A stretch of 64,000 nucleotides of DNA from Deltaproteobacteria bacterium GWA2_38_16. GTDB lineage: Bacteria > Bdellovibrionota > JACOXK01 > 2-02-FULL-40-11. Position 1 is the stretch's first letter. Each line of letters starts with the position of its first letter. The notes under the pieces were generated by a model. The model was not told the DNA's origin. It saw only the letters and a program-made list of their open reading frames with translations, and ran no database searches. The position numbers were made by a program, and so were the translations under genes. The stretch lies in assembly GCA_001797335.1 (NCBI GenBank), contig MGPE01000005.1, forward strand, positions 153,013 through 217,012, given 5' to 3'. This document shows positions 1-64,000 of the stretch, in pieces.

Positions 1-395
<395 letters not shown>

Positions 396-410
396 TTACA
401 CTTTCCTTCC

Positions 411-1748
411 ATGGATCCATTGCTTCAAAAAGATCTCCAAAAATTATATGAATGTCCGCGAATAAATGAGTTTATGACGCTTCTTTCCCAATGGGTTAAA
501 AAATATTCTTTAAAAGAAATTGTAGAAACGGTGGCTTTAAGCAGTGCCTCTCGAAAAACGAGTATCATGGGGTTAGAAACTGCGTGGCTGTTATCTCAGT
601 TTTTTCATTCTCAAAATCGTCTTTTGCCCATTGCTCAAATGATGTGGATAAATTTGTGTGAGGCAGCACGATCCTCTGAAATAGATAATATTAAAGAACA
701 GTTTGGAACGCCTCCCAGGGCTTCTGAGCTCAATATGGATGTTTTTAAAAAAGCCTATCGAGAGCGTGATTTTCAAAAAACATTTCGATGGTTTGTGTTT
801 TTAGCGAGAGAAGAAAAACATAGAAAAGAAATGATGTCTTTTCTTGTCTCTCAAGTATTTTCAGATGAGGCCGATGCGGGATATAAAATAGGCTATCTTA
901 TTCAAACCCAGAAATTTTGTGAGTTTTTCCAGTGGAAAGATTTTTATGTTTATTGGTTTTCAACTCTACATGACCTTTTGTATACGCCTTCCAAAGTAGA
1001 ATTGTTTCATGAAGTTGAAGCTTACTGTAAAGAGGTAACTCCTGTTCTCTCAAACTCTGGATTTTTTAATGAAGTGATCTATTCAGACATTAAGGACTCT
1101 GTGTTTAATGATGAAAAATCGGTAACATTAGAAAAAATATCTGATGCTTTAAATACACAAAAACAATCTTTATCGTCGCTATGGGAACTTTTAAAGTTAA
1201 TTTCTGGTGAAACGTCTTTAGAAGCATTTCACTACACTTCTTATCTTTTTGAAGCAGTGCCCTTTTTAAAACTTGAAGATCAATTTAAGGCTTTGCTTCA
1301 AGCCTCATTATTTATTAAGAAAATGGCTATTTTAGCTAAACCTTTTAAGGTTATTGTCGAAGAACCGTTAGGAACAGTTGAAGAAAAAAAAGTGCCTTCT
1401 TTTTTTCTAGAATATGCCATTCGTCGAGGGCAGGTGGGTAAAGCCTTAGGGGCTTTAAACACTCTCGTGGAACATCCAGAAGAAATGAATCAAGTTACTT
1501 TAGAGCTTTTGGCCTTTTTAGCCTCTCAAAATAGTAATATTCTAATGGCAAAGAAAAATATTTCCTGTGCTACTCTTTCCATTAAAAATTATGTTCAGGT
1601 TTCCCATCCATTTAGGCACCTCTATTTAAAAGTGTTAGTAAAATTTCTAGCCGAACAACCCAAAGACAATACAATTTATCATGCTTTGTCTAATACTCAA
1701 AAAATCAAGTTAGGATATTATTCTTTAGAGGGTGATTTTGGGTTTTGA
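411..1748 (+). CDS. hypothetical protein (445 aa, predicted helical, no recognisable motif)
   Basis: Long uninterrupted ORF directly after tgt; no motif I can assign. Confidence 0.5.
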   Translation: MDPLLQKDLQKLYECPRINEFMTLLSQWVKKYSLKEIVETVALSSASRKTSIMGLETAWLLSQFFHSQNRLLPIAQMMWINLCEAARSSEIDNIKEQFGTPPRASELNMDVFKKAYRERDFQKTFRWFVFLAREEKHRKEMMSFLVSQVFSDEADAGYKIGYLIQTQKFCEFFQWKDFYVYWFSTLHDLLYTPSKVELFHEVEAYCKEVTPVLSNSGFFNEVIYSDIKDSVFNDEKSVTLEKISDALNTQKQSLSSLWELLKLISGETSLEAFHYTSYLFEAVPFLKLEDQFKALLQASLFIKKMAILAKPFKVIVEEPLGTVEEKKVPSFFLEYAIRRGQVGKALGALNTLVEHPEEMNQVTLELLAFLASQNSNILMAKKNISCATLSIKNYVQVSHPFRHLYLKVLVKFLAEQPKDNTIYHALSNTQKIKLGYYSLEGDFGF

Positions 1749-2389
1749 AGGTTGGAACGGATTTTTGTGAGAATTTCTTCGTAATGATACGCTGGCGGAG
1801 CATCGGCATCTTGGATGTGATCTGCTCTTAAGACAAGATCTCCAGTTTTAAGAAGTAAGTCTTTTGTTTTTGGATTTTGATCAATCTTGGCTTGAATGGC
1901 TCTGAAAATAAGTTTGTAATGGTCTTCTTTATTTTTGCCTTTGTATTCCATGCGTTTGCCTTGATAAGAAATCCATGTAATTCCTAATTTTTTATAATTT
2001 TCTTTGGTAGCGTCTCCCGCCTCTTTAGCTTCAAAGCCTGAAAGCTGAGCCACTTCTGCACGTGTGTATTTCCACACTAAATCGTTTCGAAATCTGGGAT
2101 CGTCTTTGTCTTCTGGGTCTGGATATTTCATCATTTGCCAAAATCCTTCCACACTGGCGTAGCTTTTTTCATCGAGCGTAAAGGGAGTTGCAGCAAAGTT
2201 AGAAAAAATGCCAAGTTCAGTACGTTTGGAAAGGATCACTTCTTCTCCAAATTTGGCATCTTGAGGCAATATTTCCCACGGCTTTGCTTCTTCTCTGGGA
2301 ACAGGCTTCCACCATTCTGAAGGATAGGGAGTATGATCAGCAAAGAGAGAAGGGGAAAGTAAACACAGCAAAAAGATAATTTTTTTCAT
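1718..2389 (-). CDS. secreted NADAR-domain (YbiA/DUF1768-like) protein
   Basis: N-terminal signal peptide MKKIIFLLCLLSPSLFA; FSNFAATPFTLDEKSYASVEGFWQ resembles the NADAR core motif. Confidence 0.45.
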   Translation of the reverse strand: MKKIIFLLCLLSPSLFADHTPYPSEWWKPVPREEAKPWEILPQDAKFGEEVILSKRTELGIFSNFAATPFTLDEKSYASVEGFWQMMKYPDPEDKDDPRFRNDLVWKYTRAEVAQLSGFEAKEAGDATKENYKKLGITWISYQGKRMEYKGKNKEDHYKLIFRAIQAKIDQNPKTKDLLLKTGDLVLRADHIQDADAPPAYHYEEILTKIRSNLQNPKSPSKE

Positions 2390-2392
2390 GCT

Positions 2393-3433
2393 TTAAAGAA
2401 GCTCTTTCATGAGAGCGTCAAATTCTTCCTTTGTTGGGATAAGATCTTTTTCTGTTAAATCTCGAAGAGGGACATCTACTAAATTTAAAAGCTCATGATG
2501 GGGTTTGGCATCTTTTTTATAGTAGATGAGTCCTGTAATAATTTTTTGTTCTTTAAACCCTTTTTCCAAAACATTTAAAGCATTCATTCGATCTGCTGGA
2601 TCGTATTCGTTGTGGAGTTTTTTAAGTATGAGCTTTGAGCCATCGTGAAGCATGATTTCTGTAGCTTCACCAGGCTTATAATCCACCGTAATTTCTTCAA
2701 ACGAAGGAACAAATCCCAATTCATGAAGAGGGATATCATGTTCTTTAACATAGGGATAACTTTTGGTAGAGGTTTCATGGTTATTAAAGGTGACGCACGG
2801 GCTAATGACATCTAAAATAGCGCAGCCTTTGTGTGCGAGGCCGGCTTTAATAAGGGAGGTGAGTTGTGTTTTATCCCCTGCAAAGCTTCGAGCCACAAAA
2901 GGTGCTCCCAGTTCAATGGCCAGCTGCACCAGATCCAGCGGTTGGTATTCATTCACATCACCATAATGTGACTGGGCATGAAAATCTGCGGTGGCGGAGA
3001 ACTGTCCTTTCGTAAGGCCATAGGTGCCATTATTTTCAATAATATAGAGCATGTCTGTATTTCGACGAACAGCATGCATGAATTGTCCAATGCCAATATT
3101 AGCACTATCTCCATCCCCGCTAACGCCAATATATTTTAAGGTATGATTGGCTGCTTCGGCACCCGTGGCTAAAGAGGGCATCCGACCATGGACCGCATTA
3201 AATCCATGTGAGTGCGATAAAAGATAGGTAATGGATTTACTGGAACATCCAATACCGCTGAGTTTTGCAAGTTTATGAGGGGGCAGTCCCATCTCATAAC
3301 AGGCATTGATGATACAACTTGTGATAGAATCATGCCCACATCCCTTACACAAAGTAGAGGGAGGTCCTTGATAATCTTGTTTTGAAAAACCAGAACGATT
3401 GGTCATATCAGCCATGAGCGATTGCCTCCTCAA
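2393..3433 (-). CDS. korB: 2-oxoacid:ferredoxin oxidoreductase beta subunit (TPP-binding), KorB-like
   Basis: 346 aa; TPP-binding signature GDGDSANIG..IIENNGTYGLTKGQ; overlaps korA by 26 bp. Confidence 0.85.
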   Translation of the reverse strand: MRRQSLMADMTNRSGFSKQDYQGPPSTLCKGCGHDSITSCIINACYEMGLPPHKLAKLSGIGCSSKSITYLLSHSHGFNAVHGRMPSLATGAEAANHTLKYIGVSGDGDSANIGIGQFMHAVRRNTDMLYIIENNGTYGLTKGQFSATADFHAQSHYGDVNEYQPLDLVQLAIELGAPFVARSFAGDKTQLTSLIKAGLAHKGCAILDVISPCVTFNNHETSTKSYPYVKEHDIPLHELGFVPSFEEITVDYKPGEATEIMLHDGSKLILKKLHNEYDPADRMNALNVLEKGFKEQKIITGLIYYKKDAKPHHELLNLVDVPLRDLTEKDLIPTKEEFDALMKELL

Positions 3434-5210
3434 TTTTATGAGAGATGAAATCAGGATCTAAGGGTAATCCATCGGAATAGGCTATCGGAAAAATTTTAGG
3501 GGCAATGTCACAAAATTGTAATTTTATAAGAGTGGCCAATTGACTGTCTCGATTGTGATCAATGACAATGACTTTATCACAGGTTTTAATGAAATCTTTT
3601 ACTTCTTTATGGAAAGGGTAAGCTAAAACTCTAAGATATTTAAGAGATGTTTTCTTTATTTTTAAGTCATCCAGTGCTTCTTGAATGGCATGGTCATTGG
3701 TTCCTGCGCTAATAATTCCTATTTTAGCTTTGGCATCTCCTAAAACGATAGGTTTGGGTAAATATTGAGGGGCCGTATGAAATTTCTTTTCTAACCGAAG
3801 CATATTGGTTCTGTAAACGGTTGGATCTTCGGAATACCCTGCTATTTCTGTGTGTCCTGTCCCCCGTGTAAAATAAGCAGCCAGAGGATGTGGAGTGCCG
3901 GGTAGTGTTCGATAAGGGATTCCATCTTTATCAATATCTGCATATCGACCAAAGGATTTAATATTTTCTAAATCTTTAAGAGTGAGTACTTTTCCTCGAT
4001 CAAATGGACCTTTTAAATAATTAAAAGGTTCACTGGCCCAATAGTTCATTCCCAATTCTAAATCTGTCATGACAATAACGGGAGTTTGTAAACGATCAGC
4101 AATGTCGAATGATTTTGCTCCCAGCTCAAAGGCTTCTTTGACGGTGGCTGGGAATAAGAGAATATGTCTATTATCTCCATGAGAAGCAAAAGCACATTTT
4201 AAAATATCGGCTTGTTGGGTTCGTGTGGGCATCCCTGTAGAAGGTCCTACCCGTTGTACATTAACGATGACCACAGGAACTTCTGCATAATAGGCCAGTC
4301 CTAAAAATTCACTCATGAGTGAAATTCCAGGACCGGAGCTAGCCGTCATGGCACGCGCACCCATCCATCCTGCTCCAATGGCAGCACCAATGGCACAGAG
4401 CTCATCTTCTACTTGAATGACGGCTATTTTTTTCTTTTTTGTTTCAGGATCTGTTCGCAATCTTTGTCCATAGCTATCCATCGCTTCATTTAAAGAACTG
4501 GCCGGAGTAATGGGGTACCAAGCATCTACCGTACACCCTCCCATAATACACCCTAAAGCGGTGGCGGCATTGCCTTCGATGACAATCTGGGGTTTGGCGT
4601 TTTTGATTTTTTCATAAGAATAAGGATCTTTTTTGGGTAAATGTTCTTTGGCATATTGAATCCCCAGATCAATGGCTTTTAAATTGACATCAATGGCTTT
4701 TTGTTTTTTCTTAAAACTGTCTTCAATAACACTTCGTAAAATGTTTTTATCAAGGCCAAAAATTTCTGCCATCACTCCCACATAGAGCGTATTGGTGAGA
4801 AGCGATCTGAGTCTGGGGGTATCAAACGTATTTTTGGCAATCTTTGTAAGAGGAACAGGATAATAGGTAACGTTTTCTTTAGGAGTTCCAATGTTAAGAG
4901 TGGTTTCATCATAGATCACGACATCTCCTGGATGAACTTCTGCCAAGTCTTGACCCATAGAGGCAGGATTGACAGCTATGAGAACTTCTGAATGTCGTTT
5001 CATCGATTGATAGCCTTTGGGATTGGTCCGAATATAAAACCAGGTGGGAAGTCCTTGGATATTAGAAGGAAAAAGATTTTTAGCAGAGGTTGGAATACCC
5101 ATTCTGACCAAGGTTTTAAAAAGAATATTGTTTGCCGATTGGCTTCCCGTACCATTAATGGTTGCAATTTTAATGGTGAAGTTATTGACAATTTTTTGAG
5201 GCGTACTCAT
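3408..5210 (-). CDS. korA: 2-oxoacid:ferredoxin oxidoreductase alpha subunit, KorA-like
   Basis: 600 aa; N-terminal KIATINGTGSQSAN motif and length typical of KorA/OorA-type alpha subunits; translationally coupled to korB. Confidence 0.85.
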   Translation of the reverse strand: MSTPQKIVNNFTIKIATINGTGSQSANNILFKTLVRMGIPTSAKNLFPSNIQGLPTWFYIRTNPKGYQSMKRHSEVLIAVNPASMGQDLAEVHPGDVVIYDETTLNIGTPKENVTYYPVPLTKIAKNTFDTPRLRSLLTNTLYVGVMAEIFGLDKNILRSVIEDSFKKKQKAIDVNLKAIDLGIQYAKEHLPKKDPYSYEKIKNAKPQIVIEGNAATALGCIMGGCTVDAWYPITPASSLNEAMDSYGQRLRTDPETKKKKIAVIQVEDELCAIGAAIGAGWMGARAMTASSGPGISLMSEFLGLAYYAEVPVVIVNVQRVGPSTGMPTRTQQADILKCAFASHGDNRHILLFPATVKEAFELGAKSFDIADRLQTPVIVMTDLELGMNYWASEPFNYLKGPFDRGKVLTLKDLENIKSFGRYADIDKDGIPYRTLPGTPHPLAAYFTRGTGHTEIAGYSEDPTVYRTNMLRLEKKFHTAPQYLPKPIVLGDAKAKIGIISAGTNDHAIQEALDDLKIKKTSLKYLRVLAYPFHKEVKDFIKTCDKVIVIDHNRDSQLATLIKLQFCDIAPKIFPIAYSDGLPLDPDFISHKIEEAIAHG

Positions 5211-5265
5211 GATTTAGAATCCTTGACTTTGCTATAGCATAGTTAATTTTTTTTATGCAATATAT

Positions 5266-5766
5266 TTATGAATTAACTTTTGAGATCACTCCTCCTTGTA
5301 AAGCAGGTCGGTTACTTAAATATTCTTTGTCCATAATGAAGCTTGATTCTGAGTAATCTGCCCATTCATATTCTTGGCCCATGCGTATAGCATCCACGGG
5401 GCAGGCTTCTTCACAATAGCCACACATAACACACCTTAAAAGATCAATTTGAAAAGAAATGGGGAATTTTTCTACCTTGGGATCCGGATGTTCTGAAGGT
5501 GTAATCTTAATACACCGAGCTGGGCATGCGGTTTGGCAAAGAAGGCAAGATGTACATCGAATGGATCCATCTAATTTTTTGGTTAAAATGTGTTTTCCTT
5601 TAAACCGAGCGGATCGTTCGCGTTTTTTTTCTGGGTATTGAATGGTAGGGATTTTTCGAATTCTAAGAAGATTTAAAATAAAATGTTTTAAGGTAACGGT
5701 CATTCCTAAAAGCATGCCTCGAAAGAAAAAGAGTTTGTGATAGGAGGGGGGACGTTTAATTAACAT
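5266..5766 (-). CDS. nuoI: NADH-quinone oxidoreductase subunit I (two [4Fe-4S] ferredoxin motifs)
   Basis: CTSCLLCQTACP and CVMCGYCEEACPVDAI motifs; position downstream of nuoG. Confidence 0.8.
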   Translation of the reverse strand: MLIKRPPSYHKLFFFRGMLLGMTVTLKHFILNLLRIRKIPTIQYPEKKRERSARFKGKHILTKKLDGSIRCTSCLLCQTACPARCIKITPSEHPDPKVEKFPISFQIDLLRCVMCGYCEEACPVDAIRMGQEYEWADYSESSFIMDKEYLSNRPALQGGVISKVNS

Positions 5767-7259
5767 AAAATCTCACAAATGGGTTTTGCTTCGGGAATAA
5801 GTTTTACACCTCGAGAGAGTTTTTGGGACAATCCTTTAAAGTTTACAAAAGTTCCTTCTGTTTCGATAAAGGTAAGGGTGGGTAACAGGAGATCAAAAAG
5901 AGGGATTTGGTGCTTTACTTGGGTGCCAATATAAATTTTTGTTTTAAGGGAATTATTCTCTTTAAACCAGGATAAAAATTCTGGATAGGCTTCTAAATCA
6001 TGGGGGCCAAAAATAAATAATATTGTCCAAGGATCTGATTTTAATTTTTGTTGAAAAAGAGAGAGATTTTGTTCTTGAAGCTTATAGTGGGCGCTGATTT
6101 TAAGTAAGCCCTGTGAGTTTGGATTTTTATCTCGACGGAAAAGAAGCTCATCTGTAACGGTAGAGTCAGATGCAAGATGGGAATCTGCGCAATGAAAAAT
6201 ATTTTGGGTGCCAATGGTTTTGGTAAAAAAATCATATATGTGGGTGATGTCTTCTGATGTGTATTGAGGGGTAATGAGGACAGAAATTTGCGAAGCTGGT
6301 GTTTTAAAAATAGTAAATAATTCATGTTTTGTTTCATCCCATTCCGTAGGAATAAGCGTGGCTGCTTTTTTGATGAGAGGGGTAGAGATTCTTGATTCTC
6401 TGTGGGTATGTTTATACCGCATGCGTCCATAGTCACACATCCAATAGCCATTGACTTCTTCGTTAAAACGCGGGCGCATTCGATAGGTTCGTTTTTCAAT
6501 GGGATCTTGTGAGATAGTAACATTGCATCCAGTAGAACATCCCGGGCAAATAGATGGGATATCTTTTAAAAACCATACTCGCCTTTTAAATCGAAAATCA
6601 CGACTGGTGAGAGCACCGACAGGGCAAATATCGACACTATTTAAGGTGTAATTATTGTTCAAAGCTTTGTCTTCGTAGGTGCCAATTTCACTTCGGTCTC
6701 CTCGGTTAAAAATAGCCATTTCACTGGTTTTAGGAACTTCATCAAAAAAACGTACACACCGAGAGCATAGAATACATCGCTCGGTATCTAACATTACATG
6801 ATCCCCAATGGGGATAACTTTTCGTTTTTTTACTTTTTCTTCTTCCATGCGGCTCTCATATTTTCCAAATTGCATGTAATAATTTTGAAGACCGCATTCG
6901 CCGGCTTGATCGCAAATAGGACAATCAAGGGGATGATTGATAAGATGAAACGCAAGATTCCACTTTTGAATATTTTTAACAGTTTCAGTTTGAGTTTTAA
7001 CCACCATATTTTCAGTGACGGTGGCATTACATGAAATCAAAGGGCGGGGTTGGCCTTCGACTTCAACAAAGCACATGCGGCAACAGCCTGCGACGGATAA
7101 TCCAGGGTGGTAGCAGTAGTGAGGAACGGAAACGCCATTATCCAAAAGGGCTTTTAAGAGATTTCCGCCCTTTGGAGCTTCGATGACTTTTCCGTCAGCC
7201 GTAATTTTTACCATGGGATTCTTCGCTTTTGGCTCAGAATGACTTGTCATAAATGACAC
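5760..7259 (-). CDS. nuoG: NADH-quinone oxidoreductase subunit G (short form)
   Basis: N-terminal 2Fe-2S ferredoxin domain (MVKITADGKVIEAPKGGNLLKALL...CCRMCFVEV), HxxxCxxC and CxxCxxC..CP motifs; true start probably the internal MVKITADGK Met. Confidence 0.85.
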   Translation of the reverse strand: MSFMTSHSEPKAKNPMVKITADGKVIEAPKGGNLLKALLDNGVSVPHYCYHPGLSVAGCCRMCFVEVEGQPRPLISCNATVTENMVVKTQTETVKNIQKWNLAFHLINHPLDCPICDQAGECGLQNYYMQFGKYESRMEEEKVKKRKVIPIGDHVMLDTERCILCSRCVRFFDEVPKTSEMAIFNRGDRSEIGTYEDKALNNNYTLNSVDICPVGALTSRDFRFKRRVWFLKDIPSICPGCSTGCNVTISQDPIEKRTYRMRPRFNEEVNGYWMCDYGRMRYKHTHRESRISTPLIKKAATLIPTEWDETKHELFTIFKTPASQISVLITPQYTSEDITHIYDFFTKTIGTQNIFHCADSHLASDSTVTDELLFRRDKNPNSQGLLKISAHYKLQEQNLSLFQQKLKSDPWTILFIFGPHDLEAYPEFLSWFKENNSLKTKIYIGTQVKHQIPLFDLLLPTLTFIETEGTFVNFKGLSQKLSRGVKLIPEAKPICEILC

Positions 7260-8518
7260 CTTTTATTTTTAATATGGTACTCGAATTCCTGCTTAAACTT
7301 TGTCACAAAACTTTTTACCGGCATCGCAGCGGCATCTGAAAGGGCACAAATGGTTCTTCCCCCCATCATATTGGTACTAATGTCTTGAAGGAGAGGAATA
7401 TCTTCAGCTCTTCCTCGTTGATGAAGAATGCTATCCACTACTTTTTTCATCCATCCCGTTCCTTCTCGGCACGGAGTGCATTGACCACAGGATTCATGTT
7501 TATAAAAATACGTAATGACACTTAAAAGATCCACCATGCATTGGTCATTGGCAATGACAATCACGCCCCCAGATCCCAGCATGCTGCCTACTTTAGCTAA
7601 AGATTCAAAATCCATCGTCATCGTCATGGTTTCTTCAGCCGTTAACACAGGGGCTGAGAGTCCTCCGGGGATGACCGCTTTTAACTTTAAATTACCGGTG
7701 AGCCCTCCGCCGATATCGTAAATTAAATCTTTCAACGGAAAACCAAGGGGAAGTTCATAGGTTCCTGGATTTTTAACAGGGCCTGACAAGCAAAAAAGTT
7801 TTGTGCCGGGGCTTTTTTCTGTGCCTATTTTTTTATAATTGTCTGCTCCATTTAAAATAATCCAAGGAAGAACAGCCAGCGTTTCAACGTTATTAATGAC
7901 GGTGGGTTTTTTGTTAAATCCACTAATGGCAGGAAAAGGTGGTTTTACTTTAGGTTGCCCTTTGGCTCCTTCCATAGAGGTGACAAGTCCTGTTTCTTCT
8001 CCACAGATGTAAGCTCCCGCGCCTTTAAAAACATGAATATCAAGAGAAAACGGTGTGCCAAAGATATTTTTTCCTAAAAAATTATTTTTAGTGCATTCTT
8101 GAATGGCTGCTTCTAAAGCTTCGATCGATTCTGTATATTCTCCCCGAACATAAATATAGGCTCTGGGGCATTGGATAGCATAGCAGGCAATAATCATTCC
8201 TTCCAAAGTAGAATGCGGAATTTGCTCCATGAGAATTCTATCTTTAAAGGTTCCCGGTTCTCCCTCGTCTGCATTGCAGAGAAGGTATTTCAGGGGAGCA
8301 TCTTTAGGAACGAAAGACCATTTCATTCCCGTGCCAAAACCTGCGCCTCCTCGTCCTCGAAGGCCAGAGTTTTTAACAAGCGTAATAATGTCTTCTGGTT
8401 TTGTTTCTTTTAAAACTTTTTGGGCGGCTGTATATCCACCGTGCTCCCGGTAAACAGCGAGTTTTTTAATATTGGGGATATGTAGATTTTGAAAAACAAT
8501 TTTTGGCGTAGGTGTCAT
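7247..8518 (-). CDS. nuoF: NADH-quinone oxidoreductase subunit F (NADH/FMN-binding)
   Basis: GRGGAGFGTGMKW and C-terminal 4Fe-4S cysteine motif (ESCGQCTPCREG). Confidence 0.9.
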   Translation of the reverse strand: MTPTPKIVFQNLHIPNIKKLAVYREHGGYTAAQKVLKETKPEDIITLVKNSGLRGRGGAGFGTGMKWSFVPKDAPLKYLLCNADEGEPGTFKDRILMEQIPHSTLEGMIIACYAIQCPRAYIYVRGEYTESIEALEAAIQECTKNNFLGKNIFGTPFSLDIHVFKGAGAYICGEETGLVTSMEGAKGQPKVKPPFPAISGFNKKPTVINNVETLAVLPWIILNGADNYKKIGTEKSPGTKLFCLSGPVKNPGTYELPLGFPLKDLIYDIGGGLTGNLKLKAVIPGGLSAPVLTAEETMTMTMDFESLAKVGSMLGSGGVIVIANDQCMVDLLSVITYFYKHESCGQCTPCREGTGWMKKVVDSILHQRGRAEDIPLLQDISTNMMGGRTICALSDAAAMPVKSFVTKFKQEFEYHIKNKRCHL

Positions 8519-8988
8519 GGGAGTTCTTTCAGTAATTGCTCCATTTTTTCTGGGGTGACTTGATAGTAATAGGTGTCGTTAATTCGAAGGGTGGGAGCTT
8601 TGTCGCATCCCCCTAAACATTCAGCTGTGCTCAACGTAAATTTTTTATCTTGAGTGGTTTCTCCTGCTTCAATCTTTAATTTCTTTTTAAGGTGAGAAAA
8701 AAGTTCTCGGCTTTTCATCATTGTACAAGAAATGTTGGTGCAGATTTGAATATGGTATTTCCCGACGGGTTTTTTATGTAGCATTGTATAAAAAGAAGCG
8801 ACTTCTTTGACTTTGGCAGGGGAAAGTTCTGTGAGTGTAGCAACATATTCAATAACCTCTGGGCTTAAATATCCAAATTCTTTTTGTGCCAAATGGAGAG
8901 TGGGAAGAAGTTTGGATTTGGGATTATCATATAAAGTGTCAAAGCTTTTAAATTCTTTGAGTGCGTTGGGTGAAAATTGAATATTCAT
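8515..8988 (-). CDS. nuoE: NADH-quinone oxidoreductase subunit E (thioredoxin-like 2Fe-2S)
   Basis: 157 aa; CTNISC...ECLGGCDKAP cysteine pattern. Confidence 0.9.
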   Translation of the reverse strand: MNIQFSPNALKEFKSFDTLYDNPKSKLLPTLHLAQKEFGYLSPEVIEYVATLTELSPAKVKEVASFYTMLHKKPVGKYHIQICTNISCTMMKSRELFSHLKKKLKIEAGETTQDKKFTLSTAECLGGCDKAPTLRINDTYYYQVTPEKMEQLLKELP

Positions 8989-10664
8989 CGGTCCAATTCT
9001 CCTGCAATAATGTTTAAGCTCCCAATCGTTGCAATAGCGTCGGCAATCATTAATCCTTCAATCATCTTGGGATAAGCTTGGTAATGAGCAAAAGAAGGGG
9101 CTCGGCAATGGATGCGATGGGGAAGCCCTGTGCCATTGCTTACAATATAAAATCCAATTTCTCCATTGGCAGATTCAATATAATTATAAATTTCTCCTTT
9201 GGGAGGCTTAATACCTTCGATAACCAGCATAAAATGATTCATCAATCCTTCGATATTATTATAAACATCTTCTTTTTGAGGAAGGACAATGGATTTGTCG
9301 TCAATTTCAATGGGGCCATCGGGGAGTTTGTCGATAGCTTGTTCGATAATACGACAACTTTGTCTTATCTCTTCCATCCTTACTAAATATCGATCATATA
9401 CGTCACCTTGAGTTGAGATAGGAACCTCAAAATCATAGTTTTCGTAGCCGCTATAGGGGGTTAATTTTCTAAAATCAAGTTCTACTCCGCAGGCGCGAAG
9501 AAGAGGGCCAGTGAGACCATAATCTATGGCGTCTTCCTTAGAGATTCGTCCGACATCTTTACATCGGTTAATAAAAATTCGGTTATTGGTAAGGAGCCGG
9601 TCGATATCTTGGATGGCCGCGCGGATAGATTTTATGGTTTTCTTGGCTTCATCCACCCACCCCTCAGGGAAATCATACATCACTCCCCCAATCATCATTC
9701 CTCGGGGGAACATTCTTCCCCCTCCCCATTTTTCAAAAAGGGTGTAGACTTTTTCCCGTTCAGCAAATGCAAACCAAAAGTTAGTCAAAGCACCCAGATC
9801 AACAGCACCGGTGCCGATGACGACCAAGTGATCAATGATTCTTGAAAATTCTCCAATAATGACGCGAATAGCTTGTGCCCGAGGAGGAGCAATAACCCCC
9901 AATAGTTTTTCCATGGCTAAACAAAAACCAAAATTATTCATGGGGCCAGAGGTGTAGTTAAGCCGTTCGGTGTACGGAATTACTTGATGATAGAGATGGG
10001 TTTCGGCCATTTTTTCAAAACAGCGGTGAAGATAACCTATCTCTACATCGGCTTTAATAATTTTTTCTCCTTCGAGAAGGGCCATGGTTCGAAGGGTTCC
10101 ATGGGAAGCTGGATGTGAAGGGCCTAAATTTAAAAGCATTCTTTTTTCAAATTGATTTCCATAAAGGTCTTCTTGGGTAATGTCCATTAACTCTTCAATG
10201 GCTGGAGCTTCATCTAAAGATTGTCTATTTTCAGGATCAAAATCTTTTCTTAAGGGATGACCTATAAATTTTTGATGGCATAAAATCCGTTTTAAATTGG
10301 GATGCCCCGAGAATTTAACTCCAAACATGTCATAGGTTTCTCGTTCATACCAATTGGCTGATTTCCAAAGAGGGGTTATAGAAGTGATCTCTTCATTTTC
10401 GGCTACTTTTGTTTTAATACGGATTCTTTTTTTAGAGGCTAAGGAAAAAAGGTGGTAGATCACTTCAAATCGTTCTTTTTGGGTAGGAGTGTCAGCACCA
10501 CAGATATCCATCAAAAATTCAAATTTTTGTTCTTCTTTAAGATATTTTAAAAGAGCAGGGATGCCTTCTTTCTTAACATATAAAGAGAGGTCTCCGCGGT
10601 AGTCACCATATGACTCAATATGGGAAGGAAAACGAGCCTTTAGCGTTTCTAATAGAGCAGTCAT
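8985..10664 (-). CDS. nuoCD: NADH-quinone oxidoreductase fused subunits C/D
   Basis: 559 aa; N-terminal NuoC-like (NWYERETYDMFG) and C-terminal NuoD-like (LNLGPSHPASHGTLR) regions. Confidence 0.9.
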   Translation of the reverse strand: MTALLETLKARFPSHIESYGDYRGDLSLYVKKEGIPALLKYLKEEQKFEFLMDICGADTPTQKERFEVIYHLFSLASKKRIRIKTKVAENEEITSITPLWKSANWYERETYDMFGVKFSGHPNLKRILCHQKFIGHPLRKDFDPENRQSLDEAPAIEELMDITQEDLYGNQFEKRMLLNLGPSHPASHGTLRTMALLEGEKIIKADVEIGYLHRCFEKMAETHLYHQVIPYTERLNYTSGPMNNFGFCLAMEKLLGVIAPPRAQAIRVIIGEFSRIIDHLVVIGTGAVDLGALTNFWFAFAEREKVYTLFEKWGGGRMFPRGMMIGGVMYDFPEGWVDEAKKTIKSIRAAIQDIDRLLTNNRIFINRCKDVGRISKEDAIDYGLTGPLLRACGVELDFRKLTPYSGYENYDFEVPISTQGDVYDRYLVRMEEIRQSCRIIEQAIDKLPDGPIEIDDKSIVLPQKEDVYNNIEGLMNHFMLVIEGIKPPKGEIYNYIESANGEIGFYIVSNGTGLPHRIHCRAPSFAHYQAYPKMIEGLMIADAIATIGSLNIIAGELDR

Positions 10665-10749
10665 GGATGTAAAAGAATCTAATCAGTTTAGCCTGCCCTG
10701 TCAATAAAACTCGTTGTAATCAATAGAGAGTTTTTGATACACTAAAAGT

Positions 10750-11085
10750 ATGTTTGACTGGTTTCGAAACACGAGCAGTCAAAAGCAGTCTCCAGAAAAA
10801 GTTCTTACCTTAAAAGATCAGGTTCGCCAGCAATATGATGCTTATTATATTGGAAAAATTACTCATTTTTATGCCCGCATGGGAGTAGCCATTTTAGTGG
10901 TTGAAAAAGGAGAAATCACGTTAGGGGATACGATTTATATTCAGGGTGCCAATACGCGATTTAAACAGCACGTGACTTCTATTGAATACCAACACCGAAA
11001 AGTAAGACGCGTAGGCCCTGGCTATGAAGTTGGAATTCAACTCTCCGTCCGCGCCCGCATTGGCGATGATGTGTATCGTCTATGA
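10750..11085 (+). CDS. hypothetical small protein, possibly EF-Tu domain-2-like beta-barrel
   Basis: 111-aa ORF; weak resemblance only. Confidence 0.35.
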   Translation: MFDWFRNTSSQKQSPEKVLTLKDQVRQQYDAYYIGKITHFYARMGVAILVVEKGEITLGDTIYIQGANTRFKQHVTSIEYQHRKVRRVGPGYEVGIQLSVRARIGDDVYRL

Positions 11086-11741
11086 GCAGCTTTTCAGACT
11101 GGTATATGTATCTTGTTGTGGCAGTCATTTTTATAGCTTTTTTTATAGTTGTAAGAAGAAAAGAAAAGAAGCGTACCGAGGCTTTATCTCAATGGGCAAG
11201 ATCTCGAGGGTATTCATTCTTAGAGCAAGATTCAAATATGGTTGGGGCTCAATTTACCCGTTATTTAGAGTTATTTAATTGTGGTCGTTCTATCAAGTTT
11301 AGAAATGTTATCCGTGCAACTATAGAGGGAAAAGAAAGTCAGTTTTTTGATTATGAATATGTAACGGGAAGTGGAAAACACTCAACAACACATCGTCAAA
11401 CGGTAGCGGCTTTTTCTCTTGTGAGTACAATGTTTCCTGAGTTTACTTTATCTCCTGAAAGTTTTTTTCATAAAATAGGTTCTTTAGTTGGATATGATGA
11501 TATTGATTTTCCAGAAGACGAAATGTTTTCAAAAACATGTTTTCTAAGGGCAAAAGACATGAATGCTGTGAAAAATATTTTTAACCCCCAGGTAAGAAGT
11601 GCTTTGTTGCTCAACAAGGGTTGGTCAATTGAAAGCGGTGCACATTGGTTAATTGTTTATAAAGCTGATGATCGTATCAACGTAGAAGATTTTTCTGATT
11701 TTGTTCAAGAAACAACTCATCTTTTTCATCTTTTCGAATAG
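11082..11741 (+). CDS. hypothetical membrane-anchored protein
   Basis: N-terminal TM helix YMYLVVAVIFIAFFIVV; start overlaps upstream stop. Confidence 0.45.
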   Translation: MSSFSDWYMYLVVAVIFIAFFIVVRRKEKKRTEALSQWARSRGYSFLEQDSNMVGAQFTRYLELFNCGRSIKFRNVIRATIEGKESQFFDYEYVTGSGKHSTTHRQTVAAFSLVSTMFPEFTLSPESFFHKIGSLVGYDDIDFPEDEMFSKTCFLRAKDMNAVKNIFNPQVRSALLLNKGWSIESGAHWLIVYKADDRINVEDFSDFVQETTHLFHLFE

Positions 11742-11752
11742 TTGTTATGTTA

Positions 11753-11843
11753 TCCCCGCGAAAGCGGGGATCCAATGGCATCTCTACCTGGGTGATATCT
11801 ACACTTTCCCCTCCCTTGATGGGAGGGGATTAAGGGGAGGGTG
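11753..11843. other. GC-rich palindromic element between convergent genes (two perfect hairpins plus a G-rich direct repeat); possible bidirectional terminator or REP-like element
   Basis: TCCCCGC-GAAA-GCGGGGA (11753..11770) and CCCCTCCC-TTGAT-GGGAGGGG (11808..11828) followed by GGGGAGGG; strongly GC-rich in an AT-rich context. Confidence 0.4.
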
Positions 11844-11920
11844 AAATAAATTTAATGACACTCTCTTTCAGGATGTAGTGGCAAAAGTCGTTTTGATGCC
11901 GCTAGTCTGGTTCAATGGTT

Positions 11921-12601
11921 CTAAAGCAATAGTTCCAATAGGTGGGACTCTTCTGCTTTTTCCAAACTACTTTTTATCTTATTTTGCCACTTCTTAGGTA
12001 TTGAATTGAAGACTTTCTTAACTTCATCAATTTCATCATTATGTATGAGAGCATTTAAAATATCTATCCCGCTTTGGCGATCTTTTATGGCTTTATCTTC
12101 TTTCTGCCTTCGGTGCACTATAATGAGCTTATGCAAAGCATAGTAGATAGGATGAGGGAGTGTTATTACGAAGTTTTCTATTTCAACCTCAATCGTATGT
12201 TGAGCCAAAAAATCAAGAAATCGCAACGGCGTTGCATTAAGTCCTAACATGGGTAAAGGATGGGGTTTGTCACTTCCTCTCCCTTTTTCTGGCACCAAAA
12301 ATTCAAGCATGAGGTCTGGATGGTTTAATCTGATATATCCTTTTTCGCCTTGAAAACTTACAACAAATCCCAAATCTTTTAAGAGTAAAGGAATATCTAC
12401 TTTTTCTTTTATCTTATTTGGTGCATTAATTAGAAAATCAATATCTCGAGTTCGTAATGTGGTAAAACTCTTCTTTGAATGAAAATAATCTTTGTAAAAA
12501 GGAGCACACCAGCTTCCCACTAAAGTTAAATAATCCAAAATGCCGGTTTTGTGAAATCGCCTTAAAATTTCAAGGCATAATTCATATTGCTTCTTTTCCA
12601 C
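11921..12601 (-). CDS. nucleotidyltransferase-fold protein (minimal NTase motif GS...DxD)
   Basis: LVGSWCAPFY...TRDIDFL matches the hG[GS]...[DE]h[DE]h NTase signature; 226 aa. Confidence 0.5.
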   Translation of the reverse strand: MEKKQYELCLEILRRFHKTGILDYLTLVGSWCAPFYKDYFHSKKSFTTLRTRDIDFLINAPNKIKEKVDIPLLLKDLGFVVSFQGEKGYIRLNHPDLMLEFLVPEKGRGSDKPHPLPMLGLNATPLRFLDFLAQHTIEVEIENFVITLPHPIYYALHKLIIVHRRQKEDKAIKDRQSGIDILNALIHNDEIDEVKKVFNSIPKKWQNKIKSSLEKAEESHLLELLL

Positions 12602-12902
12602 GTAAAGTTCCTTTTAAAAACTTGATTTGTTTTTTGACTTGAGAAAGAAGATTTCTATATTTGGCTCTTAGTTTTTTAGCTTCTGCATACCTTTCAATTT
12701 CTTTTCTAGCTACTTTTCCTCTATAGACATATTTTACTTTTTTGCCGTAACGCTGAACCAGGTAATAATAATCATGCCCCCCTATCTTTCGAAGAGCTAA
12801 AGAACCCTTGGGGAGCTTTTTTAAGACACTCTCATATTGTCTCTTCATACGAAGAGAATTTCCAAGCTCTTCTTTTAAAACACCTTTAATAGGGCCTTTC
12901 AT
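12582..12902 (-). CDS. small basic protein, partner of the downstream NTase (20-bp overlap)
   Basis: 106-aa Lys/Arg-rich ORF overlapping the start of 11921..12601. Confidence 0.4.
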   Translation of the reverse strand: MKGPIKGVLKEELGNSLRMKRQYESVLKKLPKGSLALRKIGGHDYYYLVQRYGKKVKYVYRGKVARKEIERYAEAKKLRAKYRNLLSQVKKQIKFLKGTLRGKEAI

Positions 12903-12984
12903 AAGAATTACCTAACAAATATAGATATATTGTATATTGTTGGGTAATAAATGACAAGAAGTTTAATCTATGAAAAATAACTTT

Positions 12985-14004
12985 CTACCGCTTATACCAC
13001 GCAACGCATAAAGTGGGATGATTAACGCTTCGTGCGGAGATGCCGATACGGCCATTACTACCATTGAAAGTAAAGGCACTACTATAGGATTTAGTCGGAT
13101 CAATTAATGTCGAGGTCCAATAGGCAACATCACTTGTTATATTGGGTAATACTTCACGAAAACCATTGACTTCCCCTCTTTCAAAATGTTGTCTTGTCGG
13201 AACTATTCTTCCCAAGCCACCGCAGGTCATTACCGAAACATCGTAATCAAACCTTCCAATGTTATCGCTCCAAATGAGGCCAGTAGTTAGATCCTTCCAT
13301 GCTTCTCCAAAGTCTGCGCGTTCTACTCGCTCAAAAATTCCACCTTTTGAAGTTTGGCATCTAAATCCAATGGGAACAGTTCTAAGATTAATAAAAGGAT
13401 CTGTACAAGATCTGATAGGAAAAGCAGGTGGACAAGGTGGTTCAATAATAATAGGTGGATATGGCGGCACAATGACTGGGGGCTGATTTACATTTGATAT
13501 TTGTACAATCCCTGCTGCAATTTCATTTAAATTTTCTTCATATTCAAAATCAAACCCAATCATATGTCCTACTTCATGGAGAAGAAGTGTTGCTAATTTT
13601 AAATGAGAATAGGGATCTGTTAAGTCTTGATCTATTTTTAATTGTCTTTTTGAATAATCATAAAGCGCTTCCATTCGAACCAATTTTCCATCTCTCTCAG
13701 CCATCAAGGGCTGATCTCCAGAGCTGGGAGATACAATCACAAATCTCATGGCTTTGGCTTTTCGTACCCAATCGTTATAGTTATCTAAGAGCATTTCTTT
13801 GGAGAGAGGGGCAATATCTAATTGACTAAAGGCTGCTTGATTTAGATTTTCTAAATATCCAATGGTTTGAAGTTTTGCTTCTTGAAGTAAAATTTCATAA
13901 GTGGATCCCCCATTCCCCACAGAATCTGCCTGTGAATAAAGTGGATTTAAAAATCCTACGAGGATCAAAAAAAGAAAAATATGTATATGCTTCATACTGC
14001 TCAC
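12985..14004 (-). CDS. secreted protein with HExxH zinc-peptidase motif and C-terminal DUF1566/Lcl-like domain
   Basis: Signal peptide; LLLHEVGHMIGFDF; Pro-rich linker PPVIVPPYPPIIIEPPCPP; C-terminal GLIWSD...AYWTSTLI pattern. Confidence 0.55.
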   Translation of the reverse strand: MSSMKHIHIFLFLILVGFLNPLYSQADSVGNGGSTYEILLQEAKLQTIGYLENLNQAAFSQLDIAPLSKEMLLDNYNDWVRKAKAMRFVIVSPSSGDQPLMAERDGKLVRMEALYDYSKRQLKIDQDLTDPYSHLKLATLLLHEVGHMIGFDFEYEENLNEIAAGIVQISNVNQPPVIVPPYPPIIIEPPCPPAFPIRSCTDPFINLRTVPIGFRCQTSKGGIFERVERADFGEAWKDLTTGLIWSDNIGRFDYDVSVMTCGGLGRIVPTRQHFERGEVNGFREVLPNITSDVAYWTSTLIDPTKSYSSAFTFNGSNGRIGISARSVNHPTLCVAWYKR

Positions 14005-14798
14005 TCCTTTGTTTGTTTTGATACAGGGAATAATTGGATTGAAAGCGTGTAAACACGTTTTTTCTCTCCAGATTCTAAAAATCGAGCCAATTTCTTCTTA
14101 AAATGAGTAATCATCTTTTCTGCTTCTCCTAATTTCTTAGGATCAAGGGCCATCGTAACAGAAGAAAACTTCCTATGCTCTAAGGATTCTACTTCCATGG
14201 CTTTTTCAGCGAGTTTAAAATTTTGTTTATGATATTTTTGAATGGCAGAAGAGGTAACACCTGGCTCTATATTAAGGGCGGTATTTAAAGCTCTCACTAA
14301 TCGTCCACTTTCTTCTTTAATGAAATTAAGTCTTTTTAAACGTAAAAGAGCGTCTCTTGCCTCTAAAACAGAAATCCCTAATTGATCTGAAATCCATTTG
14401 AGATCGGCTTTGTTTTGTTTAAGTTTAGCCAAGCTTAAAATAGCCAAATGGTACCAATCTGAGATTATAAGAAATTCATCATTTTTTAGCTGAAGCTCAT
14501 TAAAAGTATCTTTCTCCTCTAAACCATCATTATGAACCGATTTTATGAGTTCCTTTGTTTCAATAGGGCTTAAGGAGAAGCGTTTTGCAACTTTAAGTGT
14601 ATTTATTCTTGAAAACTTTCTTTTCCCAGAAAGAACTTGGGATAAGGCAGGTGGGCTGATCTCTAAAAACTTAGCGAAAGCTCTTAAAGAATAGCTACTA
14701 TTGGTTTCTTTTTTCTTTCGATATTCTGATAAGAGCCATCCTCGAAAATCGCTACTATATTGATTTATCTCGTACATAAAGCACGGCATAAATAGCAC
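14001..14798 (-). CDS. TIGR02147-like putative DNA-binding protein
   Basis: N-terminal SLRAFAKFLEISPPALSQVLSGKRKFS matches the family signature as I recall it. Confidence 0.55.
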   Translation of the reverse strand: MLFMPCFMYEINQYSSDFRGWLLSEYRKKKETNSSYSLRAFAKFLEISPPALSQVLSGKRKFSRINTLKVAKRFSLSPIETKELIKSVHNDGLEEKDTFNELQLKNDEFLIISDWYHLAILSLAKLKQNKADLKWISDQLGISVLEARDALLRLKRLNFIKEESGRLVRALNTALNIEPGVTSSAIQKYHKQNFKLAEKAMEVESLEHRKFSSVTMALDPKKLGEAEKMITHFKKKLARFLESGEKKRVYTLSIQLFPVSKQTKE

Positions 14799-15268
14799 AA
14801 GGTACTTTGAACTTCAATAGCTTATTTCATAAAGTGTTTCGACTTATCGAAACGTTATTCCGATGAACATTCTGAAAAAGGCATCGCTTACGACCATCAA
14901 ACTCGGACTAAGGATAAGCAGGCTTTATCCTGACTAAAAGTTTCTGGATTCCGGGTCTCGCTATGCTCACCCGGGATGACACGGTGTCAATACCAGCATG
15001 ACTTAGAGTATTTTATATCCCATCCAAACACTGCTTGAATCTTAATTATGTCTGACGGAAAATCGTCCGTATCATTCTAAGTCCGTCCGGAAAATCATTA
15101 AATTATTCAATGTTTTCAAGGAAGCACGTTGGCATGTGTTTTGTATGTAAAGGCTCTGTTAAGTGTCATTGACGATTCGTCGTATATATGCGACAATGGA
15201 GGTGTTTGAATGGATGAGGCTAAAGTTGCGGTTCGATATGCGTTAGCCAATGGAAAAGGAGTTTTGGA

Positions 15269-15580
15269 ATGACTACAAGAAAACTAAGAAGCAATGAAGA
15301 AGCCCTTATAGGGGAGTTAAAAAATTCTCAAGAGGCAGCTGCATATCTTTCTGCAGCTTTAGAGGAGAACGATTTAGATATTTTTTTACTTGCTCTGAGA
15401 AGAGTGGCACAAGCTCAAGGAGTTACAAAGATCTCCACAGAAACATCTTTAAATCGGCAACATATTTATCGAGCTTTAAGTCGAAATGGAAATCCAACAT
15501 TAAAAAATCTCATGGCTATTCTCTCAGCTCTCGATTTTGAATTAGAAGTTAAACCAAGAAAAAAGGCTGTTAATGACTAA
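15269..15580 (+). CDS. HigA-family addiction-module antidote protein (HI1420-like), apparently orphan
   Basis: 103 aa; RRVAQAQGVTKISTETSLNRQHIYRALSRNGNPTLKNLMAILSAL strongly resembles the HI1420-type antitoxin HTH region. Confidence 0.7.
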   Translation: MTTRKLRSNEEALIGELKNSQEAAAYLSAALEENDLDIFLLALRRVAQAQGVTKISTETSLNRQHIYRALSRNGNPTLKNLMAILSALDFELEVKPRKKAVND

Positions 15581-15592
15581 GGGTGATTGGTA

Positions 15593-15904
15593 TCATTCGC
15601 TAACGGTAACACAAACAGAAAAAGGTTTTTCGGCTTTTTCTCTGAGGCCTAAAACGGGTGTTGATATAGAACCCATTGTGGTCATGGGATAGGTAGTGCC
15701 TGCAGTTCCGATAATTTGTCTGGCACGTAGCATTCCATTAAGTTCTCTAGAAGCCATTTCCCACCCATCACTACTTTCTGCACACATAACGCCCCAGGAC
15801 TTAAAGCTACCTGCAATTTTTCGATTTTCTTTTTTTTCCGCTGCGTAAGTGTTTGTAAAAACAAAAGATAACATCAATAGCAAAAAACTTATTTTATATT
15901 TCAT
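15593..15904 (-). CDS. small secreted hypothetical protein
   Basis: Signal peptide MKYKISFLLLMLSFVFTNTYA; 103 aa. Confidence 0.4.
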   Translation of the reverse strand: MKYKISFLLLMLSFVFTNTYAAEKKENRKIAGSFKSWGVMCAESSDGWEMASRELNGMLRARQIIGTAGTTYPMTTMGSISTPVLGLREKAEKPFSVCVTVSE

Positions 15905-16079
15905 AGTAGTCTCTCCCCTTTATTTGTCTTTTCGGAAAATGGGTGGAATTCTTTAGGGTAAATTATTTACCCGCTGCCTGTTAAGTGCTCCTATCTTCAA
16001 GAACGTCGGACGGTTTTCCGTCCGCATTTTTTTCCATTTAAGCTCAAAACCCATGGCACGTGCTTTGCATGTATAAGGT

Positions 16080-16427
16080 TTGGAGGAAAATTTTATGCCG
16101 TCAAAAAGAACTTTAGAATGGAGAGATAAACAAAAGGGATATATTGAACGGTGGAAAAAGACGATTTTAGAATTGCGTTCACGCTCTTTTTTGGAAAGAT
16201 GGAATGAAGATAAATATGAAATGGAGCTTCTTCAATGTCTTGAAAATCAAACTTTAAAAGATGTTTTTATTTTCGCTAAGAATTATGTTATGAGAGTTAA
16301 AAGTGGGAAATTTAGAACTCTAATGACAGAGGTTAATAGAGAAATTAAAGAATGTGGGACTGTTGAACCCAGTAGGTTAAATTTCTTGAAACATAGAATT
16401 GAAATAGTGAAGGAGAAGATGAAATGA
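16080..16427 (+). CDS. hypothetical small protein (TTG start)
   Basis: 115-aa ORF; stop overlaps start of next ORF (ATGA). Confidence 0.4.
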   Translation: MEENFMPSKRTLEWRDKQKGYIERWKKTILELRSRSFLERWNEDKYEMELLQCLENQTLKDVFIFAKNYVMRVKSGKFRTLMTEVNREIKECGTVEPSRLNFLKHRIEIVKEKMK

Positions 16428-16690
16428 GTACAAAAAAGAAAAATGCTTTTGATGTTGATCAATATTGGAAAAGAATAACGGATGGAGCAAAAATGGATTC
16501 TGATGTAGATGAAGAGATGCAACAAATTTTCCAAGAATTTGAACGCAGCGTGGATAATATGGGCGAAGAAGAAAAAGAAAAATTAAGACAAGTTTTTGTA
16601 AAATGCGATGAAGATGCCAAGGCAGATCGAGCCCATCAAAAAAGAAAATCCAAGAAAAAGATTAATACTGAGATTTTTCCTCTTCGTTGA
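16424..16690 (+). CDS. hypothetical small charged protein
   Basis: 88-aa ORF translationally coupled to 16080..16427; acidic core, basic C-terminus. Confidence 0.4.
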   Translation: MSTKKKNAFDVDQYWKRITDGAKMDSDVDEEMQQIFQEFERSVDNMGEEEKEKLRQVFVKCDEDAKADRAHQKRKSKKKINTEIFPLR

Positions 16691-16726
16691 CAAAGTGGGG
16701 TTTCTCTCGTATATTGGCCCTCTTTT

Positions 16727-18049
16727 ATGAGTAGATTTTGGGCAATTTTTCTTCTCCCTGTTTTTTTATTTTCATTAATAATTTCAACGGGTTGTGTTAA
16801 TCCAGACGAAAAAACAGAAATTAATATTGAAAGCCTCTTGGGAGGGCTGGGACTTACTTCTAGTATATTTGAAGAGGAGCCCCAAACACAATTAGGCACA
16901 TTGGTTTTTTATCGTTCAGAGCGGGTAGTAAAAGAGCTCTGTGAGCGATTTCAATTTAAAGGAACGTCAGACTATGCCATTCAAATTTCAGGAAAACTGG
17001 CCCAAGATATTTTAGATCACCTGGCTTATTTTTCAAAAGGCACTCTTAAAAGTGATGAAGCAGGGGTGGTCTATCTCTTTGGAGAAATTGCTCAGGATTT
17101 GTATCAGGAATTACACTCCATATTTACGATTGATGATATTTTTTATTTTGAAGGAAAAGAAATGGTGGTGGTGAGTGGTGCAGAAGCACTTTCTCTCTTA
17201 GGATTCGCAAAAGAAAAATTAGCAATATATTATGCCCAAACTCCTCAAAAAGTAGAAAGAGTTTTTGTGGCTTCTTATGAAGATGCCAGACAATGGACCA
17301 AAAATTTTCTGTTAGAATTTTATGAAGATTTAAGTATTGGATTTTCAACAAACCCCGTTAAAGTGGTCGATGCTTTGGCCGATGTAGGACATTTTGGATT
17401 GGGAGGTATTGGGCGAGTTATTTTATTAACGGGAGAAATCTGGGTGATTTCTTTTGATTCCGTCAGTAAATTAGGGGCTTTTCTAACGGGGGGAGAGTTG
17501 ATACCCGAAAGTATTCTTATTCGAAAAACAGTAAAAGGAGCTGCAGAAATAGGGTATCTCGTAGCTTCTGATGTTTCCGAGATTTTTAGGATGGCCAGTG
17601 GAGAAAAGCGTCATGGTTTTATAGAAACCGAAAATGGAGGGATATTAACCAATCCCCTCATTACGATTGATATTGCTAGCCAAACGTTGAGAAATGCTAC
17701 GTTTACATCAGATGCTGTAGTGCACTATGCCTCAGAAATGACGATTGGATATATTTCAGATAATTTAGAACTTTTAGGAGAGTTTTTAAATTTAGCTCAT
17801 GAAAATATTGTGGGAGATTTGTTGATTTTTGTAGGGGATAGCTTGTCTCGAGGGATTCATATTACCAGTCTTGGTTTAAGAGCGATTATTCATTTGGGAG
17901 GAAATAGTGTGAGTGCTTTGGTGGGTGCTTTTTCTTTTGAGAAACCTCTGGATGCAAAACTGACTCATTGTAAAAACATTTGGGACGTATTTCGAGATGA
18001 TATGATTGGGTTGTGGCATGAACTCATGAAGTTCTTACGGCTGCGGTGA
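16727..18049 (+). CDS. hypothetical lipoprotein
   Basis: Signal peptide with lipobox-like LIISTGC; 440 aa. Confidence 0.5.
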   Translation: MSRFWAIFLLPVFLFSLIISTGCVNPDEKTEINIESLLGGLGLTSSIFEEEPQTQLGTLVFYRSERVVKELCERFQFKGTSDYAIQISGKLAQDILDHLAYFSKGTLKSDEAGVVYLFGEIAQDLYQELHSIFTIDDIFYFEGKEMVVVSGAEALSLLGFAKEKLAIYYAQTPQKVERVFVASYEDARQWTKNFLLEFYEDLSIGFSTNPVKVVDALADVGHFGLGGIGRVILLTGEIWVISFDSVSKLGAFLTGGELIPESILIRKTVKGAAEIGYLVASDVSEIFRMASGEKRHGFIETENGGILTNPLITIDIASQTLRNATFTSDAVVHYASEMTIGYISDNLELLGEFLNLAHENIVGDLLIFVGDSLSRGIHITSLGLRAIIHLGGNSVSALVGAFSFEKPLDAKLTHCKNIWDVFRDDMIGLWHELMKFLRLR

Positions 18050-20914
18050 AGGGGAAGTTTGGGTTTCTGGAGGAGCTGGAGTGGGAGTTGGAGTAGGTTC
18101 AATGGGAGCTGGGGGTGGAGTGGGAAGTAGTTTTGGTTTGGGTTTTGGTTTTTGAGTTTTAGGCTTAGGAGTAATAATGGGTTTTGGGGGTGTTGAAATG
18201 ACAGACTCTAGGGTAGAGGTTCCGCGCACAATTCCTAGAGTATAATTTTCAAGATTAAAATATTTTCCAGCGACCGTATTAATATCTGCAGAGCTCACGC
18301 TATTTATTTTATCCATAAATTCTTGAACAAAAGAGGTAGGCCTTCCCTCCATTTCATTTTTGGCATAAAGATGGGCCTGAAACTGTCTTGATTCTAACTT
18401 GAGCGATAATTCTCCCAGAAGGATATTTTTGGCGGCTAAAAGTTCTTTGCTTTCAATCGCTTCATCTTTTAATTTTTTATATTCTTCGAGTAAAAAACGG
18501 AGTGCTTTTTTTTCATCTTCGGGAGAAGTGGTGATAAAAGTAGTAAAAACACCGCCATGTTCGTATCCATAAAAATGGCTATTAATCGTATAGGCCAATT
18601 TTTCTTTGGAGCGCAGTCTTAGTCCAAATCGACCCGAGGCTTCGCCCGTTAAATTTTCTAAAACCTGGAGTGTAAACTGATCTGGATGGGAGAGGGGAAT
18701 GGTTTCAAATCCAATTAAAAGGGCGGTTTGCTCTCGGTTTCGGTCTTTAAAATTTTCACTGATGAATGTGGGTAGTTTAATTTCTTCAGTTTCTGAAAAT
18801 TCATGTCTTCGGGGAGGAGTAGTTTTAAAATAATTTTCCATGCTGGTTCTTAAATCTAGGGTATTAAAATCTCCCACAGCGCTGATGACCATATCAGTGC
18901 TATTAATGTGATCTCCCTGCCACTGAATGAGTTTATCTGCAGTAATTTTTGAGATCGAAGAACTAAACCCAAAGGTGGGAAAACTGTAAGGGTGTGCTTT
19001 AAATGCAGCTTCTCTAAAAAGCGCATACGTATAAAGTTTGGGGATATCTTGTTCTTCTTCTTGAAGAGAAATGAGATTGTCTTTTTCTTGACTGAGAATC
19101 GAAGGAGGAAAAGAAGGATGAAGAATAATGTCAGATACAATTTTTAATCCTTCATCAAAATTTTGGGTAGGGATAGTCAGTTGATACCCAAAATAATCAG
19201 GTTCACAAACCGTTGTAACCTGTGCCCCCAATGTATTTAATCCTTCGGCGATGGCTTCTTCAGAACGAGTTGTCGTGCCCCTTAGGCTTGTTTTTAAGAG
19301 AAGTTGTGTAATGCCACTTAAAGATTTTGGTTCATGAACCCGTCCTCCCTTAAAATAAATGTGGAAGACGATAAAAGGAAAACTATGGTCTTCTTTCAAC
19401 AGTAAAATGGCATTATTACTGAGCTGATATTTCTTTAAGGCAGAAAGGGCGTTTGGAGAAGTTTTGGTTTTTTTAAAAAAAGGTAATTCTTGAAAATCGG
19501 CAAAATCGGCAGGTGAAGTTCCTTCTATAGGAGTAGTTTTAAATCCCACAGTTGAGGACGCCAATAATTTTTTTTCTAATTCTCGTTCTGAGTAATAAGG
19601 GACATTTTTTTCTTTAGGCAGATATTCTACAATAGAAAATTTTTCGATTGAAAAATATTTTTTAGCCACTTCTTGGAGAAGTTGAGGAGTTAAAGAGTGA
19701 AGTTTTTCAAGATGATGATTAAATAACGTATAGTCTCCGGTATGCTCAAAAAAAGCCAATGTTTGAGCAAGCTCTAAGGATGTTTCTTGAGTTAAGAAAG
19801 TGTGGGTCTTTATTTGATTTAAAATGATTTTCAGTTCTGCATCAGAAAGAAGTTTATGTTTTAAGCGTTCTATTTCTGAAAATAAAGACACTTCTGTATC
19901 TAATATTTTTTTGATATCAACCCTGGCATTTAAAGAAAAAAAGCCCATGTCTTTATAAAATTCTGTTGAAAGAGAAGCATCGTATACTAAAGCATGCTTT
20001 TTTATTTTTGAATTGAGTAAAAAAGAAAGAAATATCAAGGCATCTTTATCTTCATGTGAAAAAGAGGGAAGGGGAAAGCCCATAAAAATATAGGCATTCC
20101 GAATATCAGATTTGATGCGTTTAAATCGAAAAGCGGTCTGTTCTGGTTCAGGTTCTCCTGGAGTAACCGTTTGGCTTTGTTGAACGGCGGGTGGCTCTTC
20201 TCCGTAATAACGTTTGATAGATTTTAAAGCTTCCTTGGCATTCACATCTCCCACAAGGATGAGAACGGTGTTATCTGTTTTGTAATATCGGCTAAAGAAA
20301 TCTAAAAGATCATTTCGGGTGAGGTGCCTTAAATTTTCTTCGCTTCCCAAATGAGAACGGTGCAGAGGATGTTTTAAAAAAGTGAGTTTCTTAAGAGATT
20401 CTTTTCCCATCTCTTTTGGATTATCTTTGAGTGATTTAAGTTCTTGAATAACAATTTCAGTTTCTTTTGAAAGTTCTGTTGGATCTATCTTCATTTGAAA
20501 AATGGCATCAGACATAAGTTCTATGCCTTGTTCAAAATATCGATTGGGAAGGGTCATTTGATAGCGGGTGTAATCGTTTTGTGTTTGGGTGGTCAGTGTT
20601 GCTCCATAAACATGGGCTTCTTTTAAAATATCATCGGGGCCTGGACGTTTGGTCGTGCCTTTCATGGCCATGTGTTCTAAAAGGTGTGAAACGCCTTCTT
20701 TTTTGTCGGATTCATGAAAATATCCTGCTTGAATATCGGTGACCAAAGAGACAAGAGCAGTAGAGTGATCTTCTTTAATAATGACGGTAAGTCCATTTTT
20801 AAGTTTAGTTTTGACAATGCCCCACGGATCTTGAATAATTTTTTCTTGTTGGCAGGAAGTGTGCAAAGAACCAAAAACAATTAATAAAATCCACGTCAGA
20901 TAACTTTTAAGCAT
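18035..20914 (-). CDS. secreted M16 (pitrilysin/insulinase) family zinc peptidase, two tandem M16 units, Pro/Thr/Lys-rich C-terminal tail
   Basis: Signal peptide; inverted zinc motif HLLEH (GVSHLLEHMAMKGT); 959 aa; C-terminal PKPKTQKPKPKPKLLPTPPPAPIEPTPTPTPAPP. Confidence 0.8.
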   Translation of the reverse strand: MLKSYLTWILLIVFGSLHTSCQQEKIIQDPWGIVKTKLKNGLTVIIKEDHSTALVSLVTDIQAGYFHESDKKEGVSHLLEHMAMKGTTKRPGPDDILKEAHVYGATLTTQTQNDYTRYQMTLPNRYFEQGIELMSDAIFQMKIDPTELSKETEIVIQELKSLKDNPKEMGKESLKKLTFLKHPLHRSHLGSEENLRHLTRNDLLDFFSRYYKTDNTVLILVGDVNAKEALKSIKRYYGEEPPAVQQSQTVTPGEPEPEQTAFRFKRIKSDIRNAYIFMGFPLPSFSHEDKDALIFLSFLLNSKIKKHALVYDASLSTEFYKDMGFFSLNARVDIKKILDTEVSLFSEIERLKHKLLSDAELKIILNQIKTHTFLTQETSLELAQTLAFFEHTGDYTLFNHHLEKLHSLTPQLLQEVAKKYFSIEKFSIVEYLPKEKNVPYYSERELEKKLLASSTVGFKTTPIEGTSPADFADFQELPFFKKTKTSPNALSALKKYQLSNNAILLLKEDHSFPFIVFHIYFKGGRVHEPKSLSGITQLLLKTSLRGTTTRSEEAIAEGLNTLGAQVTTVCEPDYFGYQLTIPTQNFDEGLKIVSDIILHPSFPPSILSQEKDNLISLQEEEQDIPKLYTYALFREAAFKAHPYSFPTFGFSSSISKITADKLIQWQGDHINSTDMVISAVGDFNTLDLRTSMENYFKTTPPRRHEFSETEEIKLPTFISENFKDRNREQTALLIGFETIPLSHPDQFTLQVLENLTGEASGRFGLRLRSKEKLAYTINSHFYGYEHGGVFTTFITTSPEDEKKALRFLLEEYKKLKDEAIESKELLAAKNILLGELSLKLESRQFQAHLYAKNEMEGRPTSFVQEFMDKINSVSSADINTVAGKYFNLENYTLGIVRGTSTLESVISTPPKPIITPKPKTQKPKPKPKLLPTPPPAPIEPTPTPTPAPPETQTSPSPQP

Positions 20915-21079
20915 CTCTTTTAGCTATAGAAAAAATCCTTATTTTTGTAAAGCGTAAAGCACTTTCGTACTTTCATGGAATTCTCATGATTTTTTAATCT
21001 TTGAAAAAAAATTTAGACAATCCCAAAAGAGTTTTATATAATAAAGATATATTGTACGTAAGCTGGAATTCTAAATGTC

Positions 21080-22702
21080 ATGAAAAAGCCGAGACGCGCA
21101 TTTATTTTATTTATTTTAATGGGAATAGGAGTTGGGTGTATGGGGCCACCTCCTACCGACACTCCCACTCGTGTTTCTATTACCGATAGCGAAGGGGCAG
21201 AAGAAGAGACTATCTCTTTGGCTCAAGGCATGACGCATCGATTATATTCCGGGGTGTATGTAGCAGATGTGGTTGGGGAGCGATATATTGGTGTAGCCGA
21301 TGGAAAAGATTTTTTATCCGATAATGAGTTTAGTGTAGTTAAAAATGATCCCACCTCAGATCCAACCGTCATTGATTTAAAACCCAATGGATGTGTTGTG
21401 GCCAAAAAAAGTGGAATAGCCAAAGTTCGTTTTTCTACCTTTTCTCTGAAAGCAGGGATGTTAAAAACCATTGCTACTATTCAGGTGAAAGATGCAGTTG
21501 TTCAGCCAATAGGTTTAAAAACCGGGGTTAAAGATTTTTCAGTATCAGAACTGCGAGATGCAGTGGGGATAAAATATGGCATGGCTTTGGATAATAAGTT
21601 TTTTTTGGTGCCAGAGACGGTTTCTCAGACGTTGGCAGATAGTGAAGGGATTGCCATTGAAAGTAGCGGCACGGCTAAGCTTCCAACCCTATGGGCGGAT
21701 CAGTTACGGGGAGGATTTTTTGTGGGATATGGAAAGGATGTGTCGGGTAAAGATCGGCTGTCCTATATGATGGTGGATAGCAAAGGAACTCGAGTCCCCG
21801 GGGCTTTTAGTGCTTTAACAGATGTAGATTTAAAAAGGATTTATGGGGGACAGCTTAGAAATTCTGTTCCTGTGACACTGGCTCTTTCAAAACTGAAAGA
21901 TAAAGAGGAGTTAGGAATGTTTGGATTTATTGGAAGTCTGACACCTTCTCAAAGTATAAATGCAGGATTTTTGGGAGGAATCGAATTTCCTTTATTTCCA
22001 GACAGTGAGTTAGATCGATCGGTTCAGTTTTCAAAGGATCCATACGGGGGAATGCATTTTGCTGCCGGAGCGTTTATTAACCATCCAGATTCGACAGATG
22101 CCAATAAAATAGAGACCGTTAATCAACTTAAAATAATTTACTATGGTGATGCAGGTCTTAAAATAGAAACTCCTGCCGAAATGACGGTGGATAGGGCCTT
22201 TGCCTTTGCCTTTGATGCTTCCGGAGAATATCCCAGGGTTATTTTTATTCAAAGTAAAAACCTTTTATTTTCCCAACGATTGGGAGGATGGGTTCTTGCT
22301 TTTAGAGTGGTGGATTTTGATGTGGATGAAACTTTTTCACCCAGACTTTTATCTAATAGCGAAGATGGAACGCTTGTTGCCTTATGGAAAAATGGAGGAA
22401 TATTAAAAGTCAAAATGTCTTTAGATGGTGGGGCAACATGGTCAGAGGCTATGTCTTTGGTCAATGTGGCAGTATTAGATGCAGAACTTATTCCTTTACC
22501 GTGCGGAGGGACAGGACTTTTAACCGTGGAATCGAGTGGCGTTAATCTTCGATTTATCGATAGCACTCAAAAACAATTTTCAGCGCCGGTTAGTATTTCT
22601 AGTACAGCTGTTAAAAAAATAAAAATGTTTCGTCATGGAAGAAATATTCGGATTTTTTACTTGAATCAAAATGGAGGACTTCATTTGGTACGTATTTTGT
22701 AA
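21080..22702 (+). CDS. lipoprotein with Ig-like (BIG2-like) region and BNR/Asp-box motif
   Basis: Lipobox GVGC; Asp-box SLDGGATW; 540 aa. Confidence 0.5.
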   Translation: MKKPRRAFILFILMGIGVGCMGPPPTDTPTRVSITDSEGAEEETISLAQGMTHRLYSGVYVADVVGERYIGVADGKDFLSDNEFSVVKNDPTSDPTVIDLKPNGCVVAKKSGIAKVRFSTFSLKAGMLKTIATIQVKDAVVQPIGLKTGVKDFSVSELRDAVGIKYGMALDNKFFLVPETVSQTLADSEGIAIESSGTAKLPTLWADQLRGGFFVGYGKDVSGKDRLSYMMVDSKGTRVPGAFSALTDVDLKRIYGGQLRNSVPVTLALSKLKDKEELGMFGFIGSLTPSQSINAGFLGGIEFPLFPDSELDRSVQFSKDPYGGMHFAAGAFINHPDSTDANKIETVNQLKIIYYGDAGLKIETPAEMTVDRAFAFAFDASGEYPRVIFIQSKNLLFSQRLGGWVLAFRVVDFDVDETFSPRLLSNSEDGTLVALWKNGGILKVKMSLDGGATWSEAMSLVNVAVLDAELIPLPCGGTGLLTVESSGVNLRFIDSTQKQFSAPVSISSTAVKKIKMFRHGRNIRIFYLNQNGGLHLVRIL

Positions 22703-22716
22703 GGGAGGATATATCT

Positions 22717-24717
22717 ATGTTAAAAAGAGTATTCATTATCGTCATTATTTTAGAGGTGGCTTATCTTTTAGGGTGCAGTGACAAGGGAACAGGAAAAGGA
22801 ACCTTTTCTTCTTCATCAGGAGGACAGGCAATAACAAGCCAAGATTTTTTAGATGAAACGGGAGTGGTTGCAGCCGGTTCTGTGGTGGATTTATCTTCTG
22901 ATCCCAATATCGAAGAGGTAGAACCCATCGCTGCTGTATTTATTCACTGTGGTATGGATGCAGGGGATATGGAGTGTTCTTCAGAAACAGAAGATATTTC
23001 TTCTGAAGAGATGGAAATTAAAAATGGAAAACTTTTTATTAAAAAAGAAGGAGAATATTTATTACGAGTAAAAGAGATGGGAAAAGAAGAAAGGGTAATT
23101 AAATTATCCGTTGGCGATCCCAAAAAAGAGGCAGTTTCCTTCCCTGCTTTTCAACATGTTAAACTGCATTCCTTTCATTCTCTTAAAGAGGGCGATGACC
23201 CAAAGATATATTATTTTAGATTAACCCCTGTTTTTGAAAAATTAGAAGAATTTTTTAAGGCTTTCCCCATGCTTTCTGTAAAATGGGAAGTAAAAGCCGA
23301 AAAGGGTGGACAATTTAAAATTTTAGATGAAGACTTTTATGTCTTAAATAAAATTCGGCATTTCCAAAAAAGTATTTATTTTAAAGATCTAGATCAATAC
23401 ACGATTACAGCTACACTTTTATTGTCTGATGGTCGAAGTGTTTCAGACAGTGTGGTTGTGACGGTGTCAGAAGAAGGGGGAGTGGATGTCGGAGAAGGGA
23501 TCTCGGCAGCCATAAGGCTTTCTTCTACTTCTGCTGGTTATGAGATTGATCAAAAAATTTCATTAAATGCAGACGTGACTTCCTTAGAAGGGTTAGCGCT
23601 AGATCCAGCCAAGCTAAGTTATCGCTGGAGTGTAAAAAGAACGAAGATGTGGTCATGCCCTTCTATGGTGATGCGGTGGCAAAAAATGCCTTCCGATCAG
23701 TCTTCAAATTCTGACTCAAATAGAATGAGCAAAGTGTGTGGAGCTGAACATGAGACTGATGCTAAAGAGCATCAAGATTATGAATTTACCAAAGATGCAA
23801 CGGCTAAAGAGTCTGAGATTCAGTTTAAAAAAGGAGGCAACTATGAGATTCAACTCTTAGCTTCCTATCCTGCATCCACTGATGAACAATATACTTCTAC
23901 GGCTAGAGAAAGAATCTATATTCGTTATGCAGATGTTGTTCCTACTCCCATTGATCCTCAAAAATATCGATTACGAACCTGGATAGAGGATGTAGAAGAA
24001 AAAGAGGGGGGAAAACTTTTGGCTCAAGTGAGAGGACAGATTGAGATGGTGAGACGGTTCTATATGACAGGATCAGGAGCTTCAGGAGGAGGAATGCCGA
24101 ATTTTCGTCTTGAATGGGCATTTGAAGATTCAGATGTGGTTATAGAGAATACACAAGAAATGATTTCTGTGACTTTTCCTAAAGAAGGGCAATACAAAGC
24201 CAAAGTGAGTGCCTATGCCAAAAATCATGTATGTAATCCTTCGACGACTCGAAGCTCAACTGTTGTAAACCCAGATGAGGAAGTACTCCTGTTTAAGGAT
24301 AAGGAAGTGACATTAGATATTCAAAAAACAACGTATACCTTAAACATTTCTGTAGCTCATGCAGGAGTAACAAATAATGAACTAGTCGGAGAACTTTATG
24401 CTCAACTTTCTCGGTCTAATGATACGTGTTCTGTGATGATCTATCGAAAGGCAGGTGCCTCCCATAATCAAATGTCTGGATCTTCCTGTTGTGGGGGAGG
24501 GCATATGTCTCAAAGTTATACCTTTGAATGGCAATTTACAGATGAACGTGTGAAAGAAACCTCTGCAAGCATGGGTTCATCTCATGATCATGGCATGTTT
24601 ATTTTCCCTCAAGAAGGATCCTATGAGGTTTTAGTGAAAGTGTATCGGTGGAAAGCTGCAGATAAAATTTTGATGATGGAAAAAACAGAAACCGTTGTGG
24701 TTATTAAAACGATGTAA
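22717..24717 (+). CDS. hypothetical lipoprotein (666 aa)
   Basis: Signal peptide with lipobox LLGC; no recognisable catalytic motif. Confidence 0.5.
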   Translation: MLKRVFIIVIILEVAYLLGCSDKGTGKGTFSSSSGGQAITSQDFLDETGVVAAGSVVDLSSDPNIEEVEPIAAVFIHCGMDAGDMECSSETEDISSEEMEIKNGKLFIKKEGEYLLRVKEMGKEERVIKLSVGDPKKEAVSFPAFQHVKLHSFHSLKEGDDPKIYYFRLTPVFEKLEEFFKAFPMLSVKWEVKAEKGGQFKILDEDFYVLNKIRHFQKSIYFKDLDQYTITATLLLSDGRSVSDSVVVTVSEEGGVDVGEGISAAIRLSSTSAGYEIDQKISLNADVTSLEGLALDPAKLSYRWSVKRTKMWSCPSMVMRWQKMPSDQSSNSDSNRMSKVCGAEHETDAKEHQDYEFTKDATAKESEIQFKKGGNYEIQLLASYPASTDEQYTSTARERIYIRYADVVPTPIDPQKYRLRTWIEDVEEKEGGKLLAQVRGQIEMVRRFYMTGSGASGGGMPNFRLEWAFEDSDVVIENTQEMISVTFPKEGQYKAKVSAYAKNHVCNPSTTRSSTVVNPDEEVLLFKDKEVTLDIQKTTYTLNISVAHAGVTNNELVGELYAQLSRSNDTCSVMIYRKAGASHNQMSGSSCCGGGHMSQSYTFEWQFTDERVKETSASMGSSHDHGMFIFPQEGSYEVLVKVYRWKAADKILMMEKTETVVVIKTM

Positions 24718-24723
24718 ATAGTT

Positions 24724-25311
24724 ATGAAGTATATAAGACTCGTGAAGGGGAGTATTCTCTTCACAATGTCTTTACTTTTGGTGACGGCCAACGCTCAAGA
24801 GATGTCCGTTATTAAAAATAAAAACATTGTCATTATAAAAAAGCTCATTGAGGAACAAAGTCAGGGAAGAATTCAAAAGCCCTTGGCCCTGGCTCGTGTT
24901 ATTTTTCGAGAGTGCCAAAAACATCGCCTTGATCCTCTCTTGGTATTGGCGGTCATGGAGAGAGAATCCAGTTTTCGAGTAAAGGCGGTTTCACAAAAAG
25001 GGGCTATTGGGCTTATGCAAATTATGCCTCCGACAGGAAGAATGATTGCCAAATCTGCAAATTTATTCGACCCTCTTCAAAATACCAAAATAGGGATTTA
25101 TTATCTTAAAATATTAAAAAAACGATTTAAGCAAAATAAAATTTTATATTTAACCGCCTATAATATGGGCCCCAATCGTTTAAATTCTTTAAGAAATGAA
25201 TTTGCAACTCTTCAGTTTCGATATGCAAAATCAGTATTAAAATCACACCGAAAATTTAAAGCCCGCCAGGCACATTTAATGAAATATTTTGTTGCAGAGA
25301 TTTCTCATTAG
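24724..25311 (+). CDS. lytic transglycosylase (SLT domain) protein
   Basis: ESSFRVKAVSQKGAIGLMQIMPPTG and YLTAYNMGPNRL motifs; signal peptide. Confidence 0.7.
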   Translation: MKYIRLVKGSILFTMSLLLVTANAQEMSVIKNKNIVIIKKLIEEQSQGRIQKPLALARVIFRECQKHRLDPLLVLAVMERESSFRVKAVSQKGAIGLMQIMPPTGRMIAKSANLFDPLQNTKIGIYYLKILKKRFKQNKILYLTAYNMGPNRLNSLRNEFATLQFRYAKSVLKSHRKFKARQAHLMKYFVAEISH

Positions 25312-25331
25312 AGTTAATACTCATCACCTTT

Positions 25332-26624
25332 ATGGATATTAAAATTGATGTTAAAGAAACGTCTTTATGTGAGAGAAAAATCAGTGTAGAAATTCCTGTT
25401 TCTCTCATTGAAGAAGAAATGCAGCGGTATTTTTCTTCTCTTTCTCGTGAGGTAAGGCTCAAAGGATTTCGAGAAGGAAAAGCTCCCATGGAAATTATTA
25501 AAGTGCAATTTCAAGGGGAGGTGTCCCGAAAAACCATTAGTCATTTAATTGAAAAAACGTATGAAAAGGTCCTCATGGATTATAAATTATTTCCGGTGAC
25601 TCAACCTAAAATTAAAGCCGATACTTGGAAGGAGGGAACGCCCTTTCAATATACAGCCATCGTTGAAGTAAAGCCAGAGCTTGAAGTGAAAGACTATCAA
25701 GGAATTCCTCTCCAAAAAGAAAAAATTAAAATCGACCCTAAAAAAATTCAAGATTCTTTAGAAGAATTACGTCAGAGCAAAAGTCAACTTAAGCTCATCG
25801 CTTCTCCTCGTGCTGCTCAAGAAAAAGATTTTGTTGTCATTGATTTTGAAGGAACCGTAGATGGAAAATCCTTTCCCGGAGGGAGTGCTAAAAATTTGTT
25901 ATATGAAATTGGGAGTCATCAATTTGTTCCTGATTTTGAAGAAGGGCTAAAAAACATGAAACCTTCGGAAGAAAAAGAAATTAATGTTCAATTTCCTTCT
26001 GATTTTCATGAAAAGAAATTGGCGGATAAAAAAACACTCTTTAAGGTAAAATTATTAGAAATTAAAGAAAAAGAAACTCCAGCGTTAGATGATGCGTTGG
26101 CTAAACAATTTGATGGCTGTCAAACGCTTCATGATTTAAAAGAAAAAGTTAAAAAAGATTTAACGACCTATGAAGAGCGTCGCATTCAAAAATTGGCAGA
26201 AGAAAACGCCTTAAAATATGTGGTTGAGAAAAATAAATTTACTCCTCCTTCCTCTATGGTGACCCGCCAGTATGATTTTTTAATGGATGATAGTAAAAAA
26301 AGGTTGGAACACATGGGGGCACCTAAAGAAAAATTAGAAGAAGAACTTCAAAAATGGGCTCAAAATCTTAAAGAAAAAGCCCAGTTTGATGTGTGTGTAG
26401 CGCTTTTATTGGAAGCCATTGCGAAGAAAGAAAAATTAGAAATTAATGAAAAAGAGCTAGACGAAGCGCTCGAAAAGCTAGCTAAGCAGAGTGGCGGGAC
26501 GTTGACTCAGATTAAGGCCTATTATAAGGATAAGGGGTATTTATCTCAGATCCGATGGCAGCTTTTGCAGGAAAAAACCATTGCGGTATTGATTTCTAAG
26601 GCCAAAATTAAAGAAATTGATTGA
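25332..26624 (+). CDS. tig: trigger factor
   Basis: 430 aa; PPIase-like middle domain (FVVIDFEGTVDGKSF); conserved position upstream of clpP-clpX. Confidence 0.9.
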   Translation: MDIKIDVKETSLCERKISVEIPVSLIEEEMQRYFSSLSREVRLKGFREGKAPMEIIKVQFQGEVSRKTISHLIEKTYEKVLMDYKLFPVTQPKIKADTWKEGTPFQYTAIVEVKPELEVKDYQGIPLQKEKIKIDPKKIQDSLEELRQSKSQLKLIASPRAAQEKDFVVIDFEGTVDGKSFPGGSAKNLLYEIGSHQFVPDFEEGLKNMKPSEEKEINVQFPSDFHEKKLADKKTLFKVKLLEIKEKETPALDDALAKQFDGCQTLHDLKEKVKKDLTTYEERRIQKLAEENALKYVVEKNKFTPPSSMVTRQYDFLMDDSKKRLEHMGAPKEKLEEELQKWAQNLKEKAQFDVCVALLLEAIAKKEKLEINEKELDEALEKLAKQSGGTLTQIKAYYKDKGYLSQIRWQLLQEKTIAVLISKAKIKEID

Positions 26625-26687
26625 GCTTCCCCTTCTTTTCACCTATAATATCCTTATATTCATGTCTCTAACTCAAGGGGGAATTCC

Positions 26688-27287
26688 ATGACACTGATAC
26701 CGATGGTTATTGAACAAACGGGTAGAGGAGAGCGAGCCTATGACATTTATTCTAGGCTTTTAAAGGATCGGATTTTATTTTTGGGTTCTCAGGTGAATGA
26801 CGATATTGCCAGCCTTATTATTGCTCAGCTCTTATTTTTGGAAGCCGAAGATCCAGAAAAAGACATTAGTTTTTATATTAATTCTCCAGGAGGAAGTGTT
26901 ACAGCCGGAATGGCTATTTACGATACCATGCAATACATTAAGCCAAATGTAGCCACCTATTGTTTAGGGATGGCAGCCAGCATGGGAGCGCTCCTTTTAG
27001 CCGCCGGACATCCTGAGAAACGCTTTATGATGCCACATGCAAGAGTGATGATTCATCAACCGATGGGGGGATTTCAGGGACAGGCCACAGATATTGATAT
27101 TCAAGCCAAAGAAATTTTATTATTAAAGAGAAAACTCAATGAAGTGTTGGTGCGCCATACGGGTCAAAGTCAAGAGACCATTGAAAAAGATACAGAACGT
27201 GATTATTACATGTCGGCTGAGCAAGCCAAAAAGTATGGTTTGGTGGACCATGTTATTGAGCATAGAAAAATGATGAAGGTAAAATAA
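26688..27287 (+). CDS. clpP: ATP-dependent Clp protease proteolytic subunit
   Basis: [19 protein letters not shown]...[21 protein letters not shown]; catalytic Ser/His context. Confidence 0.95.
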
Positions 27288-27305
27288 ACACGTAAAGGAG
27301 ACTGT

Positions 27306-28622
27306 ATGTCAATACCGGGGGGAAGACGGGGAGATGAATTTGGAAATCTCTACTGCTCTTTTTGCGGAAAAAGTCAAAAAGAAGTTAAAAAATTGATTGC
27401 AGGTCCTACGGTTTATATTTGCGATGAGTGTATTGATTTATGTAACGATATTATTCGAGAAGAGGGAACCAAAGAAGCTACTCAGGTTTCTGTGACCTCG
27501 CTTCCTAAGCCGGCAGAGATCAAAGCCATTCTGGATGAATACGTCATTGGGCAAGAATTGGCTAAAAAGATTTTGTCTGTGGCCGTGTATAATCATTATA
27601 AAAGAATTCAAAATAAGAAACTCCCTCCGAGTGATGGATCTATAGAACTTCAAAAGAGCAATATTTTACTTTTGGGACCGACTGGAAGTGGGAAAACCTT
27701 GCTGGCACAGACCTTGGCAAAAATTTTAAAAGTCCCTTTTGCTATTGTGGATGCCACAACCCTTACCGAGGCAGGATATGTGGGAGAAGATGTTGAAAAT
27801 ATCATTCTTTATCTTTTGCAGCATGCAGAATTTGATATTGAAAAAGCATCCCGAGGGATTGTGTATATCGATGAAATCGATAAAATTGCCCGTAAGGGAG
27901 ATAATCCTTCTATAACGCGTGATGTGTCTGGAGAAGGAGTCCAGCAGGCCCTCTTAAAACTCATGGAAGGGACCATTGCCAATATTCCTCCCAAAGGGGG
28001 GAGAAAGCATCCTCAGCAAGAATTTTTACAGGTGGATACAACCAATATTTTATTTATCTGTGGAGGAGCCTTTGTTGGATTAGACAGTATTATTGATCGA
28101 CGGGTTGAAAATCGATCTATGGGAATTGGCGCTCACATTAAAGTAAAATCACAAAAATCTCTTTCAGAAAGCCTTCTCAAAGTTCAACCTGAGGATCTTT
28201 TAAGATTTGGGATGATTCCAGAGTTTGTAGGACGTCTTCCCATTATTGCAACCCTTCATGAGTTGAGCCATCAAGCACTGATTGATATTTTAGTAAAACC
28301 AAAAAATGCGTTGAGTAAGCAATATATGAAGTTATTTGAAATGGAAAATGTAAAACTTAAATTTACAGAAAGCGCTTTAACGGCTACAGCCGAAGAAGCG
28401 CGGAAACGGAAAACGGGAGCCAGAGGGCTAAGGGCTATTTTAGAACAAGCCATGATTGATGTGATGTATGAGCTTCCCTCTCTTAAAAATGTGAGAGAAT
28501 GTATTATCAATGAAGATGTTATTGTCAAAGGGGCAAAACCTGTATATATTTATGGATCTGAAAAAAAGGAGATAAAACTTTCAACGAAAGAAGAAGATGA
28601 TACAGAAGTAGAAAGTGCATAA
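27306..28622 (+). CDS. clpX: ATP-dependent Clp protease ATP-binding subunit ClpX
   Basis: N-terminal zinc finger [11 protein letters not shown]...CDECIDLC; Walker A GPTGSGKT. Confidence 0.95.
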
Positions 28623-28637
28623 AAAATAGAAAGCCTC

Positions 28638-31091
28638 ATGACAGATAAAATAGATAAAAAAACACTCATTGTTCCTCTGCTTCCTCTCAGAGATATTATT
28701 GTTTTTCCTCACATGGTTGTTCCACTCTTTGTGGGAAGAGAAAAATCCATTCAAGCTCTTGAAAATGCTTTGGCTCAGAAAAAAGATATTCTTTTAGTAG
28801 CGCAAAGAAAGGCTAAAACCAATGATCCTACCGAAGAAGAAATTTATAAAGTAGGAACCGCGGGGGCCATTATACAGCTCTTAAGACTTCCCGATGGGAC
28901 TGTGAAAGTACTCATTGAAGGAAGACAGCGGGTGAGAATTCTTCGATATGTAGCACGAGATAAATTTTATGAAGTAGAAGTGGAAGAAATTCATGAGCGC
29001 GAAGAAAAAGGTCCTCAAGTGGAAGCCTTAATCCGAAGTGTAAAAGAAACCTTTGAAAGCTATGTAAAGCTCAATAAAAGAATTCCTCCTGAAATGCTCA
29101 TGACCATTGCTGCTATTGAAGGGGCTTCCAAACTGGCCGATACGGTGGTTTCTCATTTAAATCTTAAAATTGAAGAAAAACAAAATATCTTAGAAGTTGA
29201 AAATCCAAAAGAACGTTTAGAAAAATTATTGTCTTTAATTGAAGGTGAAATTGAGATTCTCCAAATTGAAAAGAAAATTAAAACCCGAGTTAAAAAGCAA
29301 ATGGAGAAGTCTCAGAAGGAATATTATCTCAATGAGCAAATGCATGCGATCCAAAAGGAATTGGGTGAACGAGATGAGTTTAAAGCGGAGATCGCAGAAA
29401 TTGAAAAGGCCTTAAAAGAAAAGAAACTTTCTGAAGAAGCCAGTAAAAAAGTTAAAAAAGAACTCCGAAAATTAAAAATGATGTCCCCCATGTCGGCAGA
29501 AGCAACGGTGGTGAGAAACTATATCGATTGGATTATTACCCTTCCCTGGGGATTTTACACTAAAGACAAAGATGATTTAAAAGCAGCACATCAAATTTTA
29601 GAAGAAGATCATTATGGGTTAAAGAAAATTAAAAATAGAATTTTAGAACATCTGGCCGTTCAATCTTTAGCCAATAAAGTCCAAGGACCGCTTTTATGTT
29701 TGGTGGGGCCACCAGGAGTTGGAAAAACGTCTTTAGCCCGTTCTATTGCTCGGGCTCTAGGGCGAAAATTTGTCAGGGCTTCTTTGGGGGGAGTTCGAGA
29801 TGAAGCCGAAATTCGAGGGCACCGGCGCACCTATATTGGAGCACTCCCTGGAAAGATTATACAATCGATGAAAAAAGCAGGGTCTCAAAATCCTGTATTT
29901 TTGTTAGATGAAATTGATAAAATGGCCATGGATTTTAGGGGAGATCCTGCCGCAGCGCTCTTAGAAGTATTAGACCCAGAACAAAATGTTGCATTTAATG
30001 ATCATTATTTAGAAATAGACTATGATTTATCTAAAATACTCTTCATTGCGACAGCCAATTCTATTCACAATATTCCTCGGCCTCTTTTAGATAGGATGGA
30101 AATGATTTTTGTGGCCGGTTATACTGATGAAGAAAAACTGCATATTGCGCAAAAATTTTTAGTGCCAAAACAAAAAGAACTCAATGGTCTCAAAGAATAT
30201 TCTATTAAGTTTTATGAAAAAGCAGTGCTTACCATTATTCATAAATACACTAAAGAAGCAGGAGTCAGAAATTTAGAAAGAGAAATTGCCAATATTTATC
30301 GAAAAATGGCTAAAAAGATTGTTGAAAAAGGAAAAAATAAAAAGGTGATGTTATCTGTTACTTCTAAAACGGTAGAAGAGCTTTTAGGGACAGAGCGGTA
30401 TCATTCTACTCAAACTGAAAATAAAGATGAGGTGGGGTTAACCAATGGATTGGCGTGGACAGAGATGGGGGGAGAACTTTTAGCGGTAGAGTGTACGATT
30501 ATGCCTGGAAAGGGAGCTGTCACTATTACTGGCCAATTGGGAGAGGTAATGCAAGAGTCTGCCCGGGCGGCTTTGAGTTATGTGCGAAGTCGAGGGGAAT
30601 CTTTAGGATTATCCCCTGATTTTAATCAAAAAGTAGATCTTCATCTTCATGTTCCTGAAGGGGCTATTCCTAAGGATGGTCCTTCGGCAGGGATTACTAT
30701 GGCGACCTGCCTTGTGTCTGCGCTTCTTCGCGTGCCGGTTCGAAAAGAAGTAGCTATGACGGGAGAAATTACACTTCGGGGAAGGGTGCTTCCCATTGGC
30801 GGGCTTAAGGAAAAATTATTAGCAGCTTATCGAGCGGGGATTAAAACCGTATTAGTTCCCAAAGAAAATGAACGGGATTTAAAAGATGTGCCCAAAAAGG
30901 TTTTAAGTTCTCTTAAAATTGTTTTAGTGTCTCATATGGATGAAGTGTTGAAGAAAGCGCTTTTAGTTAAAAATCCAGAACATATTTTCCAAGGCCCTGG
31001 TAATAAAAGTAAAAAAGAATTAAAATCTTCTTTTTATTTTAGGAAAAAGCCTACCTATATGACCCGTGCGCCACTCGTAGGAACTGCCTAG
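28638..31091 (+). CDS. lon: Lon protease
   Basis: 817 aa; Walker [10 protein letters not shown]; catalytic [19 protein letters not shown]. Confidence 0.95.
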
Positions 31092-31460
31092 TCATTCTGA
31101 GCGAAGCGAAGAATCTAATATCTTATTTTCTTTATTTACTTTGATGACTTTTGGAGTAAATGCCTTATATTCTTCCAAAGTTAAATCTGAAAAACTTGCT
31201 ATAATGACAATATCTCCCGGGCTGGCTTTTCGTGCAGCTGCACCATTAATACAGAGAGTGCCACTTAAGGGCGCAGCAGGAATAGCATACGTAGAAAATC
31301 GTTCACCATTGGTGACGTTATAAATTTCAATCCGCTCAAAAGGGACAATATCGGCCATTTCCATAAGATGGCTATCAATGGAAGCAGATCCTTCATAATT
31401 TAAATTACTATCGGTTACAGTCATGCGATGAATCTTAGATTTTAAAATTTGTCGGTACAT
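31092..31460 (-). CDS. panD: aspartate 1-decarboxylase
   Basis: MYRQILKSKIHRMTVTDSNLNYEGSASID (pyruvoyl-forming G-S site); 122 aa. Confidence 0.9.
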   Translation of the reverse strand: MYRQILKSKIHRMTVTDSNLNYEGSASIDSHLMEMADIVPFERIEIYNVTNGERFSTYAIPAAPLSGTLCINGAAARKASPGDIVIIASFSDLTLEEYKAFTPKVIKVNKENKILDSSLRSE

Positions 31461-31546
31461 GAAAAAGAGCTATACCACTCTGTAAAATTCTTGACAAGAG
31501 GAGCCAAAGTCGTGTTAGCTCAAAAAGATCTCAAGGAGAAATTTGA

Positions 31547-31882
31547 ATGAATAAAGCAGATATTGTGATGAAATTGGCAGAAGGTACTGATTTTAGTAAG
31601 GCTCAAGCACAAAAAATGCTGGATAGCTTAAATCAAATTGTTACCAATAGCTTAAAGCGAGGGGAAAAAGTGGTTCTTCCTGGTTTTGGGACTTTTTTAG
31701 TGAGTCAACGTGTCAGTCGGAAAGGAAGAAATCCTCATACCGGAGAAGCCATTCTTCTTAAAGCATCTAAGACACCTCGTTTTCGCGCTGGGAAAAACTT
31801 TAAAAATCTTTTAAATAATCAAAACTATACAATTTTTAGAGAAGACAAGGCCGCAGTGAGCGAAAAATCGAGGCGTACTTAA
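31547..31882 (+). CDS. hup: HU/IHF-family DNA-binding protein
   Basis: GFGTFLVSQRVSRKGRNPHTGEAI arm motif; C-terminal extension. Confidence 0.85.
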   Translation: MNKADIVMKLAEGTDFSKAQAQKMLDSLNQIVTNSLKRGEKVVLPGFGTFLVSQRVSRKGRNPHTGEAILLKASKTPRFRAGKNFKNLLNNQNYTIFREDKAAVSEKSRRT

Positions 31883-31943
31883 TGTACGTTGAGATTTTGA
31901 GCGAGCGAGAACGCCGTATTCTCTAAAAAGGGGATGGTTTTAT

Positions 31944-32019
31944 AGGCGGATAGCTCAGTTGGTAGAGCATCGCCCTTACAAGGCGAGGGTCGCAGGTTCG
32001 AGCCCTGTTCCGCCTACCA
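31944..32019 (+). tRNA. tRNA-Val (anticodon TAC)
   Basis: Cloverleaf folds by eye: acceptor AGGCGGA/TCCGCCT, anticodon loop CTTACAA, T-loop GTTCGAG, 3' CCA encoded. Confidence 0.85.
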
Positions 32020-32145
32020 ACTTCAGATACGATTTGCTCTACATCGTCAGACTCCTTCTTCCTCCCGCAGCGTACATGGAGTACGCCTTGGTCGGGCGTC
32101 GTCGTCTTCCTTGTATAGCTTGCGTCTCTTTGTTGGTTTGTGTTT

Positions 32146-32161
32146 GAGCCCTGTTCCGCCT
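32146..32161 (+). repeat. 16-bp direct repeat of the tRNA-Val 3' end (GAGCCCTGTTCCGCCT), att-like
   Basis: Exact copy of 32000..32015 located 146 bp downstream of the original. Confidence 0.6.
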
Positions 32162-32171
32162 GCCTCTAACT

Positions 32172-33107
32172 TTACTTTCTAACTTCTTTTAATCCTTCGG
32201 AGATAAGTATGCGGGTCATTTCAGATAGTTTGTCTATAACGGAAACTCTACCTTTTTGCATTTCATAAACGAGGGTTTTAAATGCAGGAGAATTTGTGTC
32301 TATTCTTATTGTTTCATTTAAGTCTGCCAGAGCGAGGCGATATCGTAAATAGTGGGTGATCGTAGTAGGAGTCACATGATCCGTGCGCATTAAAATATCT
32401 TCAACTAATCCTCTTGCTATATCGTTAGAGAACCATGTGAGATTTATTTGTTTTTCTCTAAAAATATGCCCAAATTTCTCAATGGCTCTTTGAAGAGAAG
32501 CCGGGACTTCGTCAGGTACTACTTCTAGCTGAAATAACTCTGTGGGTTCGACTGTTTGTACATCTAGACGGTTTCTTACAATAATGACTCTCGCCCCATC
32601 TTTAAGGACATAGGATTCATTAGGTTTTTTTTCTAATGTTCTTGCCAGAGGGCCATCCGAATGAGTATAAAAATGTTCAATAGCTTGATATAAAATAGAA
32701 GAAACCGCTGTGTTGCTTTCCCAAGCAGAAATGGATTCTTTTAAATTAAATGTTACTCGAAATATTTTCTGACCTGCCCTGCCACTGTTTCTAACTTCAC
32801 ATAAAATAGAATTATTTTCATCAGCTATGAGGATATCTGTACCATCTGGTTTTTCAGTAATTTGGATGGCCGATCGTAAGGATGTGCCATGATTAACGGC
32901 AGTAGCTCCAACTCCCCAGGTTTTAAAGGCGCTTAAAGAGTGAAAAAATACTCCCTGAATGGATGTATTATCTGGTGTCCAATCTAATACTATTGAGGCT
33001 GGAATGGCCTGTGTCCAAGCAGTGGTGGTGATAAGTAGGATCAGAGAACTTAAAATAATTTTTCTCATAAAGTGTTCTTTCTTAACAAGGATACTGGGCT
33101 CTGTCAA
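32172..33107 (-). CDS. hypothetical secreted protein
   Basis: Internal Met followed by signal peptide MRKIILSSLILLITTTAWTQA (likely true start); lies between the two tRNA genes. Confidence 0.45.
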   Translation of the reverse strand: MTEPSILVKKEHFMRKIILSSLILLITTTAWTQAIPASIVLDWTPDNTSIQGVFFHSLSAFKTWGVGATAVNHGTSLRSAIQITEKPDGTDILIADENNSILCEVRNSGRAGQKIFRVTFNLKESISAWESNTAVSSILYQAIEHFYTHSDGPLARTLEKKPNESYVLKDGARVIIVRNRLDVQTVEPTELFQLEVVPDEVPASLQRAIEKFGHIFREKQINLTWFSNDIARGLVEDILMRTDHVTPTTITHYLRYRLALADLNETIRIDTNSPAFKTLVYEMQKGRVSVIDKLSEMTRILISEGLKEVRK

Positions 33108-33197
33108 TCGGGGGGGCTTATAAAAATATATTGAAGCCTCTTTAAATTCTGTGTATCAATAACTTTTTAGGCATGTGACTATAGGTATGATTTTTTG

Positions 33198-33217
33198 TGG
33201 GACCGTAGTTCAGCTGG
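33198..33217 (+). repeat. 5' fragment of tRNA-Asp (acceptor and D-arm only), duplicated 120 bp upstream of the intact gene
   Basis: GGGACCGTAGTTCAGCTGG identical to the first 19-20 nt of tRNA-Asp; downstream sequence does not complete a cloverleaf. Confidence 0.6.
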
Positions 33218-33317
33218 CCAAAGGTCACAAGCGTGTGACCATTCAAATCTGTAATAACCAGCTGGAAACGAAGTTTGTAGATATTTGGAAATTTAGTAAG
33301 TTAGGTATAAGTTTTTT

Positions 33318-33394
33318 GGGACCGTAGTTCAGCTGGTTAGAACGCCTGCCTGTCACGCAGGAGGTCGCGAGTTCGAGTCTCGTCGGTCCCGCCA
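33318..33394 (+). tRNA. tRNA-Asp (anticodon GTC)
   Basis: Acceptor GGGACCG/CGGTCCC, anticodon loop CTGTCAC, T-loop TTCGAGT, 3' CCA encoded. Confidence 0.85.
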
Positions 33395-33415
33395 GATAAT
33401 TTCATTCAAAAAAAA

Positions 33416-33444
33416 CGAGCTCTAGATTTCAGAGCTCGTTTTTT
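33416..33444 (+). terminator. Rho-independent terminator after tRNA-Asp
   Basis: CGAGCTCT-AGATTTC-AGAGCTCG hairpin followed by TTTTTT. Confidence 0.6.
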
Positions 33445-33538
33445 CGTGGTCAGACTTGTATACTTCGAATGTAAATGAGGTTTCGACTTTTCTTTTTTAA
33501 TACGGCCCTACTCTACGCGCTTTTTGTTTACAGGGAAT

Positions 33539-33577
33539 ATGATTTGTGTCATATTTTCAGCACATGATTTATGTCAT
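33539..33577 (+). promoter_or_regulatory. two FNR/CRP-family-like palindromic boxes upstream of nirK
   Basis: ATGATTTGTGTCAT (33539..33552) and ATGATTTATGTCAT (33564..33577), each ATGA-N6-TCAT, 25 bp apart, 25-60 bp upstream of the nirK ATG. Confidence 0.4.
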
Positions 33578-33601
33578 TTTTCTGCCATCAAGGAGGAAAT
33601 A

Positions 33602-35008
33602 ATGAAAAAAATATTTTTGATCATTATCGGTATCGGATGTTTTGGAAATCTTTTATCGTGTAAGTCATCTTTGCCTATTGAAAAAGCTGTTCTAACTTTT
33701 GCTCCAGAAGTGCCGCCGGTGATTACGCGGACATCTCCAGCAAAAGTGATTGTTGATCTAGAGGTTCAAGAAGTGGTCAATCAACTGGCCGATGGTGTTG
33801 AATATACGTTTTGGACATTTGGGGGGAAAGTTCCTGGGAAATTTATTCGAGTTCGAGAAGGAGATATCGTAGAGTTTCATTTGGCCAACCATCCTGCCAA
33901 TAAGCTTCCTCATAATATTGATCTTCATGCAGTGACAGGGCCTGGTGGGGGCGCCACCAGTTCCTTTACAGCGCCTGGACATAAATCCCAATTTACATTT
34001 ACAGCGTTAAACGCGGGTCTCTATGTATATCACTGTGCCACGGCTCCTGTAGGGATGCATGTGGCTAATGGCATGTATGGGCTTATTTATGTGCAACCCA
34101 AAAAAGCGCTGCCTAAGGTGGATCGTGAATATTATGTTATGCAAGGAGATTTTTATACCAAGGGTGTTTTTAGTGAAAAAGGGCTTCAGCCCTTTTCCAT
34201 GGAAAAGGCTATCGATGAAAAACCAAGCTATGTGGTGTTTAATGGGGCGGTGAATTCATTGGTGGGGGATAATGCACTGAAAGCCAAAGTAGGAGAAACC
34301 ATTCGTTTATTTGTGGGAAATGGGGGGCCGAATTTGGTTTCGTCATTTCATGTTATTGGAGAAATTTTTGATAAAGTGTATCAAGAAGGAGGGACTTCCA
34401 CTGTTCAGGAAAATGTTCAAACTACTTTAGTTCCCGCTGGAGGATCAGCCATTGTTGAATTTAGGATGGATGTTCCTGGAACTTTTATTTTAGTTGATCA
34501 CAGTATCTTTAGAGCATTTAATAAAGGAGCTTTGGGAATGCTTAAAGCGGAAGGGCCAGAAAATAAAGTCATTTATTCTGGAAAAGAGGTGGATGAAAAT
34601 TATATTGAGAGCCAAGCACATCCCCAAGCAGGGTTAAAATCAGAACCGTCCCCTTTAAAAGCCGGGCGGAGTGGGGCTACTATTTTTGAAAATGTATGCG
34701 CCATGTGTCATCAACAAGAAGGACAAGGCCTTTCTGGCGTATTTCCTCCTTTGGCAAAATCAGACTATCTTTCTCATTTAGCCGTTAGAGATCGAGAGAA
34801 ATTAGTATCTATTATTCTAAAAGGGTTATCGGGAAAAATTACCGTGAATGGAAAAGAGTATAATAATGTGATGACGCCTGTTTCAGGACTTTCTGATGAA
34901 GAATTAGTAACCATCTTAAATTATATTATCAGTTCCTGGGGAAATTCTGGAAAACCATTTACTTTAGAGGAAGTGAAAAAAGCGAAAGAAAAAATTGAAT
35001 CGAGATGA
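33602..35008 (+). CDS. nirK: copper-containing nitrite reductase with C-terminal cytochrome c domain
   Basis: Cupredoxin ligand motifs (HNIDLHA; [16 protein letters not shown]); C-terminal heme motif CAMCH; likely start at ATG 33602 with AGGAGG RBS (ORF track starts 33524). Confidence 0.85.
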
Positions 35009-36150
35009 AAAAAAATATTTTCAGCCATTTTTTCTTGGCTGCTATTTTCATAGAGGGGGGAACATTTACCCCCTTCTATGGTTTGAATAAAGATCAAAAA
35101 AGTGTATCCGTAAAATCTTTTCGTATAGATGATGCTCCTGTAACCAAGCAGCAATTTTTTAATCATGTCTCTAAGCGGGGGAATGTGCCGGTAACCTATG
35201 TGTCGTGGGATGATGCACAAGCGTATTGCAAGGCTCGGGGAGGCAGACTCCCCACTGTTTTTGAGTGGGAATATGTAGGCAGTGCCAGTGAGACTCAAAA
35301 AGATGCTTCGAAGGATCCAAAATTTATTCAAAAACTTTTAGAGTGGTATTCAAAGCCCGTTGATGAAGCTAAAATTCCAGAGGTTAAGCAGGGAAAACCC
35401 AATGTTTGGGGAGTGTACGACATGCATGGAGTGGTGTGGGAATGGGTCTATGATTTTAATAGTAGCTTTGTCACCGGAGATAATCGTCAGGATAAAGATA
35501 AACTCAAAGATTTGTTTTGTGGAGCAGGAGGAGAAGGTGCTCAAGACCGAATTAATTACGCAGCCTTTATGCGATATGCATTGAGAAGTAGTTTAAAAGC
35601 ATCTTATAAACTTATGAATCTAGGATTTCGGTGTGCTTATGATGAAAAAAATCAGGACGAGAATATTCAAACGTCTCTTGATTTATCTCCCTATCGCTCT
35701 CATTTTGTGGTGATCACGATGACGTATACGAGCTGCCAATCGGCTTGTCCTTTGATTATAAAAAAATTAAAAACCATTTTAAAAGCATTAGGGGGAGATA
35801 TCCAAAATATTGAATTTGTGGTGGTGACGTTTGATCCAACTATTGACACAGCTTCTCATCTTTTAGAATACCAAAAAAAACAAGGTCTTGATTTTCAAAA
35901 TTGGCATTTTTTAAGCGGTTCCGAAGAAGAAACCCGAAAGATGTCTTTATTTTTAGATATTTCTTATCAAAAAGATGCTACGACGGGGCACTTTATGCAC
36001 AGCAATAAAATTATTCTTTTAAATCCTGAGGGTCAAAAGGTAGTAACCCTAGATGGTTTGGATTCTGATATTGAGCCACTTTTAAAAGCCATGGGTAAAA
36101 CACCCAAAGCTTCTTTTTTCAAAAAACTTAAAAATTATTTTACCTTTTAA
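35005..36150 (+). CDS. NirV-like FGE-sulfatase-domain protein fused to a Sco1/SenC copper chaperone domain
   Basis: N-terminal [38 protein letters not shown] (FGE/SUMF1-like); C-terminal [10 protein letters not shown] (Sco CxxxCP) and thioredoxin-like region; ATGA overlap with nirK. Confidence 0.7.
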
Positions 36151-36625
36151 ATTGTGTATTGCTCGGTTCGTCTACGCAGGAAGAACAGCAGGGCATGGAT
36201 TTTAAAAATTTAGTGGGGCCAAACTTAAGAGCGAGAAGCATATTTTTTACAAAGATCAAAATTCCTAAAAATTGTAAAAGCCCAAAAACAAAAAAAAGAA
36301 GGTTCCAAGGAAGAGAGGAATCATAAAAAATATTTTGTAAGAGCGGTACGGTGATCATTCCCATCATTCCAATATTAGCCAGCCATAAGTGAAGCCTTTG
36401 ATAATGATCGGGGACAAGAGGACTTGATGCAAAGCGGGGGATGACATGATACGCCAGACCAAAAATCATCATCGAAATCCACCCAATGGCCATCGTATGG
36501 GCATGGGGAAAATGAATGATTGTTTTCCAAGTAGGAAAAGAAGCCATTACTGTGCCCATAAGGGCACCTACCAATAAATAAAGAAGACTTGAAATGACAA
36601 ATAATCTAGAATAGGGAGACATCAT
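36140..36625 (-). CDS. hypothetical His-rich integral membrane protein
   Basis: About 4 predicted TM helices; conserved-looking His in HFPHAH and AYHVIPRF. Confidence 0.4.
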   Translation of the reverse strand: MMSPYSRLFVISSLLYLLVGALMGTVMASFPTWKTIIHFPHAHTMAIGWISMMIFGLAYHVIPRFASSPLVPDHYQRLHLWLANIGMMGMITVPLLQNIFYDSSLPWNLLFFVFGLLQFLGILIFVKNMLLALKFGPTKFLKSMPCCSSCVDEPSNTQFKR

Positions 36626-36661
36626 TAAGTTTTATTTTTAACATAGGGAGTCCATAAAAAC

Positions 36662-37402
36662 ATGATCAATGTCATATTTTTGCCAGTTTTTTTCTTTGTG
36701 GCTGCTCTTATTTACTCAATGGTAGGGCATGCAGGTGCTTCAGCCTATTTGGCCATCATGGCTCTTTTTGGAATATCAACAGAGGTAATGAAACCCGTAG
36801 CCTTGGTTTTAAATATTTTAGTGGCAGCGATTGCCAGTTTTAAATTTTATCGATCAGGGCATTTTTCATGGTCTTTATTTTGGCCTTTTGCATTGACCTC
36901 CATTCCTTTTTCTTTTTTAGGAGGATTTTTAATACTGTCTCCTCTATTTTATAAGCCCATCGTTGGGATTATTCTCTTATATGCGGCGTATCATCTCTTT
37001 TTCTTTTCTGCGCTCTCCGCTTCTTTAGAAATAGCCCAACCCTTACGACGGTGGTTACTATTGTTTTTGGGATCAGGCATTGGATTTTTGTCTGGGTTAA
37101 TTGGGGTAGGGGGAGGGATTTTTTTAAGTCCCCTTCTTTTATGGAGGAGGTGGGCTACGGTTCGGCAAACAGCAGCGATATCTTCTCTTTTTATTCTCGT
37201 GAATTCTATTTCCGGTTTAGGGGGGCATCTGTTTCGGGTGAATTCTTTGCCTTCTCAATTGCCGCTGTGGTTAGTGAGCGTTGCTCTGGGAGGATGGATA
37301 GGAGCAGAATATGGAAGCCGTCATCTGTCCCCCCTTTTTTTAAAGCGATGTTTGGCTTTGGTTTTATTAATAGCAGGACTTAAATGCCTCTTTTTTGTCT
37401 AA
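36662..37402 (+). CDS. TauE/SafE-family anion permease
   Basis: Duplicated 4-TM units with glycine-rich GLIGVGGGIFLSPLL motif. Confidence 0.7.
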   Translation: MINVIFLPVFFFVAALIYSMVGHAGASAYLAIMALFGISTEVMKPVALVLNILVAAIASFKFYRSGHFSWSLFWPFALTSIPFSFLGGFLILSPLFYKPIVGIILLYAAYHLFFFSALSASLEIAQPLRRWLLLFLGSGIGFLSGLIGVGGGIFLSPLLLWRRWATVRQTAAISSLFILVNSISGLGGHLFRVNSLPSQLPLWLVSVALGGWIGAEYGSRHLSPLFLKRCLALVLLIAGLKCLFFV

Positions 37403-37405
37403 ATC

Positions 37406-37417
37406 TGATCAGTATCA
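37406..37417 (+). promoter_or_regulatory. FNR-like box (TGAT-N4-ATCA) upstream of the molybdoenzyme alpha gene
   Basis: cTGATcagtATCAt directly after the TauE stop codon, about 65 bp upstream of the likely alpha-subunit start. Confidence 0.4.
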
Positions 37418-37435
37418 TTTTTATCTCTACCGAAA

Positions 37436-40400
37436 TTGTGTAAATCTGCCACTTTAAGGCTTAAAAAATATGGAGGAAATATGACATATATCAGCCGAAG
37501 AAAGTTTTTAAAAGGTTTGGGGGCAGTAGGGACGTTATTAACCTCAGAAACTGTCTTTGGATCTCCTCTTCGATATTTTAAGCCTACCCATGTAGAAAAT
37601 CCCTTAGCATTTTATCCCAACCGGGATTGGGAAAAAGTATATCGAAATATTTTTAAACCTGATTCCACGTTTGTATTTTTGTGTGCTCCCAATGATACCC
37701 ATAACTGTCTTTTAAAAGCGTATGTCAAAAATAATGTGGCGGTTCGAATAGGTCCTACTTATGGATATGGAAAAGCACAAGATCTCTATGGGAATCAATC
37801 GTCTCATCGGTGGGATCCCAGGCTCTGTCAAAAAGGATTGGGATTAGTACGTAGGGTCTATGGGGATCGTCGTTTAAAATCCTCAATGATTCGACAAGGA
37901 TTTAAACAATGGGTAGAGGCTGGATTTCCCAGAGATCCCAAAACTGGAAAGCCGGATTTAAAATATTTTAATCGGGGACGAGATAAGTGGCTCAGAATTT
38001 CTTGGGATGAAGCATTTCAATTATCTGCCAAAGCTTTTTATAATATTGCACAAACCTATTCAGGCAAAGAAGGAGAAAAACGTTTAAAACTTCAAGGTTA
38101 TGATTCTGCGATGATTGAAGCGTTAGAAGGAGCAGGAACACAAACAATTAAAATCAGAGGGGGAATGGCATTTTTAGGATCTACACGAATTTTTGGAATG
38201 TATCGATTTGCCAATATGCTTGCGCTTTTAGATAGCAAAATTCGAGGAGTTGGGCCAGATCACGCCGTAGGAGCCAGAGGGTGGGATAGTTATAGTTGGC
38301 ATACAGATCTTCCACCAGGGCATCCCATGGTGACGGGTACTCAAACCAATGATTTTGATTTATTTGCCGTAGAACATTCAAAGCTTGCTATTGCCTGGGG
38401 GATGAATTGGATTACGACAAAAATGCCAGATTCCCATTGGTTGACGGAAGCCAGGCTCAAGGGAACTAAAACCGTGTCCATCACGGTTGAATACAGTGCA
38501 ACGGCTTCTAAAACCGATGACGTGATTGTTATTCGTCCAGGAACAGATCCAGCCTTTGCATTGGGATTGGCCCAAGTGATTATATCTGAAAAACTCTATG
38601 ATTTGGAGTTTGTATCCAAAAATACGGATCTTCCTTTTCTTATTCGATTAGATACCTTGGAGCCTCTTCGTCCCCAAGATATTATTCCGGGATATGTAGA
38701 GCCTCCTTTAAAAAATATTGTCTTTCTTAAAAAAGGAGAAAAACCCCCGGCAACCTCTACCCATCGCATTCAATATGCCACGGAAGAAATGAAGGATTCT
38801 TTTAAACCGTTTGTGATTGTTGATCAAAAAACCAAAAAATTAACACCGGTGACGAGAGACTCGTTCAGATCGGCAGATTTGTTTTCCAGTCGAACGGTGA
38901 AACTTTTAAATGGGAAGGAAATAAAAGTACAAACCGTGTTTGGGTTAATGAGAGACTATGTAAATCAAAATTTTACGCCTAAACAAACCGAACTTATTAC
39001 TGGTGCTCCTGAAAAAGCAATTATCTTATTAGCCAAACAAATTGCGGCTAATCCAGAAAAAACACTTTTTGTGACGGGTATGGGTCCAAACCAATTTTTT
39101 AATTCTGATTTAAAAGATCGGGCCATCTTTTTTGTGGCAGCCTTAACGCGAAATATTGGATTTCCAGGGGGTAATGTAGGAAGTTATGCTGGAAATTATA
39201 GAGCAGCATTGATTGGGGGAGAGCCCGTATTTGCTGCCGAAGATCCCTTTCATGTGCAACTCGATCCCAAAGGTAAGGTCATTGTTAAAAAATATACGCA
39301 TTATGAATCACTTCATTACTTTAATTATGGTGAGAGGCCGCTTAGGGGAGGGAAAACATTATTTACAGGGAAAAGTCATCTTCCAACTCCTACCAAAGCC
39401 ATGTGGCTCAATAATTCTAACTCTGTCATCGGAAATATTAAGTGGCATTTTGATGTGGTGAATAACACGCTTCCAAAGCTAGAGTTTATTGCATTTGCAG
39501 ATTGGTGGTGGACGGGTTCTTGTGAGTATGCTGATATTGTTTTTGGCGTCGACAGTTGGGCGGAGTTTAAAGTGCCTGATATGTGTGCTTCCTGTACCAA
39601 TCCTTTCCTTCATGTTTATCCCAGAACTCCTCTTCCCAGAATTTTTGATACGAAATCTGATATCGAAGTGATTGCAGGAGTATCAAAAGCGTTAGCCGAA
39701 GTAACCAATGATGCTCGAATGGTTGACATGTGGAAATTTGTTCATGAAGGGAATGTGCAAACATATCTTCAACGGATTATGGATCACTCTTTTACGCTCA
39801 AAGGGTATGATATTGATGATCTAGAGAAAAAAGCCCAAGAAGGAATTCCAACGCTCATGAATAATCGAACCTATCCTAGAATCTCTTCTTTTGAGCAGGC
39901 CACAGAAAAAGAACTTTGGTTTACGAAATCAGGTCGATTGGAATTTTATCGTCCTGAAAAAGAATTTATTGAGCATGGTGAAAATATGGTGGTGTATAGA
40001 GAACCTGTTGATTCAACGCCCTATGAACCCAATGTCATTGTAGCACATCCTCATGTGGCCATTCGTCCTAAAGGGCCCGAAGCACATGGGATGCAGTCGA
40101 GTGATCTTTCGTGTGAAAGTCGCCAAGTGCGAAATGTGATCAAAACGCCAGAAGAAGTAGTCAAAACAGAGCATCCTCTGCGTTCCAAAAAATTTACTCA
40201 CATTTATCATACGCCCAAATATCGACATGGAGCACACACGACTCCTGTTGATACTGATTTTACGGGAGTATGGTTTGGCCCTTTTGGTGATATTTATCGG
40301 CACGACAAACGTCAAGCCTCCGTGACCGAAGGATATGTAGATATAAATCCTTTAGATGCCAAAGAACTGGGGATTGAAGATGGGGATTATGTGCATATAG

Positions 40401-40924
40401 ATGCTGATCCCCAAGATCGTCCTTATAGAGGATGGAAAAAAGGGACTGAGTCTTATCATGTGGGGAGACTCCTTCTCAGGGCTCGTTATTATCCAGGGAC
40501 TCCCAGGGGAGTAGCTCGGACTTGGCACAATATGTATGGAGCTACTTTTGGAAGTGTGAAAGCTCATGAAACCCGGCCCGATGGACTCGCTAAAAATCCA
40601 GAGACAAATTACCAATCCATGTATCGCTATGGCAGTCATCAAAGTGCCACCCGGGCATGGCTACGGCCAACACTTATGACAGAAACATTGGTGAGAAAAG
40701 AAATGTTTGGAAATCAAATGGGCAAAGGATTTGCTGCAGATATTCATTGTCCCGTCGGAGCGCCTCGGGAAGCGTTTGTTAAAATTTCTAAAGCTGAGAA
40801 CGGGGGATTGGGAGGAAAAGGAAAGTGGGGGCCGGCACAGCTTGGATTTCGTCCCACCTATGAAAATGTAGCGATGAAGGAATATCTTAAAGGAAAATTT
40901 ATGAAACGAAAGAAGGAGATGTAA
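37436..40924 (+). CDS. Tat-exported molybdopterin oxidoreductase alpha subunit, type II DMSO reductase family (nitrite oxidoreductase NxrA-like / periplasmic NarG-like)
   Basis: Twin-arginine signal SRRKFLKG (probable start at Met16, about 37481); FS0 motif C-x3-D-x3-C...C followed by YVKNN (cf. NarG H-x3-C-x3-C..YVKNG); about 1150 aa. Confidence 0.8.
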
Positions 40925-40927
40925 AGC

Positions 40928-42058
40928 ATGGCAACAGTAAAAAATTGGCAACTGGATCGCCAAATGGATTATCCCTATGAAGAGCACCGACCTAAAAAAC
41001 AATGGGCCATTGTTTTTGATTTAAATAAATGCATTGGATGTCAAACCTGTTCCTTGGCCTGTAAAACCACTTGGACCAGTGGCAAAGGCCAAGAATATAT
41101 GTTTTGGAATAATGTGGAAACAAAACCTTGGGGCAGCTATCCCCTGGCGTGGGATGTCCGAGTACTTGAAAAATTGGGATATCAACACTGGGATAAAAAT
41201 AAACCCTATTCCGGAAAAACCGTTTTTGAAGCTGCTGATCCAGCAGAAAAAGCGGTTCATTTTAATCCTCAAGATGAAGATTGGATGTATCCAAACCGAG
41301 GAGAAGATGATTGTACAGGAAATGTCTCGGGTGGAAAATATTTGACATTACCCCACGACAATTGGTTTTTTTATCTTCCCAGAACCTGTGCACATTGTAC
41401 CTATCCTGCCTGTTTAGCAGCCTGCCCCAGAAAAGCGATTTATAAACGAGAAGAAGATGGTATTGTTCTGATCGATCAATCACGATGCAAAGGATACCAA
41501 GAATGTGTCAGGGCCTGTCCCTATAAAAAGTCTATGTATAATCCCTATACCCGAGTGAGTGAAAAATGTGTGGGGTGTTATCCGGCGGTAGAAGAGGGAA
41601 AGCAACCCATGTGTGTTCAAAATTGCATTGGGAAAATTCGTATTATGGGATTTATTAATCCTCCCTGGAATGCCAGAGAAGATAATCCTGTTGATTATCT
41701 GGTTCACAAAAAAGAATTAGCACTCCCGTATTATCCTCAGTTGGGACTTGAGCCGAATATTTATTATGTTCCTCCCATTCATGCCAATCGGGAGTATTTA
41801 ATTCAGATGTTTGGCCCAAAAGTAGAGGAGGTCATTGAAAATTATAAAAAAATTAAAAATGATCCTATTACCCAGGGACTTTTAGTGCTGATGGGATCTA
41901 CGGATAATATTATTCATCGTTTTAAAGTTTCTGAGGGATCAGCATATGCTTTTGATGAAAAAGGGGATCAAATTGTGAGAGTTCCAGTCACAGAGCCTTT
42001 ATTTATTCGAACCCCTTGGGATGAAAAACTGGGCGTTATTCGAAATAATACGCCCTAA
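40928..42058 (+). CDS. iron-sulfur beta subunit of the type II DMSOR-family enzyme (NxrB/NarH-like)
   Basis: Four ferredoxin-type Cys clusters (CIGCQTCSLAC; CAHCTYPACLAACP; CKGYQECVRACP; CVGCY...C); no signal peptide; immediately follows the alpha gene. Confidence 0.8.
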   Translation: MATVKNWQLDRQMDYPYEEHRPKKQWAIVFDLNKCIGCQTCSLACKTTWTSGKGQEYMFWNNVETKPWGSYPLAWDVRVLEKLGYQHWDKNKPYSGKTVFEAADPAEKAVHFNPQDEDWMYPNRGEDDCTGNVSGGKYLTLPHDNWFFYLPRTCAHCTYPACLAACPRKAIYKREEDGIVLIDQSRCKGYQECVRACPYKKSMYNPYTRVSEKCVGCYPAVEEGKQPMCVQNCIGKIRIMGFINPPWNAREDNPVDYLVHKKELALPYYPQLGLEPNIYYVPPIHANREYLIQMFGPKVEEVIENYKKIKNDPITQGLLVLMGSTDNIIHRFKVSEGSAYAFDEKGDQIVRVPVTEPLFIRTPWDEKLGVIRNNTP

Positions 42059-42962
42059 GAAAGAAGGTGTGAGGGGAATGATGAAGAAAATTTATGCTTT
42101 AATGGTTGTAAGTTATCTTTTATGGGGCCAGGGACTTTGGGCCGAAGGACTTATTGCAAAATATGTTAAAGAGGATCTCTCTAAACTAAATCTTGAAGCA
42201 CTGTTTTGGAAAGAGGTTACTCCAGAGACCATTCAGCTGATAGCTCAGCCCATGGTGGCCCCACGTCCTCAAAAAACATTGACGGAAAAACTTTGGGTAC
42301 AAGTGGTTCATAATGGAGAGTGGATGGCGTTTCGATTTAAATGGAAAGACAAAGAGAAGAGCGAAGCAGGACCTTTGGGTAAATTTTCGGATGCAGTGGC
42401 CATTCAATTTCCAGTGAAAGAAAAAGAAGTGCCCCCGATTTTTATGGGAGCCAAGGATAGCCCCGTTCATATTTTGCATTGGAGAGCACAGTATCAAAAA
42501 GACAAAGAAAAAGGATTCCAAACGATGAAAGATATTTATCCCAATATGAATATGGATATGTATCCTTTAGAATTTGCCAATCAATATTCTCATGATGAGA
42601 TGTTGAAAAAAATCACTGAGGAACAAAGAGAAGTGTTTGTGTCTGGAAAATCTGCTGGAAACCCTCAATCATTTCAAAAAATAAAAGGGGTGGATGAGAT
42701 GATGGCCGAAGGTTTTGGTTCCAGTTCTGTCATTGAAAATACGAGAGCAGAAGCTCAGGGGATATGGCAAAAAAAAGGAAAAGAAGGAGAATGGGTAGTG
42801 CAAATTTCTCGGCCCTTAGCTTTAGAAGGGGGATCTATCTTGAAAGCAGGGCAAAAAAGTTTTATGGCCTTTGCTGTGTGGCAGGGCGGAGAAGGGGAAG
42901 TGGGATGTCGAAAATCTGTGACGATGACCTGGGTACCCTTAATAATTGAGGATAAAAAATGA
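42021..42962 (+). CDS. periplasmic gamma subunit (heme b, EbdC/NxrC-like)
   Basis: Sec signal MMKKIYALMVVSYLLWGQGLWAEG (probable start at internal Met about 42078); position and size fit a gamma subunit. Confidence 0.6.
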   Translation: MKNWALFEIIRPKKEGVRGMMKKIYALMVVSYLLWGQGLWAEGLIAKYVKEDLSKLNLEALFWKEVTPETIQLIAQPMVAPRPQKTLTEKLWVQVVHNGEWMAFRFKWKDKEKSEAGPLGKFSDAVAIQFPVKEKEVPPIFMGAKDSPVHILHWRAQYQKDKEKGFQTMKDIYPNMNMDMYPLEFANQYSHDEMLKKITEEQREVFVSGKSAGNPQSFQKIKGVDEMMAEGFGSSSVIENTRAEAQGIWQKKGKEGEWVVQISRPLALEGGSILKAGQKSFMAFAVWQGGEGEVGCRKSVTMTWVPLIIEDKK

Positions 42963-43624
42963 TGCCTAAACCTACGGATTTTATCGTTGCTTCTTTTTTG
43001 ACCGCATATCCAGATAACTATTTTTGCGATAGCTTAAAGGACATCTTAAATTGTCAAAAACCCAAAGGTATTGATTCTTTCTATTTGGAGCTGAAATCTT
43101 ATATAGAAACACCTCAAAAACTAAATAATTTGCGTTCTGATTATATTGATATTTTTGATCATGGAAAAGAAATCAACTCTCCGTATGAAACGTCTTATGG
43201 GCCTTATAAGGGGATGAATAAGACCATCGATCTTTCAGATTTGATGGGATTTTACAAAGCGTTTGGATTTGAATTGGGAGTGGATGATAAAAGGCGAGAT
43301 ATGGCAGATCATGTTTCTGTTGAGCTTGAATTTTATGCGCTGTTGCTCATGAAAGAAGCCTATTTGAAAAAACACAATGATAAAGAAGGAACTGAAATTG
43401 TTTTAGATGCGTGTAAGAAATTTTTAAAAGATCATTTAGGAAGATTTATTTCAGCTATTGGCAATAGGCCCGCTGTTTTACAACATTCTTTTTATTCGAA
43501 AGTATTTGAGTGGAGTGCTGTTCTTGTTGCCGAAGAATGCAAAAGATTAAATGTTACGCCTACGCCTTTGTCTTACGATTCTCTGATATCCGAATCTGAA
43601 GATTTTAACTGTCGTTTTAAATAA
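42959..43624 (+). CDS. TorD/NarJ-family redox enzyme maturation chaperone
   Basis: 221-aa cytoplasmic protein, fourth gene of the operon; DHVSVELEFYALL resembles TorD/NarJ-family helices. Confidence 0.55.
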   Translation: MMPKPTDFIVASFLTAYPDNYFCDSLKDILNCQKPKGIDSFYLELKSYIETPQKLNNLRSDYIDIFDHGKEINSPYETSYGPYKGMNKTIDLSDLMGFYKAFGFELGVDDKRRDMADHVSVELEFYALLLMKEAYLKKHNDKEGTEIVLDACKKFLKDHLGRFISAIGNRPAVLQHSFYSKVFEWSAVLVAEECKRLNVTPTPLSYDSLISESEDFNCRFK

Positions 43625-45027
43625 TTGGCTAGGCGTAGGGCGAATGCCATAATCGTAATTTGAGGATTGACGCCTAAAGAGGATGGAACCACAGAACCAT
43701 CTGCAATAAAAATTCGGTCAGAACCATAGACTTTTAAATTTTCATCGACGACTCTTTTAATTCCGCAGCTTCCTAACGGATGAAATCCCATGGCGTAGAG
43801 TTGAGAGGGTTTTAAACTTCCAAAATCATATTCTTTTAAATCATTAAAATCTAAAAATTCATTTTGAGATCCACTAAAAGGGAGCACTACTTTTTGTGCG
43901 CCTGCTTTTAAATAGGCAAGTCCAATGAATCGGGCTCCTTCGACTAAATCTAAAAAATCTTTAGGATGCAAAGGGTAGTGAATAAAAAGTCCTAGCCCAG
44001 GATAGTGTCGAACCGTTCCACGACCTCGATCTTTTACAAGGACTCCAAACGAGGCCACATGGTCATACTGTAAAAGCCAGTCATCCAAACTTTTTCCATC
44101 CAAAGGCAAAACAAGGCTGGCCAGTTGAGGGGGAGTAAAAACCCCTTCAAAAGAAAGATAGGGAAAACTGGGGTGTTTAAATCCAATAGCTTGAGGAACA
44201 CCTTTACTACTATATAAAGGATTTTTAAACTGGGCTAAAACTTTAACAGCTGGATGGACGGTGAGTCCATTGCCTGCTTTTTTCCACTCTGTTCCTAATT
44301 TATTTTTACGAATCAGGATAGGAGTTGAGAGACTTCCCGCAGAGATAATAAGTTTTTTACATTCTACCGTTAAAGATTTTTTTTGAGCGTCTTTACAAAA
44401 GAGCAAAACTTTATTTTTTTCTTCTTGGATATGAGTAACGGTAGTTTGGGTAAGAAGGGTGCCGCCTTTTTTTAAAAAAAGAGGAAGAATGGCAACATCG
44501 GTGGATTGCTTGGCTTCGTTCGGGCAGACAAAGGGACATCGTCCGGATCCATCGCAGTTTTTTTCATCTCGATTGAGAGGGGAAGGAGAAGTAAACCCCA
44601 GAGCTTCTACTCCGTTTCGAAAGAGTTTATTGCCAATAGAAATTTTTTCTTCGGGAACCGGATGAATCGAAAGCAATGTTTTTAGTGTTTCAAAATGAGG
44701 TTCTAGCTCAGAGCGTTCAATGGATATGTGAAGTTGGTCTTTCCATTCTTGAATGACAGACTCTGGAGTTTCAAAACACGTTCCAGAATTAATCGTGGTG
44801 GTTCCTCCCACCACTTCTCCCGTTGGGATTCCAATAAATCCTTTTCCAAGACCTCCGATAAATCCCTGATCTCTATAGTAGTGTTGAAGAGAAAAGAGAG
44901 GATCTTGATTTCTTTTGGCCCAATCCCCTTTTTCAATGATGGCAATGTTTCCTAGGGTATTTTGTAATCCATAGGCCGCCAACGCTCCCCCTGCACCGGA
45001 TCCAATAATGCATACATCAAATTTCAT
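43573..45027 (-). CDS. GMC-family FAD-dependent oxidoreductase
   Basis: N-terminal FAD motif DVCIIGSGAGGALAA; C-terminal GMC signature region. Confidence 0.75.
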   Translation of the reverse strand: MKFDVCIIGSGAGGALAAYGLQNTLGNIAIIEKGDWAKRNQDPLFSLQHYYRDQGFIGGLGKGFIGIPTGEVVGGTTTINSGTCFETPESVIQEWKDQLHISIERSELEPHFETLKTLLSIHPVPEEKISIGNKLFRNGVEALGFTSPSPLNRDEKNCDGSGRCPFVCPNEAKQSTDVAILPLFLKKGGTLLTQTTVTHIQEEKNKVLLFCKDAQKKSLTVECKKLIISAGSLSTPILIRKNKLGTEWKKAGNGLTVHPAVKVLAQFKNPLYSSKGVPQAIGFKHPSFPYLSFEGVFTPPQLASLVLPLDGKSLDDWLLQYDHVASFGVLVKDRGRGTVRHYPGLGLFIHYPLHPKDFLDLVEGARFIGLAYLKAGAQKVVLPFSGSQNEFLDFNDLKEYDFGSLKPSQLYAMGFHPLGSCGIKRVVDENLKVYGSDRIFIADGSVVPSSLGVNPQITIMAFALRLANYLKRQLKSSDSDIRES

Positions 45028-45334
45028 AGAGATCCCTTGAGATATTCTTTTTTAAGAGAGAGGAGTACTGGAATTTTTAAAAGGCTAATAAAAATTCTTC
45101 CCGGGAGATGAGAGGCCTGTTGAAGACGAAGAATAAGGGCCAAGGCTTTTTTTTCAGACAGGGTTGAAAAACGATAAAAAAATTCTGTGATAAAAAAAAT
45201 AAAATAAGTAAGTAGACGATATTGAATAGGAAAAGACCGAATACGAGAGAGTGATTGATCGATGACTGTTGAAAGATAAGGGGGTTGAACATGGAGCCTG
45301 GCATAAGAAAAGAGAACTTTTTTTAAAATAGAGT

Positions 45335-46246
45335 TCACAGAAGGATATCCCCAGAAGGTTCTTCTCGGGTGACCCACTCTAATGCGGCACTTTCTGAAAC
45401 CAATGATTTTTTTTCTTTGGTTTTGTGGTCTATAAGAGAGAGTTCCAGAGTGGCTAATTTTGAATTGTGGCAATAAAGATGAGAATTATCTGTATCTGTA
45501 TAGGTAACAACGGCTATTTTTTGAGGGATGCTTTGAACAGTACCTTTGATCGATATATCTTTGTGATGAGCTGAGAAATGCCAAAAGGTATATCCAAATC
45601 GTGTGTGGGTTTTAAAAAGATCAATCGCTGAATTAAAAAAATACTCTTTTCCATTATATTTTAAATATAAAGACGTTAAGGGTTTTAGATGGTGGTGGAT
45701 ACGAGCTGAGAGTCCTTCAAAAATAACGCCTTCTTCTGGAAAGGTATTACAATGAGCCCAGGTCCATTCTTGTGCTTGTTTTTTTCCCCACACATGCCCC
45801 ATCATTCCCCGCACATTATAGAGAGAGTGACTTTTTCCATCGATGGTGAGTGTCCCATTAAAGTGAGCATTCGAAGCAACTGTTTTTGTGGAAGACTGCG
45901 AGAGATGCAAAAATTTAAAGAGAAAAGGAACCGGATCAAAACTTCCTCCTTTATTCTCATAGATAAAGTTCCACTGGAGGCGGTCTAAAGAGCCTTGTGT
46001 TTTTGTATCATTTAAAAGCCCAGAGGGGAGTCTTACGTCTTGAGTAAAGGAAAGATCAGAAAGGGCATAAACTTTTTTTTGAGCAATGATTTTTTCGGGA
46101 TGAAAATAAATCGCCCACAGAGCTGCTTCTTTTGTTTTTCCATTGAGAAGGGTGTAGCGAAACCAAAAGGCTTCTTTAGGGGAAATAACACACTTTCCAT
46201 ACCAGATTTCATAAAAAGGGGATTGACTATGAAAATAAATGTCCAT
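45335..46246 (-). CDS. hypothetical protein (303 aa)
   Basis: Long ORF, aromatic/His-rich; no motif I can assign. Confidence 0.4.
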   Translation of the reverse strand: MDIYFHSQSPFYEIWYGKCVISPKEAFWFRYTLLNGKTKEAALWAIYFHPEKIIAQKKVYALSDLSFTQDVRLPSGLLNDTKTQGSLDRLQWNFIYENKGGSFDPVPFLFKFLHLSQSSTKTVASNAHFNGTLTIDGKSHSLYNVRGMMGHVWGKKQAQEWTWAHCNTFPEEGVIFEGLSARIHHHLKPLTSLYLKYNGKEYFFNSAIDLFKTHTRFGYTFWHFSAHHKDISIKGTVQSIPQKIAVVTYTDTDNSHLYCHNSKLATLELSLIDHKTKEKKSLVSESAALEWVTREEPSGDILL

Positions 46247-46253
46247 AAATCCG

Positions 46254-46718
46254 TCATTCCCGACTCGATCGGGAATCCAGTCTCCTTACCTTAAAATAAG
46301 AAAGTAAAATAATAAAGAAAATTGGAAAATCAATAGCAGCTCCTAATCCATAGAGAAGATTTTCGGTTCGAAAAAGCGCACCCATAAAAAAAATACTGCT
46401 GCTGATTTTTGCGATTAATACCCCTCTGATAGCACTATGGTTTAAAGGAAATTTTGAACCTTCATAAGAAAGGTAGGAAATGGTCATCATCATCGATCCG
46501 GCCAGTGCCACCCAAAAGTATTCACTATTTAAAGGAAGTCCCAAAAGGCGCAACGTCATATCAGGGCGGATGACAAAAAAAAGGCCAACACCTAGAAAGC
46601 AAATAGACCAAAAAAGCATTTCTTTTTGAAATATTTTTAAAGTCACAGAAAGTACTATGAACTTAAAATCGTAAAGATGCAACGAGAGATAATAAAACCT
46701 ACCCATGCTTCGTTTCAT
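46254..46718 (-). CDS. small hypothetical membrane protein (true start may be the internal Met MLFWS)
   Basis: Hydrophobic ORF; annotated N-terminus is encoded by direct-repeat copy 1, so the start is uncertain. Confidence 0.35.
   Translation of the reverse strand: MKRSMGRFYYLSLHLYDFKFIVLSVTLKIFQKEMLFWSICFLGVGLFFVIRPDMTLRLLGLPLNSEYFWVALAGSMMMTISYLSYEGSKFPLNHSAIRGVLIAKISSSIFFMGALFRTENLLYGLGAAIDFPIFFIILLSYFKVRRLDSRSSRE
46663..46696. repeat. 34-bp perfect direct repeat, copy 1 (left boundary of the TA cassette)
   Basis: TTAAAATCGTAAAGATGCAACGAGAGATAATAAA identical to 47735..47768. Confidence 0.8.
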
Positions 46719-46770
46719 AAAAAGTAATAATATATTGCTTTTAATGTAATATTATGTTACATTTTAAGTA

Positions 46771-47325
46771 ATGATTATGAGGACATTTTACGTCAGTGTT
46801 CTTGAGTTAGCACTTTTGGAGAAGCTTATCGTTTTTGGGCGCTCTTATACACATGAGTTGTCTAAAAATCTAACTATTTCGCCTGCCCATGTGAATCGAC
46901 TGTGCCATGCGCTGAGAAAGCGGCAGATATTGAATGTTTCTTCTCAGGAGAATCGAAAATTTTTTGAGTTGAATTATCAGTGTTTGTTAACAAGAGAATT
47001 GCTACGGTTTATAACCGTAATTAAAATAAAAAATTCTAAATATTTTCGAAAATTAGGAGAAATATGCCCTTTTGGAGTTTTTGGAAGTTTTTCGGAAGGG
47101 ATGCAAACAAAAGAAAGCGATTTGGATCTATGGGTATTTTCTGACCGTTCTTTTGAAAAAAAAATCCGTTTAATTATAAATGATATTGAAAAAGAATGGG
47201 AACATATCATTAATATTGTTTATCTGGATAAAAATAAGCTTGAAATAATGAAAAAAAATGATCCAGAATTTTATTATCGCCTTCGATCCCAATCGCTTAC
47301 AGAAAGGGGAGATATTTTTGAATAA
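46771..47325 (+). CDS. minimal nucleotidyltransferase (MNT) with N-terminal wHTH; MntA-like antitoxin
   Basis: GVFGSFSEGMQTKESDLDLWVF (GS...DxD NTase motif); followed by an overlapping HEPN gene. Confidence 0.7.
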   Translation: MIMRTFYVSVLELALLEKLIVFGRSYTHELSKNLTISPAHVNRLCHALRKRQILNVSSQENRKFFELNYQCLLTRELLRFITVIKIKNSKYFRKLGEICPFGVFGSFSEGMQTKESDLDLWVFSDRSFEKKIRLIINDIEKEWEHIINIVYLDKNKLEIMKKNDPEFYYRLRSQSLTERGDIFE

Positions 47326-47746
47326 ACTTAAAGATTGTTTTGAAAAGAAGTTTTTAGTCAGAACGCGCCCTGAACCTGAATTAGCTAAAAAATCTTTAAA
47401 ACGTGGTTTAGCAACGATTGAGGATGTACCCAAAGCTTTAAAAGCAGATTTAGATGAGCTGGCTGAACAAAGGCTGTATCAAAGTGTGTTCCATGGAGTA
47501 AAAGCATTACTCTATAAAGATGGCATTAAAGAAAGATCACATATTTGCGTCAGTTTATATTTTAAAGAAACGTATCAGAAGTTTTTTTCTAAAGATCTTT
47601 TAACCTTATTGGATCGATTAAGGGATGTTCGCCATGAATCTCAATATGGTCTTGATGCCGTTGCCATGAATTCAGAACAAATTCAAAATTGGTTAGCAGA
47701 GGCAGAACAACTTTTAAAAGTAATTTCTCAGCTTTTAAAATCGTAA
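47319..47746 (+). CDS. HEPN-domain protein, HepT-like toxin (probable TTG start)
   Basis: R-x4-HxxQY motif RDVRHESQYG; ORF track opens at 47258 but overlaps the MNT gene, so the start is inferred. Confidence 0.6.
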
Positions 47747-47768
47747 AGATGCAACGAGAGATAATAAA
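47735..47768. repeat. 34-bp perfect direct repeat, copy 2 (right boundary of the TA cassette; overlaps the 3' end of the porin-like gene)
   Basis: Identical to 46663..46696. Confidence 0.8.
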
Positions 47769-48958
47769 TTATCAGCAGTGTCGTTAATGCCTGATCCCTT
47801 GGTATAATTAATATCGTATCCTAATTTGAGGAGCATATTATCAGAGCATCGATATCCCCCACCAAAAGAATATCGGGAGTAAACGTTGGCCGTAACACTA
47901 TTTAAAGAAGCGGTGGTAGAAGCCCCTCTTAGTTTAATGGTACTAACGCGACCGGCCAGATAAAAATGAGACAAGACGTTCCATACATCCGGTAAATTCC
48001 ATAATGATTCTACAAAACCAAAATGAGCTTGTCTTTTTTGAGCATTCCCGCCGGTAGATCCATCTTTAAAAGCACCCAAAGAAAATCTAAAAAATGCCTG
48101 GCTATCAGAATATGCAGGAGGATTTAAAGGTTTTTTGCCTTTGCCTAAATCATATCTAAAATCTATTTCTGCCACCTGCCTTGTCCAATTTGTTGCACCG
48201 CTAGCAGGAGCTGTAATTCCTGCAATAGACATGTCTGCTGAAGATGCTTTTAATTTTCCAGAATGGTAGTAACTGGTGCTGATAAAGAGAGGATCTATCG
48301 GAGTGTAAAATAATCTTCCTAAAAAAGATTTTCCTTGGCCAGAATCCGATCCTACAACACTATTTCCATTTCCGACGGCTACAACCCATATTTTCCCTGA
48401 TAGCTCTATCCCCTCATCGGTGACGCCTACGTTTGCAGCTGAGTTAGAAGGAAGGATGCCTTCAACGACGTTATTGGTTTGGGTTTCTTCTCCAAAGGGC
48501 TGTTTAAATCTTCCCAGTCTGCCGCTTACATTAAACCACGTATTTCTTAAAGCGGGAATAAAATCTTTGGCTTGTAAAAATAAATAATCGACTAAAGGAG
48601 TGTTGTTCCCCCCATTATTTAAATTAAATCGAAAAGTAGCAGAATTGAAATCATCTGCCTGGAACATAAACACCAATTTTGCTTCAGGTACTTCAAAAGA
48701 ACCACTTCTAAAGCTAGAGGTTTGTCCTTGGGAATTATAAAAAGCACTTGCAGCTCTTCCGCTGAGCTTTAATTTAGAAAGCAGATTTGAAAGATCAACT
48801 TTGGGAGATTCTTCCCCATAGGCAAATGGGGATATGAATAAAGAAATTAAAATAATTGTTATGATGGAGTGTGGCTTCATAGAGTAATCCTTTCTTCTTT
48901 CCAGATGGGAGCTTGTTTTTTTAATTCGGCAATGACGTATTCGCAGGCTTTGAAACAC
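47735..48958 (-). CDS. outer-membrane beta-barrel porin-like protein
   Basis: Signal peptide MKPHSIITIILISLFISPFAYG (likely true start about 48880); alternating amphipathic strands; C-terminal SLRF with terminal Phe. Confidence 0.55.
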   Translation of the reverse strand: MFQSLRIRHCRIKKTSSHLERRKDYSMKPHSIITIILISLFISPFAYGEESPKVDLSNLLSKLKLSGRAASAFYNSQGQTSSFRSGSFEVPEAKLVFMFQADDFNSATFRFNLNNGGNNTPLVDYLFLQAKDFIPALRNTWFNVSGRLGRFKQPFGEETQTNNVVEGILPSNSAANVGVTDEGIELSGKIWVVAVGNGNSVVGSDSGQGKSFLGRLFYTPIDPLFISTSYYHSGKLKASSADMSIAGITAPASGATNWTRQVAEIDFRYDLGKGKKPLNPPAYSDSQAFFRFSLGAFKDGSTGGNAQKRQAHFGFVESLWNLPDVWNVLSHFYLAGRVSTIKLRGASTTASLNSVTANVYSRYSFGGGYRCSDNMLLKLGYDINYTKGSGINDTADNLLSLVASLRF

Positions 48959-49269
48959 TCTTTTCGATGTTCACCGGTAACGCCCATCCAAACCGCAATT
49001 TCTCCGAGTTGTAAGGTTCCTGTTCGATGATGAACATGAATGTCTAAAACAGAAAATTCTTTTTTGGCTTTATCAATTATTTTTTTTATTTCTTTAATCG
49101 CCATGGGCGTATAAGCTTCGTAATGGAGTTCTTTTACTTTTTTTCCTTTGTTCCATTGCCGAACCCAGCCTTCAAAGCTGACATAAGCGCCTGCCATGAT
49201 ATTTTTTCTTAATTTTTTAGAATGTATTGTGGGATTTAAAGGTTTGGTCCAAATTTTAACGATGGACAT
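48877..49269 (-). CDS. moaE: molybdopterin synthase catalytic subunit
   Basis: GAYVSFEGWVR...VHHRTGTLQLGE...APIWKEE. Confidence 0.85.
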   Translation of the reverse strand: MSIVKIWTKPLNPTIHSKKLRKNIMAGAYVSFEGWVRQWNKGKKVKELHYEAYTPMAIKEIKKIIDKAKKEFSVLDIHVHHRTGTLQLGEIAVWMGVTGEHRKECFKACEYVIAELKKQAPIWKEERITL

Positions 49270-49275
49270 AGTGTT

Positions 49276-49542
49276 TTATCCTCCTGCAACCGGAGGAATA
49301 AAACACACGGTATCCCCTTCTTTAAGAGAGGTATTAAAATGAGTATATGCTTCATTAATGGCAGCGGAAAGATAGGGAGTATCCAAAAAATGAGGATATT
49401 TTTTCTTAAGTTCCTGATGGAGTTCTAAAAGAGTGCTTTGATTGGGAAGGTCTATTTTTTCTTCTTTTTTTTGAGTGATGGTTTTTAAATGAGCAAAATA
49501 TAATACATTTACTTTCATGAGCTTTCGATTAACATGGGACAA
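49276..49542 (-). CDS. moaD: molybdopterin synthase sulfur-carrier subunit
   Basis: Small ubiquitin-like protein ending in Gly-Gly (PPVAGG); adjacent to moaE. Confidence 0.8.
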   Translation of the reverse strand: MSHVNRKLMKVNVLYFAHLKTITQKKEEKIDLPNQSTLLELHQELKKKYPHFLDTPYLSAAINEAYTHFNTSLKEGDTVCFIPPVAGG

Positions 49543-49554
49543 TTCTTTAAGAGT

Positions 49555-49568
49555 ATGACATAGATCAT
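49555..49568 (+). promoter_or_regulatory. FNR-like palindrome (ATGA-N6-TCAT) in the moaD / mobA-moaA divergent promoter
   Basis: ATGACATAGATCAT between divergent Moco genes; same architecture as the nirK boxes. Confidence 0.35.
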
Positions 49569-49611
49569 ATTTTTACCCAAAAGTCTATATAGAATACCTT
49601 TTTGTTTCAAG

Positions 49612-51165
49612 ATGAGCCATCATATAACATTAGCTATTTTAGTGGGGGGGGCTTCTCGTCGAATGGGGACTTCTCAAGACAAAGGGCTTTTATCTGTCCA
49701 TGGGGAGGCTTTAGTTTATCGTCTCATTAGAAAACTTTCTTTTTTATTTCAAGAAATCTTAATTATTTGTTCTTCGGAAACTCAAAAACAAAAATATGAT
49801 TTCGTGCTCGGAATGACACCTCAGATTATTGTGGATGAAAGTGGGAGTGATCGAGCGGCGTATTATGGACTGTGTGCAGCGCTTAAACAGAGTTCCACAG
49901 AAAAAGTGTTGGTGATTCCGGTAGATGCTCAAGGGGTGGATCCAGGTGTTATTAAAAAACTTCTATTGTCTCCCTCATTTCCTGTTGCCTATGAAAATAC
50001 ACCTTTCCCATCGGTGTGGCTCAAACAACATTTATCTTTTGTCATTCCGAGCACGAAGTGCGAGGAATCCCTAAGTATTTTAGATCTTTTGAAAAAACTT
50101 TCTACGACCTGGATACGTCCCACAGAGTGTGAAGACATACTTTTAAAAATGAATTTAAATACGAGAGAAGATGTTCGAAACTATTTTGGAGAGCCTCTGT
50201 GCGATTCTTGGGGGAGACAATTAAATTACTTAAGACTTTCTCTAACTGAATCGTGCAACATGGCATGCCAATATTGCTTGCCCAAAGGTTTTCATCAATC
50301 AACCCATGAACAGATGCTGACTCAAACCGCCCAGGTTATTTTAAAAGCGTTTCGAAAGTTAGGGTTTGAAAAAGTGCGTTTTACTGGCGGTGAGCCTACG
50401 CTTCATCCGGGACTTTTGTATCTTATTTCGGATGCTCGGTCCTTGGGATACGAAACTATTTCTCTCACTACCAATGGAAGTTTTATTCAAGATCTTACGT
50501 CTTTAATAGAGGCTGGGCTTACCCATATCAATATCAGTTTAGATACCCTAGATCCTACGACATTTCAAAAACTTACAGGGAGTCATTATCTATCTAAAAT
50601 TTTGGGTCTTATTGATGAGGCCTTAGAGAAGGGATTAAATGTAAAATTGAATACGGTTCTTCTTCGGGAGATTAATTTAAATCACATAGAACCATTACTC
50701 CATTGGGCGAAAGATCGCCCCTTAACCCTTCGGTTTATTGAACTTATGCCAATTCAAAATCACACAGAGTTTTTTAACAGAAATTTTGTTTCAAATACCG
50801 AAATTCAGTCTTTGGTTCGATCGTTGGGGTATGCGCCTATCTGTCATCCCCGACTTGATCGGGGATCCATGGAACCTTTAGGCCCCGCGGTTTTGTGGTC
50901 TCATCCAGAGTTTTTGGCCAAAGTAGGTTTTATCAGTCCTTGGTCGTGTAATTTCTGTGATCGCTGCAATCGATTGCGGGTGACTGCCAGAGCACATCTT
51001 CGTTTATGTTTATTTGGAAAAGAAGAGATAAAACTTCCGGCAGAACAAGGAGATGAAGTGGTGAGTCAATTTATTCGATCGGTTCTTCATCAAAAGCCCC
51101 TCTCGCATGATTTAGAAAAAGGGGATAGAGGAAGTTTAAGTTATTTTAAAGTAGTGGGAGGATAA
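49612..51165 (+). CDS. moaA: fused MobA-like molybdenum cofactor guanylyltransferase / MoaA GTP 3',8-cyclase (radical SAM)
   Basis: N-terminal AILVGGASRRMGTSQDKGLL (MobA motif); C-terminal CNMACQYC (CxxxCxxC) and auxiliary cluster cysteines CNFCDRCNR...C. Confidence 0.8.
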   Translation: MSHHITLAILVGGASRRMGTSQDKGLLSVHGEALVYRLIRKLSFLFQEILIICSSETQKQKYDFVLGMTPQIIVDESGSDRAAYYGLCAALKQSSTEKVLVIPVDAQGVDPGVIKKLLLSPSFPVAYENTPFPSVWLKQHLSFVIPSTKCEESLSILDLLKKLSTTWIRPTECEDILLKMNLNTREDVRNYFGEPLCDSWGRQLNYLRLSLTESCNMACQYCLPKGFHQSTHEQMLTQTAQVILKAFRKLGFEKVRFTGGEPTLHPGLLYLISDARSLGYETISLTTNGSFIQDLTSLIEAGLTHINISLDTLDPTTFQKLTGSHYLSKILGLIDEALEKGLNVKLNTVLLREINLNHIEPLLHWAKDRPLTLRFIELMPIQNHTEFFNRNFVSNTEIQSLVRSLGYAPICHPRLDRGSMEPLGPAVLWSHPEFLAKVGFISPWSCNFCDRCNRLRVTARAHLRLCLFGKEEIKLPAEQGDEVVSQFIRSVLHQKPLSHDLEKGDRGSLSYFKVVGG

Positions 51166-51168
51166 AAA

Positions 51169-51633
51169 ATGGGAGATTTTACTCATTTAAAAAAGGGAAA
51201 AGCCGTGATGGTGGATGTGACACAAAAAACTCCATCTGAGAGGATTGCAAAAAGTAAAGCTCATGTACAAACAGGATCTATCAATCTTAAAAAAGAATTA
51301 TCTCAAAAAGCACAGCAAGAATTGGCCTTAACTATTCGACTTTCGGCGATTCAAGCGGCTAAAAAAACATCTGAACTTATTCCTCTATGTCATCCTTTGT
51401 CTTTAAGTTTTGTAGAGTGTGAGGTGGAATTTAAGGAAAATAAAATTTTAATAATCTGTACGGCTAAAACAAAAAATACAACGGGGGTTGAAATGGAAGC
51501 TATGGTGGGAGCCTCGATCGGAGCATTAACGGCCTATGACATGATTAAGTCCAAGTGTCGTGATACATCGATTGAAAAAATTGAGTTAGTCTATAAAGAA
51601 GGAGGAAAATCAGGCGTATGGAAAAGAACATAA
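51169..51633 (+). CDS. moaC: cyclic pyranopterin monophosphate synthase
   Basis: 154 aa; conserved MoaC core (GVEMEAMVGASIGALTAYDM). Confidence 0.85.
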   Translation: MGDFTHLKKGKAVMVDVTQKTPSERIAKSKAHVQTGSINLKKELSQKAQQELALTIRLSAIQAAKKTSELIPLCHPLSLSFVECEVEFKENKILIICTAKTKNTTGVEMEAMVGASIGALTAYDMIKSKCRDTSIEKIELVYKEGGKSGVWKRT

Positions 51634-52118
51634 CATCCTATGTTATTGTGAGTTCTGATCGAGCATCCCAGGGAACCTATGAAGATAAGGCAGGCCCTGC
51701 TGCCCAAAATTGGCTGTGTAGCAATGGGTATAAAAATAAAGGAGTTGTCATTATCCCTGATAATCCAAAAATTCTTCGAGATAAACTTTTGGAGATATTA
51801 GAGACGGTAGACGTTGTGGTGGTGAGCGGAGGAACGGGTTTAGGCCCTCGGGATATTACTCCTCAAACATTACGTGATCTCTCAGACTATGAAATTCCAG
51901 GATTTGGAGAAAGATTAAGACAAGAAAGTTTAAAATATTCTTTGAATAGTTATTTATCCCGGTGTGGAGGGTATGTGAAAAATGATAAACTTATTTTAGC
52001 CCTGCCAGGAAATCCAAAAGCGGTGACAGAGCAACTTGATATTCTTTCAGAACTTCTTCCCAATGCGGTGTGTGCGCTTCGAGGGGAATGTAAACATAGG
52101 AATCGAACATCCTCATGA
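51618..52118 (+). CDS. mog: molybdopterin adenylyltransferase (MogA/MoaB family)
   Basis: VVVVSGGTGLGPRDITPQ motif. Confidence 0.8.
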   Translation: MEKNITSYVIVSSDRASQGTYEDKAGPAAQNWLCSNGYKNKGVVIIPDNPKILRDKLLEILETVDVVVVSGGTGLGPRDITPQTLRDLSDYEIPGFGERLRQESLKYSLNSYLSRCGGYVKNDKLILALPGNPKAVTEQLDILSELLPNAVCALRGECKHRNRTSS

Positions 52119-53302
52119 TTACCTACGAAGAAGCCTTAGCTTTATTTTCACGCCTTCCGTCGATAAAAGAGGTTACTACAGTACCTCTTCAAAAATCATT
52201 GGGATGTGTATTGGCCAAAGATCTTTTGGCTCCTTGTTCACTCCCACTTTTTAACAATAGTGCGATGGATGGGGTGGCGCTTCGATTATCAGATCTTCGA
52301 TCTGAAATCAGGATAGCAGGAACGAGATTGGCTCAAAGGGTGAAAGATTCATTAGATCATCCTCGCACGAAAGCCATTCGAATCATGACGGGAGCCAAAG
52401 TGCCTTCCTGGGCAGAACTGGTGGTTCCGATAGAGAAGATTGAAGGGATCAAAGAAAATGTTATTCGAGTGGCAGCCGGTTTATTTAATAAAGGAGAGAA
52501 CATTCGTTTTTCTGGAGAAGATTATCAAAAAGGAGAGCTTATTTTTAAAAAAGGGCACTTCTTAAATGCAGAGGCGTTGATGGTATTGGCCAATTTTGGA
52601 ATTCAAAAAGTAGAGGTATTTAAAAAGCCGGCTCTCTGGCTTTTAACGACGGGAAATGAAGTAAAGCGTGTAGGCTCCAAGCTTTTTGATGGGGAAATTT
52701 ATAATTCTTCTCAAATTTATTTAAAGACAAAAATAAGAGAATTAGAACTGCCTCTTAAAAAATATATTCATATGAAGGATCAAAAAGAAAAACTAAAGTC
52801 TTTTTTAAAAACATGGCTAAAGTCCAAAGGTCCCTCCCTTTTGGTGACAACCGGAGCCGTATCGATGGGAGATAAAGATGATTTTCCAAAACTGGCCCAG
52901 GAACTGGGGCTTCATCTTTATTTTCATAAAGTAGCTATTCGCCCTGGAAAGCCCGTTTTATTTTGCTCGGATGAAAAAGATCACTATTGGATTGGAGCGC
53001 CAGGGAATGCTATTGCCACAGCTGTTGCCTGGACATTTTTTGTAAGGCCTTTTTTACACAGCTGGGGGAAGTTTCCTTTGCCCCACACTACTCAAGTGAC
53101 TCTTGCCGAGGATTTTAAAAAGCCCCTTGGGATTAAAACTTTTTTTAGAGGATATTGTGATGGAGAAAAAGTTATCTTAGCCAAAGATCAAGGCTCTCAG
53201 CGGATGAAAGCATCTGCCACAAGTAATGTGTTTGTGGAGCTTCGCCAAGATCAGGAGGTGGTGATTCAGGGTAGCAAAGTCACCTGTACATGGTTATGTT
53301 AA
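52115..53302 (+). CDS. moeA: molybdopterin molybdenumtransferase
   Basis: 395 aa; MoeA N-terminal region (NSAMDGVA) and MoCF-biosynthesis domain (LLVTTGAVSMGDKD). Confidence 0.85.
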   Translation: MITYEEALALFSRLPSIKEVTTVPLQKSLGCVLAKDLLAPCSLPLFNNSAMDGVALRLSDLRSEIRIAGTRLAQRVKDSLDHPRTKAIRIMTGAKVPSWAELVVPIEKIEGIKENVIRVAAGLFNKGENIRFSGEDYQKGELIFKKGHFLNAEALMVLANFGIQKVEVFKKPALWLLTTGNEVKRVGSKLFDGEIYNSSQIYLKTKIRELELPLKKYIHMKDQKEKLKSFLKTWLKSKGPSLLVTTGAVSMGDKDDFPKLAQELGLHLYFHKVAIRPGKPVLFCSDEKDHYWIGAPGNAIATAVAWTFFVRPFLHSWGKFPLPHTTQVTLAEDFKKPLGIKTFFRGYCDGEKVILAKDQGSQRMKASATSNVFVELRQDQEVVIQGSKVTCTWLC

Positions 53303-54414
53303 AACGATATCGACCTCATCTTTTACTCTCTGGTTTTGGACTAGAAGAGCAAAAAAAATTACACTCAGCCAAGGTTTTGGTTATTGGAGCTGGAGGATTA
53401 GGATGCCCTTTGCTTTTATATTTAACGGCAGCAGGAGTGGGAACCATCGGCATTGTCGATAGTGATTCTGTAGAAGAAAGTAATCTCCAACGCCAAATTT
53501 TATATACGGAAGCAGATCTTGGAAAATTAAAGGTCGATGTTGCTCGAAAAAGACTTTCTTTGTTAAATTCCAAGACGGAATTTGTACTCTATCCCCATCG
53601 GTTTACAGTACAGAATGCTTTAGAAATCATAAAACCCTATGATGTTATTTGCGATGGCACGGATAATTTTCAAACTCGTTATATGATTAATGATGCCTGT
53701 GTCCTTCTTAATAAACCGGATGTCTATGCTTCTATTTTTCAATTTGAAGGGCAGGTGACGGTATTTAATTATGTTAATAAAGAGGGAGTAAGAGGCCCTC
53801 ATTACAGGGATCTTTTTCCCGTATTTCCTCCTCAAGATCTTCTCCCTAATTGTGAAGCAGCAGGGGTGCTCGGAGTTTTGCCAGGAATCATGGGGACGAT
53901 TCAAGCCAATGAAGTGATTAAAATCATTACAGGAATAGGAGAAGTACTTTCCGGTAGACTTTTAACGATGAATACCCTAAACTTTGAAACTCATATTTTA
54001 ACGTTACCCAACGCTAAAGGAGGACAAACGATGGTGACTAAATTAGAAGAAAATCCACAAGCTTCATGTTGCGAAATTGGGAAAGGGAAAAAAGAGGTTC
54101 CTGAAGTGACGGTTCAAGAATTAAAAGCCAAAAGAGATCATCATGAAAATTTTCAATTGATCGATGTCAGAGAAAAAAATGAATATGAATTTGTGAATAT
54201 TCAAGGAGATCTTATTCCTCTGGGAGAGCTTGAACGTTCACTTTCTAAAATTTCTAAGGAAAAAACAGTGATTGTGCATTGCCGAAGTGGTGGGAGAAGT
54301 TCTCAGGCTGTGAAGCTTTTACGAGAAAAATTTGGGTATACCAATGTCTATAATCTAAAAGGCGGAATTCTAGCCTATATAGATGAAATTGATCCTTCCT
54401 TACCTAAATACTAG
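53290..54414 (+). CDS. moeB: molybdopterin-synthase adenylyltransferase with C-terminal rhodanese domain (MoeB/MoeZ-like)
   Basis: ThiF fold VLVIGAGGLGCPLLLYL; C-terminal rhodanese active-site loop CRSGGRS. Confidence 0.8.
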   Translation: MVMLKRYRPHLLLSGFGLEEQKKLHSAKVLVIGAGGLGCPLLLYLTAAGVGTIGIVDSDSVEESNLQRQILYTEADLGKLKVDVARKRLSLLNSKTEFVLYPHRFTVQNALEIIKPYDVICDGTDNFQTRYMINDACVLLNKPDVYASIFQFEGQVTVFNYVNKEGVRGPHYRDLFPVFPPQDLLPNCEAAGVLGVLPGIMGTIQANEVIKIITGIGEVLSGRLLTMNTLNFETHILTLPNAKGGQTMVTKLEENPQASCCEIGKGKKEVPEVTVQELKAKRDHHENFQLIDVREKNEYEFVNIQGDLIPLGELERSLSKISKEKTVIVHCRSGGRSSQAVKLLREKFGYTNVYNLKGGILAYIDEIDPSLPKY

Positions 54415-54485
54415 GTCCAGGTATTCATATAAAATAGTGACATAGGTCATATTTGATCCGAAGGGGATGAGATAATAAGGGCCTT

Positions 54486-54938
54486 ATGACGCCTGAAGTG
54501 TTAGCCCCAACCTTTAAATTTAGCCATCCTATTCGTGTCCGGCAAGGCGAGACTGATGCGCAGGGACGTGTATTGTGTCCCATGTTTTGTGTCTATCGGG
54601 AGGCAGCTCGGACAGAGTATTTTAGGAACTTGAAGTTTTCCTATCCTGAGCAGTGGAAGAGTAATTTTCACCATGTCATGACGATAGGCTCTTGCCATAA
54701 TGAAAAACGGCAAGCCCATTTTGATGATGAGCTTTTAATTTTTGCTAAAATTTCTGCCATTCAAAAAACGAATTTTACTTTTTCATTTGAGATCTATCAA
54801 AAAGCAGGAGGGCAGCTTATTTCTAAGGCCACCTCGACCCATGCGGTCATTGATCCTAAAAAATGGGCTATTATCCGGGTGCCTGACTTTTTTAGAGAGA
54901 TTGTAAGTCAATTTGAAAATCAAAAATTTATGATTTGA
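54486..54938 (+). CDS. hotdog-fold acyl-CoA thioesterase (YbgC/4HBT-like)
   Basis: 150 aa; VRQGETDAQGRV pattern typical of 4HBT thioesterases. Confidence 0.55.
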   Translation: MTPEVLAPTFKFSHPIRVRQGETDAQGRVLCPMFCVYREAARTEYFRNLKFSYPEQWKSNFHHVMTIGSCHNEKRQAHFDDELLIFAKISAIQKTNFTFSFEIYQKAGGQLISKATSTHAVIDPKKWAIIRVPDFFREIVSQFENQKFMI

Positions 54939-54953
54939 ATCATAATCCGAAGT

Positions 54954-55652
54954 GTGCTAGGGTTTGGCTCGCTTATGGAAATCAAACGGTCTATCGACTG
55001 TAATCAGTGCCATCCCCGCCAGCATAGTATTTTTTGTCAGCTTTCTGATGACAAGCTGCATTATCTCAAAGATTTTAAGATTACTAAAACCTATAAGAAG
55101 CGTGAAATTGTATTTCATGAGGGAGATAAACCTCATGGCCTTTTTTGTGTGTTTTCGGGGCTTGTGAAAATCTCAAAAGTATCTTCGGATGGGAAAGAAC
55201 AAATTGTAAGACTGGCTCAAAGTGGGGATGTGTTGGGGTATCGAGCATTTTTCTCTAGTGAATTTTATTCTGCAACGGCTCAGGCCATTACAGAATCAAA
55301 TATTTGTTTTATTGAACGCGAAGGAATGGAAAAAATCATTCAGCATTCTCCGGAGCTTATTTATTCATTCTTAAGAAAAGTGTGTTTTGAGTTAAGACAA
55401 GCAGAAGAAAAATTTCAAGACCTCATGGAAAAAAGTGTGGAAGAAAGACTGGCTAATTTTTTAAAACTTTTGTTAGGAAAAACGAAGACAAAAACCTTTG
55501 ATCTACCCTTATCCAGGGAAGAAATTGCTTCCCTTATTGGAGCGCGTCAGGAAACTGTGATTCGGGTATTTTCTTCTTGGAAAGATCAAGGGTACTTAAA
55601 AGTCCATGCAAAATCCCTGACACTGCTAGATTCTTCTTTTCTCGTTCACTAA
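54954..55652 (+). CDS. CRP/FNR-family transcriptional regulator with N-terminal Cys cluster (FNR-type sensor)
   Basis: N-terminal CNQCHPRQHSIFC; cNMP-binding-like barrel; C-terminal HTH (SREEIASLIGARQETVIRV). Confidence 0.75.
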   Translation: MLGFGSLMEIKRSIDCNQCHPRQHSIFCQLSDDKLHYLKDFKITKTYKKREIVFHEGDKPHGLFCVFSGLVKISKVSSDGKEQIVRLAQSGDVLGYRAFFSSEFYSATAQAITESNICFIEREGMEKIIQHSPELIYSFLRKVCFELRQAEEKFQDLMEKSVEERLANFLKLLLGKTKTKTFDLPLSREEIASLIGARQETVIRVFSSWKDQGYLKVHAKSLTLLDSSFLVH

Positions 55653-55689
55653 AATCTTTTATACTGAATGACAAATTAGGAGAAAACTT

Positions 55690-56787
55690 ATGTCATTTAA
55701 TTTTGAACTCATGAAAAAAATGGGCCATGAACAAGTCATTTTTTGCCACAACCCCAATGTAGGACTCAAGGCCATTATCGCGATTCACAATACTGCATTA
55801 GGCCCTGCGCTCGGAGGAACCCGCATGTGGCCCTATAAAACAGAAGAAGAAGCCTTTGAAGATGCCTTAAGACTTTCTCGAGGGATGACCTATAAATCCG
55901 CCGTGGCCAGTCTTAATTTTGGTGGCGGAAAAGCCGTGATTATTGGAGACCCTAAGAAAGATAAATCTGAAAGCCTATTTCGAGCCTTTGGGGCCTTTGT
56001 AGAAAGATTAAAGGGTCAATTTATTACCGGAGAAGACGTAGGGATTGATGTGAATGACATTGAATTTATGTTTATGGAAACCGATTTTGTTACCGGACTT
56101 TCCAAAGCTCATGGAGGCAGTGGGGATCCCTCTCCCATGACCGCTTATGGCGTTATTCAGGGGATGCAAGCCTGCATTGAAAAACGATTAAAACAAAAAG
56201 GGCTAAAAGGATTAACGGTGGCGGTGCAAGGCTTAGGGCATGTGGGTGAAAAATTGATTGAATACCTCGTTCACGAAGGGGCTAAAGTCATTGGCTGCGA
56301 TATTGATCCAAAGCTTTGTGAAATGGTGAAATCTAAATTTAATATGACGATTGTAGAATCTGAAAAAATTTATGGAGTAGATTGTGATATTTTTGCCCCC
56401 TGTGCTTTAGGGGGTGTTTTAAATGAACAAACCATTCCACAACTAAAGTGCAGTATTGTGGCCGGGAGTGCCAATAATCAACTTCAAAAAGATTCTGACG
56501 GAGAACTTCTCCAGAAAAAGGGAATTCTTTATGCCCCTGATTATGTGATTAATGCGGGTGGACTTATTAATGTGGCCTTAGAATTGGAAGGATATTCCGA
56601 GAATAGAGCAAAACTTTTAACTCGAAATATTTATTATAATTTAAAACGAGCGTTTGAAATTTCTGAAGAGCAAAAAATATTGCCTCACGTGTCGGCCGAT
56701 CGCTTAGCCGAAGAACGGATTAAAAAAGTGGGCTTTATTAAACGCTCTCACGTCCTTCACAAATCCCAAATTAGACGAAAAAATTAG
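55690..56787 (+). CDS. ldh: leucine dehydrogenase (Glu/Leu/Phe/Val dehydrogenase family)
   Basis: Catalytic Lys region NFGGGKAVIIGDP; NAD-binding GLGHVG. Confidence 0.8.
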   Translation: MSFNFELMKKMGHEQVIFCHNPNVGLKAIIAIHNTALGPALGGTRMWPYKTEEEAFEDALRLSRGMTYKSAVASLNFGGGKAVIIGDPKKDKSESLFRAFGAFVERLKGQFITGEDVGIDVNDIEFMFMETDFVTGLSKAHGGSGDPSPMTAYGVIQGMQACIEKRLKQKGLKGLTVAVQGLGHVGEKLIEYLVHEGAKVIGCDIDPKLCEMVKSKFNMTIVESEKIYGVDCDIFAPCALGGVLNEQTIPQLKCSIVAGSANNQLQKDSDGELLQKKGILYAPDYVINAGGLINVALELEGYSENRAKLLTRNIYYNLKRAFEISEEQKILPHVSADRLAEERIKKVGFIKRSHVLHKSQIRRKN

Positions 56788-56855
56788 CCTAAACTTTCTC
56801 ATAAATTTTCCGATAAAACATCTAGCAGGTTCATTTCTTATAAAGGGAGGAATTT

Positions 56856-59099
56856 ATGGTAAGACGGCTACTTTTAAGCATGGTTTTAGGATTATTTTTA
56901 ATACCTATTTTTGGGAATGCTGATGAACCTTTTGTTTGGAAAGATCCACAAACTGTCTATACTTGGGATGATGCGTATTTATTCCAATACGCCCAAAAAT
57001 TAAGTGAGCTCAAAAAAGATCGGCTTAAAGACCCCAAAAGAGTAAAAGCCCTCCAACTGGTTATCGAAGAACTAGGCATGCGGGGAAGACGATTGGATAA
57101 AGATGACACATTTTATGCAAAGGCCATAGAGGCTTCTGGACTCCTCCATGAAAAAGCTGTTAAAGATGAGCCCTACCTTTATACGCATACAGGATCCATT
57201 CTTCATAATACGATGGAAAGAATAGCATCCGATATTAAACGTAAGCCACAATTGACCGCAGAAAATAAAGCACCCCTGATCAATTATTACAAAGAATATG
57301 GTCAATCTAGAGGACAAAGTCGTGATGTTTTAGAAGCTACCCAGCAACTGGTTACCTTAGGGGATAAATCAGCAGCAGCTCAGATGTTTGAGCGATATGG
57401 GGAACATTTTGATATTCCTTCTGATCAGCAAGCTCAACGTGTTGTTCAGGCGATTAAAAAAGATCCCAGACTTTTTGAAATTGCTCAACTGGCCATTGTT
57501 GAAGGAGAAGAGGAAGGTCATAAAACCTCTCCTTTAGAATATAGTTTATTTGAGTATACGAAGGCCGCTTCTTCCGACGATAAAAAACTGTTAGCTCCGA
57601 TTTGGCAAGAAGCTTTGTTGGTTACCAAAAAACCAGCCAATCAATATCAATGGGCTAATTATTTGTTAGAACAAAATGATCCTAAATCCATCGATGTGGT
57701 GTTTAATACGCATTTTAGAGACATGTATAGACCTGATCAAATAGATGAAAATAGAACTCGCCAATTTCAAAAAAAAGCTTTGGATAATATGGACCCTCCA
57801 TCTGTCTTAGCGCTGGCGCAGCAGGACGCTCGAGTGATGACGGGGCCACAGGCGGCGGCTCCTTTTGAACCAAAAGAAGGAACTTTAACGGCAGATCAAT
57901 TTCAAATGATTGCTCAACATTTACGAGAGAAAGGGAAAAATGAGGTTGCTCGAGAAGCTGCTAAAAAATCGCTTTTAGCAACTCCTCAAGGGGGAGTGAT
58001 GTATTCTAATAATGCTTCTTTGGGGATTTTAATAGATTTAGCACGTGAAAACGATTTGGAAGCTCAAAGAATTTTAACGGAGAGTTTTTCAAATCCTAAA
58101 ACAACTTTAAATGATCGTGATCGAATTTTTATGCTTCAAGATATGGGTCAAGCTCAAGACTCTAGATTTAAATCATTCTTTTTAAGGGCATTTACTGATA
58201 TTGATGCTCCTTTGCCTATAGATCTTACTCGAACGGTCTTGAAAGAGATAAAGTCAGAAGGCACAGTAGATTCTGTCATCCGTCAATTATCAGAAAAACT
58301 TTCTCAAGCTAACGATAGAGAAAAAGAAAAAATTTTGGGTGGAAAACTCATGAGTTTAGGAACCTTAGATCTGGAAGGTTATCGAGCAGTACTGAGGCCT
58401 GTATTTATGGATATGGCATTGAGGAGAAGTGCTTTTTCTAATCTTATTAGAGAAAGAGAAAAACTTAAAGAGAGTACTGAAGCATTGAAAAACTTTGATA
58501 ACAGCTATAAGCAAGAATTTAAAGATATTCTTCGAAATCCTAGTAACGAGGAGTTGGCTTTAGATGTTCTTAACTATTTTAAAGGGGAGGGAGATAATTC
58601 TATTGTAGAAGATTTAAATGTAGCAGCTCAGACGATGGTTCAAGATTCTCAGATGAGAAAAAAGGCATTAAGTTGTGGAAAAGGATCCTACTCCTATCAG
58701 CTGCCCTCGGCACTCATTGAATTAAGCTCTCCCAGTGATGAACAGTCCGCACTGTCTTTAGTATCGTTATTTAAAGAAGGAGCTAAAACATCTTGCCCCA
58801 GAGGAGATCTTAATCAATGGCTCTCAGATATTGAAAAAGGATTTGGGCATTTTGAGGAAGGAGTTCAAGCCAAGATCGTGGTACAGTTGGAAGAAGCAAC
58901 AAAGGATGAAAGTTTAAGCTCCACGGTTCGAGAGAGATTAACTTTGGCCGCCAAAAATCTGAAACCCAAAGAAGAAGTTGCTGAAACATGTCCTGTGAAC
59001 GCTTCAGAAGAAATGGTTGATATAAGAGTTCCTAAAGCTCTGTTGGGGGATGCACAAAAATTGGCAGAATATATAATAAATCAGGAAAAAAATAAATAA
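56856..59099 (+). CDS. large secreted hypothetical protein (747 aa)
   Basis: Signal peptide; helical; no motif assigned. Confidence 0.45.
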   Translation: MVRRLLLSMVLGLFLIPIFGNADEPFVWKDPQTVYTWDDAYLFQYAQKLSELKKDRLKDPKRVKALQLVIEELGMRGRRLDKDDTFYAKAIEASGLLHEKAVKDEPYLYTHTGSILHNTMERIASDIKRKPQLTAENKAPLINYYKEYGQSRGQSRDVLEATQQLVTLGDKSAAAQMFERYGEHFDIPSDQQAQRVVQAIKKDPRLFEIAQLAIVEGEEEGHKTSPLEYSLFEYTKAASSDDKKLLAPIWQEALLVTKKPANQYQWANYLLEQNDPKSIDVVFNTHFRDMYRPDQIDENRTRQFQKKALDNMDPPSVLALAQQDARVMTGPQAAAPFEPKEGTLTADQFQMIAQHLREKGKNEVAREAAKKSLLATPQGGVMYSNNASLGILIDLARENDLEAQRILTESFSNPKTTLNDRDRIFMLQDMGQAQDSRFKSFFLRAFTDIDAPLPIDLTRTVLKEIKSEGTVDSVIRQLSEKLSQANDREKEKILGGKLMSLGTLDLEGYRAVLRPVFMDMALRRSAFSNLIREREKLKESTEALKNFDNSYKQEFKDILRNPSNEELALDVLNYFKGEGDNSIVEDLNVAAQTMVQDSQMRKKALSCGKGSYSYQLPSALIELSSPSDEQSALSLVSLFKEGAKTSCPRGDLNQWLSDIEKGFGHFEEGVQAKIVVQLEEATKDESLSSTVRERLTLAAKNLKPKEEVAETCPVNASEEMVDIRVPKALLGDAQKLAEYIINQEKNK

Positions 59100-59117
59100 T
59101 CGAGCTTTGCGCAAGCG

Positions 59118-60185
59118 TTAAAGATTTTCTACCCAGCGTTGGAAAGAGGCTGAGCAGGCTTCACAATACGTGGAGAACACTTCTGGATTATTCATGAGAC
59201 AAGATCTGTTTTTTCCAATAGAACCCACGTTAGGAGAAAAAGAGGCGTGGCGTAATTTAAAAGACGGATTTTTTCCCTCGTATTCGTCACATACTCCCAA
59301 TACTAAATGAGAAAATTCATGAACCAAAATACGGGAAGAAACAGCTTTGCTGATAACGGCATAATTTCCATAGTAAGCTACTCCTGAGGGAGTGTTTGAA
59401 TTGGTAACCACGATGATGGCATCCATATGAGGACCTGCGGTTTCTAAAATCTTGGATTGATCAAAACTCCAAATCATTCCATTTAATTTAAAAGAATCGT
59501 AAGAGGTTTTATTTTCTTCCCAAAAACTGTGAATTCCGGAATGAGTAGAAAACACATCGGATCTAAAAAGTGAAAATTTCTCTCGATGGGGAGAAATAAG
59601 GGGATGATTTAAAAATCCTTGAGCAAAAGTAGAAATATGTTGAGTATAATCTTCTTTTTCATCCAAGGTAAAGCCTTCCCCTAAAAAAAGGATATTAAAG
59701 TGGGATTGGGTACCTCTAAAAATTTCGGTATGCTGCAAAGAAGAAGGCTCTTCTTCTTCTCCTCCTCCTCCTCCTCCTCCTCCTCCTCTTGGCTGAATAT
59801 TGTCTAGAGTTTGAGAGTGAACGAGTGAAAATGTTTCAGACTCTTTTTCTCTTTGAAAAAGTGAAAAAGAAACATTTTCCCCTTGCTCTGGAACGTAGAG
59901 ACTAAATGTTTGAGCTTTAACTCGCGGAGGAAAAGAGAGATTAAAACTAGTGTGAAAATTTCCAAATTCAATTTTAAAATCTCCCAAATCTTCAGTTCCT
60001 TTTTGAAGAAGATACGGGGTATTGAGTAAGCGGGTTACTTTTTCTATTGAAAAATGAGCTTTCACGGAATCCTCATCTTCCCACTGGATGAGAAGATTAA
60101 TTTGAAGTGTATTTTCCCCCCAAGCCATCCCATAAGTCATTAAAGTGAGCAGGGCTAATATTGTAAAAAACTTCTTCGGTTTCAT
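59118..60185 (-). CDS. secreted M64-like zinc metallopeptidase with internal poly-Gly/Glu linker
   Basis: Signal peptide; ILFLGEGFT and HEFSH (HExxH) motifs; G9E4 linker. Confidence 0.55.
   Translation of the reverse strand: MKPKKFFTILALLTLMTYGMAWGENTLQINLLIQWEDEDSVKAHFSIEKVTRLLNTPYLLQKGTEDLGDFKIEFGNFHTSFNLSFPPRVKAQTFSLYVPEQGENVSFSLFQREKESETFSLVHSQTLDNIQPRGGGGGGGGGEEEEPSSLQHTEIFRGTQSHFNILFLGEGFTLDEKEDYTQHISTFAQGFLNHPLISPHREKFSLFRSDVFSTHSGIHSFWEENKTSYDSFKLNGMIWSFDQSKILETAGPHMDAIIVVTNSNTPSGVAYYGNYAVISKAVSSRILVHEFSHLVLGVCDEYEGKNPSFKLRHASFSPNVGSIGKNRSCLMNNPEVFSTYCEACSASFQRWVENL
59749..59788. repeat. trinucleotide simple-sequence repeat (CTT)4(CTC)9 on + strand, encoding G9E4 in the minus-strand peptidase gene
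   Basis: Perfect 27-nt (CTC)9 tract preceded by (CTT)4. Confidence 0.8.
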
Positions 60186-60309
60186 GGGTTTGCCACAATT
60201 GCAATAAGAATGCCATTCTAACCTATTGAAATCATTTGTTTTTATAATATTCTTTTTGCCTATTTTTTAGCTATTGTTTAGACCTTGGACAGCCGATAAG
60301 TAGAGTAAG

Positions 60310-61707
60310 ATGAAAATCTTTAAGCGCTGCCTATTTATTCTTTTGGATGGTTCTAGACCAGATGTTTTGGGTGAGCTTTTATCAGCCGGTAGAATGCCTA
60401 ATTTTTTTGATGTTTTTGTAAAGCAGGGAACTTTTACCAGAGCTACTTCTGTATTTCCTTCAACAACGGGACCAGCGTATCTTCCCTATTTAACAGGTTT
60501 TTATCCGGGGCATTGCAATGTGCCGGGTATTCGTTGGTTTGACAGAAAAGCCTTTAAAGCCAGAAGTTATGTGGGCTATGAAAGTTACCTTTTTAATCAC
60601 GATATTTCGCGTGACGTCCAAACGCTTTTTGAGCACGTAAAGCGTCCCATGAATATTTTTAGCCCGGTGAGCCGAGGAGTTGGGTTTTGGGGAAATCGAA
60701 CCCGAATGATGCGGAGTCTTTATGCTCTCTATGCCCATTTTACTCAAAACTGGAGATTTGTTGATCGATGTATTGGCTATGAAACACGATCGGCCTTAAA
60801 TGATAATCCCGATTTTTTATTTACTGCTTTTCCAGGGGTGGATGAAATGACTCATCGGACAGATCCTTTTTCTGAAGAAGTCATTAAAACATATTTACAG
60901 TTTGATCAAGAACTTGGAAAAATTATGGATCAATTAGAAAAACAAAAAATGGTAGATGATACACTCTGTGTTTTAGCCAGTGATCATGGATTGTCTGCGA
61001 CACACACGCATTTAGACTTGGTCGAGCTTATGAATGAAGCAGGTTTTGATACCTTTTTCTATCCGAAAGTTTTTTGGCCGAAAGTATTTAAACAAAAATT
61101 TGATTTAGCCATTATGCAGTCTGGCAATGCCATGGCACATTTATATCTCAAGAATGGGCATGGATGGGAACGGCGAAATGATAGCCATGAATGTGAAAAA
61201 CTCATAGAAATTTTGGTACGAAGACCCGAAATATCATGGATAGCTTCTCAAGATTCAGACGGAAAAATTTATGTGAGGAGTAAAGAAGGAGAAGGATGGA
61301 TCATGGAAGAGCATGGAAAAATACTTTATACCAGTCGGGGGCAGGATCCTTTGCAATTTAAAAAAATAAAAATGGTCATGACCCCTCAAGAAAGTTTAGA
61401 ATTATCATTTGATCAGCTCTATCCCGATGCTTTTGTTCAGCTCTTGCAGCTTTTTAAATCAGAGCGCACAGGGGATGTGGTGATTAATGCCGCCCCAGGA
61501 TATGATTTAAGGCTCCATTATGAATGGCCGGAACATTTTTCTTCCCATGGGTCTTTAATTCAAGAGCATATGCATGTGCCGCTGGCATTTTCCTATCCCA
61601 TAGAACTCAATCGAAAAATTAGATCTGTTGATGTTTTCCCTACCTTGTTAAAGCTATTGGGCTTATCTCAAGAAAAAGAGTGCGATGGATTGGCCCTGGT
61701 AGCGTAG
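60310..61707 (+). CDS. alkaline-phosphatase-superfamily phosphodiesterase/nucleotide pyrophosphatase-like protein
   Basis: LLDGSRPD metal-site motif and ASDHG motif. Confidence 0.6.
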   Translation: MKIFKRCLFILLDGSRPDVLGELLSAGRMPNFFDVFVKQGTFTRATSVFPSTTGPAYLPYLTGFYPGHCNVPGIRWFDRKAFKARSYVGYESYLFNHDISRDVQTLFEHVKRPMNIFSPVSRGVGFWGNRTRMMRSLYALYAHFTQNWRFVDRCIGYETRSALNDNPDFLFTAFPGVDEMTHRTDPFSEEVIKTYLQFDQELGKIMDQLEKQKMVDDTLCVLASDHGLSATHTHLDLVELMNEAGFDTFFYPKVFWPKVFKQKFDLAIMQSGNAMAHLYLKNGHGWERRNDSHECEKLIEILVRRPEISWIASQDSDGKIYVRSKEGEGWIMEEHGKILYTSRGQDPLQFKKIKMVMTPQESLELSFDQLYPDAFVQLLQLFKSERTGDVVINAAPGYDLRLHYEWPEHFSSHGSLIQEHMHVPLAFSYPIELNRKIRSVDVFPTLLKLLGLSQEKECDGLALVA

Positions 61708-61747
61708 GCTCTTTACATTTAAAGACTATTTTTGGTACACTTTAAAA

Positions 61748-62425
61748 ATGAGGATGCGTCCGTGGATTCTAATAGGATATGCCGTTACATTTTTAAGTGT
61801 ATTATTTTTTGTATATACGGCCAACACGGAACAAAGTGATCCCGCCAAAACTATTTCAGAGCTTGTGTCTCTTATTTCTAAGAATATGGTAAGCGATACT
61901 AAAATGAAAGACGTGGCCTCTAAAGATAAAAAAATTTTTGAAGAATATCGGACTGCTAATCAAAAGTTCCATAAAAAAATAGCTGAGTTTATTGATTTTG
62001 AAAAATTAGGGACAGATTCAATGCCCAAAAAATGGCAAGATAAATACTGGAGCATTAGCTCAGGCGAGAAAAAGAAATTTTTAGCCTTATTGCAAACGTT
62101 AATTGAAGAAATCGTATATCCCAGAGGGAAAGATTTTTTTGAGAATGTAAAAATTGTGTACCACAAACCAAAATATTCTTCTGATCAAAAGCAAGTGGAT
62201 TTGCGTTGTACCGTTCACGTTGAAAAAAAGGAAGTAGAGCTTCTCTATCGATTGATTCGACGTGGCACACAGTGGAAAATTTTTGATGTGAATATTGAAG
62301 GAGAATGGTGGACCGATAGTTTTAAAAATCAATTTAATCATATCATCACGACAAAATCTTATGATGAACTTATTTCTGCCATGAAGAAAAAATTAGGAAA
62401 CGTTCAAGCCGGTACAAGTTTTTGA
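61748..62425 (+). CDS. MlaC/Ttg2D-like periplasmic lipid-binding protein (tentative)
   Basis: N-terminal TM/signal; size and helical pattern; weak assignment. Confidence 0.35.
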   Translation: MRMRPWILIGYAVTFLSVLFFVYTANTEQSDPAKTISELVSLISKNMVSDTKMKDVASKDKKIFEEYRTANQKFHKKIAEFIDFEKLGTDSMPKKWQDKYWSISSGEKKKFLALLQTLIEEIVYPRGKDFFENVKIVYHKPKYSSDQKQVDLRCTVHVEKKEVELLYRLIRRGTQWKIFDVNIEGEWWTDSFKNQFNHIITTKSYDELISAMKKKLGNVQAGTSF

Positions 62426-63273
62426 ATTTTAAGCATAAAAGAATTACCATTTTGGGATATGGCTCGCAAGGACGAGCGCAAGCACTGAATTTAAAAGAAA
62501 GTGGCTGTAATGTGGTGGTCGGATTAAGGCTCGAGAGCTCTTCTTTTAAAAAAGCCAAAAAAGATCATATCTCTGCTTTACCCATTTCAGAAGCGATCCA
62601 GGATACTCATCTCATTTGTTTTTTAATTTCCGATGAATTTCAAGGGAAGGTATATGACCAATATGTTAAACCAGCGTTAAAGCCTGGAATGACATTGGTT
62701 TTTGCGCATGGATTTAGTGTTGTTTTTAAACTTATTCCTAAATTTCCTCCTTTTATCGATATCGTTTTAATAGCACCAAAGGTATCTGGAATGCAGTTGA
62801 GAAACTCATATCTTAAAAAAGAAGATGTGACTTCTTTGGCATCAGTTTATCAAAATGCTTCAGGAAAGGCCTGGGAGGTAGCCAAAGCCTATAGTAAGGC
62901 CATAGGATGTCAGAACATGATCAAAAGTACGTTTCGAGAAGAAACCATTTCAAACCTTTTTGGAGAGCAAACAGTGAAATGTGGAGGGGTTTTAGATCTC
63001 ATGAAATTATCCTATGAGACATTGGTAAAAGCAGGGATTTCACCAAAAGTGGCTTTTATTGAATGTATCCAAGGGATGAAATCGATGATTGATCTTGTTG
63101 AAACACAGTCCTTTAAAGGGCTTCAAAAATTCATAAGTCCTATTGCCTATTATGGAGGAATAAGCCGGGGCAGACGTTTGGTGAATGAAGCTCAAAAGAA
63201 AGAACTTAAAAATATTTTAAAAGAAATTAAATCAGGACAGTTTGCCAAAGAGTGGATGAGTAAGAATTCTTAA
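62422..63273 (+). CDS. ilvC: ketol-acid reductoisomerase (class I, short)
   Basis: ILGYGSQGRAQALNL, FAHGF, LFGEQTV.CGG and C-terminal FAKEW motifs. Confidence 0.75.
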   Translation: MNFKHKRITILGYGSQGRAQALNLKESGCNVVVGLRLESSSFKKAKKDHISALPISEAIQDTHLICFLISDEFQGKVYDQYVKPALKPGMTLVFAHGFSVVFKLIPKFPPFIDIVLIAPKVSGMQLRNSYLKKEDVTSLASVYQNASGKAWEVAKAYSKAIGCQNMIKSTFREETISNLFGEQTVKCGGVLDLMKLSYETLVKAGISPKVAFIECIQGMKSMIDLVETQSFKGLQKFISPIAYYGGISRGRRLVNEAQKKELKNILKEIKSGQFAKEWMSKNS

Positions 63274-63491
63274 AGAATAGCCTCTACATCTTCATAACCG
63301 TAAGCGGCATCTTCACCCTCAGAATTTTCGGGTTTAGAATTCTCCATTAAACTTCTTTTGGCAGATTGATACTGCTCTAAAAGCAACAGCGCCTCTTGAC
63401 GGAGATTGTGATCAGAAATGTATTTATAGAAATATTTAATGACCGATTGGTTTTTAAAATTCTTTATCTGTGTATGACTTAAGGACTGCAT
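63270..63491 (-). CDS. small hypothetical protein
   Basis: 73-aa ORF with acidic C-terminus; weak. Confidence 0.25.
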   Translation of the reverse strand: MQSLSHTQIKNFKNQSVIKYFYKYISDHNLRQEALLLLEQYQSAKRSLMENSKPENSEGEDAAYGYEDVEAIL

Positions 63492-63607
63492 GAAGTTTTC
63501 TCAATATATGCTATTTTTGCCTAAAAATCAAGCAATTTTTTATTATTCTGCATAGCAGGCTGGATCCATTTGACTTTTTACGCACCTTGTCATAACTTCT
63601 TTTTGAA

Positions 63608-64000
63608 ATGACACCTCGTCTTTTTACCCCAGGTCCAGTTCCGATTTTACCCAAAGCATTAGAGGTCATGTCTCATCCCATTATTCATCATAGATCTACT
63701 GATTTTATTCAGGTTTTTTCTGAAGTTAGAGAAGGGCTTAAATATCTTTTTGATACCCAAGAAGAGATCCTCATTCTTTCTTCTTCGGGGACTGGAGCCA
63801 TGGAGGGTACCGTTCTTAATCTTTGTTCCCCAGGAGATGAAGTCATTGTTGTAAGAGCTGGAAAATTTGGAGAACGGTGGGGGCAAATTGCCCAAACGTA
63901 TGGACTTAAAGTCATCCCTTTAGATATAAGCTGGGGAGAAGCTCCCACAGGTGCTCAAATTGAAGCGCTGATTAAAAAATATCCAACGGTAAAAGCGATT
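63608..64000 (+). CDS. class V aminotransferase (serine-pyruvate / alanine-glyoxylate type), N-terminal part; 3' end outside window
   Basis: Own translation from ATG about 63608: MTPRLFTPGPVPILPKALEVMSHPIIHHRS...ILSSSGTGAMEG; open to the window end. Confidence 0.6.
   Translation, partial: MTPRLFTPGPVPILPKALEVMSHPIIHHRSTDFIQVFSEVREGLKYLFDTQEEILILSSSGTGAMEGTVLNLCSPGDEVIVVRAGKFGERWGQIAQTYGLKVIPLDISWGEAPTGAQIEALIKKYPTVKAI

Follow-up and report, generated by a model that had tools for sequence, protein, structure and literature searches.

Complex I and related systems

Canonical NDH-1, with its 14 subunits (13 when NuoC and NuoD are fused), is encoded by a single operon, as in Escherichia coli (nuoA-N; 7awt/7p61) and Thermus thermophilus (nqo1-14; 4hea). 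The complex I of Campylobacter and Helicobacter is fed by OOR/POR through flavodoxin. Bifurcating or soluble NADH:ferredoxin modules (HydABC, Nfn-like, Fdh/Hyd-linked NuoEFG) possess a NuoF/HydB with extra ferredoxin-type Fe-S domains, and a hydrogenase or FDH partner takes the place of NuoCD and NuoI. A "split arrangement" of the nuo genes has been described in BALOs, and a nuoAHJKLMN cluster in all Bdellovibrionota studied, predatory as well as non-predatory, in a set that does not include the lineage treated here (PMC13147790, 2026).

The sequence analysed here, referred to as the window, is a 64-kb stretch from the genome of GWA2_38_16, an uncultured organism known from a MAG of Rifle aquifer groundwater (2.0 Mb, 38% GC) that NCBI places among the unclassified Deltaproteobacteria. 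We consider it quite probable that its nuo genes, one half of a split operon, encode the peripheral arm of a canonical complex I, and that through local rearrangement within the lineage nuoB left the 5' end and korAB joined the 3' end.

Gene organization of the locus

Eight tightly packed minus-strand genes lie between positions 10664 and 1718; they are given here together with a promoter-like site and the spacer between nuoI and korA:

promoter-like site, 10676..10704, minus strand: TTGACA-17-TAGATT, 10 of 12 consensus matches, ends 12 bp before the nuoCD start codon
nuoCD, 10664..8985, minus strand, 559 aa: fused Complex1_30kDa and Complex1_49kDa domains; TIGR01962 (NuoD) 492 bits, cutoff 459
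nuoE, 8988..8515, minus strand, 157 aa: TIGR01958 164, cutoff 142; 4-bp overlap with nuoCD
nuoF, 8518..7247, minus strand, 423 aa: TIGR01959 594, cutoff 559
nuoG, 7250..5760, minus strand, 496 aa from the ATG at 7250: N-terminal Fe-S domains and a truncated molybdopterin-like domain
nuoI, 5766..5266, minus strand, 166 aa: TIGR01971 120, cutoff 113; 7-bp overlap with nuoG
nuoI-korA spacer, 5211..5265, minus strand, 55 bp: AT-rich, with a Shine-Dalgarno-like AAGGA before the korA ATG
korA, 5210..3408, minus strand, 600 aa: fused gamma and alpha domains; TIGR03710 538 bits, cutoff 483
korB, 3415..2393, minus strand, 340 aa: TPP_enzyme_C and PFO_beta_C; 8-bp overlap with korA
NADAR/GP30.3-like gene, 2389..1718, minus strand, 223 aa: hydrophobic N-terminus; 3 bp after korB

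Successive reading frames overlap by 4-8 bp along this gene string, with the exception of the 55-bp gap between nuoI and korA. The family matches have E-values of 1e-35 to 1e-179, which rules out chance for the assignments. A preliminary description of the window had listed a partial cluster nuoCD-E-F-G-I that runs straight into a 2-oxoacid:ferredoxin oxidoreductase, and had placed the neighbour of nuoCD on the opposite strand. All of this is borne out: the minus-strand reading frames coincide exactly, their families are confirmed by profile scores, korA and korB lie 55 bp past nuoI, and upstream of nuoCD an 85-bp interval is followed by a divergent gene (10750..11085, plus strand). To that description we add the short form of NuoG and the NADAR/GP30.3-like gene behind korB. 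The promoter-like site is the top-scoring one of the region by consensus match only, site counts in our promoter and terminator scans, which record consensus matches, being not above shuffled expectation. No terminator-like hairpin was found by the consensus scan on the coding strand of the nuoI-korA spacer.

Peripheral-arm subunits

The FMN site and the ligands for clusters N1a, N3, N1b, N4, N5, N6a and N6b are complete in the encoded proteins, the N7 cysteines are present as well, and these cofactor motifs are shared with canonical NDH-1. NuoE has all four cysteines of the N1a [2Fe-2S] cluster (83, 88, 124, 128), NuoF the glycine-rich FMN/NADH-binding motifs and the N3 cysteines (344, 347, 350, 391), NuoG the full Cys/His sets for N1b, N5, N4 and N7, and NuoI two CxxCxxCxxxCP motifs (71-82 and 112-123). 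NuoG, for which we use the same 496-aa length as the gene callers, is about 300-400 aa shorter than its E. coli or Thermus counterparts and scores 391 with TIGR01973, below the cutoff of 470, because its C-terminal molybdopterin domain is truncated; complete nuo operons (L019-L021, L023) can likewise contain a NuoG of similar size (about 500-545 aa).

The NuoC portion of NuoCD is recognized by NuoC_fam (144, cutoff 122), and the top PDB match of the protein is Aquifex NuoCD2 (7q5y_B, E = 2e-132). Its quinone-site residues are found in the motifs HPASHG (184-189), RLNY (234-237) and DLGA (289-292), with His188 and Tyr237 aligning with His224 and Tyr273 of E. coli NuoCD; the His, Tyr and Asp of the canonical NDH-1 site are thus present, and all three positions are invariant in the window, in L007-L009 and in the Bdellovibrionota relatives. 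Within the lineage, NuoCD (68-77% identity) and NuoI (75-80%) are as conserved as NuoF (67-77%), which indicates that the subunits of the quinone module have not been under relaxed constraint. Judging from motifs and conservation, the function of the encoded peripheral arm looks intact.

Since NuoE and NuoF are both present and canonical, NADH is the expected electron donor. The juxtaposition with korAB recalls the metabolic link of a 2-oxoacid:acceptor oxidoreductase with complex I in Campylobacter and Helicobacter, but those bacteria lack NuoE and NuoF and carry full membrane operons. Neither NuoE nor NuoF shows an extra ferredoxin domain, the domains of NuoF being Complex1_51K, SLBB and NADH_4Fe-4S only; we rejected a NuoEF-type bifurcating module on this ground and on the presence of NuoCD and NuoI. 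A HydABC- or FDH-type partner was likewise rejected, as NuoG has neither an H-cluster domain nor an intact molybdopterin catalytic domain.

A probable split nuo layout, shared with relatives

The genes of the window do not form the single operon of canonical NDH-1. The earlier observation that nuoA, nuoB, nuoH and nuoJ-N are missing from the cluster extends to the whole 64 kb, in which no such genes were found; tblastn searches there with reference NuoB, NuoH, NuoJ, NuoL, NuoM and NuoN gave no match, and the gene tables list no nuo gene in the 10 kb past each window end. Neither nuoB nor membrane-arm genes occur in these about 84 kb of contiguous sequence or on the contigs of the close relatives L001-L011.

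Clusters restricted to the peripheral arm, of the order nuoB-CD-E-F-G-I, recur in about 60 loci of relatives, all of them without a gene for a membrane subunit in the surrounding 10 kb. Four such cases (L012, L025/L026, L027, L028), from the nearest relatives, have no nuoA, nuoH or nuoJ-N over that distance. Most of 80 metagenome loci (L029-L108) share the layout: nuoB precedes nuoCD and nuoE in 45, of which 28 extend far enough for the complete series up to nuoI to be seen, and NuoH, J, L, M and N are found in none of the 80. The NuoCD matches listed share 69-100% identity within the lineage and 54-58% outside it, and those listed from outside that carry a name all belong to Bdellovibrionota, Oligoflexia, Bdellovibrionales or Bdellovibrionaceae. 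NuoCD, NuoF and NuoI are 51-58% identical to homologs from Bdellovibrionota versus 34-50% to those of other phyla; it is by this similarity of nuo proteins only that the lineage appears tied to Bdellovibrionota.

The locus resembles the split nuo of Bdellovibrio-like bacteria (PMC13147790) in its fused nuoCD (about 560 aa), its short nuoG (about 500-555 aa), the position of nuoI straight after nuoG without nuoH, and the lack of membrane genes nearby. It differs in having a divergent gene and the promoter-like site where nuoB stands at the 5' end, and in the appended korAB (with icd in two relatives) at the 3' end. A divergent gene also lies upstream of nuoCD in L008-L010, and nuoB is not upstream in a few other loci either (L054, L064, L059, L063).

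The preliminary description had left two alternatives, a split nuo operon or a module that would connect NADH with ferredoxin pools in a metabolism of the reductive TCA type, of which we retain the former. The layout in relatives, the reported nuoAHJKLMN cluster (PMC13147790), the intact motifs, including the invariant quinone site of NuoD, and the conservation of NuoCD and NuoI all argue for a normal complex I encoded by a split operon. NuoE, NuoF and NuoG would oxidize NADH, NuoI would relay the electrons, and NuoCD together with NuoB would form the quinone-reduction site, the peripheral-arm genes constituting one operon and the membrane genes, presumably the reported nuoAHJKLMN, lying at a different chromosomal site. 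The group of GWA2_38_16 would have undergone two rearrangements, namely the departure of nuoB from the 5' end of the cluster and the joining of the TCA genes korAB (with icd in two relatives) to its 3' end. As the lineage lacks the usual 5' nuoB, an intact complex depends on a nuoB that we did not observe, and we infer that this gene and the membrane genes reside elsewhere in the GWA2_38_16 genome. We would therefore be dealing with an ordinary respiratory complex I, not a novel type of enzyme, in a split layout already reported for Bdellovibrio-like bacteria; specific to this lineage are the missing 5' nuoB and the korAB genes (icd in two relatives) after nuoI.

Nuo paralogy does exist in the phylum, as Peredibacter is reported to possess a complete nuoA-N operon in addition to its nuoAHJKLMN cluster (PMC13147790), and in relatives from Oligoflexia nuoI is immediately followed by another set of NuoB-like, NuoD-like and ferredoxin genes. 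The nuo genes of the window might by analogy be a redundant paralogous copy of the peripheral arm, perhaps for use in another enzyme, next to a complete 14-gene operon elsewhere. We regard this as improbable: the genome measures only 2.0 Mb, the nuo genes of the window show no sign of decay, and by best hits and synteny their cluster is the ortholog of the nuoB-CD-E-F-G-I cluster that Bdellovibrionota possess as a single copy.

Association with korAB

KorA and KorB form a two-subunit enzyme without a delta (ferredoxin) subunit. The top PDB match of KorA is 6n2n chain A (E = 6.5e-68); 6n2n and 6n2o represent the 2-oxoglutarate:ferredoxin oxidoreductase (OGOR) of Magnetococcus marinus. With this enzyme and the Sulfolobus OFOR (5b46-5b48) the window proteins share a fused gamma/alpha subunit, a TPP-binding beta subunit, the lack of delta, and a single [4Fe-4S] cysteine set in the beta subunit, for which Cys 23, 26, 57 and 198 of KorB are candidate ligands; the TIGR02177 score of KorB (192) is below the cutoff of 262. 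The closest structure, the names of homologues at JGI and the icd neighbour in relatives suggest 2-oxoglutarate as the substrate.

Whereas korAB lies downstream of nuoI in the window, the genes for the three KorA homologues that we examined as the closest from outside the lineage form isolated korAB pairs not flanked by nuo genes, and the kor linkage is therefore a matter of local gene order. Within the lineage, nuoI directly precedes korA in three of five relatives (L007, L009, L011); icd stands between the two in L010 and right after nuoI in L008, where the contig stops after icd. The arrangement most likely reflects oxidative TCA genes set beside respiration. One promoter before nuoCD would probably drive both the NADH-oxidation genes and this putative 2-oxoglutarate:ferredoxin oxidoreductase, that is, we infer co-transcription of the nuo genes with korAB. 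That the two are instead independent abutting units, korAB having its own promoter in the spacer, is possible but the less probable reading. In its favour, the genes are separated by a real gap nowhere but at these 55 AT-rich bp, outgroups have korAB as a pair by itself, and icd follows nuoI in L010 and L008; against it, no terminator-like hairpin follows nuoI on the coding strand, and gene order and orientation persist in lineage members even though their KorA proteins are only 59-70% identical.

The same neighbourhood could be read, in keeping with the second alternative of the preliminary description, in favour of a soluble assembly of NuoCDEFGI and KorAB, devoid of a membrane arm and of NuoB, in which NuoI would act as the ferredoxin-like partner of a 2-oxoacid/ferredoxin-NAD(H) shuttle. 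nuoB and nuoH are absent from the cluster and the surrounding 84 kb, nuoI and korA share a strand and are separated by 55 bp that contain no terminator-like hairpin, the two are direct neighbours in three of five relatives, KorAB lacks a ferredoxin subunit, and a distant locus of 70% GC (L108) reads nuoB-CD-I-korA-korB. Such a shuttle is nonetheless very unlikely. NuoCD itself binds no redox cofactor and is known only as a partner of NuoB and NuoH in forming the quinone site, yet the residues of that site do not vary and the protein is conserved to the same degree as NuoF; in relatives, nuoB is part of the peripheral-only cluster, for which a separate membrane counterpart has been reported (PMC13147790); no nuo genes adjoin those of the closest KorA homologues that we examined from outside the lineage; and icd intervenes between nuoI and korA in L010. 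The species is moreover predicted to lack carbon fixation, its species cluster being scored in a published trait table as 0 for carbon fixation, 1 for the TCA cycle and 1 for O2 metabolism. These traits, together with the canonical single-function NuoE and NuoF, icd after nuoI in two relatives and the three stand-alone outside homologues, also speak against the reductive-TCA module linking NADH and ferredoxin that had been suggested earlier.

A NirK-cytochrome c and an Nxr/Nar-type complex are also encoded in the 64-kb window and indicate a respiratory lifestyle. The NADAR/GP30.3-like gene is probably the last gene of the korAB-containing unit; downstream of korB and on the same strand, it is found directly in L010 and about 2.9 kb on, past two ORFs, in L011.

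Gene content of the nuo-kor string

Eight genes form one tight string on the minus strand of the window, from 10664 to 1718, with identities assigned from Pfam and NCBIfam.

Genes of the nuo-kor string in the window, in order of reading
10664..8985, minus strand: nuoCD (fused), 559 aa
8988..8515, minus strand: nuoE, 157 aa
8518..7247, minus strand: nuoF, 423 aa
7250..5760, minus strand: nuoG, short form, 496 aa; all N-terminal Fe-S domains present, molybdopterin-like domain truncated
5766..5266, minus strand: nuoI, 166 aa
5210..3408, minus strand: korA, alpha subunit of a two-subunit 2-oxoacid:acceptor oxidoreductase, 600 aa
3415..2393, minus strand: korB, beta subunit, 340 aa
2389..1718, minus strand: NADAR/phage GP30.3-like protein with a hydrophobic N-terminus, 223 aa

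NuoD, NuoF, NuoE, NuoI and KorA score above the curated equivalog or subfamily cutoffs of NCBIfam. Adjacent genes overlap by 4-8 bp, except for an AT-rich spacer of 55 bp between nuoI and korA (5211-5265) and a 3-bp gap between korB and the NADAR/GP30.3-like gene. The latter has no evident role in a nuo/kor unit, and is also found downstream of korB in two close relatives (L010, 16005-16697; L011, 10575-11318). The preliminary description of a nuoCD-E-F-G-I cluster lacking nuoA, nuoB, nuoH and nuoJ-N, placed straight before korAB and preceded by a gene on the opposite strand, is fully borne out by the ORFs, the Pfam and NCBIfam assignments, tblastn and the gene tables of the flanks, the divergent gene being located at 10750..11085 (plus strand). 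The 85-bp interval between this gene and nuoCD contains TTGACA-17-TAGATT, the highest-ranking promoter-like sequence of the region (a consensus match only), and a consensus scan of the coding strand found no terminator-like hairpin after nuoI, both to be read as weak positional hints, as the promoter and terminator scans overall did no better than shuffled expectation. The complex I genes and the TCA dehydrogenase genes downstream probably constitute one operon; separate transcription of nuo and kor as two adjoining units is a possible, if rather doubtful, alternative, which we weigh independently of the other rival readings.

Upstream of the nuo cluster there are two small accessory pairs (11921-12902 and 15269-15904), one consisting of an NTP_transf_8 nucleotidyltransferase and a DUF6788 protein, the other of convergent 103-aa ORFs, of which one is HI1420-downstream (antitoxin-like). 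Genes of these pairs recur on metagenome contigs with an identical NuoF, which probably belong to the same population.

A probable split complex I, as in Bdellovibrionota

A search with NuoCD recovered approximately 15 clusters at 69-100% identity, which correspond to the lineage (the GWA2_38_16 group), followed by a tier at 54-58% in which the named matches among those listed are all from Bdellovibrionota, Oligoflexia, Bdellovibrionales or Bdellovibrionaceae. NuoF, NuoI, NuoG and NuoE have the same affiliation pattern. The loci of the close relatives (L001-L011) have kept nuoCD-E-F-G-I and the same divergent gene upstream, and nuoB is absent from them. In Bdellovibrionota proper (L012, L025/L026, L027 and L028), the cluster reads nuoB-CD-E-F-G-I with a NuoG of 498-555 aa, and no nuoA, nuoH or nuoJ-N was found within 10 kb of it. 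Among 80 metagenome loci with fused-NuoCD relatives, nuoB is followed by nuoCD and nuoE in 45, and the 28 of these that are long enough display the full run to nuoI; the upstream nuoB is missing in four (L054, L064, L059, L063), and none of the 80 encodes NuoH, NuoJ, NuoL, NuoM or NuoN. Complete B-C-D-E-F-G-H-I-J...N operons from other phyla also contain short forms of NuoG (∼500-545 aa; L019-L021, L023), and the short NuoG is therefore no sign of a defective enzyme.

In a recent comparison centred on Peredibacter, all predatory and non-predatory Bdellovibrionota examined had a nuoAHJKLMN cluster, located at one and the same chromosomal site, and the nuo genes of BALOs other than Peredibacter were described as being in a "split arrangement" (PMC13147790, 2026). 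Our loci match this split independently, as the peripheral cluster never lies beside membrane genes. We thus consider it likely that the cluster encodes the peripheral arm of a canonical complex I whose genes are split as described for Bdellovibrionota. A split nuo operon was one of the two options put forward in the preliminary description, and it is supported by the peripheral-only clusters of the relatives, by the published arrangement, and by the invariant residues of the quinone site. Two changes would then be particular to the lineage: the displacement of nuoB from the 5' end of the cluster, and the addition of korAB (plus icd, encoding isocitrate dehydrogenase, in two relatives) at its 3' end.

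With complete-operon references for NuoB, NuoH, NuoJ, NuoL, NuoM and NuoN as tblastn queries, no match was obtained in the window or on the contigs of close relatives, and look-ups from the edge genes showed the next 10 kb beyond each end of the window to be free of nuo genes. Scans of genome contigs and metagenomes likewise recovered contigs with the peripheral clusters of relatives only, and none with membrane genes. A nuoB of GWA2_38_16 did not surface in the homology search because NuoB is too conserved: a Pseudobdellovibrionaceae NuoB used as query gave 7987 matches, the 120 listed being 71-92% identical to it. P0077, a candidate whose source pattern was similar, was rejected, as it comes from another Bdellovibrio-like organism with nuoB-CD-E-F-G-I. 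That the genes found here are a redundant second copy of the peripheral-arm genes seems unlikely.

Linkage to korAB

The korAB pair directly follows nuoI in the window and in L007, L009 and L011; in L010 icd lies between nuoI and korA, and in L008 icd follows nuoI before the contig ends. The best solved relative of KorA is PDB 6n2n, which we take to be the two-subunit 2-oxoglutarate:ferredoxin oxidoreductase of Magnetococcus. KorA homologues from beyond the lineage (50-56% identity) are spread over many phyla, and in the three nearest contexts inspected (one of them in an Oligoflexia MAG) korAB forms a stand-alone pair with no nuo genes nearby, so that the nuo-kor adjacency is specific to the lineage. 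The placement of kor and icd reads as that of TCA-cycle dehydrogenase genes beside those for NADH dehydrogenase in an aerobic heterotroph.

The second option of the preliminary description, a module linking NADH and ferredoxin pools for a reductive TCA-type metabolism, found no support, nor did a bifurcating variant. NuoE and NuoF are canonical and lack the additional Fe-S domains seen in bifurcating homologues, icd is a neighbour in two relatives, korAB stands alone in the outside contexts inspected, and the representative of the species cluster, RIFCSPHIGHO2_02_FULL_38_15, is scored 0 for C fixation and 1 for both TCA cycle and O2 metabolism (Anantharaman et al., 2016, PMC5079060; the trait lists of its supplements have no complex I column). 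A flavodoxin-fed complex I of the Campylobacter type was rejected in view of the presence of NuoE and NuoF.

KorAB could also be docked on, or stoichiometrically coupled with, the peripheral arm, in which case electrons from 2-oxoglutarate would pass straight into NuoI/NuoB with no free ferredoxin. The nuoI-korA order, found lineage-wide, is in favour of such coupling, as is a distant and apparently independent second nuoI-korAB junction on a metagenome contig of 70% GC (L108, 2797-8711), where nuoB, nuoCD, a NuoI-like gene, korA (626 aa) and korB (345 aa) follow each other on one strand and nuoE, nuoF and nuoG are absent. We nevertheless regard this coupling as very unlikely.

Cofactor ligands and quinone site

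All expected ligands examined are present: NuoE has those of N1a, NuoF those of N3 along with the FMN motifs, NuoG those of N1b, N5, N4 and N7, and NuoI contains CxxCxxCxxxCP twice. NuoD itself binds no cofactor; its only known function is to build the quinone site jointly with NuoB and NuoH. At the positions of E. coli NuoCD His224 and Tyr273, and at the Asp of the DLGA motif, no substitution is seen in any lineage member or outgroup compared. Within the lineage, NuoCD (68-77%) and NuoI (75-80%) are as conserved as NuoF (67-77%), so that the quinone module and the NADH module are under equally strong selection. In its extreme version, the coupling to KorAB would involve neither NuoB nor a membrane arm, the product being a soluble NuoCDEFGI-KorAB 2-oxoacid:NAD+ oxidoreductase. 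Judging from these alignments, a quinone module this conserved would be hard to reconcile with a genome devoid of NuoB or a membrane arm, and we hold such a soluble module to be highly improbable.

If the split complex I is the correct reading, the matter is chiefly one of annotation: peripheral-only nuo clusters in Bdellovibrio-like MAGs would represent neither a partial or novel complex I nor a marker of the reductive TCA cycle. An uncultured groundwater lineage with a 2-Mb genome would have undergone a modest operon remodelling, with nuoB out of the cluster and korAB (icd in relatives) directly downstream. A wider bioenergetic interest would arise only from direct KorAB-complex I coupling or from the soluble enzyme, both of low probability.

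Respiratory genes of the host

The GWA2_38_16 genome (2.0 Mb, 37.8% GC, 19 scaffolds), a MAG from the Rifle aquifer, is unclassified at NCBI. The window carries a respiratory nitrogen-oxide gene set (33524-43624 and 49612-55652), which includes:

33524-35008: NirK-like multicopper oxidase fused to cytochrome c
35005-36150: FGE-sulfatase/SCO1 fusion, followed by a TauE gene
37436-40924: molybdopterin subunit (1162 aa) of a type II DMSO-reductase-family complex
to 43624: remainder of this complex, with beta (Fer4_11) and gamma (EB_dh haem) subunits and a NarJ-like chaperone
49612-54414: Moco biosynthesis genes, with a Crp/Fnr regulator beyond (set extending to 55652)

The complex is a candidate periplasmic molybdoenzyme of the Nxr/Nar or (per)chlorate type. 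With the NirK-cytochrome c fusion, this molybdoenzyme and its chaperone, the Moco genes and the Crp/Fnr regulator, GWA2_38_16 is a respiring organism.

Other nuo arrangements

In two Oligoflexia-type relatives, a second, smaller paralogous set directly follows nuoI (L027, 15440-18676; L028, 13669-16881), encoding a NuoB-like protein (∼161 aa), an ORF of 70-93 aa, a NuoD-like protein without NuoC part (∼346 aa), a two-cluster ferredoxin (∼150 aa) and a ∼335-aa protein without family match. Such a set may represent a second module, either hydrogenase-like or for quinone. A second NuoB match past nuoI also occurs in L031, L043, L052 and L068, together with a second NuoCD match in L031 and L052.

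In two close relatives, genes are split into two overlapping ORFs (nuoCD in L010, 6538-8230; nuoG in L011, 2894-4293), probably by assembly frameshifts, pseudogenisation being the alternative. Eight metagenome loci (L072, L073, L081, L089, L096, L100, L104, L105) have nuoB-CD-I only, without nuoE, nuoF, nuoG or membrane genes in their flanks, in high-GC (61-70%) as well as low-GC (31%, L104) hosts; across these lineages the nuo genes appear to have been fragmented in several different ways. According to tblastn, nuoB directly precedes nuoF and a short nuoG, with no nuoC, nuoD or nuoE between, in MAGs of Binatia, Myxococcales and 'Proteobacteria' (L013-L016), and a NuoI-like gene lies ∼5-6 kb upstream in L013 and L014.

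What the first reader, a model, noticed from the sequence alone, without database searches (positions are those of the whole stretch)
14799..16090. Orphan HigA-like antitoxin with no recognisable toxin, and related GC-rich motifs in two promoter regions
The HI1420-type antitoxin normally follows its toxin. Here the 470-bp upstream region has no toxin-sized ORF, only a 19-codon ORF whose stop overlaps the antitoxin ATG (ATGA), which may be a toxin remnant. That region and the one upstream of the 16080 ORF share CGGACGG/CCGTCCG-AAAA hairpins and a CACGTnGCATGT...GTATaAGG segment, suggesting duplicated fragments or shared operators.
Basis: partly seen in the sequence, partly recalled or inferred. 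Interest (0 to 1): 0.5.

Follow-up and report, generated by a model that had tools for sequence, protein, structure and literature searches.

The report
Toxin-deleted antitoxin gene plus sigma-54 promoters
A toxin-antitoxin gene pair has lost 248 bases from the middle of its toxin gene, leaving a lone antitoxin that still looks functional, and the GC-rich motifs nearby are one intact and one decayed copy of a sigma-54 promoter cassette found in front of many genes in this bacterium; both are ordinary kinds of feature, now explained.

Summary
Both parts of the observation are real.

**Orphan antitoxin.** ORF 15269..15580 is an HI1420-type antitoxin (TIGR02684, 69.8 bits against a cutoff of 53.7). 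Its closest relative (89% identical, L009) has an intact 110-aa HI1419/Gp49 toxin directly upstream. The window keeps toxin codons 1-16 (15210-15257) and, in another frame, the last 14 codons (15250-15291). A 248-nt internal deletion between 9/10-matching repeats AATGG[A/C]AAAG removed the rest. The 20-codon ORF is therefore a toxin remnant. The sigma-70-type promoter, the palindromic operator, the antitoxin's ribosome-binding site and all family-invariant residues are intact.

**GC-rich motifs.** It is perfect at 16054 (TGGCAC-N5-TTGCA). At 15130 it is degenerate (TGGCAT-N5-TTGTA). The CGGACGG-N4-CCGTCCG palindrome at 16007 belongs to a ~75-nt cassette (hairpin, T-run, second palindrome, sigma-54 box). 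That cassette is near-identical upstream of a paralogue in the same genome. It also precedes a YifB/ComM-type ATPase gene, a Flp-pilin-like gene, and a secretin / ATPase / sigma-54-activator operon in related low-GC contigs.

The copy in front of the antitoxin is a stretched, decayed version of this cassette.

**Verdict:** a decayed toxin-antitoxin module beside members of a sigma-54 regulon. Known kinds of feature, modest interest.

The parts
15169..15197 (+). Sigma-70-type promoter of the toxin-antitoxin cassette: -35 TTGACG (15169-15174), 17-nt spacer, TGc-extended -10 GACAAT (15192-15197). This is the left edge of homology with intact modules.
   Evidence: Consensus scan. TTGAC and the -10 region are invariant in windows of six loci. 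DNA homology with L009/L010/L012 begins here.
15179..15194 (.). Palindromic operator GTCGTAT-AT-ATGCGAC, lying between -35 and -10. It is the presumed binding site of the antitoxin.
   Evidence: GTCG...ATGCGAC is invariant in six loci. It is a perfect 7-2-7 palindrome GTCGCAT-TT-ATGCGAC in L010 and L049. Binding is inferred, not tested.
15210..15272 (+). 20-codon remnant ORF: toxin codons 1-16, then 4 out-of-frame codons and a TGA that overlaps the antitoxin ATG. A GGAGGTG ribosome-binding site lies at 15198-15204.
   Evidence: MDEAKVAVRYALANGK is 14/16 identical to residues 1-16 of the L009 toxin. Sequence read directly.
15249..15258 (+). Deletion junction AATGGAAAAG. 248 nt (L009 4739..4986, toxin codons about 17-98) are missing, and the reading frame is shifted.
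   Evidence: Global alignment. L009 carries AATGGAAAAG at the left breakpoint and AATGGCAAAG at the right.
15250..15297 (+). 3' remnant of the toxin gene in its original frame (MEKEFWNDYKKTKKQ*). It overlaps the antitoxin's ribosome-binding site AAGGAG (15256-15261) and its start codon.
   Evidence: 13/14 identical to residues 97-110 of the L009 toxin.
15269..15580 (+). Intact orphan antitoxin gene of the HI1420 family (HigA-like, XRE-type helix-turn-helix), 103 aa.
   Evidence: PF21716 and TIGR02684 hits. All 15 invariant family residues are kept. dN/dS 0.105 against L009. AlphaFold model pLDDT 87.9, with XRE helix-turn-helix proteins as top fold matches.
15052..15069 (.). Degenerate copy of the cassette palindrome: CTGACGG-AAAA-TCGTCCG, one mismatch in each arm.
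   Evidence: nhmmer hits only this piece, E 0.22.
15083..15089 (+). Extra CCGTCCG half-site, followed by GAAAAT.
15130..15153 (+). Degenerate sigma-54 -24/-12-like box TGGCAT-GTGTT-TTGTA plus TGTA-AAGG. The -12 GC has become GT. A transcription start, if any, would fall near 15156, 13 nt before the toxin-antitoxin -35 box.
   Evidence: Spacing to the palindrome is 60 nt, against 29 nt in all intact copies.
16007..16024 (.). Perfect palindrome / hairpin CGGACGG-TTTT-CCGTCCG of the intact cassette, at about -73 to -56. A T-run follows at 16027-16033.
   Evidence: RNA fold z-score -4.9. Identical in 8 distinct cassette copies.
16037..16048 (.). Second, AT-rich palindrome TTTAAGCTCAAA (TTTGAGCTCAAA in most copies), at about -43 to -32.
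   Evidence: Alignment of cassette copies.
16054..16069 (+). Perfect sigma-54 promoter TGGCAC-GTGCT-TTGCA. Predicted transcription start near 16080.
   Evidence: The only zero-mismatch match in 64 kb. Conserved upstream of a paralogue (L016) and an orthologue (L013).
16095..18049 (+). Downstream operon driven by the intact cassette: 110-aa (16095..16427), 88-aa (16424..16690) and 440-aa (16727..18049) proteins of unknown function. Ribosome-binding site GGAGG at 16082-16086.
   Evidence: No Pfam or NCBIfam family assigned.

Best explanation
The locus is a decayed type II toxin-antitoxin cassette of the HI1419/HI1420 (HigB/HigA-like) family, and it sits next to sigma-54 promoter cassettes.

**1. 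Toxin loss.** The cassette runs 15169-15580: promoter, toxin, antitoxin. A 248-nt deletion between two 10-nt near-repeats (AATGG[A/C]AAAG) removed toxin codons about 17-98 and shifted the frame. This looks like slippage or microhomology-mediated deletion. It left a 20-codon ORF that ends on the antitoxin's start codon.

Everything the antitoxin needs was spared:
- the sigma-70-type promoter;
- the 16-bp palindromic operator;
- its own ribosome-binding site, which starts inside the junction repeat;
- its reading frame.

The most likely present state is a lone helix-turn-helix repressor that binds its own operator and is made at a low, self-limited level. It may neutralise related incoming or paralogous toxins (the anti-addiction model). 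Expression, operator binding and neutralisation are inferred. The deletion and the conservation are shown.

**2. GC-rich motifs.** They belong to a ~75-nt promoter cassette with four parts in order:
- hairpin/palindrome CGGACGG-TTTT-CCGTCCG;
- a T-run;
- palindrome TTTGAGCTCAAA;
- sigma-54 box TGGCAC-N5-TTGCA.

The copy at 16007-16069 is intact and drives the 110/88/440-aa operon. The palindromes are the likely binding sites of a sigma-54 activator (inferred). The hairpin plus T-run may also stop read-through.

The copy at 15052-15153, just upstream of the toxin-antitoxin cassette, is a diverged local relative. It has lost the canonical spacing and the critical -12 C, so it is probably weak or dead.
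For: **Toxin-antitoxin module**
- Family hits for the antitoxin and for the toxin of relatives (TIGR02683 113.8 bits, PF05973).
- An intact toxin lies directly upstream of the antitoxin in L009/L010 (89% identical), L049, L051 and L012.
- Both ends of the toxin are found in the window in two frames.
- A single 248-nt gap with 9/10 microhomology.
- Promoter and operator are invariant in six loci.
- Invariant residues are kept. dN/dS is 0.105.
- The predicted fold is XRE helix-turn-helix-like.
- The deletion is identical in 8 assemblies from different samples.
- An independent toxin pseudogene sits beside an intact antitoxin in L011.
- Orphan antitoxins as degraded modules, and the anti-addiction idea, are described in PMC7354431.

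**Sigma-54 cassette**
- The perfect consensus is unique in the window.
- The paralogue in the same MAG has the same 80-nt upstream region although the proteins are only 56% identical.
- The orthologue L013 keeps TGGCAC-N5-TTGCT plus CGTCC repeats without hairpin potential.
- The metagenome scan found the same cassette in front of these genes:
  - a YifB/ComM-type ATPase gene;
  - a secretin / FHA-ATPase / FHA-sigma-54-activator operon (PF00158, 6.7e-71);
  - a Flp-like pilin gene;
  - small proteins of unknown function.
- The profile of 8 copies scores the 16007 copy at 78.9 bits.
- The two other sigma-54 sites looked at, window 60200 and L016 6927, lack the CCGTCC palindrome.
- The consensus tGGcacg / tTGCt and the requirement for an activator are given in PMC4641369.

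**Region 15052-15153**
- Significance tests.
- Its N5 and downstream bases (GTGyT ... TGTA-AAGG) match the neighbouring copy better than any other copy.
Against: - No expression data exist. Operator binding by the antitoxin is assumed from conservation and position only.
- dN/dS covers the whole divergence from L009, not only the time since the deletion. All sampled populations are identical, so ongoing selection on the orphan gene is not demonstrated.
- Fold matches have weak E-values (0.6-2), although probabilities reach 0.98.
- The hairpin centre is only about 39 nt upstream of the -24 GG. Classical activator sites lie 100 bp or more upstream (PMC4641369).
- In 4 of 8 copies the hairpin follows a co-directional gene, with gaps of 2 to 206 nt, as a terminator would.
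- The scan required an exact palindrome, so its invariance among the copies found is partly by design.
- Neither rpoN nor an activator gene is in the window. The activator that was found is on a contig of a related genome, not shown to be the same species.
- The full-cassette profile does not recognise region 15052-15153 as a unit.
Confidence: 0.8

Rival explanations
1. Region 15052-15153 is a working sigma-54 promoter, not a dead one. The orphan antitoxin would then be co-transcribed under the same activator as the cassette regulon, as a regulator or as a guard against the paralogous toxin that lies behind a cassette-driven YifB/ComM-type ATPase gene.
For: - The motifs are in the right order and on the right strand, ending 13-24 nt before the toxin-antitoxin -35 box.
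- The extra spacing is 31 nt from the full palindrome and 11 nt from the half-site. These are close to whole helical turns.
- A contig shown to be from the same genome by 99.97-100% identity (L043 against L016) places an intact HI1419 toxin directly behind a cassette-driven YifB/ComM gene. That toxin is 51% identical to the L009 toxin.
Against: - The -12 GC is GT, and the -24 hexamer also carries a C to T change.
- Spacing differs from all 8 intact copies, which are invariant at 29 nt.
- The second palindrome TTTGAGCTCAAA is absent.
- The profile HMM does not detect the region.
- The toxin-antitoxin cassette has its own conserved promoter.
Confidence: 0.2
2. The CGGACGG-TTTT-CCGTCCG hairpin plus T-run is an intrinsic terminator that insulates the sigma-54 promoter from upstream transcription. 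It would not be an activator-binding site. The activator would bind elsewhere, for example at TTTGAGCTCAAA.
For: - The terminator scan flags it.
- It is a strong hairpin, z-score -4.9.
- In L045 and L037 it starts 2 and 19 nt after a co-directional gene.
- It lies unusually close to the promoter for an activator site.
Against: - In 4 of 8 copies, including the window, the upstream gene is divergent, so there is nothing to terminate.
- The orthologous promoter in L013 keeps CGTCC/GGACG words as direct repeats and as a loop-less palindrome. These cannot form this hairpin.
- The copy at 15052 has non-compensatory arm changes and no T-run.
- The two roles are not mutually exclusive.
Confidence: 0.35
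3. The ~75-nt cassette is a propagating repeat (a mobile promoter or miniature element). Its copies are alike because they spread recently, not because every position is selected. Region 15052-15153 would be an old copy decaying by AT-biased mutation.
For: - Near-identity extends over positions between the recognisable motifs, and across unrelated downstream genes.
- There are at least 4 intact copies in one genome (window, L016/L043, L037, L045).
- All three mismatches in the -24/-12 box at 15130 are C to T.
- A different short GC-rich hairpin repeat family exists in the same genome, and abuts the cassette in four copies.
Against: - No target-site duplications, terminal repeats or transposase were found.
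- The only flanking repeat, the 10-mer CTGTTAAGTG, is not significant (356 of 5000 shuffles).
- The cassette is conserved at a paralogous gene pair whose proteins have diverged to 56% identity. That argues for long-term selection.
Confidence: 0.2
4. The similarity between the two upstream regions is chance in an AT-rich genome, and the short ORF is a chance ORF.
For: - The heptamer alone is not enriched.
- The flank similarity beyond the palindrome in reverse orientation is not significant: 19/56, matched by 14% of offsets.
Against: toxin ends at 88-93% identity; 0 of 300 shuffled windows; conservation elsewhere.
Confidence: 0.02

Closest known systems
HI1419/HI1420 type II toxin-antitoxin modules (NCBIfam TIGR02683 toxin of the RelE/ParE superfamily, Pfam Gp49 PF05973; TIGR02684 / PF21716 antitoxin), commonly annotated HigB/HigA-like
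   Same: - The antitoxin scores above the curated cutoffs.
- Gene order is toxin first.
- The 26-nt toxin/antitoxin overlap seen in relatives is still visible as the 3' toxin remnant.
- The promoter carries a palindromic operator.
   Different: - The toxin gene is destroyed by a 248-nt internal deletion and frameshift, so this is not a functional toxin-antitoxin system.
- No member of this family has a solved structure detectable by sequence.
Orphan antitoxins as remnants of degraded modules, and the anti-addiction model (reviewed in PMC7354431)
   Same: - An antitoxin gene is retained intact after loss of its toxin.
- A second lineage (L011) shows an independent toxin pseudogene beside an intact antitoxin.
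- The same genome carries a paralogous toxin that could be a target.
   Different: - Here the exact deletion, its microhomology and the spared regulatory signals can be reconstructed from an 89%-identical intact relative.
- No evidence for cross-neutralisation was obtained.
Sigma-54 (RpoN) promoters with upstream activator sites for enhancer-binding proteins (consensus tGGcacg-N4-tTGCt, PMC4641369)
   Same: - The 16054 site has a perfect GG-N10-GC geometry and consensus.
- It is conserved in a paralogue and an orthologue.
- Palindromes lie upstream.
- An activator gene lies in one operon driven by the same cassette.
   Different: - The conserved palindromes lie at about -73 to -32, much closer than the usual 100 bp or more.
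- The whole 75-nt unit is nearly invariant between unrelated genes.
- The distal palindrome doubles as a terminator-like hairpin.
Rho-independent terminators
   Same: A 7-bp GC-rich stem, a 4-nt loop, and a T-run 2 nt after the stem at 16007-16033.
   Different: - Half of the copies have no co-directional gene upstream.
- The stem sequence itself, not just the pairing, is conserved.

Membership tests
HI1420-type antitoxin (TIGR02684 / PF21716) | Profile HMM score above the curated cutoff | tested here: met
   TIGR02684 69.8 bits against a cutoff of 53.7. PF21716 68.3 bits against 27.
HI1420-type antitoxin (TIGR02684 / PF21716) | Family-invariant residues and an XRE-type helix-turn-helix fold | tested here: met
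   All 15 invariant columns are kept. The AlphaFold model has pLDDT 87.9 and six helices. The top 50 Foldseek PDB hits include HipB (probability 0.98), S. pneumoniae HigA 6af3 (0.97), M. tuberculosis HigA2 and C-proteins, but E-values are only 0.6-2.
Functional type II toxin-antitoxin module (HI1419/HI1420) | Intact cognate toxin gene immediately upstream, overlapping the antitoxin start | tested here: not met
   Only toxin codons 1-16 and the last 14 remain, in different frames. 248 nt are deleted. No other toxin-like ORF is adjacent.
Functional type II toxin-antitoxin module (HI1419/HI1420) | Autoregulated promoter with a palindromic operator bound by the antitoxin | tested here: inconclusive
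   The promoter and the GTCGyAT-N2-ATGCGAC palindrome are conserved in six loci. Binding cannot be tested with these tools.
Sigma-54-dependent promoter | GG at -24 and GC at -12 with exact spacing (TGGCAC-N5-TTGCW) | tested here: met
   16054-16069 matches with 0 mismatches and is the only such site in 64 kb. It is conserved in L016 and L013.
Sigma-54-dependent promoter (copy at 15130) | GG at -24 and GC at -12 with exact spacing | tested here: not met
   TGGCAT-N5-TTGTA. The GG is present and the spacing is right, but the -12 GC is GT.
Sigma-54-dependent promoter | Dependence on RpoN and an enhancer-binding ATPase | not testable with these tools
   The window has no GAFTGA-type activator. An FHA / sigma-54-activator / HTH_8 protein is encoded in a cassette-driven operon on a related contig (L038).
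Enhancer-binding-protein upstream activating sequence | Conserved inverted repeat upstream of the promoter, usually 100 bp or more away | tested here: inconclusive
   The inverted repeats are conserved in 8 copies. They lie at about -73 to -56 and -43 to -32, closer than typical.
Intrinsic terminator | GC-rich hairpin followed by a U-run, downstream of a co-directional gene | tested here: inconclusive
   Hairpin plus T-run is met at 16007-16033. An upstream co-directional gene is present in 4 of 8 copies, but not in the window. The 15052 copy has no T-run.

The most novel reading that the evidence does not exclude
The ~75-nt unit (GC hairpin, T-run, AT palindrome, sigma-54 -24/-12 box) may be a self-contained terminator-plus-promoter cassette that has been copied in front of unrelated genes. 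It would thereby be assembling a regulon in an uncultured low-GC "Deltaproteobacteria" lineage. The genes involved are:
- Flp-pilus / secretin genes together with their own activator;
- a YifB/ComM-type ATPase gene followed by a toxin-antitoxin pair;
- small proteins of unknown function.

The stretch in front of the orphan antitoxin would be a cassette copy caught in decay. The orphan antitoxin may survive because it neutralises the paralogous, cassette-driven HI1419 toxin in the same genome.
Probability: 0.15. Interest if true: 0.55.

Novelty: new member of a known kind. Interest (0 to 1): 0.3.

Why it matters
**Annotation.** The gene should be labelled an orphan antitoxin of a decayed HI1419/HI1420 module, not a toxin-antitoxin system. 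The 110-aa ORF starts at 16095, behind a sigma-54 promoter.

**Toxin-antitoxin decay.** This is a clean, fully reconstructed example of how these modules decay:
- the toxin goes first;
- it is lost by a microhomology deletion;
- the deletion stops exactly where the antitoxin's translation signals begin.

A second lineage shows the same direction of decay.

**The regulon.** The by-product is probably more useful than the original finding. A highly conserved sigma-54 cassette links Flp-pilus / secretin genes, a YifB/ComM-type ATPase gene and several unknown small proteins in an uncultured lineage. This gives a testable regulon and a candidate activator.

Tried and rejected
- **Rfam.** A permissive scan of 14000-17000 gave only a spurious Xist hit at E 2. 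There is no known RNA family here.
- **Genome-contig scan** for palindrome plus sigma-54 box. It returned 15 hits, all in genomes of 46-71% GC that are unrelated to this lineage and are read as chance or unrelated sites. The window's own site was not returned, so this genome is evidently not in that collection.
- **Metagenome-contig scan** with a 24-mer specific to the 15130 box. It found nothing, so no "empty site" or alternative context could be recovered.
- **The 822-bp block as an insertion.** The idea was that 15166-15987 (toxin-antitoxin cassette plus the 103-aa gene) inserted with a 10-bp target duplication CTGTTAAGTG (15156 and 15978). The shared 10-mer occurs in 7% of shuffles. In L009 the cassette's right flank is unrelated. 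Not supported, not excluded.
- **A complete cassette on the minus strand at 15052.** Similarity beyond the palindrome is 19/56, no better than 14% of random offsets. Rejected.
- **Solved structures.** Sequence searches for the antitoxin and the toxin found none.
- **A second close toxin in this MAG.** The toxin homologue search named none among the top 120. The paralogous toxin was found only through the cassette scan.
- **Literature.** A search for Flp pilus, FHA and sigma-54 activator returned nothing relevant.
- **L041.** The 87-aa ORF behind a cassette looked MqsR-like by eye, but has no Pfam or NCBIfam hit. No claim is made.
Full report
**Source and setting.** The window matches contig MGRU01000030.1 of the metagenome-assembled genome "Deltaproteobacteria bacterium GWA2_38_16" (GCA_001798315.1). 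Local G+C is mostly 30-45%. The antitoxin protein is listed in 44 blocks of the collection. Eight fetched contigs from NCBI, ENA and JGI assemblies are 99.96-100% identical to the window across the locus. What follows is therefore not an assembly artefact.

**Checking the observation.**
- ORF 15269..15580 (+, 103 aa) is an HI1420-type antitoxin: PF21716 E 5.4e-19, and TIGR02684 69.8 bits against a cutoff of 53.7.
- Between the divergent DUF4423 gene (14001..14798, minus strand) and the antitoxin there is no + strand ORF of 30 aa or more.
- The short ORF runs 15210..15272. It has 20 sense codons, is preceded by GGAGGTG (15198-15204), and ends in a TGA that shares its TG with the antitoxin ATG.
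- The shared motifs are real.

**What happened to the toxin.**
- The closest relative of the antitoxin is P0002, 89% identical. On contig L009 it sits behind an intact 110-aa gene that overlaps it by 26 nt. That protein is an HI1419-type RelE/ParE-superfamily toxin (TIGR02683 113.8 bits, PF05973).
- A tblastn search of this toxin against the window gives two hits:
  - residues 1-16 on 15210-15257 (MDEAKVAVRYALANGK, 14/16 identical);
  - residues 97-110 on 15250-15291 in a different frame (MEKEFWNDYKKTKK, 13/14 identical).
- A global DNA alignment shows a single gap. L009 positions 4739..4986, 248 nt, are missing from the window.
- L009 reads AATGGAAAAG at the left breakpoint and AATGGCAAAG at the right. 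The window has one copy, AATGGAAAAG (15249-15258). This is the signature of deletion between short direct repeats.
- 248 is not a multiple of three. The remnant therefore reads four out-of-frame codons and stops on the ATGA.

**What was spared.**
- Homology with intact modules starts exactly at the -35 hexamer TTGACG (15169) and ends at the antitoxin stop. The cassette is minimal.
- Six loci share TTGACA-N4-GTCGyAT-N2-ATGCGAC-wrT. This is a sigma-70-type promoter whose spacer and -10 region are occupied by a 16-bp palindrome. The palindrome is perfect in L010 and L049. In the window it has one arm mismatch (GTCGTATATATGCGAC, 15179-15194).
- The antitoxin's ribosome-binding site AAGGAG (15256-15261) begins inside the junction repeat. 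The deletion removed nearly all of the toxin gene that could go without touching antitoxin translation.
- The antitoxin keeps all 15 invariant columns of a 24-sequence family alignment.
- dN/dS against L009 is 0.105.
- The AlphaFold model is confident (pLDDT 87.9, six helices). Its best PDB matches include HipB, S. pneumoniae HigA, M. tuberculosis HigA2 and restriction-modification controller proteins, all XRE-type helix-turn-helix repressors. E-values are only 0.6-2.
- I infer a lone, self-repressing antitoxin that is still expressed. Neither expression nor binding is shown.

**How common this is.**
- Among relatives with enough upstream sequence, the toxin is intact in L009/L010, L049, L051 and L012.
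- In L011 (antitoxin 71% identical) the toxin is a pseudogene with a stop and a frameshift, beside an intact antitoxin.
- The direction of decay, toxin first, is the expected one. Losing the antitoxin of a live module is lethal. Losing the toxin is harmless. This is established reasoning about type II systems.
- The review PMC7354431 reports that most orphan antitoxins in one large survey are remnants of degraded modules, and discusses the anti-addiction idea.

**The GC-rich motifs.**
The copy at 16054-16069, TGGCAC-GTGCT-TTGCA, is a perfect sigma-54 -24/-12 promoter. The consensus tGGcacg / tTGCt is given in PMC4641369. It is the only zero-mismatch site in 64 kb.
- The predicted transcription start is near 16080. 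GGAGG lies at 16082-16086 and the ATG at 16095, so the ORF starts at 16095, not at the TTG at 16080. Gene callers agree.
- The 110-aa protein has a 56%-identical paralogue on another contig of the same assembly, GCA_001798315.1 (L016). Its upstream region is almost the same over 80 nt: CGGACGGTTTTCCGTCCa, cATTTTTcgCATTTtAAGCTCAAAACCCc, TGGCACaggcTTTGCA.
- A 61%-identical orthologue (L013) keeps TGGCAC-N5-TTGCT. It also has CGTCC words as direct repeats and as the loop-less palindrome CGTCCGGACG.

**The cassette is multi-copy.**
- A metagenome scan for GGACGGTTTTCCGTCC-N(20-45)-TGGCAC returned 11 low-GC loci carrying the same ~75-nt unit, always with 29 nt between hairpin and TGGCAC.
- The downstream genes are:
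  - the 110-aa paralogue;
  - a YifB/ComM-type ATPase (TIGR00368), followed by an intact HI1419 toxin and an 84-aa ORF;
  - a 165-aa coiled-coil protein;
  - a 111-aa protein;
  - a Flp-pilin-like protein (below the Pfam cutoff);
  - an operon of secretin, FHA-domain T2SSE ATPase and an FHA / sigma-54-activator / HTH_8 protein (PF00158, E 6.7e-71).
- Contig Ga0209211_10000055 carries three copies. It is 99.97-100% identical to L016, so it is the same genome as the window.
- Two other sigma-54 sites, at window 60200 and L016 6927, lack the CCGTCC palindrome. The palindrome marks a subset of sigma-54 promoters, as a regulon-specific site would.

**What the hairpin does is not settled.**
- It is a strong hairpin followed by a T-run. 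In four of eight copies it follows a co-directional gene, twice within 20 nt. That fits a terminator.
- In the other four copies, including the window, the upstream gene is divergent. The L013 promoter keeps the words but not the hairpin. That fits a protein site.
- Its position, about -73 to -56, is closer than classical activator sites.
- I rate "activator site, possibly also an insulator" above "terminator only", but not by much.

**The copy in front of the antitoxin.** Region 15052-15153 holds three pieces, in cassette order:
- the palindrome with one mismatch per arm (15052-15069);
- an extra CCGTCCG half-site (15083-15089);
- the box TGGCAT-GTGTT-TTGTA (15130-15145).

The spacing is 60 nt instead of 29, the AT palindrome is missing, and the -12 GC is GT.

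- The resemblance is not chance. Such a palindrome is expected 0.19 times per window at 3 or fewer mismatches. The pairing of palindrome and box occurs in 0 of 300 shuffled windows.
- A profile of eight intact copies scores the 16007 copy at 78.9 bits. It finds only the palindrome of the 15052 copy, at E 0.22.
- The N5 and the bases after the box match the neighbouring copy better than any other copy. That points to a local duplication. All three differences within the -24/-12 box are C to T.
- I read it as a decayed or at best weak copy. A sigma-54 start at about 15156 that reads into the antitoxin cannot be excluded (rival, 0.2).

**Comparison with known systems, and novelty.**
- The antitoxin is a member of the HI1420 family.
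- The locus is not a functional toxin-antitoxin system, because the defining toxin gene is destroyed.
- The 16054 site meets the sequence definition of a sigma-54 promoter. The 15130 site does not.
- Orphan antitoxins from degraded modules, and sigma-54 promoters with upstream palindromes, are both well known.
- What is new here is descriptive. One item is the exact reconstruction of the deletion. The other is the recognition of a compact, highly conserved sigma-54 cassette shared by pilus, YifB/ComM-type and unknown genes in an uncultured lineage.
- Interest is modest (0.3). The most novel reading still open is a propagating terminator-promoter cassette that is building a regulon. I give it about 0.15.

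Noticed in passing
window 14946-14980 (+), 46253-46278 (-), 50041-50070 (-), 50843-50868 (-); L041 993-1011: A family of short GC-rich hairpin repeats, GGATYCC-loop-GGRATGAC, occurs 4 times in the window against 0.03 expected. Two copies lie in frame inside ORF 49612..51165, a MobA-like + radical-SAM MoaA fusion. One sits between the two parts and one inside the Mob_synth_C domain, reminiscent of palindromic elements inserted in coding genes. A minimal version abuts the sigma-54 cassette hairpin in four cassette copies.
   Followed up: partly
window 14910-14925; L007 1-633; L006 start: Contig L007 (JGI 3300025317) is identical to the window only from 14925 rightwards. To the left it carries a pterin-4a-carbinolamine dehydratase gene that is absent from the window. 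Contig L006 ends at 14910. This is either a structural variant or an assembly break point, just upstream of the GC-rich hairpin.
   Followed up: partly
L045 (contig Ga0209211_10000055, same genome as the window): minus strand 6726-8234, 6402-6713, 6119-6370: A sigma-54 cassette drives a YifB/ComM-type ATPase gene. It is followed 10 nt later by an intact HI1419-type toxin (TIGR02683 92.9 bits, 51% identical to the L009 toxin) and an 84-aa ORF with no family hit. This is a paralogous toxin that the orphan antitoxin might meet.
   Followed up: partly
L038 5446-9287; L039 6909-7148: In a related low-GC contig the same cassette precedes two units. One is a secretin / FHA-T2SSE ATPase / FHA-sigma-54-activator operon. 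The other, separately, is a Flp-pilin-like gene. The activator is a candidate regulator of the cassette regulon.
   Followed up: partly
window 11921..12601 (-) and 12582..12902 (-): An NTP_transf_8 nucleotidyltransferase gene (PF12281, 2.7e-22) overlaps a small DUF6788 gene. This may be another toxin-antitoxin-like pair 2.5 kb from the orphan antitoxin.
   Followed up: no
window 14001..14798 (-); L016 3233..4060 (+): Both paralogous 110-aa/88-aa operons lie near a DUF4423 (helix-turn-helix-containing) gene that is followed by a gene for a larger protein with no family hit. The association may be functional.
   Followed up: no
window 60200-60215 (-): A second good sigma-54 box, TGGCATTCTTATTGCA, lies about 21 nt upstream of the ATG of the gene ending at 59118. 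It has no CCGTCC palindrome upstream.
   Followed up: partly
window 15156-15165 and 15978-15987: The exact 10-mer CTGTTAAGTG flanks the 822-bp block that holds the toxin-antitoxin cassette and the 103-aa secreted-protein gene. It is a tempting target-site duplication, but it occurs in 7% of shuffles.
   Followed up: yes
L011 4756-5020: An independent toxin pseudogene (internal stop plus frameshift) lies upstream of an intact antitoxin that is 71% identical to the window's. It is in a contig rich in other toxin-antitoxin genes (PIN, PhdYeFM, DUF4258/DUF2283).
   Followed up: yes
window 15957-15973: A perfect 8-1-8 palindrome GGGTAAAT-T-ATTTACCC lies in the divergent promoter region between the 103-aa gene and the sigma-54 cassette. 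The word AGCGGGTAA recurs upstream of the L016 cassette.
   Followed up: no

Follow-up and report, generated by a model that had tools for sequence, protein, structure and literature searches.

The neighbouring tRNA-Val and tRNA-Asp genes of Deltaproteobacteria bacterium GWA2_38_16 have been separated by a lineage-specific insertion of 1.3 kb, and a partial copy of the facing end of each gene now lies between them. The reading that we tentatively favour is that DNA of native composition split the pair, and that the tRNA-edge copies are local duplications made independently of any recombinase. Our analyses cover one contiguous stretch of 64,000 nt (hereafter, the window), together with related loci. 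Among 109 lon-linked loci drawn from several phyla, 93 have tRNA-Asp next to tRNA-Val downstream of lon, the spacer between the two genes having a median length of 11 nt and a maximum of 641 nt. In the nearest informative relative (L175, Lon 81% identical), the two genes are separated by the 8-nt spacer TTAAAAGA; the tRNA-Asp genes of this relative and the window are identical at 77 of 77 positions, and the sole difference between the tRNA-Val genes is one compensatory pair (4:69). The spacer in the window measures 1,298 nt. Given the short spacers of the lon-linked loci and the empty site in L175, this spacer is a lineage-specific insertion. The unoccupied site shows that the whole 1.3 kb was inserted, but not that the tRNA fragments bound it.

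The case represents the break-up of the lon–hupB–Val–Asp arrangement, whose tRNA pair is among the most conserved. Each relative examined shows a different rearrangement of the locus, and the same holds for the Val–Asp site in every genome of the groundwater clade that we have seen. Locus L179 carries an unrelated 6.1-kb insert between the two genes, including a DUF4143 ATPase gene, with a Fic gene just past tRNA-Asp, and L004 carries a 641-nt insert, with an IS3 element adjoining tRNA-Asp. Neither of these two inserts contains a tRNA fragment. Lon scans of genome and metagenome contig collections returned identities of at most 67%, and the closer relatives were reached through a protein database and contig look-ups. 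No sequenced intermediate with a Lon identity between 81% and about 100% was found that would show the order of events.

Both tRNA genes are intact and lie on the plus strand: tRNA-Val(tac), with its CCA encoded, at 31944–32019 (ARAGORN; Rfam tRNA, 72.2 bits) and tRNA-Asp(gtc) at 33318–33394 (ARAGORN and Rfam). An earlier note on this DNA had described a 16-nt copy of the tRNA-Val 3′ end 146 nt downstream, and a copy of the first 19–20 nt of tRNA-Asp about 120 nt upstream of the gene. Both repeats are real, and both are longer than had been claimed. The Val repeat (31996–32023 against 32142–32172, plus strand) lies at the expected 146 nt, matches at 28 of 31 positions with a single 3-nt gap, and spans the T-loop, the 3′ end with its CCA, and 5 nt of trailer. 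The Asp repeat (33182–33217 against 33302–33336, plus strand) lies at 119 nt, matches at 33 of 36 positions, and comprises a 17-nt leader resembling a -10 element (TAGGTAT, then a T-run) followed by tRNA positions 1–19; here the upstream copy is the partial one, and the downstream copy belongs to the intact gene. The Val 16-mer GAGCCCTGTTCCGCCT occurs only at 32000–32015 and 32146–32161, and the Asp 19-mer GGGACCGTAGTTCAGCTGG only at 33199–33217 and 33318–33336. Two matches were obtained in 0 of 100 shuffles in either case, and both repeats are beyond chance matching. Since they cross the tRNA boundaries, by 5 nt of trailer and 17 nt of leader, respectively, a stretch of chromosome was copied, beyond the tRNA sequence alone.

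The inner Val copy is non-functional: C56 has become T, the discriminator is G in place of A, CCT replaces CCA, and 3 nt have been inserted. Neither ARAGORN nor Rfam calls it a tRNA. One might suppose that tRNA-Val and tRNA-Asp were each duplicated in tandem and that the partial copies are the remains of mutated second genes. Whole tandem duplicates of Asp or Val–Asp do exist in four other loci, with periods of 103–262 nt that compare with the 119 and 146 nt of the window, and in L054 a tandem copy of tRNA-Pro is part-way through decay. However, the Asp fragment retains 19 tRNA bases without a mismatch, and the next 58 positions are without detectable similarity; the Val fragment behaves alike, so that similarity vanishes exactly at the fragment ends on both sides. 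Neither residual similarity nor a cloverleaf extends beyond the fragments, no pseudo-tRNA was detected by ARAGORN or by Rfam (E up to 10 on the Val side and up to 1 on the Asp side), and a rod-like hairpin occupies the place where the body of the Val copy should be. The sharp boundaries largely refute decayed tandem genes, and we regard this origin as very improbable.

The DNA lying between each tRNA gene and its own fragment is short, hairpin-bearing and without coding capacity (118 nt for Val and 83 nt for Asp), and each interval holds an inverted copy of a nearby sequence. On the Val side, this is a match to the apex of the hairpin H1, which precedes tRNA-Val: the apical 21 nt of H2, the hairpin within the interval, agree with the reverse complement of H1 positions 31871–31891 at 18 of 21 positions, and an equal or higher score was reached in 1 of 300 shuffles. 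On the Asp side (33223–33269, plus strand), the hairpin GGTCACA-AGCG-TGTGACC (33223–33240) precedes a stretch that copies the tRNA-Asp D-loop in inverted orientation, in which TAACCAGCTG at 33255–33264 is a 10-nt inverted match to 33330–33339 and the pairing stretch continues to 33269. This inverted copy is predicted to pair with the D-arm part of the partial Asp copy, and the predicted fold of 33199–33272 has an energy of -23.2 kcal/mol (z -2.5). We also considered whether each of the two intervals could be one copy of some element that recurs in the window, and rejected this idea, as apart from the repeats themselves only short chance-level matches were found (E at least 0.095).

The earlier note had interpreted the partial copies as scars of integrase-mediated insertion or excision. 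Under this interpretation, elements encoding tyrosine recombinases, perhaps in tandem arrays, would have entered tRNA-Val at its 3′ end and tRNA-Asp at its 5′ end, and then been almost wholly deleted; attL and attR would remain around the 118 and 83 nt, and the gene between the fragments would be leftover cargo that had lost its own outer att copy. The copies do resemble the canonical signature of tyrosine-integrase tDNA islands (Reiter 1989; Williams 2002; Islander, PMC4383910), in that an intact tRNA gene is accompanied by a fragment of its own end in the same orientation, for both Val and Asp, and in that the site is unoccupied in a relative (L175: Val, 8 nt, Asp). Under the Islander rules, a fragment of the 3′ end may lie downstream of the gene, and one of the 5′ end upstream of it (PMC4383910), and the orientation and configuration of both fragments are thus island-permitted. 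The Val block, running from the T-loop past the 3′ end, belongs to the commonest att class (PMC4383910), the limits of similarity at the fragment edges are sharp, and the Val–Asp interval is a hot spot, as indicated by the inserts of L179 and L004, the latter with its IS3 element.

Several observations speak against such scars. A canonical island is enclosed by a tRNA gene and the fragment of that same gene and measures 2–200 kb (PMC4383910), whereas here the repeat offsets are 146 and 119 nt, no integrase gene lies in either non-coding interval, and the only gene is situated between the two fragments, outside both tRNA–fragment intervals. The 118-nt interval is a recognisable member of a chromosomal hairpin family rather than a random remnant. 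Fragments of the 5′ end are rare among mapped islands (159 against 3,760, about 4%; PMC4383910), the composition is native, the L179 and L004 inserts have no tRNA fragments, and at least three events plus deletions would be required. The parts of the earlier claim that stand are the lineage-specific insertion, the reality of the copies with their att-like orientation, and the differing rearrangements of the locus; the size of the intervals, the position of the reading frame and the lack of an integrase do not agree with it. We therefore consider integrase scars rather unlikely.

Pfam scans of open reading frames, with a minimum length of 130 aa throughout the window and 80 aa from 24 to 49 kb, revealed none of the integrase remnants proposed as a check; none of the reading frames at or above 130 aa across the 64 kb matched an integrase, recombinase or transposase family. 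No discontinuity is seen in GC content, GC skew, tetranucleotide distance, GC3 or codon likelihood (tetranucleotide z of the insert 0.16; GC3 z of its gene -0.9). The earlier note held that its interpretation would fall if the same repeats were conserved across distant relatives without a compositional break. The outcome is split: there is no such break, yet the comparison of synteny with relatives, which yielded the insertion and the empty site, found that the partial repeats are not conserved.

The gene following tRNA-Asp encodes a nirK-like copper oxidase fused to cytochrome c (33602–35008, plus strand; Pfam Cu-oxidase_3, Cu-oxidase_2 and Cytochrom_C). It is the first of a nitrogen-redox cluster, and a cluster for a Nar/Nxr-type molybdoenzyme then follows. 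Codon usage in the nitrogen-redox genes is typical or better (z +0.23 for the nirK-like gene). No copy of the tRNA-Asp 3′ end, which would represent a far att site, exists downstream anywhere within the 64-kb window, and the nitrogen locus thus bears no mark of an island linked to tRNA-Asp. The proposal that this locus is a boundary of past island traffic was accordingly not borne out, given the missing Asp copy, the missing integrase and the native composition, and the suggestion of a tRNA-Asp att site bounding the nirK and Nxr-like cluster is removed. The copies are real scars, but they mark neither an integrase-borne island nor the edge of the nitrogen cluster. Between tRNA-Asp and the nirK-like gene stands a perfect 14-bp hairpin (33410–33444; 100% complementary), flanked by an A-run and, at its opposite end, a T-run, a layout like that of a two-way terminator.

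It is routine to read partial tRNA copies as island boundaries. Here, they passed on orientation and configuration, yet the DNA that they enclose amounts to about 100 nt and contains no mobile element. Whether by pipeline or by eye, the DNA between a tRNA gene and its own fragment should be inspected.

The more interesting by-product of our work, and the one part that could open new ground, concerns hairpins. The 118-nt Val interval belongs to a conserved family of rod hairpins, roughly 110–125 nt long, which is absent from Rfam. A second member, H1 (121 nt, 31821–31941, plus strand), lies directly upstream of tRNA-Val, 2 nt short of it. The preceding gene, hupB (31547–31882, plus strand), encodes an HU-type DNA-binding protein (Pfam Bac_DNA_binding, E 6.5e-30) whose C-terminal extension, about 17 aa long, reaches into H1, and the hupB stop codon is located in the apical loop; homology to L175 ends at position 31812, and H1 is absent from that relative. 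The core of H1 is 83% identical to a sequence in L179 (12989–13066), likewise directly upstream of tRNA-Val. Outside the window, members were found in L179 (H1a and H1b), L087 (after lptG), L006 and two IMG/VR contigs with two copies each. The family shares the motifs ACAAGG, 21 nt, GGCGUAC-N5-GUACG, about 22 nt, and ACGNNGUA. The apex and the two internal-loop motifs are kept, and the base of the stem varies by compensatory change, which was seen at 19 of 42 pairs among three sequences and at 28 of 38 pairs among six. An Rfam search over 30000–35000 at E up to 1 returned tRNA only, and over 31790–32180 at E up to 10, the one other match was at chance level (15 bits, E 2.7) and lay over a tRNA.

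H2 (32023–32131) lies on the minus strand, 3′ of the gene in the insert and facing tRNA-Val. It carries the motifs at the family spacing (ACAAGG, 21 nt, GGCGTAC-N5-GTACG, 23 nt, ACGATGTA), and its closest relative is H1b of L179, with a core 65% identical; its covariance-model score, taken alone, is weak (12.7 bits, E about 1). The rods prefer to fold on one strand, H1 with -44.6 kcal/mol on the plus strand against -28.0 on the minus strand, and H2 with -38.5 kcal/mol on the minus strand (z -4.8) against -29.4 on the plus strand (z -0.8). We rejected the notion that a single template switch produced both the Val repeat and H2, the latter as a recent inverted duplicate of H1: the cores of H1 and H2 are 50% identical, whereas the Val-edge copies share about 90% identity, and H2 is nearer to H1b of L179.

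Across loci and genomes, the rods are intergenic and often located 3′ of genes or between convergent genes. A gene is followed by a rod in the same orientation in three cases: the gene of the insert with H2, hupB with H1, and panD with H1b. Integron attC sites show a comparable arrangement of a gene and then a long imperfect hairpin. In attC hairpins, however, the base with its R and L boxes is conserved and the centre is variable. The rods differ in conserving the apex and varying the base, and no integron integrase or cassette array accompanies them. In length, intergenic position and dispersal across loci and genomes, they also resemble REP/BIME, Correia and MITE-like hairpins, but unlike these they keep the apex and internal-loop motifs, fold preferentially on one strand and abut tRNA genes in several cases, with no transposase seen and no Rfam match.

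The rods raise the question of whether they move. Hairpins of this family might insert at tRNA edges and gene 3′ ends and duplicate 25–45 nt of the target, the Val repeat being the target duplication of H2. In three genomes, family members are indeed found a few nt away from tRNA genes, with H1 2 nt from the 5′ end of tRNA-Val in both the window and L179, and the L006 rod 2 nt from the 3′ end of tRNA-Arg. In L006, a stretch of about 45 nt from the 3′ end and trailer of tRNA-Lys recurs 319 nt downstream, and the rod-like hairpins enclosed by this repeat include one that matches the family weakly (15.3 bits). The dispersal of the family, in two copies on each of two IMG/VR contigs and after lptG in L087, and the affinity of H2 to a rod at another locus rather than to neighbouring H1 point the same way. 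On the other hand, no direct repeats flank H1, H1a and H1b of L179 or the tRNA-Arg rod of L006. The conservation of the apex and not of the termini is the reverse of what a transposon-derived element would show, H1 and H1a of L179 resemble orthologues inherited in place, and the Asp-side interval is not a family member. Moreover, we know of no transposase that produces target duplications of 25–45 nt. We give such mobility little credence. The broader proposal that the rods are an undescribed family of structured RNA or DNA at tRNA edges and gene 3′ ends, whose arrival duplicates the neighbouring tRNA end, so that the partial Val copy would be the footprint of a new small element and not of an integrase, seems to us similarly improbable. 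A 12-nt repeat surrounds the rod of L087 and lies partly within the lptG coding sequence.

Support for local duplication comes in part from other tRNA genes, some of which are adjoined by similar short-range edge repeats without integrases. Among 452 tRNA genes in 131 loci, 8 genes in 7 loci have an end fragment within 400 nt: the pair in the window and six others. All 8 show the allowed configuration, and none (0 of 8) the wrong one. Tandem arrays without an integrase are found among the other six, in L103 (three 121-nt leader units), L126 (120-nt trailer units) and L048. In L177, which belongs to the same clade, tRNA-Val has a promoter-like leader, the first 16 nt of the gene and then a hairpin, which is the layout of the Asp side in the window. 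A pairing of this partial tRNA-Val copy with an inverted D-arm copy was tried and discarded, as the predicted fold lacks support (z -0.3).

A comparable arrangement is reportedly found distal to E. coli tyrT, in 178-bp units that each contain the last 19 nt of tRNA-Tyr and are said to be the source of rtT RNA. As in tyrT, the window has a short same-orientation tRNA fragment within a few hundred nt, at 100–200 nt downstream on the 3′ side, in a unit that extends into the leader or trailer, with no recombinase, and the units of L126, L048 and L103 are similar. Unlike tyrT, with at least two tandem units similar over their whole length, the window has a single extra unit on each side; the Val unit is a structured hairpin of the opposite strand, and the Asp case is a repeat of a 5′ leader. 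The link between rtT and tyrT is mentioned in bioRxiv 10.1101/2024.07.17.603846.

Our tentative preference is to read the partial copies as local junction duplications. The Val and Asp genes are normally adjacent and presumably co-transcribed. In this lineage the pair was divided by the inserted 1.3 kb, carrying one minus-strand orphan gene with the H2 rod after its 3′ end. The partial copies duplicate the tRNA gene edges and the adjoining non-tRNA bases directly, and each duplication encloses a small segment, namely the H2 rod on the Val side, and the hairpin with the inverted D-loop copy on the Asp side. These duplications may have occurred by slipped or unequal exchange, or by template switching at hairpin-forming sequence, when the hairpin segments came up against the tRNA edges. 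The copies may have persisted because the outer ones keep both tRNA genes whole. The duplicated Asp leader may also supply the separated tRNA-Asp with a putative promoter region of its own; a scan with the sigma-70 consensus called none of the duplicated leader copies a promoter. Against local duplication stands the single extra unit per side, without a tandem array. A site-specific crossover would also account for the sharp loss of similarity at the fragment ends, the Val block with its span from T-loop to 3′ end is a classic integrase identity block, both fragments are att-like in configuration, and the similar duplications at both edges of one insertion would be a coincidence that local duplication does not predict.

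The orphan gene (32172–33068, minus strand) is the sole open reading frame between the two partial copies, in agreement with the single hypothetical secreted protein described earlier. It encodes 298 aa from an ATG, or 311 aa from an upstream TTG at 33107, and the product is probably secreted, judging by eye from its signal-peptide-like N-terminus. A single-sequence AlphaFold2 model was unusable (pLDDT 42). The protein matched no family in Pfam and gave a single marginal match in PHROG (E 0.04). A word-index search found only the protein itself, and a full HMMER search recovered five distant homologues, 27–38% identical. The contig of the closest one (P0002) carries that gene only. The four with visible neighbours occupy other chromosomal contexts, none of them between Val and Asp; the homologues lie in ordinary chromosomal settings, on contigs of equal GC content.

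The only tRNA genes called in the window by ARAGORN and Rfam are tRNA-Val(tac) at 31944-32019 and tRNA-Asp(gtc) at 33318-33394, and each has a second, partial copy of one of its ends. The earlier note had described the Val 3' end as duplicated 146 bp downstream and the first 19-20 nt of tRNA-Asp as duplicated about 120 bp upstream, and both duplications are borne out: the 16-nt core of the Val 3' end and the first 19 nt of Asp each have a single second copy, offset by 146 nt downstream and 119 nt upstream, respectively, with a match in 0 of 100 shuffles in either case. Local alignment revealed that both repeats exceed the reported length and extend beyond the tRNA boundaries. On the Val side, 31996-32023 matches 32142-32172 at 28 of 31 positions, a block that takes in the T-loop, the 3' strand of the acceptor stem, CCA and the first 5 nt behind the tRNA. 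On the Asp side, 33182-33217 matches 33302-33336 at 33 of 36 positions, covering a 17-nt leader (TAGGTAT, then a T-run) and tRNA positions 1-19. Outside these blocks the similarity is lost sharply. Neither partial copy receives a tRNA or pseudo-tRNA call from ARAGORN or Rfam, and the Val copy carries tRNA-disabling changes (C56 to T, discriminator A to G).

The spacer between the two tRNA genes spans 1,298 nt in the window. Among 160 lon loci, drawn from several phyla and from both genomes and metagenomes, tRNA-Val(tac) follows lon in 109, and tRNA-Asp(gtc) comes next in 93 of these; the spacer in these loci has a median length of 11 nt and never exceeds 641 nt. The closest relative with a contig covering the site (L175; GCA_016193105.1, Lon 81% identical) has the order lon, panD, hupB, Val, TTAAAAGA, Asp. 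Its Asp gene and that of the window agree at 77 of 77 positions, whereas the Val genes differ in one compensatory pair. Given the Val-Asp adjacency in 93 loci and the empty site in L175, the spacer is derived. The window forms part of JGI contig Ga0209211_10000227; the same strain in two other samples has an identical Val-Asp region, and the Lon identities of the genomes compared pass from 81% to about 100% with none between. The site is altered differently in each of three clade relatives: L179 (Lon 72%) has lost hupB and carries an unrelated 6.1-kb insert with no tRNA fragments at its junctions, L177 (Lon 73%) lacks hupB and has tRNA-Val inverted relative to lon and panD, and L181 (Lon 76% by BLASTP) has no tRNA at the site. 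In L004, a more distantly related MAG of the Oligoflexia, the site carries an independent insert of 641 nt (14194-14834). Beyond tRNA-Asp, the DNA of L175 and L179 is unrelated to that of the window, which at such distance carries little weight either way. The L179 insert (13167-19224) encodes an 82-aa acidic secreted ORF, ino1, an RCC1-repeat protein and an AAA_14/DUF4143 ATPase, and a Fic gene comes next after tRNA-Asp. In the L004 insert, a 147-aa ORF lies on the minus strand, and a palindromic run rich in GATATC stands immediately 3' of tRNA-Val; IS3-like ORFs come right behind tRNA-Asp.

For an integrase origin, the decisive point is the content between each tRNA and its own fragment. Published criteria place an island between a tRNA gene and a displaced fragment of that gene's end, and ask for an integrase and a length of at least 2 kb; the fragments are 3' ends in 3,760 cases versus 5' ends in 159 (PMC4383910). 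Both window fragments have the corresponding orientation and configuration, but the intervals, of 118 and 83 nt, contain no integrase and are far below 2 kb, and the orphan ORF lies outside both. The suggestion that the fragments are integrase-mediated scars enclosing the gene as an island is not supported. The search for integrase remnants gave no match to integrase, recombinase or transposase families among window ORFs of at least 130 aa. Nor is the tRNA pair a supported boundary of the nitrogen-redox locus: the tRNA-Asp 3' end has no second copy in the window, so nothing links that locus to an att site. What stands of the island-traffic idea is that the insertion is real and the site a hot spot. 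Nearly erased integrase elements, with which the orientation and configuration agree, are an unlikely source of the partial copies in view of these intervals.

The sole ORF of the insert (32172-33068, minus strand, 298 aa) has an N-terminus that by eye resembles a signal peptide, in agreement with the single hypothetical secreted protein noted between the partial copies. It belongs to no Pfam family, and its PHROG match is marginal. Five distant homologues, with identities of 27-38%, emerged from a full HMMER scan; P0002, the nearest of them, is the sole gene on its contig. Of the four with visible gene context, none lies between Val and Asp; the neighbours are acs with ddl, tpiA with secG and tRNA-Leu, or an OmpA-domain gene, and contig GC is 37-40% in three and 55% in the fourth. 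The insert's composition is native. The k-mer and codon measures gave no foreign signal (insert tetranucleotide z 0.16; ORF GC3 z -0.9, codon-choice z -1.84), and the nitrogen-redox genes have typical to above-average codon scores, except for a TauE-like permease (z -2.9).

Repeats of tRNA edges without an integrase are exemplified by the tyrT distal repeats of E. coli. A search for copies of tRNA ends within 400 nt covered 452 tRNA genes from 131 loci and found them at eight genes in seven loci, the two window tRNAs and six others, all eight in the allowed configuration and none in the wrong one. Two gammaproteobacterial MAGs have serial units: three tandem 121-nt units in L103 (6100-6426), each combining leader sequence with the tRNA-Leu 5' end, and 120-nt units in L126 (5651-6010), each with the tRNA-Lys 3' end and trailer. 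In a third, L006 (14920-15415), about 45 nt of tRNA-Lys 3' end plus trailer occur twice, with two rod-like hairpins enclosed between the copies; one hairpin opens with an inverted T-arm copy. L048 has a tandem tRNA-Pro array and L054 a tandem tRNA-Pro copy in decay; decayed tandem genes are a very improbable origin in the window, where the sharp repeat boundaries largely exclude them. In L177 (12362-12436, minus strand, and 12551-12566), a repeat of about 45 nt, made up of a promoter-like leader and the initial 16 nt of tRNA-Val, lies 130 nt upstream; behind it come a GC-rich hairpin and a copy of the D-arm in inverted orientation. This layout, leader and tRNA 5' end followed by a hairpin, is that of the window's Asp side. 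There, a 7-bp hairpin lies in the 83-nt interval together with the tRNA-Asp D-loop sequence in inverted form, which can base-pair with the D-arm stretch of the partial copy.

The six further tRNA genes indicate that short-range tRNA-edge repeats arise without integrases, and the finding as a whole is of a common type, if unusually arranged. Our tentative preference, at somewhat less than an even chance, is that they are local duplications of the tRNA edges. We infer that these would have formed where hairpin-bearing segments came against the tRNA genes, and may have been retained because the outer copies keep both tRNAs intact; the Asp-side leader copy may give a promoter region to a tRNA-Asp now separated from that of Val.

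H2, a minus-strand rod hairpin (32023-32131), fills the 118 nt that separate the Val-edge copies; it folds at -38.5 kcal/mol (z -4.8) versus -29.4 (z -0.8) for the plus strand. The type member of its family, H1 (31821-31941, plus strand), lies between hupB and tRNA-Val, ending 2 nt short of the tRNA; its core is 83-84% identical to the element at the same site in L179, although Lon is only 72% identical. A covariance model from three members, one being the rod of locus L087, found copies after panD in L179, after lptG in L087 (4723-4845, minus), 2 nt from the tRNA-Arg 3' end in L006 (2596-2717, plus), and on two IMG/VR contigs with two copies each. The L179 copies lie at 12967-13088 (plus) and 12414-12536 (minus), and others at L182 748-871 and 5425-5552 and L183 4247-4369. 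Rods of this family, for which Rfam has no match to H1 or H2, measure about 110-125 nt and share the motifs ACAAGG, 21 nt, GGCGTAC-N5-GTACG, about 22 nt, ACGNNGTA. In a comparison of six members, compensatory change affects 28 of 38 pairs, and the family strand folds better than the opposite one by 9-23 kcal/mol in all six. H2 scores only 12.7 bits against the model, but it carries the family motifs at family spacing, shares 65% core identity with the L179 copy after panD, and belongs to the family. That the rods are mobile and duplicate their own target would suit H2 between its repeats and the copies often found a few nt from a tRNA gene or right behind a gene 3' end; with the small hairpin of the Asp-side interval also to be explained, we consider this improbable. 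The hairpin family is the part of the finding worth further study. At L087 4686-4951 (minus), a 12-nt direct repeat, GGCTACCCAATC, surrounds the lptG 3' end and the rod behind it, and could be chance or a junction duplication. At 31813-31882, the window's hupB has a C-terminal extension of about 17 aa compared with L175, encoded within H1; its stop codon lies in the H1 apical loop, and that of L175 overlaps the first bases of tRNA-Val.

Upstream of tRNA-Val lie tig, clpP, clpX, lon, panD (minus strand) and hupB. The first genes downstream of tRNA-Asp encode a nirK-like copper oxidase-cytochrome c fusion, an SCO1/FGE protein and the TauE-like permease, followed by a TAT-exported Nar/Nxr-type molybdoenzyme with FeS, EB_dh-type and NarJ-like partners, and then by molybdenum cofactor genes and a Crp/Fnr regulator. 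The molybdoenzyme, a type II member of the DMSO-reductase family (1,162 aa if started at a TTG codon, 1,147 aa as called by JGI), forms with its FeS, EB_dh-type haem and NarJ-like partners a cluster at 37436-43624 that adjoins the nirK-cytochrome c gene. The layout is of the periplasmic Nar/Nxr-like kind, and the lineage a 'deltaproteobacterial' one from groundwater with 38% GC. Close to the far end of the redox cluster, 46771-47746 holds a toxin-antitoxin-like nucleotidyltransferase and HEPN gene pair. At 1718-2389 (minus), an ORF with a weak Pfam Phage_30_3 match (35.9 bits against a cut-off of 36) adjoins 2-oxoacid:ferredoxin oxidoreductase and complex I genes.
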